Assembly: GCA_017431755.1 (NCBI GenBank)
Contig: JAFRKM010000089.1
Coordinates: 1 to 36,914, forward strand
Reading direction: 5' to 3'
Source: Clostridia bacterium
GTDB lineage: Bacteria; Bacillota; Clostridia; Oscillospirales; Acutalibacteraceae
DNA: 36,914 nt
Shown here: positions 1 through 36,914 of the stretch, one piece after another
How the letters are laid out: every line of letters begins with the position of its first letter
Position numbering within the stretch: position 1 is the stretch's first letter
The notes under the pieces: generated by a model
What the model was told of the DNA's origin: nothing
The model's database searches: none
Seen by the model: the letters and a program-made list of their open reading frames with translations, nothing else
Made by a program: the position numbers and the translations under genes

Positions 1-34
1 AAATAGAAAAATTTTTTTCACTTTGACAATAAAA

Positions 35-58
35 TTGTGGAAAATGTTGTGGAAAATG
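35..58. repeat. Perfect tandem direct repeat 2 x 12 nt (ttgtggaaaatg), with related copies at about 150-163 and 171-183
   Basis: Read directly: ttgtggaaaatg at 35-46 and 47-58. tgttgaaaatgagg (150-163) resembles tgtggaaaatgagg (48-61). attgtggaaaag occurs at 171-182. Confidence 0.8.
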
Positions 59-149
59 AGGAAAACTTTTTAAAATATATTTTCGTACAATCTGAATTTT
101 ATGCTGATTTTTGTTTTTGAAAAATAAAATAAAAAAATAAACATTAAGA

Positions 150-632
150 ATGTTGAAAATGAGGGTGGTAATTGTGGAAAAGAAAAGTCAACCAAAATTT
201 GTGTTAAAAATTCGTAGAATATCGGAAAAGGGAATTATTCCCAAAAGGGCTACAAATGGCTCTGCAGGTATGGATCTGCATGCTTGTATTGATGAAAATA
301 TAGTTTTAAAGCCGGGAGAAAGAGTTTTTATTAAATGTGGAATTGCGATTAGTTTGCCGGAAGGTTATGCAGCGTTTATTTTTCCAAGAAGTGGTCTTGG
401 TGTTAAACATGGAATAACACTTTCTAATTGTGTGGGTGTTATAGATAGTGATTATCGTGGAGAGATTGGTGTTGGACTTTATAATTTAAGCAGTGACGAA
501 TATACTATAAAACCAAACGATAGAATAGCTCAGATGGTTGTTATGCCGGTTTGTATGGTAGAAACTCAGGAAGTAAAAACTTTAGATAAAACTGAGCGTG
601 GTATAGGAGGATTTGGTTCAACAGGAAAATAA
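150..632 (+). CDS. dut: dUTP diphosphatase (dUTPase)
   Basis: Trimeric dUTPase motifs are present: GSAGMDLHA, PRSGLGVKHGI, GVIDSDYRGEI and C-terminal RGIGGFGSTGK. The true start may be GTG at 174, which follows gagggtgg at 161-168. Confidence 0.9.
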   Translation: MLKMRVVIVEKKSQPKFVLKIRRISEKGIIPKRATNGSAGMDLHACIDENIVLKPGERVFIKCGIAISLPEGYAAFIFPRSGLGVKHGITLSNCVGVIDSDYRGEIGVGLYNLSSDEYTIKPNDRIAQMVVMPVCMVETQEVKTLDKTERGIGGFGSTGK

Positions 633-660
633 AAAATGTTTTTATAGTGTGATGTATTTG

Positions 661-669
661 TGGTATAAT
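661..669 (+). promoter_or_regulatory. Putative extended -10 element (TGgTATAAT) upstream of mreB
   Basis: tggtataat read at 661-669, about 60 nt upstream of the mreB ATG. The -35 is weak. Confidence 0.35.
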
Positions 670-729
670 TTTATTTAGTTTAAAAAATATATAATTAAGT
701 AGTTTTAATTTTTAGGGGGAAATTGATAA

Positions 730-1740
730 ATGTTTTCAAAAGAAATAGGAATTGATTTGGGTACAGCGAATACTTTAGTTTTTTTAAAGGGAAAAGGAAT
801 AGTAAAAAGAGAGCCTTCTGTTGTGGCACTTGATGTTAGAAATGGTAATGTTTTAGCTGTGGGATCACAAGCTAAAGAGATGCTTGGCAGAACGCCTGGA
901 TCTATCATTGCTGTAAGGCCTCTTAAAGACGGTGTAATTGCAGATTTTGATATAACTGCAAGTATGCTTAAATATTTTATATGCAAAACTGTAAGAAGCA
1001 TGTTTTTTAGTAAGCCTAGAGTTATAATCTGTATACCTTCGGGTGTTACAGAAGTGGAAAAAAGAGCTGTGGAAGATGCCGCAAAGCAAGCTGGCGCAGG
1101 AATTGTGGAGCTTATTGAAGAACCTATGGCTGCGGCTATTGGCGCAGGACTTCCTGTTTCCGATCCGACGGGCAGTATGGTTGTTGATATCGGTGGGGGA
1201 ACATCTGAAGTGGCGGTGCTTTCGCTTGGTGACATAGTTACTTCTACATCAGAAAGAGTTGCCGGAGATAAATTTGATGAAGCAATAGTATCTTATGTAA
1301 AAAGAAAATATAATCTTCTTATTGGTGAAAGAACTGCAGAAGATATAAAAATAAAAATTGGTTCGGCGGTTCCTTTTGAAGATGAAGGTGAAATGAGCAT
1401 AAAGGGAAGAAATCTTTTAGACGGTTTACCAAAAAATATAGTAATAACAGCGGCTGAAGTTAGGGAGGCTCTTTCAGAACCTCTTAGATGTATTATAGAT
1501 GCAATAAAAAGCACACTAGAAAATACTCCACCAGAGCTTTCGGCAGATATAATTGATCATGGAATAATGTTAACAGGTGGCGGAGCACATTTAAGAGGGC
1601 TTGATCAGCTTATTTCAGAAAGTACAGGAATGCCTGTTTATGTTGCAGAAAGGCCACTTGATTGTGTTGTTGATGGTACGGGTAAATGTTTGGAAATTTC
1701 TATGCCAAAAGAGTATTACAAAGGACGTAGATCACGCTAG
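730..1740 (+). CDS. mreB: Rod shape-determining protein MreB (actin-like ATPase)
   Basis: [11 protein letters not shown] phosphate-1 motif, [26 protein letters not shown]. Followed by mreC and mreD. RBS aggggga at 713-719. Confidence 0.95.
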
Positions 1741-1779
1741 TTTTTTAGCTTTAATATTTTTTTCAGAGGTGAAATTACT

Positions 1780-2637
1780 TTGGGTTTTTTTAAAAGCAAT
1801 CAGTTTAAAGTTTTATTAGGAGTAATTTTAATTGCTTGCGGTATTATTATTTATAGTACTGTGAATACTGAAGAAAATGTTTTAGCAAATACCGTTTCCT
1901 ATATATCAGTTCCTTTGCAAAAGAGTTTTAGTAACCTTTCTAATTCTGCACATGATTTTGATTATTATTTTAAAGAAAAAGATGAGCTAAAAGACGAAAA
2001 TGAAAAGTTAAAAAAAGAAATAAGTGAACTTCGTGATACAGTTATTGATTATTATGATGTAAAAAGAGAAAATGCACGTTTTGCCAAATATTACGAATTT
2101 AAAAATTTAAATAAAAGCTTTCAATTTGTTTCGGCAGCTGTTATAGGTTCTTCTCCGGGGGATTTTTTGGGTGAATTTGTAATAGACTGTGGCTATAAAT
2201 CTGGGATTTCGGTAAATGATGCTGTCATAACAGAAAATGGTATGATAGGTGTAATTTCTCAAGTTAATTCGGTTTCTAGCAAAGTTAAAACTATTCTTTC
2301 TCCTAAAGCAAATATAGGAGCTTTAAATTCAAGAACGGGTGAAAATGGTATTGTAAATGGAGCTACTGAAAAAATCAGAGATAATCTTACAAAAATGAAA
2401 TTTGTTTCTGCCCAGAGTGATTTGCAAAACGGAGACATTGTATCAACAAGTGGCCTTAGTGGTATGTATCCAAAGAATTTAAAAATTGGAAAAATTCTTT
2501 CTGTTGATTACGACGATTATGAATCTTCTTATTATGCCACGGTTGAACCTTTTGAAAATATCAAAGATATAAAGTATGTTTTTGTTGTAACAGATTTCCA
2601 GGGCAAAGGTGAATTAAATATAGATTTAAATAAGTAG
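1780..2637 (+). CDS. mreC: Rod shape-determining protein MreC
   Basis: TTG start 7 nt after gaggtg. N-terminal TM helix and a coiled-coil (KDELKDENEKLKKEISELRD). C-terminal motif GDIVSTSGLSGMYPKNLKIGKI is typical of MreC. Position lies between mreB and mreD. Confidence 0.85.
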   Translation: MGFFKSNQFKVLLGVILIACGIIIYSTVNTEENVLANTVSYISVPLQKSFSNLSNSAHDFDYYFKEKDELKDENEKLKKEISELRDTVIDYYDVKRENARFAKYYEFKNLNKSFQFVSAAVIGSSPGDFLGEFVIDCGYKSGISVNDAVITENGMIGVISQVNSVSSKVKTILSPKANIGALNSRTGENGIVNGATEKIRDNLTKMKFVSAQSDLQNGDIVSTSGLSGMYPKNLKIGKILSVDYDDYESSYYATVEPFENIKDIKYVFVVTDFQGKGELNIDLNK

Positions 2638-2651
2638 TTTAAGGAGATAGA

Positions 2652-3173
2652 ATGAAAAAATCCGATTTTCGATTGATTTTGCGTATGTTTATTTATATTT
2701 TAGAATTTTTTTTGCTGTATTCTTTGGAACAAATTCCAGGCCTTAGTTTAAAGATATATGGAGTAAGGCCATTGATTTTAGTTCCTTTTTTTATTTCTGC
2801 TGTAGTTTTTGAAAAAGAAATGTATGCTCTTGCTCTGGGGCTTATATGTGGGGTTTTAGTGGATATTTCTTTTGGTACAACTTTAGGACTTTTTATGCTT
2901 ATTTTGGGTTTAATTGGTTATTTGACGGGTGTTTTATTTAAATATTTTATAAGAATAAATTTATTTTCTACCATGATTTTTGATTTTTTTGTTCTTGCAG
3001 CTGTAGGTTTTTTGAGGTTTTATTTTAGTTATTTTAAATTAGGAATTCAAAACAATATTTATATTTGGAATAATGTATTTATTCCAATGATATGTTATTC
3101 TGGGATTTTATTTCCTGTGGCTTATTTTTTCAATAAATACATTTATTATAAACTTAGTGAAGAGTGGGGGTGA
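2652..3173 (+). CDS. mreD: Rod shape-determining protein MreD (polytopic membrane protein)
   Basis: 173-aa highly hydrophobic multi-TM protein 14 nt after mreC and directly before PBP2. The call rests mainly on conserved gene order. Confidence 0.7.
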   Translation: MKKSDFRLILRMFIYILEFFLLYSLEQIPGLSLKIYGVRPLILVPFFISAVVFEKEMYALALGLICGVLVDISFGTTLGLFMLILGLIGYLTGVLFKYFIRINLFSTMIFDFFVLAAVGFLRFYFSYFKLGIQNNIYIWNNVFIPMICYSGILFPVAYFFNKYIYYKLSEEWG

Positions 3174-3178
3174 AAACA

Positions 3179-5158
3179 ATGAGATCTTTAAATATAAAAA
3201 GATATATTTTTCTTTTATCTTTTATTTTGATTGTTTGTGCTGTTTTCATTACTCGTTTAGTAGATTGGCAAATATTTAATGCGGAATATTATAAAACAAG
3301 GGTTAGCAGTAGTAACGTTTGTTTTTTAAAAACAGATCCAGTTAGAGGAGAAATACTGGATTGTTATGGAGAAGGTCTTGCTGTTAATGATACGGGATAT
3401 AAAGTAATATTCAACCGCTTGGCAGTAGAAAAAAGCAAAGAAAATGAAATTATTTTAAAAGCCATTGACCTTTTGGAATCACTTGATAGTGAATGGGTTG
3501 ATATATTACCTATTGGTATAAATGATAAAGATTTTTATTTTGTGGAAAATCAAGAAAGTCAAATAAAAAATTTAAAAAAATTTTTAAGTGTGTCAGAAAA
3601 CGATTCTGCTAGAAACTGTATGAATAAGCTTTGTAGTAAATATGATGTGCCGACTGATAAGTATACTGATGCGGAGCGTAGAATTCTTTGTAGTATTAAA
3701 TATAATATAGATAAAAATGGAGGAGGATACTATTCTAAATCTAGTACATATATTTTGTCTGAAAAAGTTTCCAAAGATGCGGTAATAATTATTTCTGAAA
3801 AATCAGATGAGTTGCCTGGTGTAATTATAAGAACTTCACTTGTAAGAAAGTATATAAATGGTTCAGTGGCACCTCATATTGTGGGTTATACAGGATTTAT
3901 GTCCAGTGAAGAATATGAAGAGAAAAAAGATACTTATAGTATGGATGAATTAATTGGTAAATCTGGTATTGAAAAATCTTTGGAAGATGATTTAAGAGGA
4001 ATTGGCGGTACACGTATGGTGCAAATGTCTAATGCTGGAGGAAAGATTATAAATGTTTCTGAAAAAAAGCCAGCCAAATCTGGCAACACAATATTTTTAA
4101 CTTTATCATCAAAGTTGCAAGAAGTAGCTAATAAATCTTTAAAAGAAAATGTTGAAAAAGGGCATCAAAGTGCTGCGGATTGTACTTCTGGAGCAGCTGT
4201 GGTTTTAAATGTTAAAGATTTTTCAGTTTTGGCAGCGTCAACTTACCCTAGTTATGATTTAACAAAGTTTATGGATGATAGGTCTTACTACACTAAACTT
4301 GCAGAAGATAAATCTGTCCCACTACTTAATAGAGCTTTTTTGGGAGCATATGCTCCTGGTTCAATATATAAGCCTTTGGTTGCTTGTGCTGCACTTCAAA
4401 GTGGTAAAATTAAACCTAATGAAACTATTCATTGTGGCGGAAGTTTTAATTATTATCATGGGTATAGCTTGAAATGCATGGGGGTTCATGGTTCTGCTAA
4501 TCTTTTAAAAGGTCTTTCTAAATCATGTAACGTGTATTTTGCGGAACTCGGTAGGCGCCTTGGTGCTACGCTTTTAGGAGAATATGCAAATAAATTTGGA
4601 GTTGGAGTAAAAACTGGATTAGAAATTAATGAAAGTCAAGGAGTTGTTGCTGGTCCAGAGCATACTGAAGCTGTAGGTGGGCATTGGTATGAATCTGGTT
4701 CTTCACAGGCAGCAATAGGCCAGTCAGACAACATGATAACTCCGATTCAGCTTGCTACTTATACTGCTACAATAGCAAATGGTGGTAAAAGATATCGCAC
4801 TCATCTTGTGAAAAAAATTATGGACTATGCACGTACAAAAGTTATAAAAGAAAATACACCAGAATTAATAGAAGATACTGGCGTTTCAGAGGAAAATTTA
4901 AAAGCTGTTAAAGCAGGAATGCGTGAAGTTGTCCTTAGTGGAACTGCCAGAGATTTTGCAAATTATCCTATTCCTATAGGGGCAAAAACCGGTACAGCAC
5001 AGAATTCCGGTTCTGATCACACTACTTTTATTTGTTTTGCGCCATATGATAATCCTGAAATAGCTATATCGGTAGTTATTGCTCACGGAAAATCGGGAAC
5101 TTTATCAAAAAATGTAGCTAGAGATATTATGGATGCTTATTTTAATTTGAAAAATTAA
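3179..5158 (+). CDS. mrdA: Penicillin-binding protein 2 (class B transpeptidase, elongasome)
   Basis: N-terminal TM anchor. Transpeptidase motifs SxxK (GSIYKP), SxN (KSCNVYF) and KTG (GAKTGTAQ). ATG at 3179 follows ggggtg and the mreD stop; the ORF track start at 3164 (GTG) is in frame but overlaps mreD. Confidence 0.9.
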   Translation: MRSLNIKRYIFLLSFILIVCAVFITRLVDWQIFNAEYYKTRVSSSNVCFLKTDPVRGEILDCYGEGLAVNDTGYKVIFNRLAVEKSKENEIILKAIDLLESLDSEWVDILPIGINDKDFYFVENQESQIKNLKKFLSVSENDSARNCMNKLCSKYDVPTDKYTDAERRILCSIKYNIDKNGGGYYSKSSTYILSEKVSKDAVIIISEKSDELPGVIIRTSLVRKYINGSVAPHIVGYTGFMSSEEYEEKKDTYSMDELIGKSGIEKSLEDDLRGIGGTRMVQMSNAGGKIINVSEKKPAKSGNTIFLTLSSKLQEVANKSLKENVEKGHQSAADCTSGAAVVLNVKDFSVLAASTYPSYDLTKFMDDRSYYTKLAEDKSVPLLNRAFLGAYAPGSIYKPLVACAALQSGKIKPNETIHCGGSFNYYHGYSLKCMGVHGSANLLKGLSKSCNVYFAELGRRLGATLLGEYANKFGVGVKTGLEINESQGVVAGPEHTEAVGGHWYESGSSQAAIGQSDNMITPIQLATYTATIANGGKRYRTHLVKKIMDYARTKVIKENTPELIEDTGVSEENLKAVKAGMREVVLSGTARDFANYPIPIGAKTGTAQNSGSDHTTFICFAPYDNPEIAISVVIAHGKSGTLSKNVARDIMDAYFNLKN

Positions 5159-5207
5159 AAACATTTTATTTTAAGAGTTTTAAATTAGTAAAAAAACCAA
5201 AAATATA

Positions 5208-5236
5208 TTGACATTTTTTGTAAATTGTGTTATATA
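5208..5236 (+). promoter_or_regulatory. Sigma-A-type promoter (TTGACA-17 nt-TATATA with upstream TG)
   Basis: ttgaca at 5208-5213, a 17-nt spacer, tatata at 5231-5236. It would give a leader of about 160 nt before the MGS-like gene. Confidence 0.5.
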
Positions 5237-5401
5237 TAGAATATAAAAATGATGTTTAAATTAAATATTATCATTTTATATTAAATTTTGAAATTTAAAT
5301 AGAAATCTCTTGTTAATTGTAGTATAATATCAGTATATCCTTTATTGAGATTATATTTTTAAGTAAATAAAAAAGTATTTGTTTATTAAGGGGGCAAATA
5401 T

Positions 5402-5806
5402 ATGAATATTGCACTTATTGCTCAAGATGCAAAAAAAGAATTAATGGTAAGGTTCTGCATAGCTTATTGTGGGGTGCTTAGCAAACACAAACTTTGTGCA
5501 ACTGCTGCTACCGGGAAACTTGTTTCTGAAGCTACAGGACTTAGAATAGTTAAATTTTTAAGTGGATCGCAAGGCGGGAATCAGCAAATTTCTTCTCGTA
5601 TTTCTTGTGGAGAAATTGATATGCTTATATTTTTTAGAGATGGTGTACATCCTGAATTTATCGGTCAGCCCGAAAATGATTTACTAAGACTTTGTGATGT
5701 TCATACCATACCTGTTGCAACTAATATTGCTACTGCAGAGGTTTTAATTCATGGTCTTGAAAGAGGAGATTTGGATTGGAGAGAAATTGGTAGACCTATG
5801 GTTTAA
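5402..5806 (+). CDS. mgsA: Methylglyoxal synthase-like protein with substituted catalytic residues
   Basis: Collinear with MgsA over its whole length (MNIALIA.D.KK, ATxxTG, GG.QQI, IDMLIFFRD, IPVATNIATAE). AHD is AQD, GGDQQ is GGNQQ, and the PH(D/E)PD motif is absent. RBS aaggggg lies upstream. Confidence 0.8.
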   Translation: MNIALIAQDAKKELMVRFCIAYCGVLSKHKLCATAATGKLVSEATGLRIVKFLSGSQGGNQQISSRISCGEIDMLIFFRDGVHPEFIGQPENDLLRLCDVHTIPVATNIATAEVLIHGLERGDLDWREIGRPMV

Positions 5807-5828
5807 AATTAAATATATTTTTTACTCT

Positions 5829-5863
5829 AAGCTTCTCTGAATAAGTTTTTTTCAGAGAAGCTT
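5829..5863 (+). terminator. Perfect 13-bp hairpin (aagcttctctgaa / ttcagagaagctt, 9-nt loop) with no U-tract
   Basis: Stem read directly at 5829-5841 and 5851-5863. It lies between the MGS-like stop and the hisS RBS. The missing T-run makes the terminator role uncertain. Confidence 0.4.
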
Positions 5864-5890
5864 GAAGTATTTATAGGAGGGTAAATAAAA

Positions 5891-7171
5891 GTGAATCTTA
5901 TAGCAAAAAGAATTAGAGGAATGCAGGATTTATTACCTGAAAAAAGCAAAAACTGGGAAACACTTGAAAAAATAATGAAAGAAGAAGCAGAAATTTATGG
6001 TTTTAAACTTATACGTACTCCAGTTTTAGAACAAACCGAACTTTTTGAGCGTTCGGTTGGTGGTGAATCTGACATAGTTGAAAAAGAAATGTATACTTTT
6101 AAAGATAAAGGAGATAGATCTGTTACGCTTAGGCCTGAGGGTACAGCAGGAATTCTTCGTGCAGTACTTGAAAATGGTTTAAATAATGGGCCAATGCCGC
6201 TTAAACTTATGTATGTTTCGTCTTGTTATCGCTATGAAAAGCCCCAATCGGGAAGATATCGTGAATTTTTTCAATTTGGATTAGAGGTTTTTGGTGCACC
6301 AAGTTCCGTTTCGGATGCAGAGCTAATTTGTCTTGCTCAATCTATTTTAGATAGACTTACTATTAAAAATTTAAGCTTAGAAATAAATTCTATTGGATGT
6401 AAAGAATGCAGAAAAAAATACAGTGAAGCAATGATAAATTACTTTAAAGATAATAAAGAATCTCTTTGCGAAACTTGTCAGAAAAGGCTTGAAAAAAACC
6501 CAATGAGAATTCTTGACTGTAAAGAAAAAAAATGTATTAAAATTTCCAAAGATGCGCCTGTTATACTGAATTACCTTTGTGATGAATGTGAAGATCATTT
6601 TAATAAAGTAAAGAGTTATTTGGATGTTATGAATATTAAATATACGGTAAACCCGAAAATTGTAAGAGGTCTGGATTATTACTCGAAAACGGTTTTTGAG
6701 TTTATTTGTGAGTTAGATGGTGAAAAAATAACAATTTGTGGTGGCGGAAGATATGATGGATTATCCAAAATTATTGGTGGCCCAGATTTGCCTGCAATAG
6801 GTTTTGGTATGGGAATTGAACGAATTCTTACAGTTATGGAAAGACAAGAAATAGAATTTCAAAAACCAGAAGCTACGCAAATTTTTATTGCAAACGCAGA
6901 TGAAAAATCAAAGAAAAAAGCTTTTGAGCTTTGTGAAATTATGAGAAAATCGTCTATTATAGCGGAGTGCAATATTTGTGAACGTAATTTAAAATCTCAG
7001 ATGAAATATGCAAATAAAATAAATGTTCAGTTTGTTCTTATAATAGGTGAAGAAGAAATCCAAACAAAAAAGGCCAATCTAAAAGATATGGCCAGTGGTA
7101 AAGAAATTAAAATTTCTTTAGGAGAAGATTTTATAAAAGATTTTTTAAATACACAATTTAATTTTGATTAA
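5891..7171 (+). CDS. hisS: Histidine--tRNA ligase
   Basis: Class II HisRS motifs: RGMQDLLP, MYTFKDKGDRSVTLRPEGTA, YRYEKPQSGRYREFFQFG, GGGRYDGL, GFGMGIERI, plus a C-terminal anticodon-binding domain. GTG start follows ggaggg. Confidence 0.95.
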   Translation: MNLIAKRIRGMQDLLPEKSKNWETLEKIMKEEAEIYGFKLIRTPVLEQTELFERSVGGESDIVEKEMYTFKDKGDRSVTLRPEGTAGILRAVLENGLNNGPMPLKLMYVSSCYRYEKPQSGRYREFFQFGLEVFGAPSSVSDAELICLAQSILDRLTIKNLSLEINSIGCKECRKKYSEAMINYFKDNKESLCETCQKRLEKNPMRILDCKEKKCIKISKDAPVILNYLCDECEDHFNKVKSYLDVMNIKYTVNPKIVRGLDYYSKTVFEFICELDGEKITICGGGRYDGLSKIIGGPDLPAIGFGMGIERILTVMERQEIEFQKPEATQIFIANADEKSKKKAFELCEIMRKSSIIAECNICERNLKSQMKYANKINVQFVLIIGEEEIQTKKANLKDMASGKEIKISLGEDFIKDFLNTQFNFD

Positions 7172-7873
7172 TTATTGTTGTATGTTATAGAAAAAATCAA
7201 AAATACTACAGATATTGCCATTAGTAAGTATCACATATAAGTGTTCTCTATTGTTGTTTCTAATTCTTTGTAAATGATCAATATTATAATTATTATTGTT
7301 CATCATTCTAAGAAAAAGTGAAAAACTTTCATTTTCTGCAGGTATATCTAAGCGACGAAGAAAATTAATTCCTCGATTAGTAGTAATTACATTGTTAAAT
7401 AAATTATTTAAATTATTTTGATTAATTTCTGTATTAGTGATGTCTATATGATGTAAATTGTTAATATTTGTAGATACAAAATCAATAAATATTTGGTTTC
7501 CATTAAAACGGATGGTCCCTTGGTTAGTTAGTGGTATATTGCCTAAACTAAATATTACTGATTGAGTTACGGTGGGGTCATTATTTTCATTAATTGTTAT
7601 GATAGGATTACCTTGGTATGTTATTTGAACATTGTTAGAGTTGTTTAACATACGCTCAATTAATAATAATTGAGGTGATTGATTATCGTTGTTTTGTATG
7701 AATGTTCTTGCTTGAGTAAGTGTAAAAGCAATATTAGCGTTACGATTGTTATTAAAAACGTTATTTGGCAAAAGTATACCACCTATGTCAACATTGATAG
7801 CTTGAGTTTTTAAACTGAACAAAAATATTGTAAAAATAGTTAGTAAGTAGATTTTTAAATTTTTAAATTTCAT
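7172..7873 (-). CDS. Hypothetical secreted Asn-rich protein
   Basis: 233 codons open in very AT-rich DNA. Signal peptide MKFKNLKIYLLTIFTIFLFSLKTQA. RBS aaaagggg upstream. Sits 31 nt downstream of dusB on the same strand. No family recognised. Confidence 0.6.
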   Translation of the reverse strand: MKFKNLKIYLLTIFTIFLFSLKTQAINVDIGGILLPNNVFNNNRNANIAFTLTQARTFIQNNDNQSPQLLLIERMLNNSNNVQITYQGNPIITINENNDPTVTQSVIFSLGNIPLTNQGTIRFNGNQIFIDFVSTNINNLHHIDITNTEINQNNLNNLFNNVITTNRGINFLRRLDIPAENESFSLFLRMMNNNNYNIDHLQRIRNNNREHLYVILTNGNICSIFDFFYNIQQ

Positions 7874-7904
7874 GTAATTTTCCCCTTTTAAAGTTAAAAT
7901 AATT

Positions 7905-8861
7905 TTAGTTTTTTATGTTTTTTAGTTCATCACAAAGTTCCATCAGCCTTTCTTTAGATTTAGCCAGAAAAGCTTTTTTTCTGAATTCTGATGCTCTGTG
8001 AATATTTTTAATATACTGAGCAATGTGTTTTCTGGATTCTTTTATTCCTATTTCTTCTCCTTTATATATACATAATTTATGTATATGCATTTTCATTACT
8101 CGGATTTTTTCGTTTAGTGTTGGCATTACCTTGTGGCCTTCATTAATTTCTTTGAAAATCCAAGGATTTCCCATTGCGCCTCGCCCTACAGCGATCATAT
8201 CGCAATTTGTATATATCATCAGTTTGTTGGCAGTTTCGAAATTTGTTATATCTCCGTTGCCAATTACTGGTATTTTCACATTTTCTTTTACTTTTTTTAT
8301 TATTTCTAGGTCGCTTTTCCCGGCATATCCTTGCTCTTTTGTGCGGCCATGCACTGTTATAGCATCTGCACCGGAAAGTTCGCAAATTTGTGCCACTTCT
8401 ACTGCGTTTTTGTGATTTTTATCCCAGCCGGAGCGGATTTTTACTGTGACTGGAACAGGGGATATGCTTTTTGCTGTTTTAATAATTTCTCCGCAAAGTT
8501 TTGGTTCCTTCATTAGCGCAGATCCGGAATGTTCTTTAATTATTTTTTTTGCAGGGCATCCCATATTTATGTCTATTAGGTCAATTTTATCCATATAATT
8601 TTCAAGTAATTTTATACTTTTGTAAAAATCTTCTGGGCAATTTCCAAAAAGTTGAACTGCAAAAGGTTTTTCTTGTTTGCTATGGTTTATAAGAGAGTAT
8701 GTTTTATTACTTTTGTAAATTAAACCCTTGGCGCTTACCATTTCGCTTGTAAAATACGCTGCACCAAACATTGCACATATTTCTCTGAAAGCTCTGTCTG
8801 TAATTCCTGCCATTGGTGCAAGAGAGGCTATCCCTTTAATTTTAATATTTCCAATTTTCAT
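7905..8861 (-). CDS. dusB: tRNA-dihydrouridine synthase
   Basis: Dus family motifs LAPMAGITDRAFR, DINMGCPAKK, VTVKIR, ITVHGRT, PVIGNGDI. Confidence 0.9.
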   Translation of the reverse strand: MKIGNIKIKGIASLAPMAGITDRAFREICAMFGAAYFTSEMVSAKGLIYKSNKTYSLINHSKQEKPFAVQLFGNCPEDFYKSIKLLENYMDKIDLIDINMGCPAKKIIKEHSGSALMKEPKLCGEIIKTAKSISPVPVTVKIRSGWDKNHKNAVEVAQICELSGADAITVHGRTKEQGYAGKSDLEIIKKVKENVKIPVIGNGDITNFETANKLMIYTNCDMIAVGRGAMGNPWIFKEINEGHKVMPTLNEKIRVMKMHIHKLCIYKGEEIGIKESRKHIAQYIKNIHRASEFRKKAFLAKSKERLMELCDELKNIKN

Positions 8862-9005
8862 TTTGTTTCCTTAAGTAATTTTTATTAGTTATGTGTATTT
8901 ATTTTAACATGTTTATTTTTATTGTGCAAACACTCTTTTAATATTTATTCATTTGTGGTATAACATAAGTATAGTTTGTTATTTTGTAAAAGATAGGTGA
9001 TTTTA

Positions 9006-10190
9006 ATGGAAAAATTTTCAAAAAGAACATGGGCACAGGTGGATTTGAATGCTATTAGATATAATTTTAATAACATAAAAAACAAATTATCTAAAGAAAC
9101 AAAAATACTGTGCGTTTTAAAAGCAGATGCTTATGGTCATGGAGCAGAATTTTTGGTAAAAGAATACGAGCGTTTAGGTGCAGATTACTATGGCGTTTCT
9201 AATTTGGATGAGGCGCTTCAACTTAGAAAGGCTGGGGCTAAAAAGCCAATACTTATTTTTGGATATACTCCACCAGAAATGGCAGAAACTTTAAGTAAAG
9301 AAAATGTTTCTCAGGCGCTTTTTTCTTTGGATTATGCAAAAGAGCTTTATAATGAATGTAAGGATAAAAATATAAAAGTAAAAGTACATCTTAAAATTGA
9401 TACAGGAATGAGCAGAATAGGTTTTTTCTGTCAAGATGATGAAGATATAAGTAAATCTATAAAAGAAATTGAAAAAATTCATAAAGATATGCCGCTTCTT
9501 GATATGGAAGGAATATTTACTCATTTTTCAGTTTCAGATGATGTTACAAATAATAGAGAATATACGATTTATCAATTTAATAATTTTAAAAAAGTTATTT
9601 CTAAACTTGAAGAAATAGGAATAAAAATACCACTAAAACATTGTTGTAATAGCGGTGGAATAATAAGTTTTCCGGAAATGCATTTAAATATGGTTCGAGC
9701 AGGCATAATACTTTACGGACTTTATCCATCAAAAGAAACTTTGGGTAAAATAGATTTGAAACCAGCTATGGAATTAAAAGCTGTAGTTTCTCAAGTTAAA
9801 GAAATACCTAAAAATACAAGTCTTAGTTACGGCAGGACGTTTATTTCAGGAGATAAAATGAGAATAGCTTCAGTAACAATTGGTTATGCAGATGGTTATT
9901 CGTTGCGTTTTTCGAATAATTCGGAGGTTCTTGTGAAAGGAAAGCGTGCCAAAATTGTGGGAAGAGTTTGTATGGATCAAATGATGATTGATATTACGGA
10001 CATTGAAGATGTAAAAAGTGGTGATGAGGTTACGGTATTTGGTTATGACGGTCAGGAAAAAATATCAGTTGATGATTTAGCGGGCAAAATAGGTACTATA
10101 AATTATGAAATAGTTTGTTTAATTGGAAAAAGAGTGCCTAGAATATATATAAATAATGGAAAAGTCGAAGGTAAAATATCTTATTTATAA
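9006..10190 (+). CDS. alr: Alanine racemase
   Basis: PLP-lysine motif VLKADAYGHGA. Also HLKIDTGMSRIGF and SLSYG...VTIGYADGY...VCMDQMMID. ATG at 9006 is 6 nt after aggtg; the ORF track GTG at 8997 is in frame. Confidence 0.95.
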   Translation: MEKFSKRTWAQVDLNAIRYNFNNIKNKLSKETKILCVLKADAYGHGAEFLVKEYERLGADYYGVSNLDEALQLRKAGAKKPILIFGYTPPEMAETLSKENVSQALFSLDYAKELYNECKDKNIKVKVHLKIDTGMSRIGFFCQDDEDISKSIKEIEKIHKDMPLLDMEGIFTHFSVSDDVTNNREYTIYQFNNFKKVISKLEEIGIKIPLKHCCNSGGIISFPEMHLNMVRAGIILYGLYPSKETLGKIDLKPAMELKAVVSQVKEIPKNTSLSYGRTFISGDKMRIASVTIGYADGYSLRFSNNSEVLVKGKRAKIVGRVCMDQMMIDITDIEDVKSGDEVTVFGYDGQEKISVDDLAGKIGTINYEIVCLIGKRVPRIYINNGKVEGKISYL

Positions 10191-10232
10191 AAAATAGTGA
10201 AAAAATAATTCTTTTATGATATAATAATAGTA

Positions 10233-10706
10233 TTGATTTTTAAAATGTTTAAAAAACTGTTGATTTTGTTAAAAAGGGCTGATAAAAAATTGGATGATAC
10301 AATTAAAATTTTAGCAGCAACTCAAAATTGGAGAAAAGTATATGATTTTTTGAATTTGCGGCTAAAAAATAGTAAAGTCAGCTATAGTGATGCATCGCGT
10401 ATATTGCTTGCCAGTGAAGAAATATTTGTTAATATTTCAAACTATGCTTATAAAGAAAAAAAAGGCGATGTTATTATAAATTTTGTTTGCAGTAATAGTT
10501 CGCCGGTTGTGGTAGAAATAAAATTTACTGATGAAGGAGTTAAATTTGATCCAACAAAAGTAAAAATGCCGGATGTGAGCCTTGATTTAAATCAAAGAAA
10601 AATTGGTGGATTGGGATTGTTTATAGTAAACAAAGTTATGAATAAAGTGGAATATAAGTATGAAAATAGCAGCAATAATTTAATAATTACCAAAATTATT
10701 AAATAA
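10233..10706 (+). CDS. Anti-sigma regulatory factor, serine protein kinase (RsbW/SpoIIAB-like HATPase_c)
   Basis: N-box-like EEIFVNISNYAY, G1-like TDEGVKFDP, G2 GGLGLFIVNKVM. About 150 aa. Followed by a STAS antagonist. The start may be ATG at 10245. Confidence 0.8.
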   Translation: MIFKMFKKLLILLKRADKKLDDTIKILAATQNWRKVYDFLNLRLKNSKVSYSDASRILLASEEIFVNISNYAYKEKKGDVIINFVCSNSSPVVVEIKFTDEGVKFDPTKVKMPDVSLDLNQRKIGGLGLFIVNKVMNKVEYKYENSSNNLIITKIIK

Positions 10707-10727
10707 GTATAGAAGGAGGAAAAAGAT

Positions 10728-11039
10728 ATGACATTCAAAAAAATGCAAAAAGGTAATACGGTAACTTGTGTAATTGAGGGTAGAATAGACACTCAGTCGT
10801 CACCAGATTTGCAAGTGGAGTTTGAAAAAGTACTTAATGAAGAAATAAAAAAATTTGTGCTAGATTTTGAAAAGGTTAATTATTTAAGTAGCGCGGGGCT
10901 TAGAGTAATACTTTGGTTGCAAAAGAAAGTTTCAGCAATGGATGAAGGATATATAGAAGTAATTAACGCTAATGATGAAGTTTTTGAAGTTTTTGATATG
11001 ACAGGTTTTACAGATTTTTTACCAGTAAATGCAAATTAA
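10728..11039 (+). CDS. Anti-sigma factor antagonist (STAS domain, RsbV/SpoIIAA-like)
   Basis: 103-aa STAS fold signature with the phosphorylatable-serine motif VNYLSSAGLRVIL. RBS aaggagg upstream. Confidence 0.85.
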   Translation: MTFKKMQKGNTVTCVIEGRIDTQSSPDLQVEFEKVLNEEIKKFVLDFEKVNYLSSAGLRVILWLQKKVSAMDEGYIEVINANDEVFEVFDMTGFTDFLPVNAN

Positions 11040-11058
11040 AAAATATAATTAAAAAGAT

Positions 11059-11085
11059 AAGCACGCTGTTTGGCGTGCTTTTATT
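11059..11085 (+). terminator. Rho-independent terminator after the STAS gene
   Basis: Stem aagcacgc / gcgtgctt (11059-11066 / 11073-11080) followed by ttttatt. Confidence 0.7.
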
Positions 11086-11212
11086 AAATTTAATTTTTGC
11101 ATTATAGACTAGAAATAATATTTAAAAATTTTAAGAAAATAATAATCTTATAACTTTCATAAATTCAGATTTTATCACAGAAAATAGAGTTTAATATAAT
11201 TATTCTAGCATT

Positions 11213-11240
11213 TTGTAAATAAAATCTAAAAATTTATATT
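11213..11240 (+). promoter_or_regulatory. Candidate promoter (TTGTAA-16 nt-TATATT) for the 11311-17753 operon
   Basis: Read directly in the 271-nt AT-rich spacer. Other AT-rich hexamers nearby make the assignment weak. Confidence 0.3.
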
Positions 11241-11310
11241 GCAAAAAAAAACATTTCGTGAGAAAATAAACATTATAAATAGTTATGGTTAGGAGGAGGA
11301 AATAATTTTT

Positions 11311-12522
11311 ATGAATAAGATAAAAAATTTTTTCTATAAGCTAAGTAAAAACATTTTGTTTGTAACTATCATATTTGCTACAGTAATTTTAACTGTGTAT
11401 ACCATTACTGAAGCTATAGACAGTTCTTCTACAAATAGCAGTACTAATAATAGTAAAACTTCAGACGGTAATGGGTCTGCACAAAATAATCTTGAGGATA
11501 CTGAGATAGACAAAATTGTGGAAGATTTGAAAGTTTCTGGCAATATTGACAATATACTGGAAAAACTTGATGAAATTATTTACCGTGCGCAACTTTCCGG
11601 TAATTCTAAACTTCAAGAATATGCTACAAATATGAAGAAAAAATATGAACTTCAAAAAGAATTAGACAGTGTAAATGGTTTAATAAGTGCCATGAAAAAG
11701 AAGAACTCTTCTATTGCAGATGTAGATACCCAAGTTACTAAAATTCTTTCCGTTTCTACTATAGTGGAAGATTTACGTGGTGCAGTTTCAGATGAGTGCC
11801 TTTTTATACTGGAATCTTTAGATGAAGAAAAAGTGAAAAATTTGCAAGAGCTTATGAGTGAAGTTGAAACTGTTTTTGATTTAAAAGATATTTCCTCCTT
11901 TACTGTTCAACAAAGAAGTCTTTTGGATATTTTATTTTTAAGTAAACTTATAGAAGATGATATGATTGATAACGAAAGACTTGATTTAGCTAAAAATACA
12001 ATTTCTGTTGCAATTACGATACTTGAATCTTATGAAAAACAAAATTATATTCCAGCCGAGTACACTAAGTTAGTTGATGACTCAGACGATTTTTCAAAAA
12101 CCGGAAACAAGGCATTTTCTGTGTTACCAGAGCAGGTTGTATTTTTGGGTGGATACTTTACAATGAAACATGCTCCTATTATGTACGATGGACATATTTT
12201 AGTTGCTGTTGAGGATTTATATCAATATATAGATTCAGATATAGAATATATGTATAATAACGCGACAATGGTTATTACATCTCCTGGTAAGACTTTAGAA
12301 ATTGAAAGTGGTAAAAATCAAGCGTATTTAAATGATGAGCCAAGGAATATTCCTGTTCCGATTCTTAATTATAATGATGTTATTTATATGTCAGCAGAGT
12401 TTTTTGCCGAATGTAATGATATATCTTATAAATATGTTGCGGATAGTGAGTTTTTAGTTCTTTATTATAATCTTGTACAACTTAAAAATCCTTCTGTTCC
12501 AAATCAAATTCATAAAGATTAA
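11311..12522 (+). CDS. Membrane-anchored protein with C-terminal copper-amine-oxidase-N-like (stalk) domain
   Basis: RBS aggaggagg. N-terminal TM helix (ILFVTIIFATVILTVYTI), an S/N-rich linker and a long helical region. The C-terminal ~110 aa (MYDGHILVAVEDLYQYI...MVITSPGKTLEIESGKNQAYLNDEPRNIPVPILNYNDVIYMSAEFFAE) resembles the Clostridia 'copper amine oxidase N-terminal' domain. Confidence 0.6.
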   Translation: MNKIKNFFYKLSKNILFVTIIFATVILTVYTITEAIDSSSTNSSTNNSKTSDGNGSAQNNLEDTEIDKIVEDLKVSGNIDNILEKLDEIIYRAQLSGNSKLQEYATNMKKKYELQKELDSVNGLISAMKKKNSSIADVDTQVTKILSVSTIVEDLRGAVSDECLFILESLDEEKVKNLQELMSEVETVFDLKDISSFTVQQRSLLDILFLSKLIEDDMIDNERLDLAKNTISVAITILESYEKQNYIPAEYTKLVDDSDDFSKTGNKAFSVLPEQVVFLGGYFTMKHAPIMYDGHILVAVEDLYQYIDSDIEYMYNNATMVITSPGKTLEIESGKNQAYLNDEPRNIPVPILNYNDVIYMSAEFFAECNDISYKYVADSEFLVLYYNLVQLKNPSVPNQIHKD

Positions 12523-12541
12523 AATTGGAGGAATAAAATAA

Positions 12542-13510
12542 ATGGCTAAATATACTATAATTGCCGATATAGGTAAAGGATTAATCAGTTTGCTAAGAGA
12601 TAAACTTGTTCCTGATGTTGTTGATAAAGCAGAAAGTATAGGAATTTGCGATCCAAAAGAACGTGGTGATTATATTGTAGGGATTCATCCGTACGATATA
12701 AAAGAAGATACTAGTGGTCGTGGACAAGATCCTGTACCTATGGCTGATGGGACTGTGGCTGACCCGCCAGCAATGATGGAGCTTTATTATGTGATTTCTG
12801 TAAATAGTAAAGCTGAGTTAGAATCTAAAGCACTAGACGAAGCTAAAATTATTGGAAAGATAATCCAGGTTTTTAAAGATAATCCAACTATTCCTGCAAG
12901 ATATATGCCAAGCAATGTTGGTGCACCGATAGAAACTGTTCCGGTTTCTATGCTTCCGCTTAATATGGAAGAAAAAGTTAAAGTTTGGACTATGTTTGGT
13001 GAATCATATAAATTATCTGTGTTTTACGTTATTGGACCAATAGCAATAGATTCTGAAAAAATGCATAAACCCAAAAAGAGAGTTGAAACTATTCATTTGG
13101 ATAGCCATCAATATAAGCATAAAAAAGTTCTTGAATTTGCAACTTTTATTAAAGAAGAAGATATTGATGATGAATATACTAGTCGACCTGATGAGGACGA
13201 AGATGAAGATGAAGACAGCTTTGGGGACGATAGTTTTGGTGATGATGAAGATAGTTTCGGAGAAAGTGATGAAACAAGTAATGAAGACGGCATGGGTGGA
13301 GACGAAGAAATGAATGAAGATGAAGATATGGGTGATAGTGAAGAAACCAGTAGCGATAATGATGATTTTTCCTATGACGAAGAATTAGCTAATGAAGATT
13401 TAGATGAAGATTCAGATAAAAGCTATGATGAAGAAGAGTTACCTGCGGATGAAGAAACTAGTGAAGGCGAAGGTGATACTGAAGAAATAACCTTTAAATC
13501 AGGGGAATAA
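12542..13510 (+). CDS. DUF4255 (Pvc16/Afp16 N-terminal, tail-terminator/cap-like) protein with ~118-aa poly-acidic C-terminal tail
   Basis: The N-terminal ~180 aa follow the DUF4255 pattern as I remember it (I..I...L..LL...LVP, PPAMMELYYVISV, ALDEAKIIGKIIQVFKDNPTIP, V.VSMLPLNMEEKVKVWTMFGESYKLSVFYVIGPIAID). The tail at 13154-13507 is D/E-rich. RBS ggagg lies upstream. Confidence 0.75.
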   Translation: MAKYTIIADIGKGLISLLRDKLVPDVVDKAESIGICDPKERGDYIVGIHPYDIKEDTSGRGQDPVPMADGTVADPPAMMELYYVISVNSKAELESKALDEAKIIGKIIQVFKDNPTIPARYMPSNVGAPIETVPVSMLPLNMEEKVKVWTMFGESYKLSVFYVIGPIAIDSEKMHKPKKRVETIHLDSHQYKHKKVLEFATFIKEEDIDDEYTSRPDEDEDEDEDSFGDDSFGDDEDSFGESDETSNEDGMGGDEEMNEDEDMGDSEETSSDNDDFSYDEELANEDLDEDSDKSYDEEELPADEETSEGEGDTEEITFKSGE

Positions 13511-13534
13511 TTTAAATTTTAGGAGAAAAAAACA

Positions 13535-14443
13535 ATGGGAGTAACTGATATTTTTAAAAACAGCAATGAAAAGAAGCTTATGGATAGATTCATGGAAGTG
13601 GATGTTGATAAAATAAATGATGAAATGAATATTTATAGTCAATACGAACGCATGAGGCAAACTTGGAGCTATGAAGGAAAAAGTGGTTTATACCATAAAA
13701 TGAAAAAAGGTGAAGATATTAGGGATGATATTGACAATATTAAAAAAGATAAAGGTTACCATATTATTTTTACGAAAGAAATATATAAGCGATATATCAA
13801 TTATTTAAATTATTTTAAAGAAAATTATTCAAAAAAAGGTAGATCTGATAGTTTTAATGAATATGAAAAAAATTTTAAAGTTTTTGTAAATTCTGGAAGC
13901 CTTTTTTTGAAAGATTTTAAAGTTTACAAAAATTATTTGGAATTTGTTTTAAAAAATAAAAATGTTACACAAAAGGAACAGATGGGCATTATTAGGTTAA
14001 TTTCGAATATAAAATCACAATTAAAGAATATTGATACTAGTATAAAAAAATTAGAAGAAATAATATTGAAAAGTGATTTAGAATTAAACACAAATAAGGA
14101 CTATTATTTGAAGATAGAAGAAGTGCAAAACTGGCTGTATGGAGAAAATAATTTTTATAACAAAGGTCTTCAAAAAATTTTTAATGACTACAAAGATATT
14201 TATGATTTAATAATGAAATGTAATAAAGACAAATTTTTAGCTTGTGTTTATAAGTATATAAAAAACAAAAAACTGAAATCATTAGAGCAAGAGCTTAGGT
14301 GTATACCTGTGAATAAGATTGAGCCATTAGTAAAAATAACAGTAGAAATGTTTGGTAGGGGTAATAGATATGAAAAAAAATTTGTAGAATTAATGGATGT
14401 TTTAAATAATGATTTAACCCCTAAGTTGGTGAATCTTAAATAA
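13535..14443 (+). CDS. Hypothetical cytoplasmic K/Y/N-rich helical protein
   Basis: RBS aggag 8 nt upstream and 24-nt spacing from the previous gene. 302 open codons in AT-rich DNA. No TM segment and no recognisable motif. Confidence 0.6.
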   Translation: MGVTDIFKNSNEKKLMDRFMEVDVDKINDEMNIYSQYERMRQTWSYEGKSGLYHKMKKGEDIRDDIDNIKKDKGYHIIFTKEIYKRYINYLNYFKENYSKKGRSDSFNEYEKNFKVFVNSGSLFLKDFKVYKNYLEFVLKNKNVTQKEQMGIIRLISNIKSQLKNIDTSIKKLEEIILKSDLELNTNKDYYLKIEEVQNWLYGENNFYNKGLQKIFNDYKDIYDLIMKCNKDKFLACVYKYIKNKKLKSLEQELRCIPVNKIEPLVKITVEMFGRGNRYEKKFVELMDVLNNDLTPKLVNLK

Positions 14444-14481
14444 TATTAGGTATTATATATATTTAAAAGGTGGGTTAGAGT

Positions 14482-15270
14482 ATGCGTGTAATTCATAGGG
14501 CAGCGCTGGTGTTTATGCTTAAAGATATTTATTCTAAAATGCCAATTACAAATGCTGTTATTTTGTGTAACGGCAAGCAAAATCCGTATACAAGAAAAAA
14601 AGACGGGTATTATGTTTTTTCTAATCTTTATCCTATGGATTATGAAATAAGCATTAGTGCCAAAGGATATATCGATCTTAATTTTAATGTTACTTTGCGA
14701 GAAAATGAAACGCAGGTGCATAATTATGATATGTCTTATAGTGTGGATAATGAAAGTCTAACTCATTTAACAAAGTTTGAGATAACTGTTTCTCATAAAA
14801 AAGAAAGGTTAAAAGATACGGAAGTAAAACTTGTGCTTAAAAACGAAGCTAAATTTATGAAAGTTATAGAAGCAGCACAGGCCGGCACAGATGAATTAAA
14901 ACTTAATTTAGATATGATGCCATCGCTTATTGGTCAAAATTATATTTATGAATTTAAAAAGCAAAAAAATGAATTTTTTATTTGGGGATATGATAATGAA
15001 AAGAAAGTGTATACTCTTAAAAATCCTCTTGAAAACGATATAGAACCTGGTGGAAAAGTCTATCCATTTTGGAATTTAAAAACAGATTCTTTAGGTAGAA
15101 TTACAATGCCGATTATTAGCCAGTTTATGACGGAAAGTAATGTTGATTTTGAAATTATTGCACCGGATGGACTTTCCTCTAAATTTTCGGCAGACCTTAC
15201 TAGTTTGTCAGAGTCAGATAAGGTTATTTATTTAAAAGCAGGCCTTAGAAAAAAAGCTAATAAAAATTAA
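14482..15270 (+). CDS. Hypothetical protein with N-terminal carboxypeptidase-regulatory-like beta-sandwich
   Basis: RBS aaggtggg. ITNAVILCNG...KKDGYYVFSNLYPMDYEISISAKGYIDLNFNVTL fits the CarboxypepD_reg-like pattern. The rest is unrecognised. Confidence 0.55.
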   Translation: MRVIHRAALVFMLKDIYSKMPITNAVILCNGKQNPYTRKKDGYYVFSNLYPMDYEISISAKGYIDLNFNVTLRENETQVHNYDMSYSVDNESLTHLTKFEITVSHKKERLKDTEVKLVLKNEAKFMKVIEAAQAGTDELKLNLDMMPSLIGQNYIYEFKKQKNEFFIWGYDNEKKVYTLKNPLENDIEPGGKVYPFWNLKTDSLGRITMPIISQFMTESNVDFEIIAPDGLSSKFSADLTSLSESDKVIYLKAGLRKKANKN

Positions 15271-15292
15271 TTAAAAAGGGAGCAAAAAAGTT

Positions 15293-15664
15293 ATGGGAAT
15301 TTTGGTTGGAATGGGTGCACAGTGTATGTGTACAATGGGATTAACACCCGCACCGCTTATGATTTTGCCTCAAAAGAAAGCTTTTGCAGAAAATAAACCT
15401 ATTGCCACAATTCAAGATAACAAACCTATGGTTAATATTTTGCCTTTTGGGATGTGTAAATCCCTAGGCAATCCCGGTGTTAAACCGCCTGTTATGCCAC
15501 AAGCACCGTGTATTCCTAATACTGCTGCACCATGGATGCCAGGATCTCCAACAGTTCTTGTTGGTAATGTGCCAGCGCTTAATAATAGTTGCAAACTTAT
15601 TTGCAATTACGGCGGAGTGATTTCTATTATGAATCCCGGAATAACTAAAGTTATGGTAAAATAA
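15293..15664 (+). CDS. DUF4280 (PAAR-like) domain protein, stand-alone
   Basis: Conserved Cys/Pro/Gly pattern: GAQCMCTMGLTPAPLMILP, ATIQDNKPMVNILPFGMC, PCIPNTAAPWMPGSPTVLVGNVPALNNSCKLICNYGGVISI. RBS agggag. Locally higher G+C. Confidence 0.85.
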   Translation: MGILVGMGAQCMCTMGLTPAPLMILPQKKAFAENKPIATIQDNKPMVNILPFGMCKSLGNPGVKPPVMPQAPCIPNTAAPWMPGSPTVLVGNVPALNNSCKLICNYGGVISIMNPGITKVMVK

Positions 15665-15683
15665 TTTTTTAAAGGAATATATT

Positions 15684-17753
15684 ATGAATAAAATTTTAAA
15701 AAATTTTTTTTCAAAAAAAATGATATTTGAATCCTATGAAAGTTACAAAGACTACTTGATTGATGAAATGAATGTGGTTTTTTTAACTTTGGATTATTAT
15801 TTGGAAGCAGATAAAAAGAAAAATTTTGAAAATTTTAAAAATGATGCTTTAAATGCTATTGCAAAAGCAAATTTTTATGTAAAATCAAGATTGGAATGTT
15901 CTAAAGAAGATTTTTTTGCAGGAAAATATATTAAAGAGACTTTTATTTTTTCAGACCTTGAATGGTTTTGTTTAATGGTGGTTTTAATTAAACGTTTTAG
16001 TCCATTGAATCTTAAAAAATATTCCGATATTTTAGGCGGAGATAGCTTTGATTTTACTTATGAAGATTTAATCAAAATATATTTTTTTAAAAAAGAAATT
16101 TACGACATTGAAAATTTTTATGATATAATGGTGTGCCTAAAAGAAAAACTCAGTTCTCTTTGTTTTAAAGAAGGTGAACTGGAGATTGACGACTATATTT
16201 TTAAAAGTATTGTTGGAAATTCTATAGATAATTTTGATAAGAAAAATTTTTCTTATTTTAAGGTGCCTGAGGTTGAAAAAAAACTTATAATTAGAGAGGA
16301 TTTAGCCCGTAGATTTGCAGATTTTTCAAATGATTTTTCGGGTAATGAAAATATTTTATATTTTTTGTATGGAGAAAAAGGTATAGGTAAAAAAACACTG
16401 GCAAAGCGAATTTGTGAAATTCTTAAAAAAGGGCTTTTAGAAGTAAATCTGGCTGGATTTAAAGATATGAACAAAGATAATTACAACAATTTAATGTCTG
16501 CTATGCGCTTTGCCCTTTGTAATAAATTTTATATTTCTTTTTGTGGCTGCGATAAATTTGAGAAAGAAGTTCTAGATTATTACAAAAGTTTTATACTAAA
16601 CGTTGCTACAAAGTATTCAAAGATAGTTTTTGTTATATCAGAAAATAAATTTGACTTAAAAGAAAGCTTTTCTTGCGGAAAATGTTTAAGTGTAGAGGTT
16701 GAAGATTTAAGTTTAGAAGAAAGTTTTAAAATATGGGAAAACGCTTTTTCTAATTTAAATATTGATAAAACTGTAGATGTAAATGAAATTTCTAATAAAT
16801 TTGAATTTACTCCTTTGCAGATAATAAATACATGTGTAGATGCGGAAAATATTAGAGCTTGGAAGAAAACGGATACTATTAGCAAAGAAATTATATGTAA
16901 ATGTGCATATGAACAGGTAGCGGATAGAATATCCGATAAAGCTATACTTATTAAGAAAAAACATACGTGGGACGAGCTTGTTCTGCCGGAGGAACAAAAG
17001 AAGCTGATTATTCGTGCTTGTAATCAAATAAAATACAAAAATATAGTTTATGATAAATGGGGAATGGACAAAAAAGTATTATACGGCAGAGGCCTTAGCA
17101 TGCTGTTTTCCGGGCCTTCAGGTACAGGTAAAACTATGGCAGCTCAGGTTGTGGCAAATGAACTTGGGCTTGAAATATACAGAGTTGACCTTTCTAAAGT
17201 TGTTTCTAAATACATAGGAGAAACAGAGAAAAATTTAGGAGAAATATTTGAAAGTGCGAAAAAAAGTAATGTAATACTCCTTTTTGATGAAACGGACGCT
17301 ATTTTTGGTAAAAGAACAGAAGTTAAGGATTCACACGACAAAAATGCCAACGTGGAAACTTCTTATCTTCTTCAAAAAATGGAAGAATACAATGGAGTTA
17401 CAATTATGACCACAAACTTTATTGGAAATATTGATAAAGCATTTTTCAGAAGAATAAATTATGTAGTGCATTTTACGCTTCCAGATGCAAAGCTTCGAAA
17501 AGAAATATGGCAAAAAATGTATCCGAAAGAAACGCCTATCTCAGAAGACGTTGATTTTGATTTTCTTGCTAGACATTTTGAAGTTTCGGGGGGTAGTATA
17601 AAAAATATTGTTATTACATCCAGTTTTATTGCGGCTTCCGAATCAAACGAAGTAAAAATGGAACATATAATAAAAAGCCTTGAGTACGAAATAAAAAAAC
17701 AAGGAAAAATAGTTTCTAAATCTGATTTTGGCGAATATGGATATTTGCTTTAA
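15684..17753 (+). CDS. Double AAA+ ATPase, Pvc15/Afp15-like (degenerate D1, canonical D2)
   Basis: D2 has Walker A GPSGTGKT (17112-17135), Walker B ILLFDETD, VTIMTTN, and RR in FFRRINYVVHF. D1 has a Walker-A-like GEKGIGKKT (16371-16397) and no clear hhhhDE. The CDC48-like D2 context KYIGETEKNLGEIF is present. Confidence 0.9.
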   Translation: MNKILKNFFSKKMIFESYESYKDYLIDEMNVVFLTLDYYLEADKKKNFENFKNDALNAIAKANFYVKSRLECSKEDFFAGKYIKETFIFSDLEWFCLMVVLIKRFSPLNLKKYSDILGGDSFDFTYEDLIKIYFFKKEIYDIENFYDIMVCLKEKLSSLCFKEGELEIDDYIFKSIVGNSIDNFDKKNFSYFKVPEVEKKLIIREDLARRFADFSNDFSGNENILYFLYGEKGIGKKTLAKRICEILKKGLLEVNLAGFKDMNKDNYNNLMSAMRFALCNKFYISFCGCDKFEKEVLDYYKSFILNVATKYSKIVFVISENKFDLKESFSCGKCLSVEVEDLSLEESFKIWENAFSNLNIDKTVDVNEISNKFEFTPLQIINTCVDAENIRAWKKTDTISKEIICKCAYEQVADRISDKAILIKKKHTWDELVLPEEQKKLIIRACNQIKYKNIVYDKWGMDKKVLYGRGLSMLFSGPSGTGKTMAAQVVANELGLEIYRVDLSKVVSKYIGETEKNLGEIFESAKKSNVILLFDETDAIFGKRTEVKDSHDKNANVETSYLLQKMEEYNGVTIMTTNFIGNIDKAFFRRINYVVHFTLPDAKLRKEIWQKMYPKETPISEDVDFDFLARHFEVSGGSIKNIVITSSFIAASESNEVKMEHIIKSLEYEIKKQGKIVSKSDFGEYGYLL

Positions 17754-17851
17754 AAAGAAAGATAATATAATTTAAAACTATTAATATATAACTAATTTTT
17801 TTAAAATCATGTTTTATGTTTTTTAAATTTGTGATAATATAAAAATTAGTA

Positions 17852-17880
17852 TTGAAAAAAATGTCAAAATATGATATTAT
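17852..17880 (+). promoter_or_regulatory. Candidate promoter (TTGAAA-17 nt-TATTAT) for the 17920 gene
   Basis: Read directly in the 166-nt spacer after the ATPase gene. Confidence 0.35.
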
Positions 17881-17919
17881 TAACTATGATGCTATTTAAG
17901 ATTAAAGGAGGGTGTTTTT

Positions 17920-18603
17920 ATGGCAGAAAATAAGTATTTAAATGAGAAAAAATATAAAATGGGTGTAAGATTTTTGATTTTAGCTGGAATTTTGGTTTTA
18001 ATTATTGGTTTAGGTTTAGGTGGATTTTTGATACATAAAGGATATAAAGGTATTGTAGAACCAGACACTTTAAAAAGTGATACTTTGAAAGTTGATACTT
18101 TAAAAAATTCACTTGAGGTTAAAAAAAGTGAACTAGAATCTAAAGGTATTAAATATAACGAATTTGCCAAATATTCTGATGGTGAAGAGTATGATTTAAA
18201 GATCATTACAAAAGTACTAGATCCTAGCTTCCCAAATTATAAGTTTGATGAATATAAAAATAATCCATTAACAAAAGAGTATTGTGATGCTAAAAACAGT
18301 GTGGAAAATCATAGTGGAAAATTTATTAATACGGAGCCAACAGAGTTTTTTAATGAAGGATTAACAAAATTTATTAATATAGGGTCAATAATGTTAGGTG
18401 TATTTATATGCTTGGTTTCTATTGGGGGTTCAATTAGTATTTTTAAAATAGCAATGAGAAGACATATACTTGCTTTTTCAGTTCAACAAGTTATGCCTGT
18501 TGCTAAAGAAGGTATAGATGAAGTGGCTCCAACAATTGGAAATGCTGTTGGTGAAATTGCAAAAGGTATAAAAAAAGGGATGAATGATGATGAAAATAAA
18601 TGA
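17920..18603 (+). CDS. Hypothetical two-TM membrane protein with DTLKx pentapeptide repeats
   Basis: RBS aaaggaggg. TM1 is VRFLILAGILVLIIGLGLGGFLI and TM2 is IGSIMLGVFICLVSIGGSISIF. The extracytoplasmic segment lies between them. Confidence 0.6.
   Translation: MAENKYLNEKKYKMGVRFLILAGILVLIIGLGLGGFLIHKGYKGIVEPDTLKSDTLKVDTLKNSLEVKKSELESKGIKYNEFAKYSDGEEYDLKIITKVLDPSFPNYKFDEYKNNPLTKEYCDAKNSVENHSGKFINTEPTEFFNEGLTKFINIGSIMLGVFICLVSIGGSISIFKIAMRRHILAFSVQQVMPVAKEGIDEVAPTIGNAVGEIAKGIKKGMNDDENK
18064..18108 (+). repeat. 3 x 15-nt in-frame tandem repeat (gacactttaaaaagt / gatactttgaaagtt / gatactttaaaaaat)
   Basis: Read directly. It encodes DTLKS-DTLKV-DTLKN. Confidence 0.9.
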
Positions 18604-18689
18604 TTTATTTCATCTATTTTAAGTAATAAAAGCTGATTGTAAATCGTTTTTTCTTATTTTGTTAGAAGGCGATATAAATATTTATTTTA

Positions 18690-18713
18690 AAAAGCGGCAT
18701 TTAAGCCGCTTTT
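18690..18713. terminator. Bidirectional hairpin terminator between convergent genes
   Basis: aaaagcggc / gccgctttt with a 6-nt loop. A/T runs flank it on both sides. It lies between the 17920-18603 (+) and 18735-19502 (-) genes. Confidence 0.65.
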
Positions 18714-18734
18714 AAGTTGCTATAAAAGGAAGTT

Positions 18735-19502
18735 TTACATGTTGTTTTCTTTGTCATCGTAAGATTGTTTTATTAAATCCAAAACATAATCCAGCATATC
18801 TTCGTCGTTTAAATAAACTACGTAGTCTCCATTACCCCAATGACCTATTTTTGAGATATCTTTAGCGAATTTGTAAGGGTCTTTAAGTTTTTCACTTGGT
18901 AAATTAATGTATATTTTTAATGTGCTTTTTTGTATTTCAATATCGCATATATTTGTACTAGTTTTAAAAGCAATATCTAGTGTTTTAGGTTCAATACTAA
19001 TGTTGCCAAAAAGTAATATTCTATCTCTTAGCAGTACATAAAGTCTTTTTGTGGTTTCTGAACCGTGAGAAATATGATCTTGCTCTGTGTATTGGACAGC
19101 GCCTGAATTTTGGAATTCCTCCGCCGTGTATTCATCTATGATTTTGTGCCCTTCCGGAGCAATTTTTTTAAGCTTGTCGGTTGTGCTGCTTATTGAAGCA
19201 ATACTATACAAAATTTCGTAAGCATCTTCGGCTGTAATATTATAGAATTCTCTTATTCGCGGTTTGCCGTCAAAGGTTTCTATTGCACGTAAACCAGGAT
19301 TTAATTTATCAATTAAATTATGTACGTCTTTGTCCCTGAGTCTGCCCTCGACTTCATACACGCAGTACGCCCTGAACGCAAACGGCAAGCACTCGCTTTT
19401 ATTTAATTGCCTTAATCTGTATTCTAAATTATCAGCGTAGCCAATTTTTACGTATTCCGGAAATGACGGGTTGGTTAAAACATAAATTACACCTTTTTTC
19501 AT
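18735..19502 (-). CDS. T5orf172 (GIY-YIG superfamily) domain protein with C-terminal DUF5655-like domain
   Basis: N-terminus GVIYVLTNPSFPEYVKIGYADNLEYRLRQLNKSECLPFAFRAYCVYEV matches the T5orf172/MUG113 pattern. C-terminus ...IAFKTSTNICDIEIQKSTLKIYINL...IGHWGNGDYVVYLNDEDMLDYVLDLIKQSY matches the DUF5655-type module. ATG at 19502 is 8 nt after aaggag; the ORF track GTG at 19511 overlaps that RBS. Confidence 0.75.
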   Translation of the reverse strand: MKKGVIYVLTNPSFPEYVKIGYADNLEYRLRQLNKSECLPFAFRAYCVYEVEGRLRDKDVHNLIDKLNPGLRAIETFDGKPRIREFYNITAEDAYEILYSIASISSTTDKLKKIAPEGHKIIDEYTAEEFQNSGAVQYTEQDHISHGSETTKRLYVLLRDRILLFGNISIEPKTLDIAFKTSTNICDIEIQKSTLKIYINLPSEKLKDPYKFAKDISKIGHWGNGDYVVYLNDEDMLDYVLDLIKQSYDDKENNM

Positions 19503-19543
19503 GTAAATCACTCCTTATTTACAGAAAACTTCTATTAAAAAAA

Positions 19544-19619
19544 TGGAGCTACTGGGCGGACTCGAACCGCCGACCTGCTGATTACGAATCAGCTGCTCTA
19601 CCAACTGAGCCACAGTAGC
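19544..19619 (-). tRNA. tRNA-Thr (anticodon CGU), CCA encoded
   Basis: Reverse complement GCTACTGTGGCTCAGTTGGTAGAGCAGCTGATTCGTAATCAGCAGGTCGGCGGTTCGAGTCCGCCCAGTAGCTCCA folds into a full cloverleaf: 7-bp acceptor stem, GCTC/GAGC D-stem, GCTGA/TCAGC anticodon stem with loop TTCGTAA, and GGCGG/CCGCC T-stem with TTCGAGT. Confidence 0.95.
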
Positions 19620-19642
19620 AACTTACATTACTTTGTAAAATT

Positions 19643-19671
19643 ATTATATAAAAAATTTTTAAAATAGTCAA
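19643..19671 (-). promoter_or_regulatory. Consensus sigma-A promoter (TTGACT-17 nt-TATAAT) driving tRNA-Thr
   Basis: On the minus strand, ttgact is at 19671-19666, the spacer is 17 nt and tataat is at 19648-19643. The predicted start is about 15-20 nt upstream of the tRNA 5' end. Confidence 0.6.
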
Positions 19672-19758
19672 TTGATTTGAATTTTAAGGGTTATTATATT
19701 TTTGAATTTATAGTATAATGAAATAAATATATAAATTAAAATATGAGGTGTAATATTT

Positions 19759-20694
19759 ATGAACCCGGTAAATACTTTAGAAATGCTAAAAAAAGCTTAC
19801 AGTGGGAAATATGCCGTTGGTGCATTTAACGTTAATAATATGGAAATAATTCAAGGAATAGTTTCCGCAGCCGAGGAACTTAAATCACCGGTAATTTTAC
19901 AAGCGTCATCTGGTGCCAGAAAGTACGCAGGTGCTACATATATGAGAAAGCTTGTGGAAGCGGCTTGTGAAGAATCAAGTATTCCGATAGCGCTGCATTT
20001 GGACCATGGTGATACGTTTGAACTTTGTAAAAACTGTATTGATAGTGGATTTACATCTGTTATGATAGATGGTTCTTCGCTTAATTATAATGCTAATATT
20101 GAGCTTACTAAAAAGGTAGTGGATTATGCCCATAAATACGACGTTTCCGTTGAAGGCGAACTTGGCAGTTTAGCAGGAGTAGAAGATAAACTTAATGTTT
20201 CGGAAGAAAAATCTTTTTATACGAATCCTGAAGAAGTGGAAGATTTTGTGAATAAAACGGGTGTAGATTCGCTTGCTGTTGCTATTGGTACGAGTCACGG
20301 GGCTTATAAATTTAAACCCGGGCAGAATCCAAAACTTAGGTTTGATATTTTGGAAGAAATAGAGCGTAGATTACCCGATTTTCCAATAGTTCTTCACGGA
20401 GCTTCAAGTGTAATTCAAAAGTATATAAGTGAGATTAACAGTTTTGGTGGAGATATTAAAGAAGCTATTGGAATTCCTGAAGATATGCTAAAAGAGGCGG
20501 CAAAGAAAGCTGTGTGTAAGATTAATGTCGATTCAGATTTAAGACTTGCCATGACGGCTGCAATTAGAAAAAATTTAGCAGAAAATCCATCTAATTTTGA
20601 CCCAAGGAAATATTTAACTCCTGCAAGAGAAGCTATAAAAGAAGTGGTAAAGCACAAAATTACAAATGTAATGGGAAGCGTAAATAAAGCATAA
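19759..20694 (+). CDS. fba: Fructose-bisphosphate aldolase, class II
   Basis: Motifs VILQASSGARKY, ALHLDHGD, SVMIDGS, VEGELG, AIGTSHGAYKF, IVLHGASS. Confidence 0.95.
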   Translation: MNPVNTLEMLKKAYSGKYAVGAFNVNNMEIIQGIVSAAEELKSPVILQASSGARKYAGATYMRKLVEAACEESSIPIALHLDHGDTFELCKNCIDSGFTSVMIDGSSLNYNANIELTKKVVDYAHKYDVSVEGELGSLAGVEDKLNVSEEKSFYTNPEEVEDFVNKTGVDSLAVAIGTSHGAYKFKPGQNPKLRFDILEEIERRLPDFPIVLHGASSVIQKYISEINSFGGDIKEAIGIPEDMLKEAAKKAVCKINVDSDLRLAMTAAIRKNLAENPSNFDPRKYLTPAREAIKEVVKHKITNVMGSVNKA

Positions 20695-20699
20695 AAAAG

Positions 20700-20725
20700 C
20701 CCTCGCTAATTTTTAGCGGGGGTTT
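20700..20725 (+). terminator. Rho-independent terminator after fba
   Basis: Stem ccctcgctaa / ttagcggggg (one G-U pair) followed by ttt. It overlaps the 3' end of the convergent gene. Confidence 0.6.
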
Positions 20726-21513
20726 GCTGTTGAGTGTGCTTTTTTGAAATAATTATTATATAGGTCAATAGGGTTATTTGTGATTTCTATTTTTTTATAA
20801 TTGGAAATGATTTTTAAAGTAGTTAATAGTATATCTTTTTGTAAAGGCTGCGTATAATTTAAATTTTCTTCACAAAAATTTTTAAGGTTTGATAAATGCT
20901 CATCATATATGCTTTTTAATTTATCTAACATTTTTTGATCATTTGAATATTTTCTAGTTATTTTATGTATTAAATCTTCCATAGTATTTACTGGTTTTTC
21001 ATTGCCTTTTTTAGCTAGTGTCTCAATCGCGTGGTTGACATAAATTTGCGTTTGAGAAAAAAAAGGGCGAGAATTTGCTATGATATATGCATGAAATAAA
21101 AAGTGCATATCTTCACTTTTTAAATATTGTAACATATTCTTTAGCAGTAAAAAATCAATTGGTTCACTTTTTAGCTCAATTGAAATAAGCTCTACTATAG
21201 TATAACTGAAGAAAAATGTAAATATATCTTGAATTTTTTCTTCGTCTTTTTCATTGTTAAATAAATGCTGTTTGAAGTAGTTATAATAGTCATTTTTAAC
21301 TTTATTGATATCACCGATATACTGGATGTCTCTTCTTATGCATTTTACTAATTTTCTTATGTTATCGATTTCTGATTTTTCAAAGCAGTCTTCCACACGA
21401 AGTGGGCGAATATTTTCATTGAAAATATTGCAGGAATGGCGAGTGGCTTTTGAAATTGGGGATGATATTATGATAAAAACAATGATTGCTGATAAAAATT
21501 TTTTTGTTTTCAT
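20713..21513 (-). CDS. Hypothetical secreted, largely helical protein
   Basis: Signal peptide MKTKKFLSAIIVFIIISSPISKA. 266 open codons. RBS aggag (reverse complement of ctcct at 21520-21524). No family recognised. Confidence 0.55.
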   Translation of the reverse strand: MKTKKFLSAIIVFIIISSPISKATRHSCNIFNENIRPLRVEDCFEKSEIDNIRKLVKCIRRDIQYIGDINKVKNDYYNYFKQHLFNNEKDEEKIQDIFTFFFSYTIVELISIELKSEPIDFLLLKNMLQYLKSEDMHFLFHAYIIANSRPFFSQTQIYVNHAIETLAKKGNEKPVNTMEDLIHKITRKYSNDQKMLDKLKSIYDEHLSNLKNFCEENLNYTQPLQKDILLTTLKIISNYKKIEITNNPIDLYNNYFKKAHSTANPR

Positions 21514-21606
21514 TGTATACTCCTTCTAAAATTAATTTATGTTTAATTTAAATAAATAATTGCATTAAAATTATACTATTTACCATACCTAAATGTCAAT
21601 ATAATA

Positions 21607-21639
21607 AAATAAAAACCCTTGCTGAGTTTAGCAAGGGTT
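21607..21639 (-). terminator. Rho-independent terminator after the DUF4363 gene
   Basis: On the minus strand, aacccttgct-aaactc-agcaagggtt is followed by tttttatttt. Confidence 0.7.
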
Positions 21640-21674
21640 GAAATTTATACCAAAGAATTACTAAAATATTAATA

Positions 21675-22064
21675 CTATAAAATATTTCCTAAGGTTGGTA
21701 TTTCCACTTCTCTTAAATTTTTCAAATATATTGTGGCTTTATTGCTTTCCATCCAGAAATTATCGTTTTTTGAATTTTCTGAAGTATCAATTGAAGTTTT
21801 TATCAGTGCAATAGACTCTTCTATTTCTTCCAGCATTTCGTGATGAACTATTATTGACATTATGTTTTGATTTTCTTCCCAAAAATTATTTAAATCATCG
21901 GCTTTTTTGGATGCCGATTTAAAATTTGAAGCTGAAAAATCTTGCTGTATATTTTTTACAGATTCCATAGCTTTATCAGAAACGTTTATTATATAAAACA
22001 TAAGAAATACGCAAGATATTACTGAAAAAACAGCTAAAACTGCAGCCCAAAACACTTTTTTCAT
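21675..22064 (-). CDS. DUF4363-like small membrane-anchored protein
   Basis: 129 aa with an N-terminal TM helix. It overlaps the upstream DUF421 gene by 4 nt (ATGA); this pairing is the usual context for DUF4363 in Clostridia. Confidence 0.65.
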   Translation of the reverse strand: MKKVFWAAVLAVFSVISCVFLMFYIINVSDKAMESVKNIQQDFSASNFKSASKKADDLNNFWEENQNIMSIIVHHEMLEEIEESIALIKTSIDTSENSKNDNFWMESNKATIYLKNLREVEIPTLGNIL

Positions 22065-22738
22065 TGATTTTTTTCCTTTCTTATTATTCTAAATTTTTTG
22101 TTTTTGTTTGCGGTCATTATAAAAATATCTTTCAGTTTTATGTTTTGTTCTTTTATGGTGCTATTTAGCCAAGTTTGATCAAGATTGCAAACTTTAAGAG
22201 AATGTTCTGAAATTATGCCGTCACTCACCACAATGGTATCTATTGTAGCGGGAGTGGTTTCTATTTTTAACATAGCCGCATCAGGGGGCTGTTTTTCGGG
22301 TTTTTTAAGAACACTTAGTTGGCCGTTTGTTTCCATAATTGCAAACCAAACGTCATCCAGGGAAAAGACGTCTGCTTGTCTTAGCTGTTCGAATAAATCT
22401 TCGCAAGAAATTCTAAGGTTTTTAAGTGCTGATTGCTGTACTTTTCCTTCTTTTATTAAAACTATCGGTTTGCCGCATATTAATTCTCTTATTTTTGCGT
22501 TTTTTAGCATGAAAAATGAAACTAAAATTTCGTAGCATATCAAAGATATAATTGGTATAACGCTGGAAAGGAGCGGTTGTGCAGAATCTTGCATCGGTAC
22601 GGCGGCAATATTTGATATTAAAATTGTTATAACCAGTTCGGAGGTTTGCAAATCGCTTATTTGCCGTTTCCCCATGATTTTTATTCCGAAAATAATTAAA
22701 AGATAAAGTATAACCGTTCGAATAAGTGCTATTGTCAT
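22061..22738 (-). CDS. DUF421 (YetF-family) membrane protein
   Basis: N-terminal TM bundle with the IMGKRQISDLQTSELVITILISNIAA motif. The C-terminal soluble domain is typical of the YetF/YdfS family. Confidence 0.8.
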   Translation of the reverse strand: MTIALIRTVILYLLIIFGIKIMGKRQISDLQTSELVITILISNIAAVPMQDSAQPLLSSVIPIISLICYEILVSFFMLKNAKIRELICGKPIVLIKEGKVQQSALKNLRISCEDLFEQLRQADVFSLDDVWFAIMETNGQLSVLKKPEKQPPDAAMLKIETTPATIDTIVVSDGIISEHSLKVCNLDQTWLNSTIKEQNIKLKDIFIMTANKNKKFRIIRKEKNQ

Positions 22739-22798
22739 AGATTTTTATCATTCCTTTTTGTTTTGTATACTTTTATTTTGTCGATGTTTTTCAAATAT

Positions 22799-22826
22799 AT
22801 TCACAATTATTAAAAATGTAGTATAA
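22799..22826 (+). promoter_or_regulatory. Candidate promoter (TTCACA-16 nt-TATAAT) for the glycan gene cluster
   Basis: Read directly in the divergent 161-nt spacer. Confidence 0.4.
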
Positions 22827-22899
22827 TATACTTGTAATAGTTATAATTTTTAAATTTTTATTTAAGGTGTGATTTATTATTTTAAGAAAATGGAAAGAT

Positions 22900-23565
22900 A
22901 TGCCGGAATTTATGAAAAATAAGGAAGTAATGAAATATCATAAAATTTTAAGGCGCAAAAAAACTCAAATTTTTTTAAAAAGATGTTTTGACCTAATATT
23001 TTCTATAATCTTAGCGGCTTTAATGCTTCCGTTTATGGCTGTTGTTTATTTTATAATCAAATTTGATAGCCCTGGAAAGGTTATTTTTAAGCAAAAAAGA
23101 GTAACTAGGTACGGGAAAATATTTTATGTTTATAAATTTAGAACAATGGTAGAAAATGCAGAGAAATTGGGTACTCAGGTAACTACAGATGGAGACAATA
23201 GAATTACCAAAAGTGGAAAATGGCTTAGAAAATTTAGAATAGATGAATTTCCGCAGATATTTAATATAATTAAAGGCGACCTTTCTTTTGTAGGGACTCG
23301 TCCGGAAGTGCCAAAGTATGTTAAACATTATACACCTGAGATGATGGCAACACTTCTTTTACCTGCCGGGGTAACTTCTTCTGCTAGCATACTTTATAAA
23401 GACGAAGCTGAATTTCTTAAAGGTTCAAAAAATCCAGATGAAACTTATGTAAATGAAATTTTGCCGCAAAAAATGACGTATAATTTGGAATATATAAAAA
23501 ATTTTGGACTTATTTACGATATAAAAATAATGATTAAAACAATTATTGCAGTGATAAAAAAATAA
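22900..23565 (+). CDS. Small monotopic phosphoglycosyl transferase (bacterial sugar transferase, PglC/WbaP C-terminal type)
   Basis: KRCFDLIFSIILAALMLP, VIFKQKRVTRYGKIFYVYKFRTM, DEFPQIFNIIKGDLSFVGTRPE. Confidence 0.9.
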   Translation: MPEFMKNKEVMKYHKILRRKKTQIFLKRCFDLIFSIILAALMLPFMAVVYFIIKFDSPGKVIFKQKRVTRYGKIFYVYKFRTMVENAEKLGTQVTTDGDNRITKSGKWLRKFRIDEFPQIFNIIKGDLSFVGTRPEVPKYVKHYTPEMMATLLLPAGVTSSASILYKDEAEFLKGSKNPDETYVNEILPQKMTYNLEYIKNFGLIYDIKIMIKTIIAVIKK

Positions 23566-23584
23566 AAATAAGGAGACTTTTTAA

Positions 23585-24781
23585 ATGGAGCGTATAATTA
23601 AATTTTCACCGCCGGATATTTCAGAAGATGATATACAAAGCGTGGTGGAAACTTTAAAATCAGGCTGGATAACCACCGGCCCTAAAACAAAACTTTTTGA
23701 AAATAAAATAGCTGAATATTGTGGTACAAAAAGAGCTGCAGCTCTTAATTCTGCCACAGCGTGTTTAGAGCTTACTTTAAGGCTTCTTGGAATAGGCCCT
23801 GGTGATGAAGTTATAACATGTGCGTACACATATACGGCTTCGTGCAGCGTGATTTGTCATGTTGGAGCAACGCCTGTTTTGGTAGATACTGGGGAAAATT
23901 CTTTTGAAATGGATTACGAAAAATTAGCAGATGTCATCACACCAAAAACAAAAGCCATTATTCCTGTAGATTTAGGTGGCGTGATGTGCGACTATGAAAA
24001 AATATTTGAAATAGTAAACAGCAAAAAAGCTATTTTTAAGCCAAACAATAAAATTCAAGAAAGTATCGGTAGAGTTATTGTTTTGGCGGATGGAGCACAT
24101 TCTTTTGGCGCGGAACAACGTGGTAAAAAATCGGGAAGTGTTGCGGATTTTACATGTTTTTCGTTTCATGCCGTTAAGAATCTTACAACGGCCGAAGGCG
24201 GAGCGGTAACATGGAAGCAAATAGAAGGTATTGACAGCGAAGAAATATACAAAGCTTATATGCTTTTGTCGCTTCATGGGCAGAATAAAGATGCTCTTGC
24301 GAAGACTAAACTCGGAGCTTGGAAATATGATATAATTTGGCCGGCGTATAAATGCAATATGACGGATATTTTAGCAGCACTTGGCCTTTCGCAGCTAGAA
24401 AGATACGATGGCTTATTAAAAAGGCGCAGAGACATTGTAAAAATGTACGATAGCGGTCTAAAAGATATGAATATTCAGCATTTAAACCACATTTCAGGTG
24501 ATAATTTATCGAGTTGCCATCTTTATATCACAAGGCTTCTTGGAAAGAGCTTGGAAGAAAGAAACGAATTCATTGAAAAGATGGCAAAAGTCGGCGTGCC
24601 TACAAATGTGCATTATCAATCATTACCACTTCTTACAGCGTATAAAAATCTAGGTTTTGACATAAAAGATTATCCAAATGCTTTTGATATGTACAAAAAT
24701 GAAGTGACTTTGCCGCTTCATACGCTTCTTTCTGATGAAGACGTAGAATATATTATTTCAAAAGTTAAGGAAAATATATAA
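23585..24781 (+). CDS. DegT/DnrJ/EryC1/StrS-family sugar aminotransferase (PLP-dependent)
   Basis: WITTGPKTKLFE, ALNSATACLELTL, ADGAHSFG, and the PLP-lysine motif FSFHAVKNLTTAEGGAV. Confidence 0.9.
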   Translation: MERIIKFSPPDISEDDIQSVVETLKSGWITTGPKTKLFENKIAEYCGTKRAAALNSATACLELTLRLLGIGPGDEVITCAYTYTASCSVICHVGATPVLVDTGENSFEMDYEKLADVITPKTKAIIPVDLGGVMCDYEKIFEIVNSKKAIFKPNNKIQESIGRVIVLADGAHSFGAEQRGKKSGSVADFTCFSFHAVKNLTTAEGGAVTWKQIEGIDSEEIYKAYMLLSLHGQNKDALAKTKLGAWKYDIIWPAYKCNMTDILAALGLSQLERYDGLLKRRRDIVKMYDSGLKDMNIQHLNHISGDNLSSCHLYITRLLGKSLEERNEFIEKMAKVGVPTNVHYQSLPLLTAYKNLGFDIKDYPNAFDMYKNEVTLPLHTLLSDEDVEYIISKVKENI

Positions 24782-24785
24782 TTTT

Positions 24786-26249
24786 TTGGAGGACACTGTT
24801 TTGTTTTGCTTAAAATCTGAGCTTAAACAGAGGCGATTAGATACTTCTTTTTTTAGAATAATGCTAATAGTTGTAATGTCGCTTGAAATGTTGGCGTTTA
24901 TTGACCTTTTTATGGGTGCGATTAAATGTCTGGTGGTTTTGTGGGGATTTTTTATATTTATAAATAATTTTTACAAAACTCGTAGATTTTTAAAAATAGA
25001 CCATAGATATCTTATATTTACGTTTCTTTTGTCAATGTGTATTACAGCTGTGGTTAATTTTAGCATATGGTTTGTACCTAATATAGCTCTTGTTTATATA
25101 AATGCTTCTTATTTTTTTATGTTTTACGGAATGTATACTGAAACGCCACACAAAAAAGCCGAAGAAGAAATGGTTTTTTTACTTAAGTTTTTTGTGTGGT
25201 TTGGGCTTATATGTGGATTTTTATCGCTTTGTTTTGTTTTTTTAAAAAATGAAACCTATATTTTTGGATATTATATTGGAATTTATAAAAATAGGTTAAT
25301 TGGAATATACAGCAATTCGAATATACTTGCTTTTTCTATGATTGAATGTGTTGTTGCTGCTGATATTTTATCTACTGAATACATTAAAAATAAATATAAA
25401 GATAAATATTTAAATGGTTTAGTTTTGTTATTAGCTGTGTTTATTAGTTGTGTATGCTTGTTTTTATCTGATTCCAATGCTTCATTTTTGTTTTTGATTA
25501 TTTATGTTACCATAAAGGTTTTTTGCAATTTATTTTTTAAAAGGGAATCATTTCATTTAATAAAATTTATTAAAAGCGTAGTTGTTACTCTTAGTGTTTG
25601 CATGGTTGTTATGTCCGTTTCATTTGCATTTAGAGATACGTGTCAAAAATATATTGGTGACTTTATAACCGGTGTATATAATCAAGAACAATTATTTAAA
25701 TATAACTTTGAAAATTTTAAAGGCGATATTATGAGGGAATTGCCAGAAAAAAAATTTGATTCTAAAAACGGTGAAAAAATTTCTGATTTTACTATTGGAA
25801 GGCATGAATCATATGACGTAAGTAGTGGCAGAATCTTGCTTTTTAAACAAGGTTTTAAGGTGTTTAAACATCATCCTATTTTTGGAGTGGGTAGAGCTAG
25901 CCTTACGTCTTATGGTAAAAAATATATTGAGGGCGGGCTTATAAACTTAGATCTTCATAATGCTTATTTGACTATTCTGGTCTGTTACGGTATAGTGGGG
26001 ATGGCTATTTTTGGTTTGTTCTCTTTTGTGGTAGCTGTGGATATTTGCAAACATTTGTTTGTTTGTTTTAATAAGCCATATTATGGTGTTTTTGTTAGAA
26101 TTTTTTCTGCCTTAGTAGCGTATTGTGGGTATTGTATATTTGAAAAAGCTATTTTATTTGATGTTACTTTTATGGTTGGATTCTTTTGGATTATGCTTGG
26201 TTATGCGCTTTCTTATATACATAATTTTGAAAAACCGGCAGAACAATAA
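24786..26249 (+). CDS. O-antigen ligase-like / Wzy_C family polytopic membrane protein
   Basis: About 10-12 TM helices. A periplasmic-type loop is followed by HPIFGVGRASL...DLHNAYLTILVCYGIVG, typical of WaaL/PglL-type Wzy_C proteins. TTG at 24801, 8 nt after ggagg, is a likelier start than TTG at 24786. Confidence 0.7.
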   Translation: MEDTVLFCLKSELKQRRLDTSFFRIMLIVVMSLEMLAFIDLFMGAIKCLVVLWGFFIFINNFYKTRRFLKIDHRYLIFTFLLSMCITAVVNFSIWFVPNIALVYINASYFFMFYGMYTETPHKKAEEEMVFLLKFFVWFGLICGFLSLCFVFLKNETYIFGYYIGIYKNRLIGIYSNSNILAFSMIECVVAADILSTEYIKNKYKDKYLNGLVLLLAVFISCVCLFLSDSNASFLFLIIYVTIKVFCNLFFKRESFHLIKFIKSVVVTLSVCMVVMSVSFAFRDTCQKYIGDFITGVYNQEQLFKYNFENFKGDIMRELPEKKFDSKNGEKISDFTIGRHESYDVSSGRILLFKQGFKVFKHHPIFGVGRASLTSYGKKYIEGGLINLDLHNAYLTILVCYGIVGMAIFGLFSFVVAVDICKHLFVCFNKPYYGVFVRIFSALVAYCGYCIFEKAILFDVTFMVGFFWIMLGYALSYIHNFEKPAEQ

Positions 26250-26265
26250 TTTATAAAGAGGTGAT

Positions 26266-27102
26266 TTGGTGTTAAATATAGGATGTCATTTATCTTCTGC
26301 AGATGGATTTAAAGCTATGGCGCTTACTGCCAAAAAGATAGGTGCAAATACTTTTCAGTATTTTACAAGGAATCCCAGGGGTTGTGTGGCTAAGCCGATT
26401 GATAAGGAAGATATAAGTGAATTTTTTAAAATTTATAAAGAAGAAAATTTTGCACCAATTGTAGCTCATTGTCCATATACACTAAATTTATGTTCAGCTA
26501 AGGAGAATATTAGAAATTTTTCAAAAAGCGTTTTTAAAGATGATATAACTCGTACAGATTTAATACCTGGCAGTTTTTATAATTTTCATCCTGGTAGCCA
26601 TACAGGTCAAGGAGTGGAAATAGGGATAAAGCAAATTTGTAATGCGCTTAACGAAATTATTACTCCAGAGCAAAAAACCACTATTTTGTTGGAAACTATG
26701 GCAGGAAAAGGTAGCGAAATAGGTGGCAAATTTGAAGAGCTCAGAAAAATAATTGATAATATTAATATAAAAGAAAAAATTGGGGTTTGTTTGGATACTT
26801 GTCATATTTTTGATGGTGGATATGATATTGTTTCTAATCTTGAAGGAGTTATAGAAGAGTTTGATAAAGTAATAGGATTTGATCGTTTGTATGTTATTCA
26901 TTTGAACGATAGTAAAAACATTCTTGGAAGCAAAAAAGATAGGCATGAAATGATAGGTAAAGGAAATATTGGCATAAAAGCAATAGAAAAAATTATTAAT
27001 CATAGTAAATTTAAAGATCTTGTTTTTATTCTTGAAACGCCTCAGGAATCTCTTAGCGGATATGCCAAAGAAATTGAAATGCTAAAAAATTTTAGAAAAT
27101 AA
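26266..27102 (+). CDS. nfo: Deoxyribonuclease IV (endonuclease IV)
   Basis: Endo IV motifs AHCPYTLNL, NFHPGSH, LETMAGKG, CLDTCHIF, IHLNDSKN, KDRHEMIGKGNIG, ILETP. Confidence 0.9.
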   Translation: MVLNIGCHLSSADGFKAMALTAKKIGANTFQYFTRNPRGCVAKPIDKEDISEFFKIYKEENFAPIVAHCPYTLNLCSAKENIRNFSKSVFKDDITRTDLIPGSFYNFHPGSHTGQGVEIGIKQICNALNEIITPEQKTTILLETMAGKGSEIGGKFEELRKIIDNINIKEKIGVCLDTCHIFDGGYDIVSNLEGVIEEFDKVIGFDRLYVIHLNDSKNILGSKKDRHEMIGKGNIGIKAIEKIINHSKFKDLVFILETPQESLSGYAKEIEMLKNFRK

Positions 27103-27125
27103 ATTTATTTTAGAGGATACGCAAA

Positions 27126-30100
27126 ATGGATAAAGAACTAAAAAAAAATTATAAAGGTGGAAAAATAAGCGAAATTGTTATTTCGTCTGTAATGCCGTTT
27201 TTAAATAAACTGAAAAAAAATGGAATTAAAAAGATTCTTGGTGAGTTTTTGCCTGGAATAGATATTAATAATTTTGTGCTTGAAAAAATAAAAAATCAGC
27301 TATCCAAAAGGCGTGCTGTGGGACTTGGTAAGGGCCTTGGAAGAGTTTATATTCAGTATCGTTTTGATGGTATACAAGTAGAACCATGTGGTGTTTTACG
27401 ATTTCTTATTAAAAAAATAACGATTACTGATGATCAGATTTTAAAATCTTTTGATGATATTTTAGACCAAATTGAAGAAAAGTATATAAAAAATAGCGAT
27501 TATATTATTAGTGAAATAGATGATATAATATTTAATCTTTCCGAGACGGAAATTTATAAACCGAAAACCTCAGAGCAGAAGAATCTGTATGATTTAGCAG
27601 TGTTTATACTTGCTAATTATTATGAATCTTTCGAAGAAAAGCCAGCATGGCTAACCGGTGCTTTTGAAAATATAAAAAAGGGTAAGTTTATTAAAAAATG
27701 GATTGAATTTTTAGCTGAGTATATTTCTGAACTGATTTCAGAGGTAAGCGAAAACATATTTATTAATTTTAAAGTTACTTTTGATTCTTACCTTATTAGG
27801 ACATTTCTTAATAAAAAAACTAATCGTGGACAAATTTCTAAAATGATTAAACTTTTTAATATAGATGTTAAAAAAATAATTTATAATTTTGCAAAAAGTT
27901 ATGTAAGCCCAAGTTTTATAAGAGGTGCAAGTGAAGTTATTTTAGAAATGTTTTCAAACTTTTTAAGTGATGAAAATAGTATTTTAGAAGAAAGTGCAAA
28001 TGATGAAAACAAGCCATTTAATTTTACTGTGTCCCTTGGGAATGATGCTCTTAGCGAAAGAAGATTCAGATGGTACACTAAATATTTGGAGAAAAATAGC
28101 TATTTAGAGTATTCATACAATAAAGATTTTAATAACAGTATAAAATTAAATGTAAACCCAAGTAAAAGTTTAAAACTTATTCCTGTTTTGAACTTTGGTT
28201 TGGTGTCTAAATTTAAAGTAAAGCAATTTTTTAAATATTCTTGCACTATTAAAAATTTAAATCCAGGAACATTATATTATAGAGTGATTTCAGAAAATAA
28301 TGATAGCACAGAGGTTTTTAAACTTAAAATTAAAAGCTTTTCAAATAGATCAAAATTTCTGATTTTATCAGATTCTCAAGGTATGGTAAAAAGCGATTAT
28401 GATGTGTTTTTAGAAATGCTTGAATCAGCGGTGAAAAACACGCCGGATAGTGACTTTATAGTTCATTTGGGAGATTTTGTTGATGATGGAAATAATGAAG
28501 AATTTTGGCGCTGGATTTTAGATTCTAAGGTTTGGGCTGAAAATGCAGTTATTCCTTTAAGCGGTAATCATGAAGCGCGTGTTAATGCTTTATCCTACAA
28601 AAACGGAATAGAAAATTCTGTGTTATCACACTTTAATTTTATGGATTTCCCAAATCAAAATACGGATTCAGGGGCATATTATTCATTTGTTTATAATAAT
28701 ATTACTTTTATAGTTTTAAATACAAATATGGGTAGGGAAGGAACGCTTGATTCCAGGCAATATAGATGGGCGTTAAATACTGCAAAAAAAGCAAAGACTC
28801 CTTGGAAAATACTTCTTACTCATAAAACTCCGTATTCCAATGGTCCGCATCATAATGACCCAGATGTTAAAGCTATAGGCAAACAAATTATAAATTTAGC
28901 TTATGAGGGGAAAATAGATTTGGTTTTTGGTGGGCACGACCATGTTTACGTAAGAACTCCAATGTTGGCTTATGATAAGAAAATTTTTTCAGAAAAAACA
29001 AAAAATGAAGAAGGAAAAACTGTGATTAAAACTTATTTTAACCCAGAAGGAACAGTGTATATAACCCCGGGTACTTCTGGTGTTAAGAATTATATGCAGA
29101 AATTTCCTGTTTCTTTTCCATATGATGCTATGATTAAACTAAACGGCCCTGTTTATTCTGAGGTGGAAGTTGATGATAATGTACTGAAATTTAGCTCTTT
29201 TTTGTGGGATAAAAAAAGTAAAAATTTTAAAAAAATTGATTTTTTAAGTTTGAAAAAATGTGATCTAGATTTAACGCATATTGATGGGTTTAAAGTTTCT
29301 AGGTTTATAAATAATATTCCTGATTATCCTTGGCGAGATATTAGTTTTTCTGTGAATAGAGTAGCCAAGCTTTACGAAAGTTTGGATTATTCCGAAAAGG
29401 TAAAAATAAATAATTACTCTTATCTTTTAAAATCTTTAAAAAATAATGAAAACTACAAAAAAATAATAAAAAGCGAAATAAGAACAGTAAAAAACAAAAA
29501 AGAGTTTATAAAAGCACTTAGTAACAAAAAAGTTGGGACAATAATTGCCGATTGCGAAGAAATTAAGTTTGAAAGTAAGCTAGTGATTGATAGGCCTCTA
29601 TGTATACGTGGAGAAGCAAAATTTACGCATGTAAAATTTATTTTACAAGAAAACGCTTTCGTAATTTTTGCAGACAGCATTTGTATAGACAATATAAGAA
29701 AACCATTTTCTTTGTGTAGTTCTTTAGACTGTTTTGAAATGCACAGTAAAAGTATTTTAATTTTAAATGATAATGTATCTGTTAATACTGGATATGGAAT
29801 AGGGTTTAAAGGATATGGTATAAATATAGTTGGTGAAAAAGTTGGAGTTTACCTTAATAGTTCAAGCTATAATATTACAAAAAATAGTTTTTTGCATTCT
29901 AGTTTTTATGACTCTAAAGTGGTGGTTACTTCCGGAAAGTATTTTTCATTAGGTAAAACCCCAACAATTAATATAGATGGTTATTTAAAAATTAAAGGTG
30001 GATTTATTAGAAATATAAAAGGGTCTTTTAATTCAAACATAACTATTGATGGAGGAATAATAGGAGTAAAAGATAAAAATGAATGTTTGATTCCACTTGA

Positions 30101-30242
30101 ATGCACAGGGTGTTTGAGTTTAGAATCCGGAAAAATTCGGGCAAACAGTAATGGTATTTCAGTTAAGACGGGTAAATGGCAGGAAAACAATTTAAAACCG
30201 CCTAAGTCTGTTGAAATAACAGGCGAAATTTGGTATACTTAA
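27126..30242 (+). CDS. Large multidomain calcineurin-like metallophosphoesterase (purple-acid-phosphatase-like core)
   Basis: FN3-like PAP N-domain (NLNPGTLYYRV). Metallophosphoesterase motifs ILSDSQG, HLGDFVDDG, SGNHE, LLTHKTPY, GGHDHVY. The N-terminal ~330 aa are unrecognised. The C-terminal ~300 aa are repetitive and beta-rich (possibly a beta-helix). Confidence 0.8.
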   Translation: MDKELKKNYKGGKISEIVISSVMPFLNKLKKNGIKKILGEFLPGIDINNFVLEKIKNQLSKRRAVGLGKGLGRVYIQYRFDGIQVEPCGVLRFLIKKITITDDQILKSFDDILDQIEEKYIKNSDYIISEIDDIIFNLSETEIYKPKTSEQKNLYDLAVFILANYYESFEEKPAWLTGAFENIKKGKFIKKWIEFLAEYISELISEVSENIFINFKVTFDSYLIRTFLNKKTNRGQISKMIKLFNIDVKKIIYNFAKSYVSPSFIRGASEVILEMFSNFLSDENSILEESANDENKPFNFTVSLGNDALSERRFRWYTKYLEKNSYLEYSYNKDFNNSIKLNVNPSKSLKLIPVLNFGLVSKFKVKQFFKYSCTIKNLNPGTLYYRVISENNDSTEVFKLKIKSFSNRSKFLILSDSQGMVKSDYDVFLEMLESAVKNTPDSDFIVHLGDFVDDGNNEEFWRWILDSKVWAENAVIPLSGNHEARVNALSYKNGIENSVLSHFNFMDFPNQNTDSGAYYSFVYNNITFIVLNTNMGREGTLDSRQYRWALNTAKKAKTPWKILLTHKTPYSNGPHHNDPDVKAIGKQIINLAYEGKIDLVFGGHDHVYVRTPMLAYDKKIFSEKTKNEEGKTVIKTYFNPEGTVYITPGTSGVKNYMQKFPVSFPYDAMIKLNGPVYSEVEVDDNVLKFSSFLWDKKSKNFKKIDFLSLKKCDLDLTHIDGFKVSRFINNIPDYPWRDISFSVNRVAKLYESLDYSEKVKINNYSYLLKSLKNNENYKKIIKSEIRTVKNKKEFIKALSNKKVGTIIADCEEIKFESKLVIDRPLCIRGEAKFTHVKFILQENAFVIFADSICIDNIRKPFSLCSSLDCFEMHSKSILILNDNVSVNTGYGIGFKGYGINIVGEKVGVYLNSSSYNITKNSFLHSSFYDSKVVVTSGKYFSLGKTPTINIDGYLKIKGGFIRNIKGSFNSNITIDGGIIGVKDKNECLIPLECTGCLSLESGKIRANSNGISVKTGKWQENNLKPPKSVEITGEIWYT

Positions 30243-30271
30243 GCTTATAATTAGTGTGGAGGGACATTAAC

Positions 30272-31213
30272 ATGAATGAATATAAAAGATTAAATACAAA
30301 AGACAAGGCAGTGCTCAAAGTGTGTAAAGTTGTAAAAAAATCAACTGGTAAAAGCCTGAAATGGACGTTTATTTATAGTGGAATATTTTTGGCTTTTGTT
30401 GTTGGTGTTTTTATGTTTTATAAATTTGTAGATAGTAATTATAAAAATAACGGTGAAGTAGAAATAGAAGGTATAAATTCACAATCTAAGATGAATTCTA
30501 AAGATGTTTCTGATTTAGATGAACTTTCTAAAAATGAACTTGAAAGAGAATCAGGAAAAATAGAAAAATTAGAATCAGAACTAAATAAAGATGAAACCGA
30601 AGGAGATGGATCATCAGGATTTAAAAAATCTTATAATTTTTCCGATTGGAATGCTTCTTGTGATTTTGAAATGTTAGTAATTAATAAAGATAACCCAATT
30701 TCAGAAAGTTTGAAAATTAAAACGAAAAATTGCAAAGGTAAAGAAGTAGCAATTCAATGTTCAGCTGATCTTGAAAATATGATAGAAGATGCAAAAAAAG
30801 ATGGGATTAATCTTTGGATTTCTTCGGGATATAGGGATATAGCGCTGCAGAAAAAACTTTTTGACAGACAAGTGGAAAGGCAAAAAAACAAAGAGGTAAT
30901 TTCTCAAGCAGAAGCCGAAGAACGTGCGGCCACAGTAGTTGCAAAGCCATATACAAGTGAACATAATACGGGTTTAGCGGTGGATTTTAATGGTGTGGAA
31001 GATAATTTTTATACAACCAAAGAGTACAAGTGGCTTATAAATAATGCTCATAAATATGGTTTTATTGAAAGATATCAGGTGAAATGGCAAAATGTTACAG
31101 GAGTTATTTATGAACCTTGGCATTTCAGATATGTAGGCAAAAAATATGCGCCACTTATTAAAGACAGTGGTTTATGTTTAGAAAAATATGTTGCAGAAAA
31201 ATTGATGAAATAA
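30272..31213 (+). CDS. D-alanyl-D-alanine carboxypeptidase, VanY/M15B family, membrane-anchored
   Basis: TM anchor WTFIYSGIFLAFVVGVFMFY. Zn-ligand motifs SGYRD, SEHNTGLAVDF, EPWHFRYVG. ATG at 30272 is 8 nt after ggaggg; the ORF track GTG at 30254 is in frame. Confidence 0.85.
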   Translation: MNEYKRLNTKDKAVLKVCKVVKKSTGKSLKWTFIYSGIFLAFVVGVFMFYKFVDSNYKNNGEVEIEGINSQSKMNSKDVSDLDELSKNELERESGKIEKLESELNKDETEGDGSSGFKKSYNFSDWNASCDFEMLVINKDNPISESLKIKTKNCKGKEVAIQCSADLENMIEDAKKDGINLWISSGYRDIALQKKLFDRQVERQKNKEVISQAEAEERAATVVAKPYTSEHNTGLAVDFNGVEDNFYTTKEYKWLINNAHKYGFIERYQVKWQNVTGVIYEPWHFRYVGKKYAPLIKDSGLCLEKYVAEKLMK

Positions 31214-31236
31214 AAATTTTAAAGGAGAAATATAAA

Positions 31237-32673
31237 GTGGATAAAGTTAGAACGCGTTTTGCACCAAGCCCCACCGGATATATGCATATTGGAAATTTAA
31301 GAACAGCGCTTTATGAATATTTAATAGCTAAATCAAACGGTGGCGATTTTATCTTAAGAATTGAAGATACTGATAAAGCCAGATATGTTGAAGGGGCAGA
31401 GAAAGTAATATATAATACTTTAAAATCAGTGGGATTAAAACATGATGAAGGCCCAGATATTGGTGGAAATTATGGCCCGTATGTTCAAAGTGAGCGTAAG
31501 GGTGATTATTTAACATATGCTAAAAAGCTTGTGGAAAGTGGCGCTGCTTATTATTGCTTTTGTGATAAAGAAGAAAACAGCGGTGAACATTTGGAGTCGG
31601 GTCATAAAGATAAATGCAGAGACTTAAGCTCTGAGGAAATTAAAAAAAATCTAGAACTAAATATTCCTTATACAATAAGACAAAAAATGCCGGTAGAAGG
31701 TGTTACAACGTTTAAAGATGTGGTTTTTGGAGAAGTTGTGGTAGAAAATAAAGAACTTGAAGATCAGATTTTAATTAAAAGTGATGGTTTTCCAACTTAT
31801 AATTTTGCAAATGTGGTTGACGACCATGAAATGTGTATAACACACGTTGTAAGGGGATGTGAATATCTTTCTTCTACGCCAAAATATAATCTTTTGTATA
31901 AAGCGCTAGGCTGGAAAATTCCTGTTTATGTTCATTTACCGCTTATTATGGGCAAAGATGAAAATGGTACGGTATCTAAGCTTTCTAAGCGCCATGGTGC
32001 GGTCAGTTTTGAAGATTTGGTAAAAATGGGTTATCTTCCGGAGGCGATTATTAATTACATAGCGTTTTTAGGGTGGTGCCCGGATAGTAATAAAGAAATT
32101 TTTAGTTTAACGGAACTTGTTAAAGAATTTTCGGCGCAAAGAATTAGCAAATCCCCTGCAGTTTTTGATTATAAAAAATTGGATTGGTACAATAGCGAAT
32201 ATTTAAAATTAAAAAGCGAAGAAGATTTTGAAAATCTTGCCCTGCCATATATAAATTTAGTAGTTGATAGTAGTGTTTGTGATACTTCTAAAATAGCAAA
32301 ACTTTTAAAAAATAGAATTTCTAAACTTAGTGAAATTCCTGATATGATAGATTTTTTTGCCCGTGTGGCGAAATATGATTTAAGTCTTTATACAAATAAA
32401 AAAAGCAAAACAAACTCAGAAATTTCTAAATCAGTTTTGATTGATATTAAAACAGAACTTGAAAAACTAAGAAGTTGGGATTATGATTCTTTGCATGAGT
32501 TGTTTATGGATTATGCAAAAGAAAAAGAATTAAAAAACGGCACTGTTATGTGGCCTGTGAGAATAGCAATTTCGGGTAAACAAATGACACCCGGAGGAGC
32601 TATTGAAATATTAGAAATACTTGGTAAAGAAGAGTCTTTAAAACGCATAGAAAACGCCATTAATTTGTTGTAG
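31237..32673 (+). CDS. gltX: Glutamate--tRNA ligase
   Basis: RFAPSPTGYMHIGNLRTA (HIGH motif), VSKLSKRHG (KMSKS motif), Cys cluster CFCDK...C. GTG at 31237 is 9 nt after aaggag; the ORF track ATG at 31174 would overlap the VanY gene. Confidence 0.95.
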   Translation: MDKVRTRFAPSPTGYMHIGNLRTALYEYLIAKSNGGDFILRIEDTDKARYVEGAEKVIYNTLKSVGLKHDEGPDIGGNYGPYVQSERKGDYLTYAKKLVESGAAYYCFCDKEENSGEHLESGHKDKCRDLSSEEIKKNLELNIPYTIRQKMPVEGVTTFKDVVFGEVVVENKELEDQILIKSDGFPTYNFANVVDDHEMCITHVVRGCEYLSSTPKYNLLYKALGWKIPVYVHLPLIMGKDENGTVSKLSKRHGAVSFEDLVKMGYLPEAIINYIAFLGWCPDSNKEIFSLTELVKEFSAQRISKSPAVFDYKKLDWYNSEYLKLKSEEDFENLALPYINLVVDSSVCDTSKIAKLLKNRISKLSEIPDMIDFFARVAKYDLSLYTNKKSKTNSEISKSVLIDIKTELEKLRSWDYDSLHELFMDYAKEKELKNGTVMWPVRIAISGKQMTPGGAIEILEILGKEESLKRIENAINLL

Positions 32674-32685
32674 GGAGGGAAGGCT

Positions 32686-34371
32686 ATGAGTGAAAGTGAA
32701 GGTATTAAAAAAGAAATCGGTACTGATAGTAACTTTATTTTTGAAGCTGTAAAAAAAGATATTTTCCAAAACGGAAAATTGGCTAAAAGCATTCATACTC
32801 GTTTCCCGCCTGAACCGAATGGTTATTTGCATATTGGTCACGCAAAGGCAATATGTGTAGATTTTGGTGTTGCAAAAAAATTTAATGGTCTTTGCAATCT
32901 TAGAATGGATGATACAAATCCTTCCAAAGAAGATATAGAGTATGTGGATTCTATAAAAGAGGACGTTAAATGGCTTGGTTTTGACTGGGGCGAAAGATTT
33001 TATTATGCTTCAGATTATTTTGATGTTATGTTCGAAAACGCTTGCAGTTTAATCAAAAAAGGTTTAGCTTATGTTTGCGAGCTTAGTGCCGAAGAAGTTA
33101 AAAAAAATCGTGGGGATGCTAAAACCCCGGCAGTAAGTCCGTATCGTGATAGGCCAAGTGAAGAGAGCATGGATTTGTTTTTGCGTATGAAAAAAGGCGA
33201 ATTTCCGGATGGGGAAATGACTCTTAGAGCAAAAATAGACTTGTCTTCTGGTAATTTTAATATGAGAGACCCTGTTATTTATAGAATAAATCATGCCAGC
33301 CATCACAGAACAAAAGACAAATGGTGTATTTACCCTATGTACGACTATGCTCATCCCATTGAAGATATTGTTGAAGGGATAACTCATTCGCTTTGCACGT
33401 TGGAATTTGAAGATCATAGGCCGCTATATGATTGGGTTGTGAATAATTTTGATACAGATAAAAAACCTAAGCAGATTGAATTTGCTAGGCTGAATATTAA
33501 TAATACGGTTATGAGTAAACGCAAATTAAGAAAATTGGTTGAAGAAGGTTATGTAGATGGATGGGATGATCCCAGACTTCCAACTATTTGTGGTTTGAGA
33601 AGGCGTGGATATACTCCGGCTTCGATTAGAAATTTTTGTGATAAAATTGGTGTTTCTAAAGTAATTAGTACTGTAGAGTATTCATTTTTGGAGCATTGTT
33701 TGAGAGATGACTTAAATTTAAAAGCCACACGTGCTATGGCGGTTCTTGATCCAATAAAGCTGATTATAACAAATTATCCTGAAGAAAAATCAGAAGAACT
33801 AGAAATTGAAAATAATCCTAATGATGAAACAGCCGGCAAAAGAAAAATAACATTTTCACGAGAAGTTTATATTGAATCTGATGATTTTGCAGAAAACCCG
33901 CCAAAAAAATATCATAGGCTTTTTGAAGGTAATGAAGTTCGTTTAAAATCGGCATATGTAGTAAAATGTACAGGCTGCAAAAAAGATGAAAATGGCAAAG
34001 TGATTGAGGTTTATGCTGAATATGACCCAAAATCAAAAGGCGGTAATCCTGCAGATGGGCGAAAAATCAGAGGTACAATACATTGGGTTGATGTAAAAAC
34101 AGCAGTAAATGCGCAGATTAATTTGTATGATAATTTATTTTTAAGTTCAAGCCCTGAGCAAGAAGAGGATTTTATAAAAGTTTTGAATCCAAAATCTTTG
34201 GAAGTACTTAAAAATTGTAAAGTGGAAAAATTTTTAAAAAATGTTAAATCAGGTGAATCTTATCAATTTATGCGTAAAGGATATTTTTGTCTCGATAAAA
34301 AAAGTAAAGAAAATAATTTAATTTTTAACCGTAGTGTAGGCCTTAAGGATAATTTTAAAATTAATAAATAA
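32686..34371 (+). CDS. glnS: Glutamine--tRNA ligase
   Basis: [18 protein letters not shown] (HIGH), VMSKRKL (KMSKS), [33 protein letters not shown], plus the C-terminal beta-barrel anticodon-binding region. Confidence 0.95.
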
Positions 34372-34376
34372 TTTAA

Positions 34377-34406
34377 TTGACTTATATGTTTTTAATATGT
34401 TAGAAT
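34377..34406 (+). promoter_or_regulatory. Candidate promoter (TTGACT-18 nt-TAGAAT with TG extension) for the LRR gene
   Basis: ttgact at 34377-34382, tgttagaat ending at 34406. Confidence 0.4.
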
Positions 34407-34458
34407 TTAACATATATTTCCTAGAAATATTAAATATTTATATTTGGGGGCTGTATTT

Positions 34459-35457
34459 ATGAGAAAAAAAACAATGAAACTTTTTTTACCTATTTTTTTA
34501 ATGTTTGTGGCGTCAATATTTAGTTGTAAATGTGAAGATTTTGAAAAAAATGAATTTTCTTCAGGAGCTAAACATGTTTTAAATGAAAGAACTAGCCAAG
34601 GGGATTTTATTATAGATGAAAATGGGGATTTGACTAGTTATGAAGGATATGCCAAAGAGGTAAATATTCCGGAAGGAGTAGTAAAAATAAATTTTGGTGT
34701 ATTTTCAAACCATGATGAAATTGAAAATATAAATTTTCCAAAAAGTTTAAAAAGTATTGATGAGTGTTCTTTTAGTGAATGTGCAAATATAAAATCACTT
34801 GTTCTTCCGGATAATTTAGAAAAGATAGGACGTTTAGCTTTTCTAAATTGTAATAGTGTTTCTGAAATGCACATAGGCAAAAATTTGAATTTTGTTGATG
34901 AATTATTTGTTTGGGGTTGTATTAATTTAAGAAAAATTGATGTTAATCCTGAAAATAAATGTTATAAATCTTTAGATGGAATACTTTATAATAAAGACTT
35001 AACGGAACTTTGTGTTTGCCCGCAGAATTATGGCGAAAAAGTTATAATTCCGGATAGTGTAATAACATTGAAGGAAATGTCGTTTTTTGAGTGTAAAAAT
35101 TTAAAAGAAGTGGTTTTTGGTAAAAATATTCTGTATGTAAATGAACTTGCTTTTTCTGGTTGTAAAAATTTAAAATTTGTAAAGATGAATGATTTAGTTA
35201 AAAAAATTCGTGCAAATGTTTTTTTTGAATGCACTTCATTAGAAAATATTGTAATAAATGGATCAGTTACTTCATTAGAAAATATGGCTTTTTCTAATTG
35301 TAGCTCGCTTAAAGAAGTAATCTTTATGTCAAAAAATACTAAATTAGGAAATAAAATTTTTGTAGGATGTTCTGAGAATATAAAAATAAAAGCTCCAGCA
35401 GATTCTGAAATGCAAACGTATGCTTCTAAGCATGGTTATAAATTCGAAATTCTTTAA
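34459..35457 (+). CDS. BspA-type leucine-rich repeat (LRR_5) surface protein, probable lipoprotein
   Basis: Signal peptide ending ...VASIFSC. It is followed by about 10 repeats of the ~23-aa pattern (IP.GV..I...AF..C..L..I.). ATG at 34459 follows tggggg. Confidence 0.8.
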   Translation: MRKKTMKLFLPIFLMFVASIFSCKCEDFEKNEFSSGAKHVLNERTSQGDFIIDENGDLTSYEGYAKEVNIPEGVVKINFGVFSNHDEIENINFPKSLKSIDECSFSECANIKSLVLPDNLEKIGRLAFLNCNSVSEMHIGKNLNFVDELFVWGCINLRKIDVNPENKCYKSLDGILYNKDLTELCVCPQNYGEKVIIPDSVITLKEMSFFECKNLKEVVFGKNILYVNELAFSGCKNLKFVKMNDLVKKIRANVFFECTSLENIVINGSVTSLENMAFSNCSSLKEVIFMSKNTKLGNKIFVGCSENIKIKAPADSEMQTYASKHGYKFEIL

Positions 35458-35501
35458 TAAAAATTTCTAATATTTTATTGTTGCAAATCCCTTTTTTGTG
35501 G

Positions 35502-35530
35502 TTTACATTTTTAAATACGATTGCTATAAT
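35502..35530 (+). promoter_or_regulatory. Near-consensus promoter (TTTACA-17 nt-TGcTATAAT) upstream of the nucleotide translocase gene
   Basis: tttaca at 35502-35507, 17-nt spacer, tataat at 35525-35530, preceded by tgc (extended -10). Confidence 0.5.
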
Positions 35531-35624
35531 AGTTCGGTAAGACTATTTTTAAATAGACTGTGAAAATGATTTTGAAATTTTCACAGGTCTATTAATTTGA
35601 GATCATGAAAGGATTGAAAGTTTT

Positions 35625-36914
35625 ATGAACGATGCACCCCCTGCGGGCTCTGCTAATCCTCCTGAGTTTAGCCGTCTTAGGTCAGCATTATTTCCCGTTC
35701 ACGGCTATGAAATGAAAAAATTCATTTCTATGAGTTTACTTATGTTTTTCATTTTATTTGTTTATACTATGGTAAAGGATCTTAAAAATTCACTTGTGCA
35801 ATATTATGCAGTTTTAGGGGGGCCGGAACTTCTTTCTCAGATTAAAGTTTTTTTTGTAATGCCAGCTGCATTTTTGCTTGTTATGCTTTATTCGTTTTTA
35901 ATTAATAAATTTGGGTTCAACAAAACGTTTTACATATTAATTTCATCGTTTTTAACTTTTTATGTAGTTTTTTTGTTAGTTTTATTTCCAAATAGATCAT
36001 ATATACACTTGGATGAAGCTACTGTTAGAGCAATGCAAGCTTCTTGGCCATCTTTTCTTCATTGGACAATTCCGTGTATCACGAACTGGTCTATTACATT
36101 ATTCTATGTTTTTTCAGAACTTTGGGGGACAATGGCAATTTCTTCACTTTTTTGGCAGTTTGCTTACAGAGCGACAATGAAAAGAGAGGTTAAAAGATTT
36201 TTTGGACTTTATGCGGTAATAGGAAATGTGGGAGTGTCATTATCTGGTTTCTTGCTTAATTATATTTCTACAACATGTAAAAAATTAAATCAGCCGCACG
36301 AATTATCTATCTATGTTTGTGTAATTTCTAGTATTTTATGTGGTTTGATTGCAATAGTACTTTTTTGGTATGTTAATCATTTTGTGCTTAAGGATCCAAG
36401 GTGTTTTGACGTAAGCCAAATTAAAGAAAAGAAGAAAAAAGAAAAAGTTGGGATAATGGACGGAATTAGGATTCTTTTTAAATCCCCGTATTTAATGTTA
36501 ATTGGTGCACTTGTTGTGTGCTATGGTGTTGCAATCAATTTCCTTGAAGTTATTTGGCAAGCATATATGAGAATACATTTTCCCGATCCAAATCAATATC
36601 TAAGTACAATGGGAAAACTTTCTATAACCACAGGTATTTTAACTATTTTAGCTGCTGTTATTGGGCAAAATATTATTAGAAAAACAAAGTGGAAGATAGG
36701 TGCTTTAATTCCAGCGTTAATTCTTGGAATATTTGGTAGTCTTTTCTTTGGAATTATTCTTTATGGAAATTATGTTTCTACAAAGATCTTTGGAATTAAT
36801 TTTGTCTTGCTGGCAGTTTGGCTTGGCCTTGCTATAGATGCACTTTCAAAAAGTGTAAAATACTGTTTGTTCGATGCTACAAAGAATATGGCATATCGTC
36901 CGCTTGATGCTGAA
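35625..36914 (+). CDS. TLC/NTT-family nucleotide (ATP/ADP-type) translocase, 3'-truncated by the window end
   Basis: I translated it by hand: 430 codons with no stop, running off the window, so it is absent from the ORF track. Strong matches to rickettsial/chlamydial Tlc signatures: FSELWGTMAISSLFWQFA, VKRFFGLYAVIGNVG, and VKYCLFDATKNMAYRPLD at the end. Multiple TM helices. Confidence 0.9.
   Translation, partial: MNDAPPAGSANPPEFSRLRSALFPVHGYEMKKFISMSLLMFFILFVYTMVKDLKNSLVQYYAVLGGPELLSQIKVFFVMPAAFLLVMLYSFLINKFGFNKTFYILISSFLTFYVVFLLVLFPNRSYIHLDEATVRAMQASWPSFLHWTIPCITNWSITLFYVFSELWGTMAISSLFWQFAYRATMKREVKRFFGLYAVIGNVGVSLSGFLLNYISTTCKKLNQPHELSIYVCVISSILCGLIAIVLFWYVNHFVLKDPRCFDVSQIKEKKKKEKVGIMDGIRILFKSPYLMLIGALVVCYGVAINFLEVIWQAYMRIHFPDPNQYLSTMGKLSITTGILTILAAVIGQNIIRKTKWKIGALIPALILGIFGSLFFGIILYGNYVSTKIFGINFVLLAVWLGLAIDALSKSVKYCLFDATKNMAYRPLDAE

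Follow-up and report, generated by a model that had tools for sequence, protein, structure and literature searches.

Introduction

Extracellular contractile injection systems (eCISs), among them the Serratia Afp and the Photorhabdus PVC, are encoded by a single operon of 16 genes (Cis1–Cis16), whose products include a cap, a tip and an AAA+ ATPase, Cis15, which is needed for cargo loading in PVCs. The PVC ATPase, Pvc15, pairs a catalytically deviant D1 with an active D2 that carries a GTGK Walker A, a DE Walker B, a sensor-1 Asn and two Arg fingers (PMC11495950). One published CIS pipeline demands that the genes be physically linked, within 12 kb (PMC8213781), and sheath/tube clusters that have no ATPase have been discarded in published work as phage or tailocin (PMC12210884).

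Here, we analyze a stretch of 36,914 nt (“the window”) from a Clostridia bacterium of the Acutalibacteraceae (GCA_017431755.1, contig JAFRKM010000089.1, positions 1-36,914, forward strand). An original prediction had recognized in it a cap, a PAAR-like tip and a Pvc15-like ATPase with no syringe body, and had read them either as a stripped-down, possibly non-contractile machine or as part of a split locus. Our analysis indicates that the operon is likely one half of a contractile injection system encoded at two loci.

Results

Organization of the operon

The module spans positions 11311-17753 and comprises six genes, all on the + strand. The five genes originally predicted, from 12542 onward, agree exactly in position with the recomputed ORFs, and their spacing was likewise borne out, with intergenic spacers of 24, 38, 22 and 19 nt within 12542-17753, a purine-rich Shine-Dalgarno sequence before each gene of the operon and no terminator-like site inside the gene cluster in a sequence scan. 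The count of five must be raised by one, since a gene for a 403-aa Cu_amine_oxidN1 membrane protein (11311-12522) heads the operon. It ends 19 nt before the cap gene and is preceded by a G+C-rich hairpin followed by a T-run (11059-11080), which terminates the anti-sigma kinase/STAS unit before it, and by a candidate sigma-70-like promoter, TTATCA-17-TATAAT (11172-11200, + strand), recognized by consensus match only. Because the terminator and the promoter-like site both lie ahead of 11311, and the cap gene follows so closely, the predicted transcription unit contains six genes, with the hairpin as the 5' boundary of the module.

The other large ORFs of the window, when scanned with Pfam, are housekeeping and envelope genes together with one T5orf172/DUF5655 gene, and a single tRNA-Thr is present. 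As the original prediction had stated, none of them encodes a sheath, tube, spike or baseplate protein, so that CIS-structural genes are absent over the 11 kb upstream and 19 kb downstream of the module that the 36.9-kb window covers.

Proteins encoded by the module

Profile and structure matches support all four domain assignments that had been made by eye (DUF4255, a carboxypeptidase-regulatory-like beta-sandwich, DUF4280 and a Pvc15-like AAA+ ATPase). The 403-aa protein, which matches Cu_amine_oxidN1 (Pfam E 1e-12), is predicted from hydropathy to be single-pass, with an N-terminal transmembrane helix at about residues 10-36, followed by an S/N-rich linker, a helical region and the C-terminal Cu_amine_oxidN1 domain. 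Its gene was found in 49 loci and neighbors the cap gene in nearly all related loci.

The cap, or tail terminator, homologue (12542-13510, + strand) matches Pvc16_N/DUF4255 over residues 14-182 (Pfam E 1.9e-27, above the gathering score) and the Pvc16_N protein of PDB 9gts with an E of 0.005. It consists of the Pvc16_N domain (residues 1-193) and a 129-aa tail (residues 194-322), which is of low complexity, contains 48% D/E and has no Pfam domain match. This poly-acidic tail is clade-specific: caps from Clostridial loci in which the CIS genes are contiguous measure just 190-200 aa and lack it, so some functional divergence from them is possible, while Afp16 (293 aa) has a C-terminal region past Pvc16_N at the place where the window cap has its poly-D/E stretch.

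Downstream lies a gene for a basic (pI 9.2), all-helical protein of 302 aa with an ERMRQxW motif (13535-14443, + strand), which belongs to no family and has no match in Pfam, NCBIfam, PHROGs or PADLOC. Just 6 related loci carry it, each time with the cap gene on one side and the beta-sandwich gene on the other, and it evolves fast (dN/dS 0.51). Together with DUF4157 proteins and a UCH-type peptidase, it is among the effector-like products of genes linked to the module in relatives that merit attention.

The 262-aa beta-sandwich protein (14482-15270, + strand) matches CarboxypepD_reg with an E of 1.3e-6, below the gathering score, and its AF2 model (pLDDT 92) predicts three tandem transthyretin/Ig-like sandwiches. 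Foldseek retrieves pilins, adhesins and the TTL domain of carboxypeptidase D, and we rejected the idea of a hidden tube, sheath or spike, as no such match was returned and the fold is not that of a tube. The protein belongs to the conserved core of the module and has a counterpart in L061, a full CIS locus (hhalign E 5e-4).

The 123-aa PAAR-like spike-tip protein (15293-15664, + strand; DUF4280, Pfam E 1.2e-32) also matches the NCBIfam model for IglG (E 7.6e-16), scoring 58 bits against an equivalog cut-off of 200 bits, which it does not reach. Cysteines C11, C13, C55, C73 and C104 are kept in 30-32 of 32 sequences, and the protein fits DUF4280 with these residues as candidate metal ligands.

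The last gene encodes a 689-aa AAA+ ATPase of the Cis15/Afp15/Pvc15 type (15684-17753, + strand; Pfam AAA E 2.6e-33). It is 40% identical to Serratia entomophila Afp15 (tblastn E 7e-65), which adjoins a DUF4255 gene on its plasmid, and 41% identical to the ATPase within L061, and it matches the ATPase of a Nostoc CIS locus as well. An N-domain is followed by a degenerate D1, whose motifs are poorly conserved across homologues, and by a D2 with intact catalytic motifs, in which GPSGTGKT, FDETD, N578 and R589/R590 (Walker A, Walker B, sensor-1 and RR fingers) are invariant in 33 homologues. In its motifs, the protein follows the Pvc15/Afp15 pattern of an N-domain, a deviant D1 and an active-type D2. 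In PADLOC, residues 469-673 match IetA models; assignment to the IetAS defence system was rejected, since the match covers the generic AAA core alone and an IetS-like partner is lacking, and no other module protein has a PADLOC match.

Conservation of the module

Among gut and rumen Oscillospirales, about 50 genomes at the species level retain the module, and its gene order is the same in 49 species-level loci. Measured against the syntenic MAG locus L001, dN/dS is 0.058 for the Cu_amine_oxidN1 gene, 0.036 for the cap (N-domain), 0.13 for the beta-sandwich gene, 0.013 for the PAAR-like gene and 0.13 for the ATPase; values for hisS, alr, dus and fba, which flank the module, are 0.06-0.12. Given these low values, comparable to those of the flanking housekeeping genes, and the order kept in 49 loci, the module is evidently functional and not decaying. 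The DUF4280 gene is missing from five loci, and the lineage of the window is without the LysM, HAMP and MORN genes found along with the block in many relatives. The closest relatives are goat MAGs (species RGIG2248 and RGIG2532), with caps 94-95% identical to that of the window; no same-genome pair of module and structural operon was found for them.

Structural genes in related Clostridia

Baseplate genes directly adjoin this block in more distant Clostridia (L053, L057 and L061-L065). The order in L061, L062 and L065 is two Baseplate_J genes, Tail_P2_I, a fibre-like gene, LysM, MORN, the cap and a gene of about 241 aa, followed in L061 only by the ATPase and, further on, DUF4280. L057, L053 and L063 carry a variably present Baseplate_J gene and then Tail_P2_I, fibre-like, LysM, HAMP, MORN, Cu_amine_oxidN1, cap, beta-sandwich, DUF4280 and ATPase genes. 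CIS_tube is found in L068. On the Intestinibacillus chromosome (a 2,421,374-bp record), the cap block at about 260-267 kb is separated by about 15-20 kb with non-CIS genes from an operon at about 227-247 kb that holds CIS_tube, Phage_GPD, Phage_base_V, gp25, Tail_P2_I, fibre, LysM, HAMP, MORN and Cu_amine_oxidN1.

The MAG UMGS1491 carries a module of the window type, L014, at 74-95 kb of URZE01000002.1 (NODE_14, 244,922 bp), whose cap is 79% identical to that of the window and which, like the window module, adjoins mreBCD/PBP2. A second locus, L090, with a complete structural operon, occupies 217-238 kb of OJMH01000014.1, likewise 244,922 bp long, and has a MazF gene as its upstream boundary. 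It encodes a sheath (Phage_sheath_1, E 5.8e-19), two gp19 tube proteins (E 4.9e-33), a spike, base_V, gp25, two Baseplate_J proteins, Tail_P2_I and a fibre; cap, ATPase and DUF4280 genes are absent from this operon. The two loci have the highest tetranucleotide correlation of all pairs (0.989) and apparently lie on one contig, about 123 kb apart, a placement that follows from identical length, matching contig number and composition, overlapping sequence not being its basis.

Low-GC gut Clostridia commonly have similar structural-only operons, ending in a fibre gene and LemA/TPM/spoIIR, and one of the MAGs concerned is labelled Acutalibacteraceae. These operons occupy a conserved chromosomal site beside spoIIR with housekeeping flanks and no prophage genes, and their fibre and Tail_P2_I proteins are 46-67% identical in amino acids to those encoded in physical linkage with the cap block of L053, L057 and L063. 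Since the detached module seems to be the sole place where cap, ATPase and tip occur, the two locus types are complementary in content, not redundant.

Discussion

A contractile injection system probably split between two loci

Related gut Clostridia keep structural genes at a separate site, and it is on this ground that we consider a conventional, split CIS the most likely explanation. Gut and rumen Oscillospirales would encode an Afp/PVC-like CIS at two chromosomal sites, with 11311-17753 as the cap/tip/ATPase half and a second site, outside the window, supplying the sheath, tube proteins, spike, gp25, two Baseplate_J-like proteins, Tail_P2_I and fibre. The Pvc16_N cap would terminate tube and sheath, the DUF4280 tip would sit on the spike and the Cis15 ATPase would load cargo, all in one particle assembled from the products of both loci. 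The membrane-anchored Cu_amine_oxidN1 protein, the triple beta-sandwich protein and the fast-evolving basic helical protein would act as lineage-specific accessories. The split-locus alternative of the original prediction, along with the structural genes expected elsewhere in the genome, is borne out in relatives, namely at the second sites of UMGS1491 (apparently on the same contig) and Intestinibacillus and in the contiguous blocks elsewhere. For the window organism, whose structural genes were sought within its 36.9 kb, we infer the split from these relatives.

Alternative explanations

The sheath-less machine put first by the original prediction, in which the module was exapted, in the lineage of the window, into a non-contractile ATPase-driven device working without tube or sheath, seems unlikely to us. 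Such a device might serve as an unfoldase or export complex associated with the membrane, or else as a module for defence or toxin action. This reading would accommodate the lack of structural genes in the window, and within 10 kb on either side in 21 of the 27 related loci for which 8 kb or more of upstream sequence exists, and also the strong purifying selection, the acidic cap tail, the loss of the LysM/HAMP/MORN neighbors and the likeness of the ATPase D2 to IetA-type defence ATPases. However, operons that lack exactly the module's genes exist in the same low-GC gut Clostridia, in UMGS1491 apparently on the same contig, the beta-sandwich protein conceals no structural component, and no PADLOC system was matched. 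Moreover, we know of no role for a cap or a PAAR-like tip without tube and spike. Because relatives have the block either contiguous with baseplate genes or alongside a structural operon elsewhere, the module is probably not autonomous; that some lineages, possibly including that of the window, are devoid of any structural operon and use it as an autonomous, non-contractile, ATP-driven CIS derivative is quite improbable.

We give still less weight to a trans-acting accessory set, in which the module would furnish unrelated contractile tails, of prophages or tailocins and not of a dedicated CIS operon, with a different terminator, tip and loader. The structural-only operons, which lack ATPase and cap, do have tailocin-like gene content and would be classed as tailocins by published pipelines (PMC12210884), but the homology of their fibre and Tail_P2_I proteins to the cap-block-linked ones and their non-prophage setting at the spoIIR site argue against it, and neither cap nor spike was found in IMG/VR viral contigs. 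Finally, a non-functional remnant, left when an ancestral CIS cluster lost its structural genes, a reading in line with the place of the block as the 3' part of contiguous CIS clusters in other Clostridia, is strongly disfavored and highly improbable in view of intact ORFs in about 50 species, dN/dS of 0.01-0.13 (level with or under the neighboring housekeeping genes), invariant ATPase catalytic residues and conserved PAAR-like cysteines.

Implications

Under the two-locus reading, both halves would fail the published filters, and the system would be missed by CIS surveys. A single human-gut cap variant is indexed in 300 blocks of an assembly collection. If the reading is true, many gut and rumen Oscillospirales carry an uncounted phage-tail-like injection system, which would alter the list of gut Firmicutes able to inject proteins into neighbors or host cells. 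It would also be a natural case of a cap, tip and loader genetically separable from the syringe body, with a bearing on the engineering of CISs as delivery vehicles.

Comparison with known systems

The split layout, the poly-acidic cap tail and the extra conserved proteins are what is new relative to known CISs. The module shares with Afp and PVC a Pvc16_N cap, a two-ring AAA+ ATPase (degenerate D1, active-type D2) and a PAAR-like tip, and its relatives combine these parts with a sheath, gp19-type tubes, a Phage_GPD spike, gp25, Baseplate_J, Tail_P2_I and a fibre. It differs from them in the distribution of the genes over two sites, in a cap reduced to the N-terminal domain plus the poly-D/E tail, in a tip that is a DUF4280 and not a classical PAAR_motif protein, in the additional Cu_amine_oxidN1 and triple beta-sandwich proteins and in its host, a monoderm gut anaerobe.

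In the T6SS, orphan vgrG-PAAR-effector islands likewise encode tip and accessory parts off the main cluster for use in trans, as we propose here. The main T6SS cluster, however, keeps a full core set, whereas here the cap, ATPase and tip seem confined to the detached module, which is eCIS-like and has no TssJLM or ClpV. Francisella IglG belongs to the same DUF4280 fold family and has conserved cysteines, but the window tip lacks its N-terminal extension, falls far short of its equivalog score and sits in an eCIS-type context, not in that of the Francisella T6SS. As in the membrane-attached or cytoplasmic CISs of Streptomyces (with CisA) and Anabaena (thylakoid-anchored), the genes of the module include one for a bitopic membrane protein, a likeness of topology, and together with the LysM, HAMP and MORN proteins linked to the block in relatives, it suggests that the window system may be associated with the cell envelope.

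Gene organization of the window operon

The window has a G+C content of about 30%, and its operon comprises six genes, of which the original prediction had recognized five. An ORF check recovered all five exactly where they had been placed: the cap gene (12542-13510, 322 aa; Pfam Pvc16_N/DUF4255, E 1.9e-27), a gene for a 302-aa protein with no Pfam match (13535-14443), the gene for a 262-aa sandwich protein (14482-15270; CarboxypepD_reg, E 1.3e-6, below threshold), a DUF4280 gene (15293-15664, 123 aa) and an ATPase gene (15684-17753, 689 aa; Pfam AAA, E 2.6e-33). Each is preceded by its own purine-rich Shine-Dalgarno-like motif, the intergenic gaps are 24, 38, 22 and 19 nt, and the cluster is free of terminator-like sites, all as had been claimed. 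Five is nevertheless not the full count, since the gene at 11311-12522 lies 19 nt 5' of the cap gene, follows a terminator hairpin with a T-run that closes the upstream unit (11059-11080) and, 3' of this hairpin, a promoter-like site (11172-11200), and is conserved with the cap operon. Its 403-aa product, hereafter CuAO, has a single transmembrane helix at the N terminus and a Cu_amine_oxidN1 domain at the C terminus.

Pfam scans of all other large ORFs in the window bore out the predicted lack of the structural bulk of a contractile injection system (CIS), with no sheath, tube, spike, baseplate, tape-measure or fibre gene, and the flanks are housekeeping genes, as described (dUTPase, mreBCD, PBP2, MGS, HisRS, Dus, Alr, aldolase), together with tRNA-Thr. 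The same scans placed an anti-sigma kinase/STAS pair, cell-envelope polysaccharide genes and a T5orf172/DUF5655 gene among the remaining ORFs. The pair, an anti-sigma-factor-type kinase (HATPase_c_2) and a STAS anti-anti-sigma factor (10233-11039), lies directly 5' of the module and is also kept upstream of it in three related loci (L001, L007, L038); a terminator separates pair and module, and a regulatory link between the two is unproven. Between the ATPase gene and fba, 17920-18603 encodes a 227-aa protein with two transmembrane helices and no family, followed by the minus-strand T5orf172+DUF5655 gene (18735-19511; PADLOC candidate families PDC-S57, E 5.7e-59, and PDC-S18, E 3.4e-34) and tRNA-Thr(CGT) at 19544-19619. 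The syntenic goat MAG locus L001 carries only a 130-aa ASCH-like gene at the counterpart of 17920-19619, which looks like a small variable island and is possibly defence-related.

Identity of the operon products

The assignment of the ATPase to the Afp15/Pvc15 type was upheld by a search among annotated plasmids, in which both best matches were CIS-linked. A Serratia entomophila plasmid protein is 40% identical over the second AAA domain, D2 (E 7e-65), and its gene stands directly before a DUF4255 gene in an annotated CIS cluster, the position of Afp15 relative to Afp16; the other match is a Nostoc locus with baseplate, phage-tail, CarboxypepD_reg-domain and DUF4157 genes. Among 33 homologues, D2 is invariant in its Walker A (GPxGTGKT) and Walker B (DE) motifs, sensor-1 Asn and two Arg fingers, while the D1 motifs show little conservation, a combination that is the Pvc15 pattern (PMC11495950). 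An exact-sequence look-up of the window ATPase returned no record. A candidate identity as the defence ATPase IetA was rejected, the PADLOC and NCBIfam IetA matches being limited to the generic AAA core; across all module proteins, PADLOC returned this generic match to IetA/TRIP13 alone and no defence system.

The cap assignment likewise held, residues 1-193 forming the Pvc16_N domain. The remaining 129 residues (194-322; 13121-13510) are 48% Asp/Glu. A poly-acidic tail of this kind recurs across the loci L001-L049, at about 50-60% Asp/Glu in most and 38 to 275 aa long depending on species; within the clade of 59% or higher cap identity it measures 80-220 aa. In the distant loci L052-L065, which include all contiguous CIS clusters, the caps are 190-200 aa long and have no acidic tail.

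The DUF4280 assignment was also upheld (Pfam E 1.2e-32), and the protein has five conserved cysteines. Five loci (L033, L038, L039, L042, L043) have no DUF4280 gene between the sandwich and ATPase genes, so the PAAR-like tip is not universal in the module; in the first four, a 176-178-aa polytopic membrane protein follows the ATPase in its place.

PHROGs and NCBIfam gave no match for the cap, CuAO, 302-aa and 262-aa proteins. An AF2 model of the sandwich protein from a 38-sequence alignment (pLDDT 92, pTM 0.87) predicts three tandem transthyretin/Ig-like beta-sandwiches, for which Foldseek returned pilins, adhesins and the carboxypeptidase-D TTL domain, and no tube, sheath or spike fold. With this fold and these matches, the protein is not a hidden structural core component, and we rejected it as a cryptic tube, sheath or spike. 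The 302-aa protein is basic (pI 9.2) and all-helical, matched nothing in Pfam, PADLOC, PHROGs or NCBIfam, and gave an unusable single-sequence AF2 model (pLDDT 38). It is only about 40% identical between the window and L001, whose operons are otherwise 81-97% identical, and its divergent helical family, marked by an ERMRQxW motif, occurs in only six loci, always between the cap and sandwich genes.

Distribution and contiguous relatives

Close homologues of the cap N-domain number in the hundreds in gut metagenomes, and the assembly collection lists one human gut variant (P0101) in 300 indexed blocks. Scanning one genome per species gave 59 cap loci, all in Clostridia, labelled Oscillospiraceae, Acutalibacteraceae, Ruminococcaceae, Eubacteriales, Intestinibacillus and Avoscillospira, with Lachnospiraceae and Clostridiaceae more distant. 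ORF calling and clustering gave a conserved order of CuAO, cap, an optional insert, triple-sandwich protein, DUF4280 and ATPase. The chromosomal context varies by species, L001 being syntenic with the window and L004-L006 lying between gatCAB/efp and cspB.

The most distant cap relatives (25-46% identity) are located in real CIS clusters. In L061, L062 and L065, two Baseplate_J genes, Tail_P2_I, a Big_2 fibre-like gene, LysM and MORN genes precede the cap and a protein of about 241 aa, which in L061 is followed by the ATPase and, further on, DUF4280 and a HAMP protein. In L057, L053 and L063, a Baseplate_J fragment (not in all), Tail_P2_I, a fibre-like gene, LysM on the reverse strand, HAMP and MORN lead into CuAO, cap, sandwich, DUF4280, ATPase and a 175-aa chaperone-like protein. 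From this gene order, and from the weak alignment of the L061 241-aa protein with the sandwich-protein profile (hhalign E 5e-4), the window block is equivalent to the 3' portion of a Clostridial CIS cluster. In about 20 loci of an intermediate type, LysM, HAMP and MORN still precede the block, with housekeeping genes further upstream, and window-type loci keep the six genes alone, without LysM, HAMP or MORN.

Several relatives carry further genes beside the block. In L011 (2195-5593), and also in L013, L031, L033 and L028, the HAMP/MORN genes are adjoined by as many as six paralogues in tandem, each 170-215 aa long. Every one has a Nif11-like leader with a terminal double-glycine motif (…ISGG) and, after it, Gly/Ala-rich hydrophobic cores, and they look like large leader-bearing bacteriocin-type peptides. 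At eight loci (L011, L013, L020, L023, L025, L027, L031, L034), a 340-835-aa protein of one family, F12, is encoded directly 5' of CuAO/cap, and the member scanned (L020, 6073-8580) has a UCH domain (ubiquitin C-terminal hydrolase, peptidase C19; E 1.4e-16). Such a domain is unusual in gut Clostridia, and its bearer is a candidate effector directed at eukaryotes. In Intestinibacillus and Avoscillospira (L054, 14494-16638; L055, 14423-16900; L056), the next gene after the ATPase encodes a chaperone-like protein of 172-184 aa and the one after that a protein of 708-825 aa, which in L054 has an eCIS_core (DUF4157) domain (E 3e-28), the usual eCIS toxin marker. No equivalent occurs in the window.

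Structural genes at second sites

A Tail_P2_I profile built from the contiguous-locus proteins matched two proteins on records of 2,421,374 and 2,747,233 bp, the exact sizes of the Intestinibacillus chromosomes with the L054 and L056 blocks. On the 2,421,374-bp chromosome, about 227-247 kb encodes a 1385-aa protein, CIS_tube, Phage_GPD, Phage_base_V, gp25, 999-aa and 694-aa proteins, Tail_P2_I, a fibre-like and a 374-aa protein, HAMP, MORN and CuAO; on the same strand, about 260-267 kb encodes cap, sandwich, DUF4280, ATPase, a 172-aa protein and a DUF4157 protein, with binding-protein and HlyD-like genes between the two blocks. A view of ±10 kb had suggested that Intestinibacillus was sheath-less, a reading overturned by the genes at about 227-247 kb.

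Several low-GC gut MAGs and many metagenome samples contain other Tail_P2_I homologues (45-55% identical), whose operons end with spike, base_V, gp25, proteins of about 1010 and 720 aa, Tail_P2_I and fibre. LemA/TPM/spoIIR or other housekeeping genes directly follow the fibre gene, and none of these operons has LysM, HAMP, MORN, CuAO, cap, sandwich, DUF4280 or ATPase genes downstream. The site is a recurrent one (L069, L070, L075-L086, L100-L109): where the sequence reaches far enough past the fibre gene, most loci have LemA and/or TPM_phosphatase and/or spoIIR there, sporulation-related neighbours that might hint at developmental regulation. Among the further Tail_P2_I homologues, none had a MAG accession in common with a cap-bearing MAG. 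Two candidate pairings were discarded: L076 and L004, with gatAB near the CIS part in both, are only about 70% identical in nucleotide sequence and hence different species, and cap P0109 and Tail_P2_I P0403, apparently on one 29,517-bp contig, lie on two different contigs of equal size.

A metagenome scan with the spike found L090, a full structural operon. Its gene order opens with MazF and a product of 322 aa, followed by the sheath (Phage_sheath_1, E 5.8e-19), the tube (gp19, E 4.9e-33), a product of 125 aa and another gp19-like protein. After these come products of 227 and 802 aa, the spike, base_V and gp25, a pair of Baseplate_J-like proteins, Tail_P2_I and the fibre; exactly the cap, ATPase and PAAR-like genes are missing. 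L090 occupies 217-238 kb of OJMH01000014.1 (244,922 bp). The window-type module L014, whose cap is 79% identical to that of the window and which likewise adjoins mreBCD/PBP2, occupies 74-95 kb of URZE01000002.1, described as "UMGS1491 ... NODE_14_length_244922". Because equal size alone misleads, as in the 29,517-bp case, the contig ordinal and the tetranucleotide signature were also used; the L090/L014 correlation, 0.989, is the highest of any pair. From these three agreements we infer that L014 and L090 lie on one contig, the halves about 123 kb apart.

A probable split contractile injection system

The structural operons supply tube, sheath, spike, gp25, gp6/gp7-like baseplate and fibre, and the window-type modules supply the PAAR-like tip, Cis15 ATPase and Cis16 cap; the two locus types are complementary in gene content and jointly make up the usual CIS core. 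The window operon is thus probably one part of a split, two-locus CIS. Of the two options left by the original prediction, the split locus is the one favoured, by the structural genes at second sites in relatives, and its headline of a new sheath-less machine is not. An autonomous, exapted machine would fit the missing structural genes in the window and the missing baseplate-family gene in 21 of the 27 cap loci having at least 8 kb of upstream sequence, and is unlikely beside those second sites. That the module is a trans-acting kit for unrelated tails seems quite improbable.

Decay into a remnant is very improbable, as dN/dS between the window and L001 indicates selective maintenance: 0.058 for CuAO, 0.036 for the cap N-domain, 0.013 for DUF4280 and 0.13 for both the sandwich protein and the ATPase, beside 0.06-0.12 for the flanking hisS, dus, alr, STAS gene and fba, the 302-aa gene being the exception within the module (0.51). 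Scanning IMG/VR with both cap and spike gave no matches and so lends no support to a prophage or satellite origin.

For the split CIS, a conventional mechanism is most likely. The structural operon would make baseplate, tube and sheath, DUF4280 would sharpen the spike, a cap hexamer would terminate tube and sheath, and the ATPase would act in assembly and cargo loading, as Pvc15 has been shown to do. Attachment to the envelope is hinted at by the membrane-anchored CuAO and the LysM, HAMP and MORN proteins of relatives. For the triple beta-sandwich protein a role as decoration or adaptor is conceivable, and the basic, fast-evolving helical 302-aa protein might be either cargo or a protein that pairs with the acidic cap tail.

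Comparison with known systems

The CIS literature on DUF4255/DUF4280, Pvc15/16, DUF4157 and split or Oscillospiraceae CIS yielded no description of this arrangement. Existing surveys would miss a two-locus CIS by design, since one collects eCIS Pfam genes into groups within 12 kb and requires four or more of them (PMC8213781), and another drops clusters without core categories and discards as phage or tailocin any cluster that has fibre and tape-measure genes but lacks Cis15 and Cis6 (PMC12210884). The module is not a categorically new sheath-less machine, with a small chance of the opposite for the window's own genome. What is new relative to known systems is the probable spread of a CIS over two loci in gut Oscillospirales, together with a cap made of the N-domain and a poly-acidic tail only and two extra conserved proteins.

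Follow-up and report, generated by a model that had tools for sequence, protein, structure and literature searches.

The stretch of DNA analysed here (the window, 36,914 nucleotides) ends inside a gene for a nucleotide transporter of the NTT/TLC family, whose 5' 430 codons of 510 occupy 35625..36914 on the forward strand. The gene product would be a 12-helix, MFS-fold nucleotide transporter (ATP:ADP antiporter, TC 2.A.12) that imports external ATP, probably derived from a host cell, in counter-exchange for internal ADP and phosphate; such import would be energy parasitism of the kind proposed for protist endosymbionts of the same clade. Taken jointly, we consider it likely that this is a clostridial NTT in a host from a small-genome clade, that it brings in host ATP against ADP and phosphate and that it goes back to an ancestral horizontal gain. 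NTT transporters are a molecular signature of energy parasitism and their report in Gram-positive gut Clostridia in 2023 came as a surprise. The novelty implied by the initial annotation is not supported: PMC10579323 reported the finding for the clade in 2023, and bioRxiv 10.1101/2025.07.29.667580 did so for symbionts of rumen ciliates in 2025. The gene is another member of an already described clostridial translocase lineage and the window's species is a separate species-level lineage. The window by itself opens no new question; it adds to the NTT-bearing clade one species-level lineage from ruminant-type gut metagenomes, with the translocase gene in a stable and conserved position beside the S10 operon and with a promoter-like site of its own.

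The translation of 35625-36914 (+) is stop-free over 430 codons and contains the motifs SELWGTMAISSLFWQFA, KRFFGLYAVIGNVG and KYCLFDATKNMAYRPLD, so that the uninterrupted frame and all the family motifs quoted at first reading were recovered. The gene is cut by the window end, and it was for this reason, as had been supposed, that the ORF track missed it (the last listed ORF stops at 35457). The Pfam TLC profile (PF03219) matches the window protein with 398.2 bits (E 7.4e-119; cut-off 21) over residues 13-430, corresponding to profile positions 6-427 of 491, which as a sequence match is far beyond chance. The NCBIfam profile for NTP/NDP exchange transporters, TIGR00769, gives 321.8 bits with the window fragment and does not reach its curated cut-off of 387.2. 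The full-length orthologue (P0001, 510 aa, 99% identical to the window protein) also stays just below that cut-off with 361.9 bits (E 5.6e-108, profile coverage 1-472), and these scores would mark a somewhat divergent subfamily rather than a non-member. Among ATP/ADP translocators in the PDB, the window fragment matches 9j3n with an E-value of 1e-80 and 9j3j with 2e-66; in a full-length phmmer comparison the values are 1.8e-91 for Chlamydia pneumoniae NTT1 (9j3n) and 8.5e-77 for the Arabidopsis plastid AtNTT1 (9j3j).

An AlphaFold (AF2) model of the transporter (pLDDT 82.6, pTM 0.85) has a predicted 12-helix MFS-type fold that can be superposed on the solved NTT structures, with TM-scores of 0.86/0.90 for 9j3n, 0.86/0.91 for 9j3l and 0.84/0.90 for 9j3m. 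Other MFS transporters compared with the model gave TM-scores of 0.46-0.57, normalised by query length. Structure superposition, Pfam and PDB sequence matches thus agree with the original assignment to the TLC/NTT type. The best solved match is C. pneumoniae NTT1/Npt1 (9j3n, 9j3o), found over residues 14-502; on its ATP-bound inward-open form the model superposes with an rmsd of 2.9 A. The two proteins have in common the N-terminal core motif F..LRS.L.P.H..E.KK as well as the charged residues described below, but they share only ~34% identity in the structural alignment, and the window's protein belongs to a Gram-positive clostridial host and has a putative function. AtNTT1 (AATP1; 9j3j, 9j3l, 9j3m) has the same fold (TM-score 0.84-0.91) at ~32% identity; unlike AtNTT1 the window protein lacks a transit peptide, and AtNTT1 supplies an organelle and not a parasite.

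Four charged intramembrane residues of AtNTT1, K155, E245, E385 and K527, are functionally important (PMC4256464). They align, with a single offset, to identical residues of the transporter, K74, E165, E308 and K448, the first three of which lie inside the window, while K448 lies beyond it and was read from the 99%-identical orthologue. Their equivalents are invariant in all 77 aligned NTTs of the clostridial clade and outgroups. Counter-exchange of external ATP against internal ADP and phosphate is the most likely function; we infer both the preference for ATP/ADP over other nucleotides and the direction of transport. The sequence of an NTT does not allow its substrate range to be predicted (PMC4256464), and it is possible, though unlikely, that the protein serves nucleotide rather than energy supply, importing several NTPs, dNTPs or NAD+ by exchange or by proton coupling. 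There is an equally small chance that it would resemble chlamydial Npt2, Rickettsia Tlc4/5 or Protochlamydia NTT2-4 in offsetting a lost nucleotide biosynthesis. Besides the poor readability of NTT substrates, this possibility draws on several relatives that have two diverged paralogues per genome (L009/L039 on one 418-kb contig, L008/L041 and L052/L058), as expected if functions were split between the copies. Against it, the closest solved structures and the best sequence matches are ATP/ADP exchangers, all four counter-exchange residues are kept, including the equivalent of K527 that is linked to triphosphate transport, and it is the copy beside the S10 operon that the subclade has in common.

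The host would be a low-GC member of the animal-gut small-genome ‘Acutalibacteraceae’ clade (Oscillospirales, Clostridia), whose genomes measure 0.86-1.4 Mb with 30-39% GC (PMC10579323); the window, with 30.4% GC, falls within that range. The best named matches of the window's GluRS are MAGs of Clostridia, Acutalibacteraceae, Ruminococcus and Oscillospiraceae, with 74% identity to proteins of ‘Acutalibacteraceae bacterium’ and ‘Clostridia bacterium’ MAGs, and the ribosomal proteins S8, L6 and S5 share 79-84% identity with their counterparts in L045, an Acutalibacteraceae MAG with an NTT gene of its own. The closest relatives are MAGs from goat duodenum and jejunum. RGIG2248 and RGIG2532, two goat MAGs that represent the nearest GTDB species, share 79% identity with the window's species in the NTT and ~91% in GluRS/GlnRS. 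These relatives are tied to the published clade (PMC10579323) by host and source, MGYG000004496 (L076) being the sole direct name match. The GluRS matches and the synteny with clostridial MAGs bear out the Clostridia-like host proposed at first reading. MreB, PBP2 and Rsb-type partner switching occur in chlamydial, rickettsial and Dependentiae lineages as well, and we considered whether the window could be DNA of one of these lineages; this was rejected on the GluRS, the clostridial synteny and the NTT tree.

Within the published clade the translocase is found in all but one genome, including MAGs from goat, cattle, sheep, deer and human, and its transcription was detected by RT-PCR in two endosymbionts (PMC10579323). 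The window's transporter groups in the same clade (bootstrap 100) as TlcC, the ‘Clostridia ATP/ADP translocase I’ of Ca. Paraimprobicoccus trichonymphae RsTa-C01 (PMC10579323), with ~52% identity, a similar length (both ~500-510 aa) and the same four charged residues. Like the clade of RsTa-C01, the window's genome is low in GC and has LRR_5 proteins and eCIS genes. The window's species forms a lineage distinct from that of RsTa-C01 and keeps mreBCD/PBP2 as well as class II fructose-bisphosphate aldolase (FBA), the latter of which RsTa-C01 lacks. A more distant member of the same clostridial NTT clade (46-48% identity to the window protein), likewise in an Acutalibacteraceae host genome, belongs to Ca. 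Vesiculincola pelomyxae (Eubacteriales bacterium SKADARSKE-1, L048). That clostridium, which lives as an endosymbiont in the amoeba Pelomyxa schiedti, retains ATP generation by acetate kinase and its NTT is considered supplementary (PMC10579272). The window, which carries eCIS-associated genes as well as the translocase, is also like MAG-71 of rumen ciliates as far as the description of MAG-71 goes: a small-genome, low-GC member of the Acutalibacteraceae with an ATP/ADP translocase and eCIS, the latter having been reported for most of the clade (bioRxiv 10.1101/2025.07.29.667580). A PHROGs scan of the ORFs neighbouring the eCIS genes in the window returned an AAA ATPase and nothing else.

A host-associated lifestyle had been suggested for the window's organism from the outset, and the literature of 2023-2025 (Takahashi et al. 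2023, ISME J, PMC10579323; bioRxiv 10.1101/2025.07.29.667580) proposes the same for the clade, whose members are described as putative parasites that draw energy from gut protists. We infer that the window's species is intracellular or attached to a host. Those endosymbionts of the clade that have been characterised are coccoid, and their glycolysis is fragmented (PMC10579323). In the window, the context genes listed by the initial annotation are all real, namely MreB/C/D, PBP2, VanY, YetF/DUF421 and a partner-switching pair of an HATPase_c_2 kinase and a STAS protein, and they are accompanied by alanine racemase (Alr), by surface-glycan genes (sugar transferase, DegT and the O-antigen-ligase-like Wzy_C) and by the metabolic genes FBA, MgsA and dUTPase. 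The latter three, within 37 kb, neither prove nor exclude the profile of an energy parasite. Given mreBCD/PBP2, Alr, VanY, the O-antigen-ligase-like gene and FBA, the window's species may be less reduced than the characterised endosymbionts, or not intracellular.

Its being extracellular altogether, as a walled rod that lives in the gut lumen or as an epibiont and takes up extracellular ATP or nucleotides, seems rather improbable to us; as doubtful is the corresponding source, be it lysed cells, host epithelium or an attached protist or bacterial partner. It would be in keeping with such a life that the window contains intact genes for mreBCD, PBP2, VanY, Alr, sugar transferase, DegT, Wzy_C and FBA, that a BspA-type LRR surface protein adjoins the transporter, and that free-living bacteria also carry NTT genes (PMC5381601). 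On the other side, all those members of the clostridial NTT clade that have been localised live inside a protist, and extracellular ATP is normally low in gut fluid. In the rumen, a member of the clade is enriched in the ciliate fractions (bioRxiv 10.1101/2025.07.29.667580). Because rod-shape, cell-wall and surface-glycan genes and part of glycolysis are kept, the window's species could also stand at a stage that is earlier than, or different from, that of the coccoid endosymbionts, as an extracellular or epibiotic gut clostridium that taps ATP or nucleotides while outside a host cytoplasm, that might attach by BspA-type LRR proteins and an eCIS, and in some relatives of which transporter specificity diversifies by swaps at the locus, a scenario to which we give little credence. 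The added value of the window is modest: machinery for rod shape and the cell wall is still encoded in a member that bears a translocase, and its relatives show allele swapping at the locus, both of which bear on how and when host dependence evolved in the clade.

As to the origin of the gene, a neighbour-joining tree of 77 NTTs (clostridial clade and outgroups, 100 bootstraps) recovered the clostridial NTTs as monophyletic in every replicate, and the window protein nests in the clostridial group spanned by Ca. Paraimprobicoccus trichonymphae (L050) and Ca. Vesiculincola pelomyxae (L048). Among the sequences of the tree, which also included chlamydial and verrucomicrobial NTTs, the clostridial clade was grouped with alphaproteobacterial (Caedibacter/Caedimonas) ones in 100/100 bootstraps, so the family would have entered Clostridia horizontally. 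A horizontal but ancient origin is supported: an ancestor of the clade would have gained the gene, the donor being a relative of alphaproteobacterial or chlamydial symbionts, and the gene would then have been inherited within the clade and, in some relatives, exchanged within it. Of the horizontal acquisition proposed by the initial annotation, the entry of the family into Clostridia is supported by the NTT tree; any suggestion of a recent date is not supported, because gene GC matches the genome and the gene order is kept. Eight other GTDB species have the same arrangement, VanY-GluRS-GlnRS-LRR-NTT-S10 operon. The body of the NTT gene has in three related species been swapped for alleles only 62-75% identical, between flanks of 85-99% nucleotide identity, which suggests that in some relatives the locus is a hot spot of recombination with ongoing diversification of transporter specificity. 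Between the window and the orthologous locus L005 nucleotide identity is 75-85% in the NTT and 83-87% in the flanks, a mild drop without sharp edges, and we do not claim a recent replacement in the window's species.

The start of the gene had been read as a recently recruited or foreign N-terminal extension, on the correct count of 33 G+C in its first 60 nt (20 codons), above the gene (32.8%) and the window (30.4%); patches of 60 nt with such G+C content number seven in all 36.9 kb, the gene start included. A recent arrival of the gene from a foreign source, with a GC-rich N-terminus newly recruited, is nevertheless very improbable. The GC excess lies in the first and second codon positions (0.60 and 0.65) and so in Pro/Ala/Gly codons, and position-3 GC of the gene outside its first 20 codons is 0.24, which like the GC of the gene fits the genome. 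The N-terminal motif MNDAxPxGSAxxPEFSRLRS recurs in homologues of only 64-85% identity, and from residue 14 onward the protein is family core, aligning with C. pneumoniae NTT1 from residue 8 onward, so that the N-terminus is longer than that of the chlamydial protein by at most ~6 residues. The synteny kept in eight species also speaks against recent arrival.

That the gene is a decaying pseudogene broken just past the window, a possibility left open by its final 80 codons lying outside, can be dismissed almost entirely, because four independent public metagenome contigs of the same species carry an uninterrupted 510-aa copy with a normal stop (6 nt mismatches in 1290, 99.5% nucleotide identity), with identical neighbours followed by the S10 ribosomal operon, and because the RBS and promoter-like site are conserved.

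In the window's species the transporter gene would be a stable part of the chromosome, with a promoter-like site and an RBS of its own, just 5' of the S10 ribosomal protein operon. Its upstream neighbour at 34444..35457 (+) encodes a BspA-type leucine-rich-repeat protein (Pfam LRR_5, E 1e-45); an LRR_5 gene precedes the NTT also in L005-L010, L013 and L025, with 41-65% identity, and LRR_5 proteins are among the families gained by the common ancestor of the clade (Table S13, PMC10579323). The upstream ORF is 337 aa long in the window and the gene call on the conspecific contigs 327 aa; an exact-sequence look-up of the 337-aa protein gave no match. Between the two genes, the sequence TTTACA-17 nt-TATAAT with a TG extended -10 (35502..35530, +; 11/12 matches in a consensus scan) is promoter-like by its match to the consensus, and the pair of hexamers is kept in the orthologous loci L005, L006, L010, L013 and L025. 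A Shine-Dalgarno-like GAAAGGA, read from the sequence, lies at 35607..35613 (+), 11 nt 5' of the ATG, and GAAAGGATT is invariant in 9/9 aligned orthologous upstream regions. We also considered a conserved regulatory RNA in the predicted 5' leader and rejected it, as an Rfam scan of the leader for riboswitches and known RNAs gave none at E<=1 and the hairpin found there is confined to the window and L005/L006, being absent in L007-L025. This 16-bp hairpin (35552..35593, +) lies in a lineage-specific insertion of ~46 nt. The predicted fold of 35535-35630 has an MFE of -21.1 kcal/mol (z -2.97; none of 200 shuffles was as stable), and the hairpin is the one element retained in the centroid structure (-16.5 kcal/mol).

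The stretch at 35625-36914 (+), which is cut by the window end, translates into 430 stop-free codons containing all three family motifs that the initial annotation had quoted. The gene was indeed missed by the ORF track: the mechanical list ends at 35457, because ORFs running off the window go unreported. The window protein matches Pfam PF03219 (TLC) over profile positions 6-427 of 491 (398 bits, E 7e-119; the cut-off is 21), and among solved structures it finds strong matches in two ATP/ADP translocators only, Chlamydia pneumoniae NTT1 (CpNTT1; 9j3n, E 1e-80) and Arabidopsis AtNTT1 (9j3j, E 2e-66). A full-length orthologue (P0001, 510 aa) aligns end-to-end with both, at E 1.8e-91 (residues 14-502) and E 8.5e-77 respectively; its score of 361.9 bits with NCBIfam TIGR00769 lies slightly below the curated cut-off of 387.2, so this clade departs somewhat from that model. 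A structure predicted with AlphaFold2 on an alignment of 23 sequences is helical nearly throughout (pLDDT 82.6, pTM 0.85) and gives TM-scores of 0.84-0.91 with ATP-bound CpNTT1 and ATP- or ADP/Pi-bound AtNTT1, and 0.46-0.57 at most, normalised by query length, with generic MFS transporters. Charged residues important for transport in AtNTT1, K155, E245, E385 and K527, the last being linked to triphosphate transport (PMC4256464), correspond to clostridial K74, E165, E308 and K448 (a single numbering offset of 84 was reported) and are invariant across 77/77 aligned NTTs; K74, E165 and E308 lie within the window portion.

Fold, residues and closest characterised relatives argue best for an MFS-fold antiporter that would take up external ATP and release internal ADP and phosphate. 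The main functional rival, a broader import of nucleotides or NAD, is plausible but in our view unlikely given these similarities, even with two points in its favour: NTT substrates are not predictable from sequence alone (PMC4256464), so that the sequence does not fix the substrate here, and in several relatives one genome holds two NTT paralogues that have diverged.

The genomic setting closely resembles a published one. Three clostridial endosymbionts of termite-gut flagellates have genomes of 1.0-1.3 Mb with 27-33% GC, lack net ATP generation and possess an ATP/ADP translocase (Takahashi et al. 2023, ISME J; PMC10579323). The "small genome clade" of Acutalibacteraceae unites these three with 23 MAGs recovered from goats, cattle, sheep, deer, a termite and humans (0.86-1.4 Mb except one of 1.9 Mb; 30-39% GC), and in it all but one genome encode the "Clostridia ATP/ADP translocase I" (PMC10579323). 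A subtype IIb eCIS is found in most genomes of a 41-genome clade, and a rumen-ciliate-associated Acutalibacteraceae MAG combines the translocase with an eCIS (2025 preprint, 10.1101/2025.07.29.667580). The window has 30.4% G+C with a steadily positive GC skew, a ruminant-gut type of source and an NTT of the clostridial clade, and it carries an eCIS-associated gene cluster (12542-17753, +) composed of a Pvc16_N-domain protein with an acidic D/E-rich C-terminal tail (12542-13510, +), a CarboxypepD_reg-like protein (14482-15270, +), a DUF4280/PAAR-like protein (15293-15664, +) and a 689-aa AAA ATPase (15684-17753, +); the window shows no gene for a sheath, tube or baseplate. Immediately 5' of the NTT lies a candidate BspA-type LRR_5 surface protein (34444-35457, +), fast-evolving with 41-65% identity among syntenic relatives, and the conserved block includes a 1038-aa protein with purple-acid-phosphatase-N and metallophosphatase domains (27126-30242, +). 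Both LRR_5 and metallophosphatase-type domains are on the published list of the clade's "eukaryotic-like" domains, and Table S13 of PMC10579323 includes LRR_5 with the families that the clade ancestor gained. Because of this point-by-point match we take the window to represent a further species-level member of this published kind; it was not found among GTDB representatives at species-level identity. The initial interpretation was largely right, while the novelty it implied was overstated, the clade having already been published.

The neighbouring genes that had been listed are all present. The window encodes dUTPase, MreB/C/D, PBP2, methylglyoxal synthase, HisRS, Dus, alanine racemase, an anti-sigma kinase (HATPase_c_2), a STAS antagonist, class II FBA, YetF/DUF421, a sugar transferase, DegT, Wzy_C, endonuclease IV, VanY, GluRS and GlnRS. 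Retention of mreBCD/PBP2, wall genes and FBA contrasts with the described endosymbionts, which are coccoid, and suggests the main ecological rival, that a still rod-shaped, walled bacterium takes up its substrate from outside the host cytoplasm. We find this reading improbable, somewhat more so than broader import. The closest named relatives of the window GluRS are MAGs labelled "Clostridia bacterium" and "Acutalibacteraceae bacterium" (74%), followed by Ruminococcus and Oscillospiraceae MAGs (64-65%).

Scanning the NTT alignment against GTDB species representatives yielded 145 relatives; the 80 best were retained. All of the top ~70 are gut MAGs (goat, deer, cattle, mouse, human and termite) of Clostridia, Eubacteriales, Oscillospiraceae, Ruminococcaceae or Acutalibacteraceae, the closest being the goat small-intestine MAGs RGIG2248 and RGIG2532 (NTT identity 79%). 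The complete order EndoIV-metallophosphatase-VanY-GluRS-GlnRS-LRR-NTT-S10 operon is kept in eight species, the two goat MAGs, which share 90-100% identity with the window lineage in aminoacyl-tRNA synthetases and sampled ribosomal proteins, and six others (L007-L010, L013, L025) with 73-97%. In a neighbour-joining tree (77 NTTs, 495 columns, Kimura distances, 100 bootstraps) the clostridial NTTs form one clade (100/100) which groups with alphaproteobacterial sequences from Caedibacter, Caedimonas and others (100/100); chlamydial and verrucomicrobial NTTs fall outside. The window protein and the two goat sequences group at 100/100 inside a 22-member subclade (100/100), in the region of the tree delimited by Ca. 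Paraimprobicoccus trichonymphae and Ca. Vesiculincola pelomyxae (JARLUB), protist endosymbionts verified by microscopy and assigned to Acutalibacteraceae. A monophyletic clostridial clade grouping with alphaproteobacteria supports the proposed horizontal origin, as an old event that would lie at the clade base, and the published work likewise inferred that the clade ancestor acquired the translocase horizontally, possibly from alphaproteobacteria (PMC10579323). Gene GC (32.8%) and third-position GC (0.24 outside the first 20 codons) match the genome and the synteny extends across species, so that recent transfer is essentially excluded. The paralogue pairs are L009/L039, L008/L041 and L052/L058; L009 and L039 share one 418-kb contig (CAMZEH010000001.1), and the members of the L009/L039 and L008/L041 pairs are 69-70% and 47% identical to the query.

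In three related GTDB species (L010, L013, L025) the flanks of the locus are 85-99% identical at the nucleotide level, identity falls abruptly to 60-74% from about codon 85 of the NTT to its stop (locus coordinates about 10250-11500) and recovers directly 3' of it. Between the three proteins identity is just 62-75%, and each shares 82-91% with NTTs that other genomes carry in different contexts, a pattern suggestive of allele replacement or gene conversion at this S10-adjacent locus. No comparably sharp mosaic was seen between the window species and L005, one of the two goat MAGs.

P0001 is 99% identical across all 430 window residues and is encoded on four conspecific ENA metagenome contigs (L001-L004) with the gene order of the window (Wzy_C, endonuclease IV, the 1038-aa metallophosphatase, VanY, GluRS, GlnRS, LRR protein, NTT), followed 3' by the S10-L3-L4-L23-L2... 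ribosomal operon; the window DNA differs from the contig copy at 6/1290 positions. With this near-identical full-length gene, a frameshift just beyond the window, the scenario named initially as a refutation, is very unlikely and a pseudogene can essentially be dismissed.

The 33 G+C counted in the first 60 nt are correct, and 60-nt patches this GC-rich are rare, with seven in the window. The excess is due to Pro, Ala and Gly residues, that is to codon positions 1 and 2 (GC 0.60, 0.65 and 0.40 by position). The N-terminal motif recurs in 64-85% identical homologues (MKDATPVGSANAPEFSRLRS, MKDANPAGSAKATEFSPLRS, MNDKQSAGSTQQPEFGRIRS, MNDAQPTGSAQKEFSPLRS) and the family core begins at residue 14, where EFSRLRSALFPVHGYEMKK aligns with PFGKLRSFLWPIHTHELKK of CpNTT1. 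These observations rule out the foreign N-terminal extension that had been suggested; the tail is ordinary and conserved, and is probably disordered (residues 1-9, pLDDT below 50).

Upstream of the gene a near-consensus promoter-like site, TTTACA-17-TATAAT with an extended-10 TG (35502-35530, +), is kept in five orthologous loci, and the ribosome-binding region GAAAGGATT is invariant in 9/9 aligned upstream regions. The predicted 5' leader contains a 16-bp hairpin (35552-35593, +; z -2.97) that matched no Rfam family and belongs to a 46-nt insertion limited to the window and the two closest goat MAGs; we regard it as a lineage-specific feature.

The GluRS ORF (31174-32673, +) is listed with 499 aa and overlaps the VanY end; its homologues have 475-492 aa and cover just 94-96% of the query, and the listed start probably adds about 20 codons too many. 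A T5orf172/GIY-YIG-like + DUF5655 protein (18735-19511, -) adjoins tRNA-Thr(CGT) (19544-19619, -) at one of the GC-rich patches and is possibly left over from a mobile element or defence system. L001 (about 13870-14250) and L002 differ by an indel of ~155 nt that falls between the genes for L23 and L2, where a 58-aa ORF without Pfam match is located; L2 starts at 14247 and 14092 respectively.
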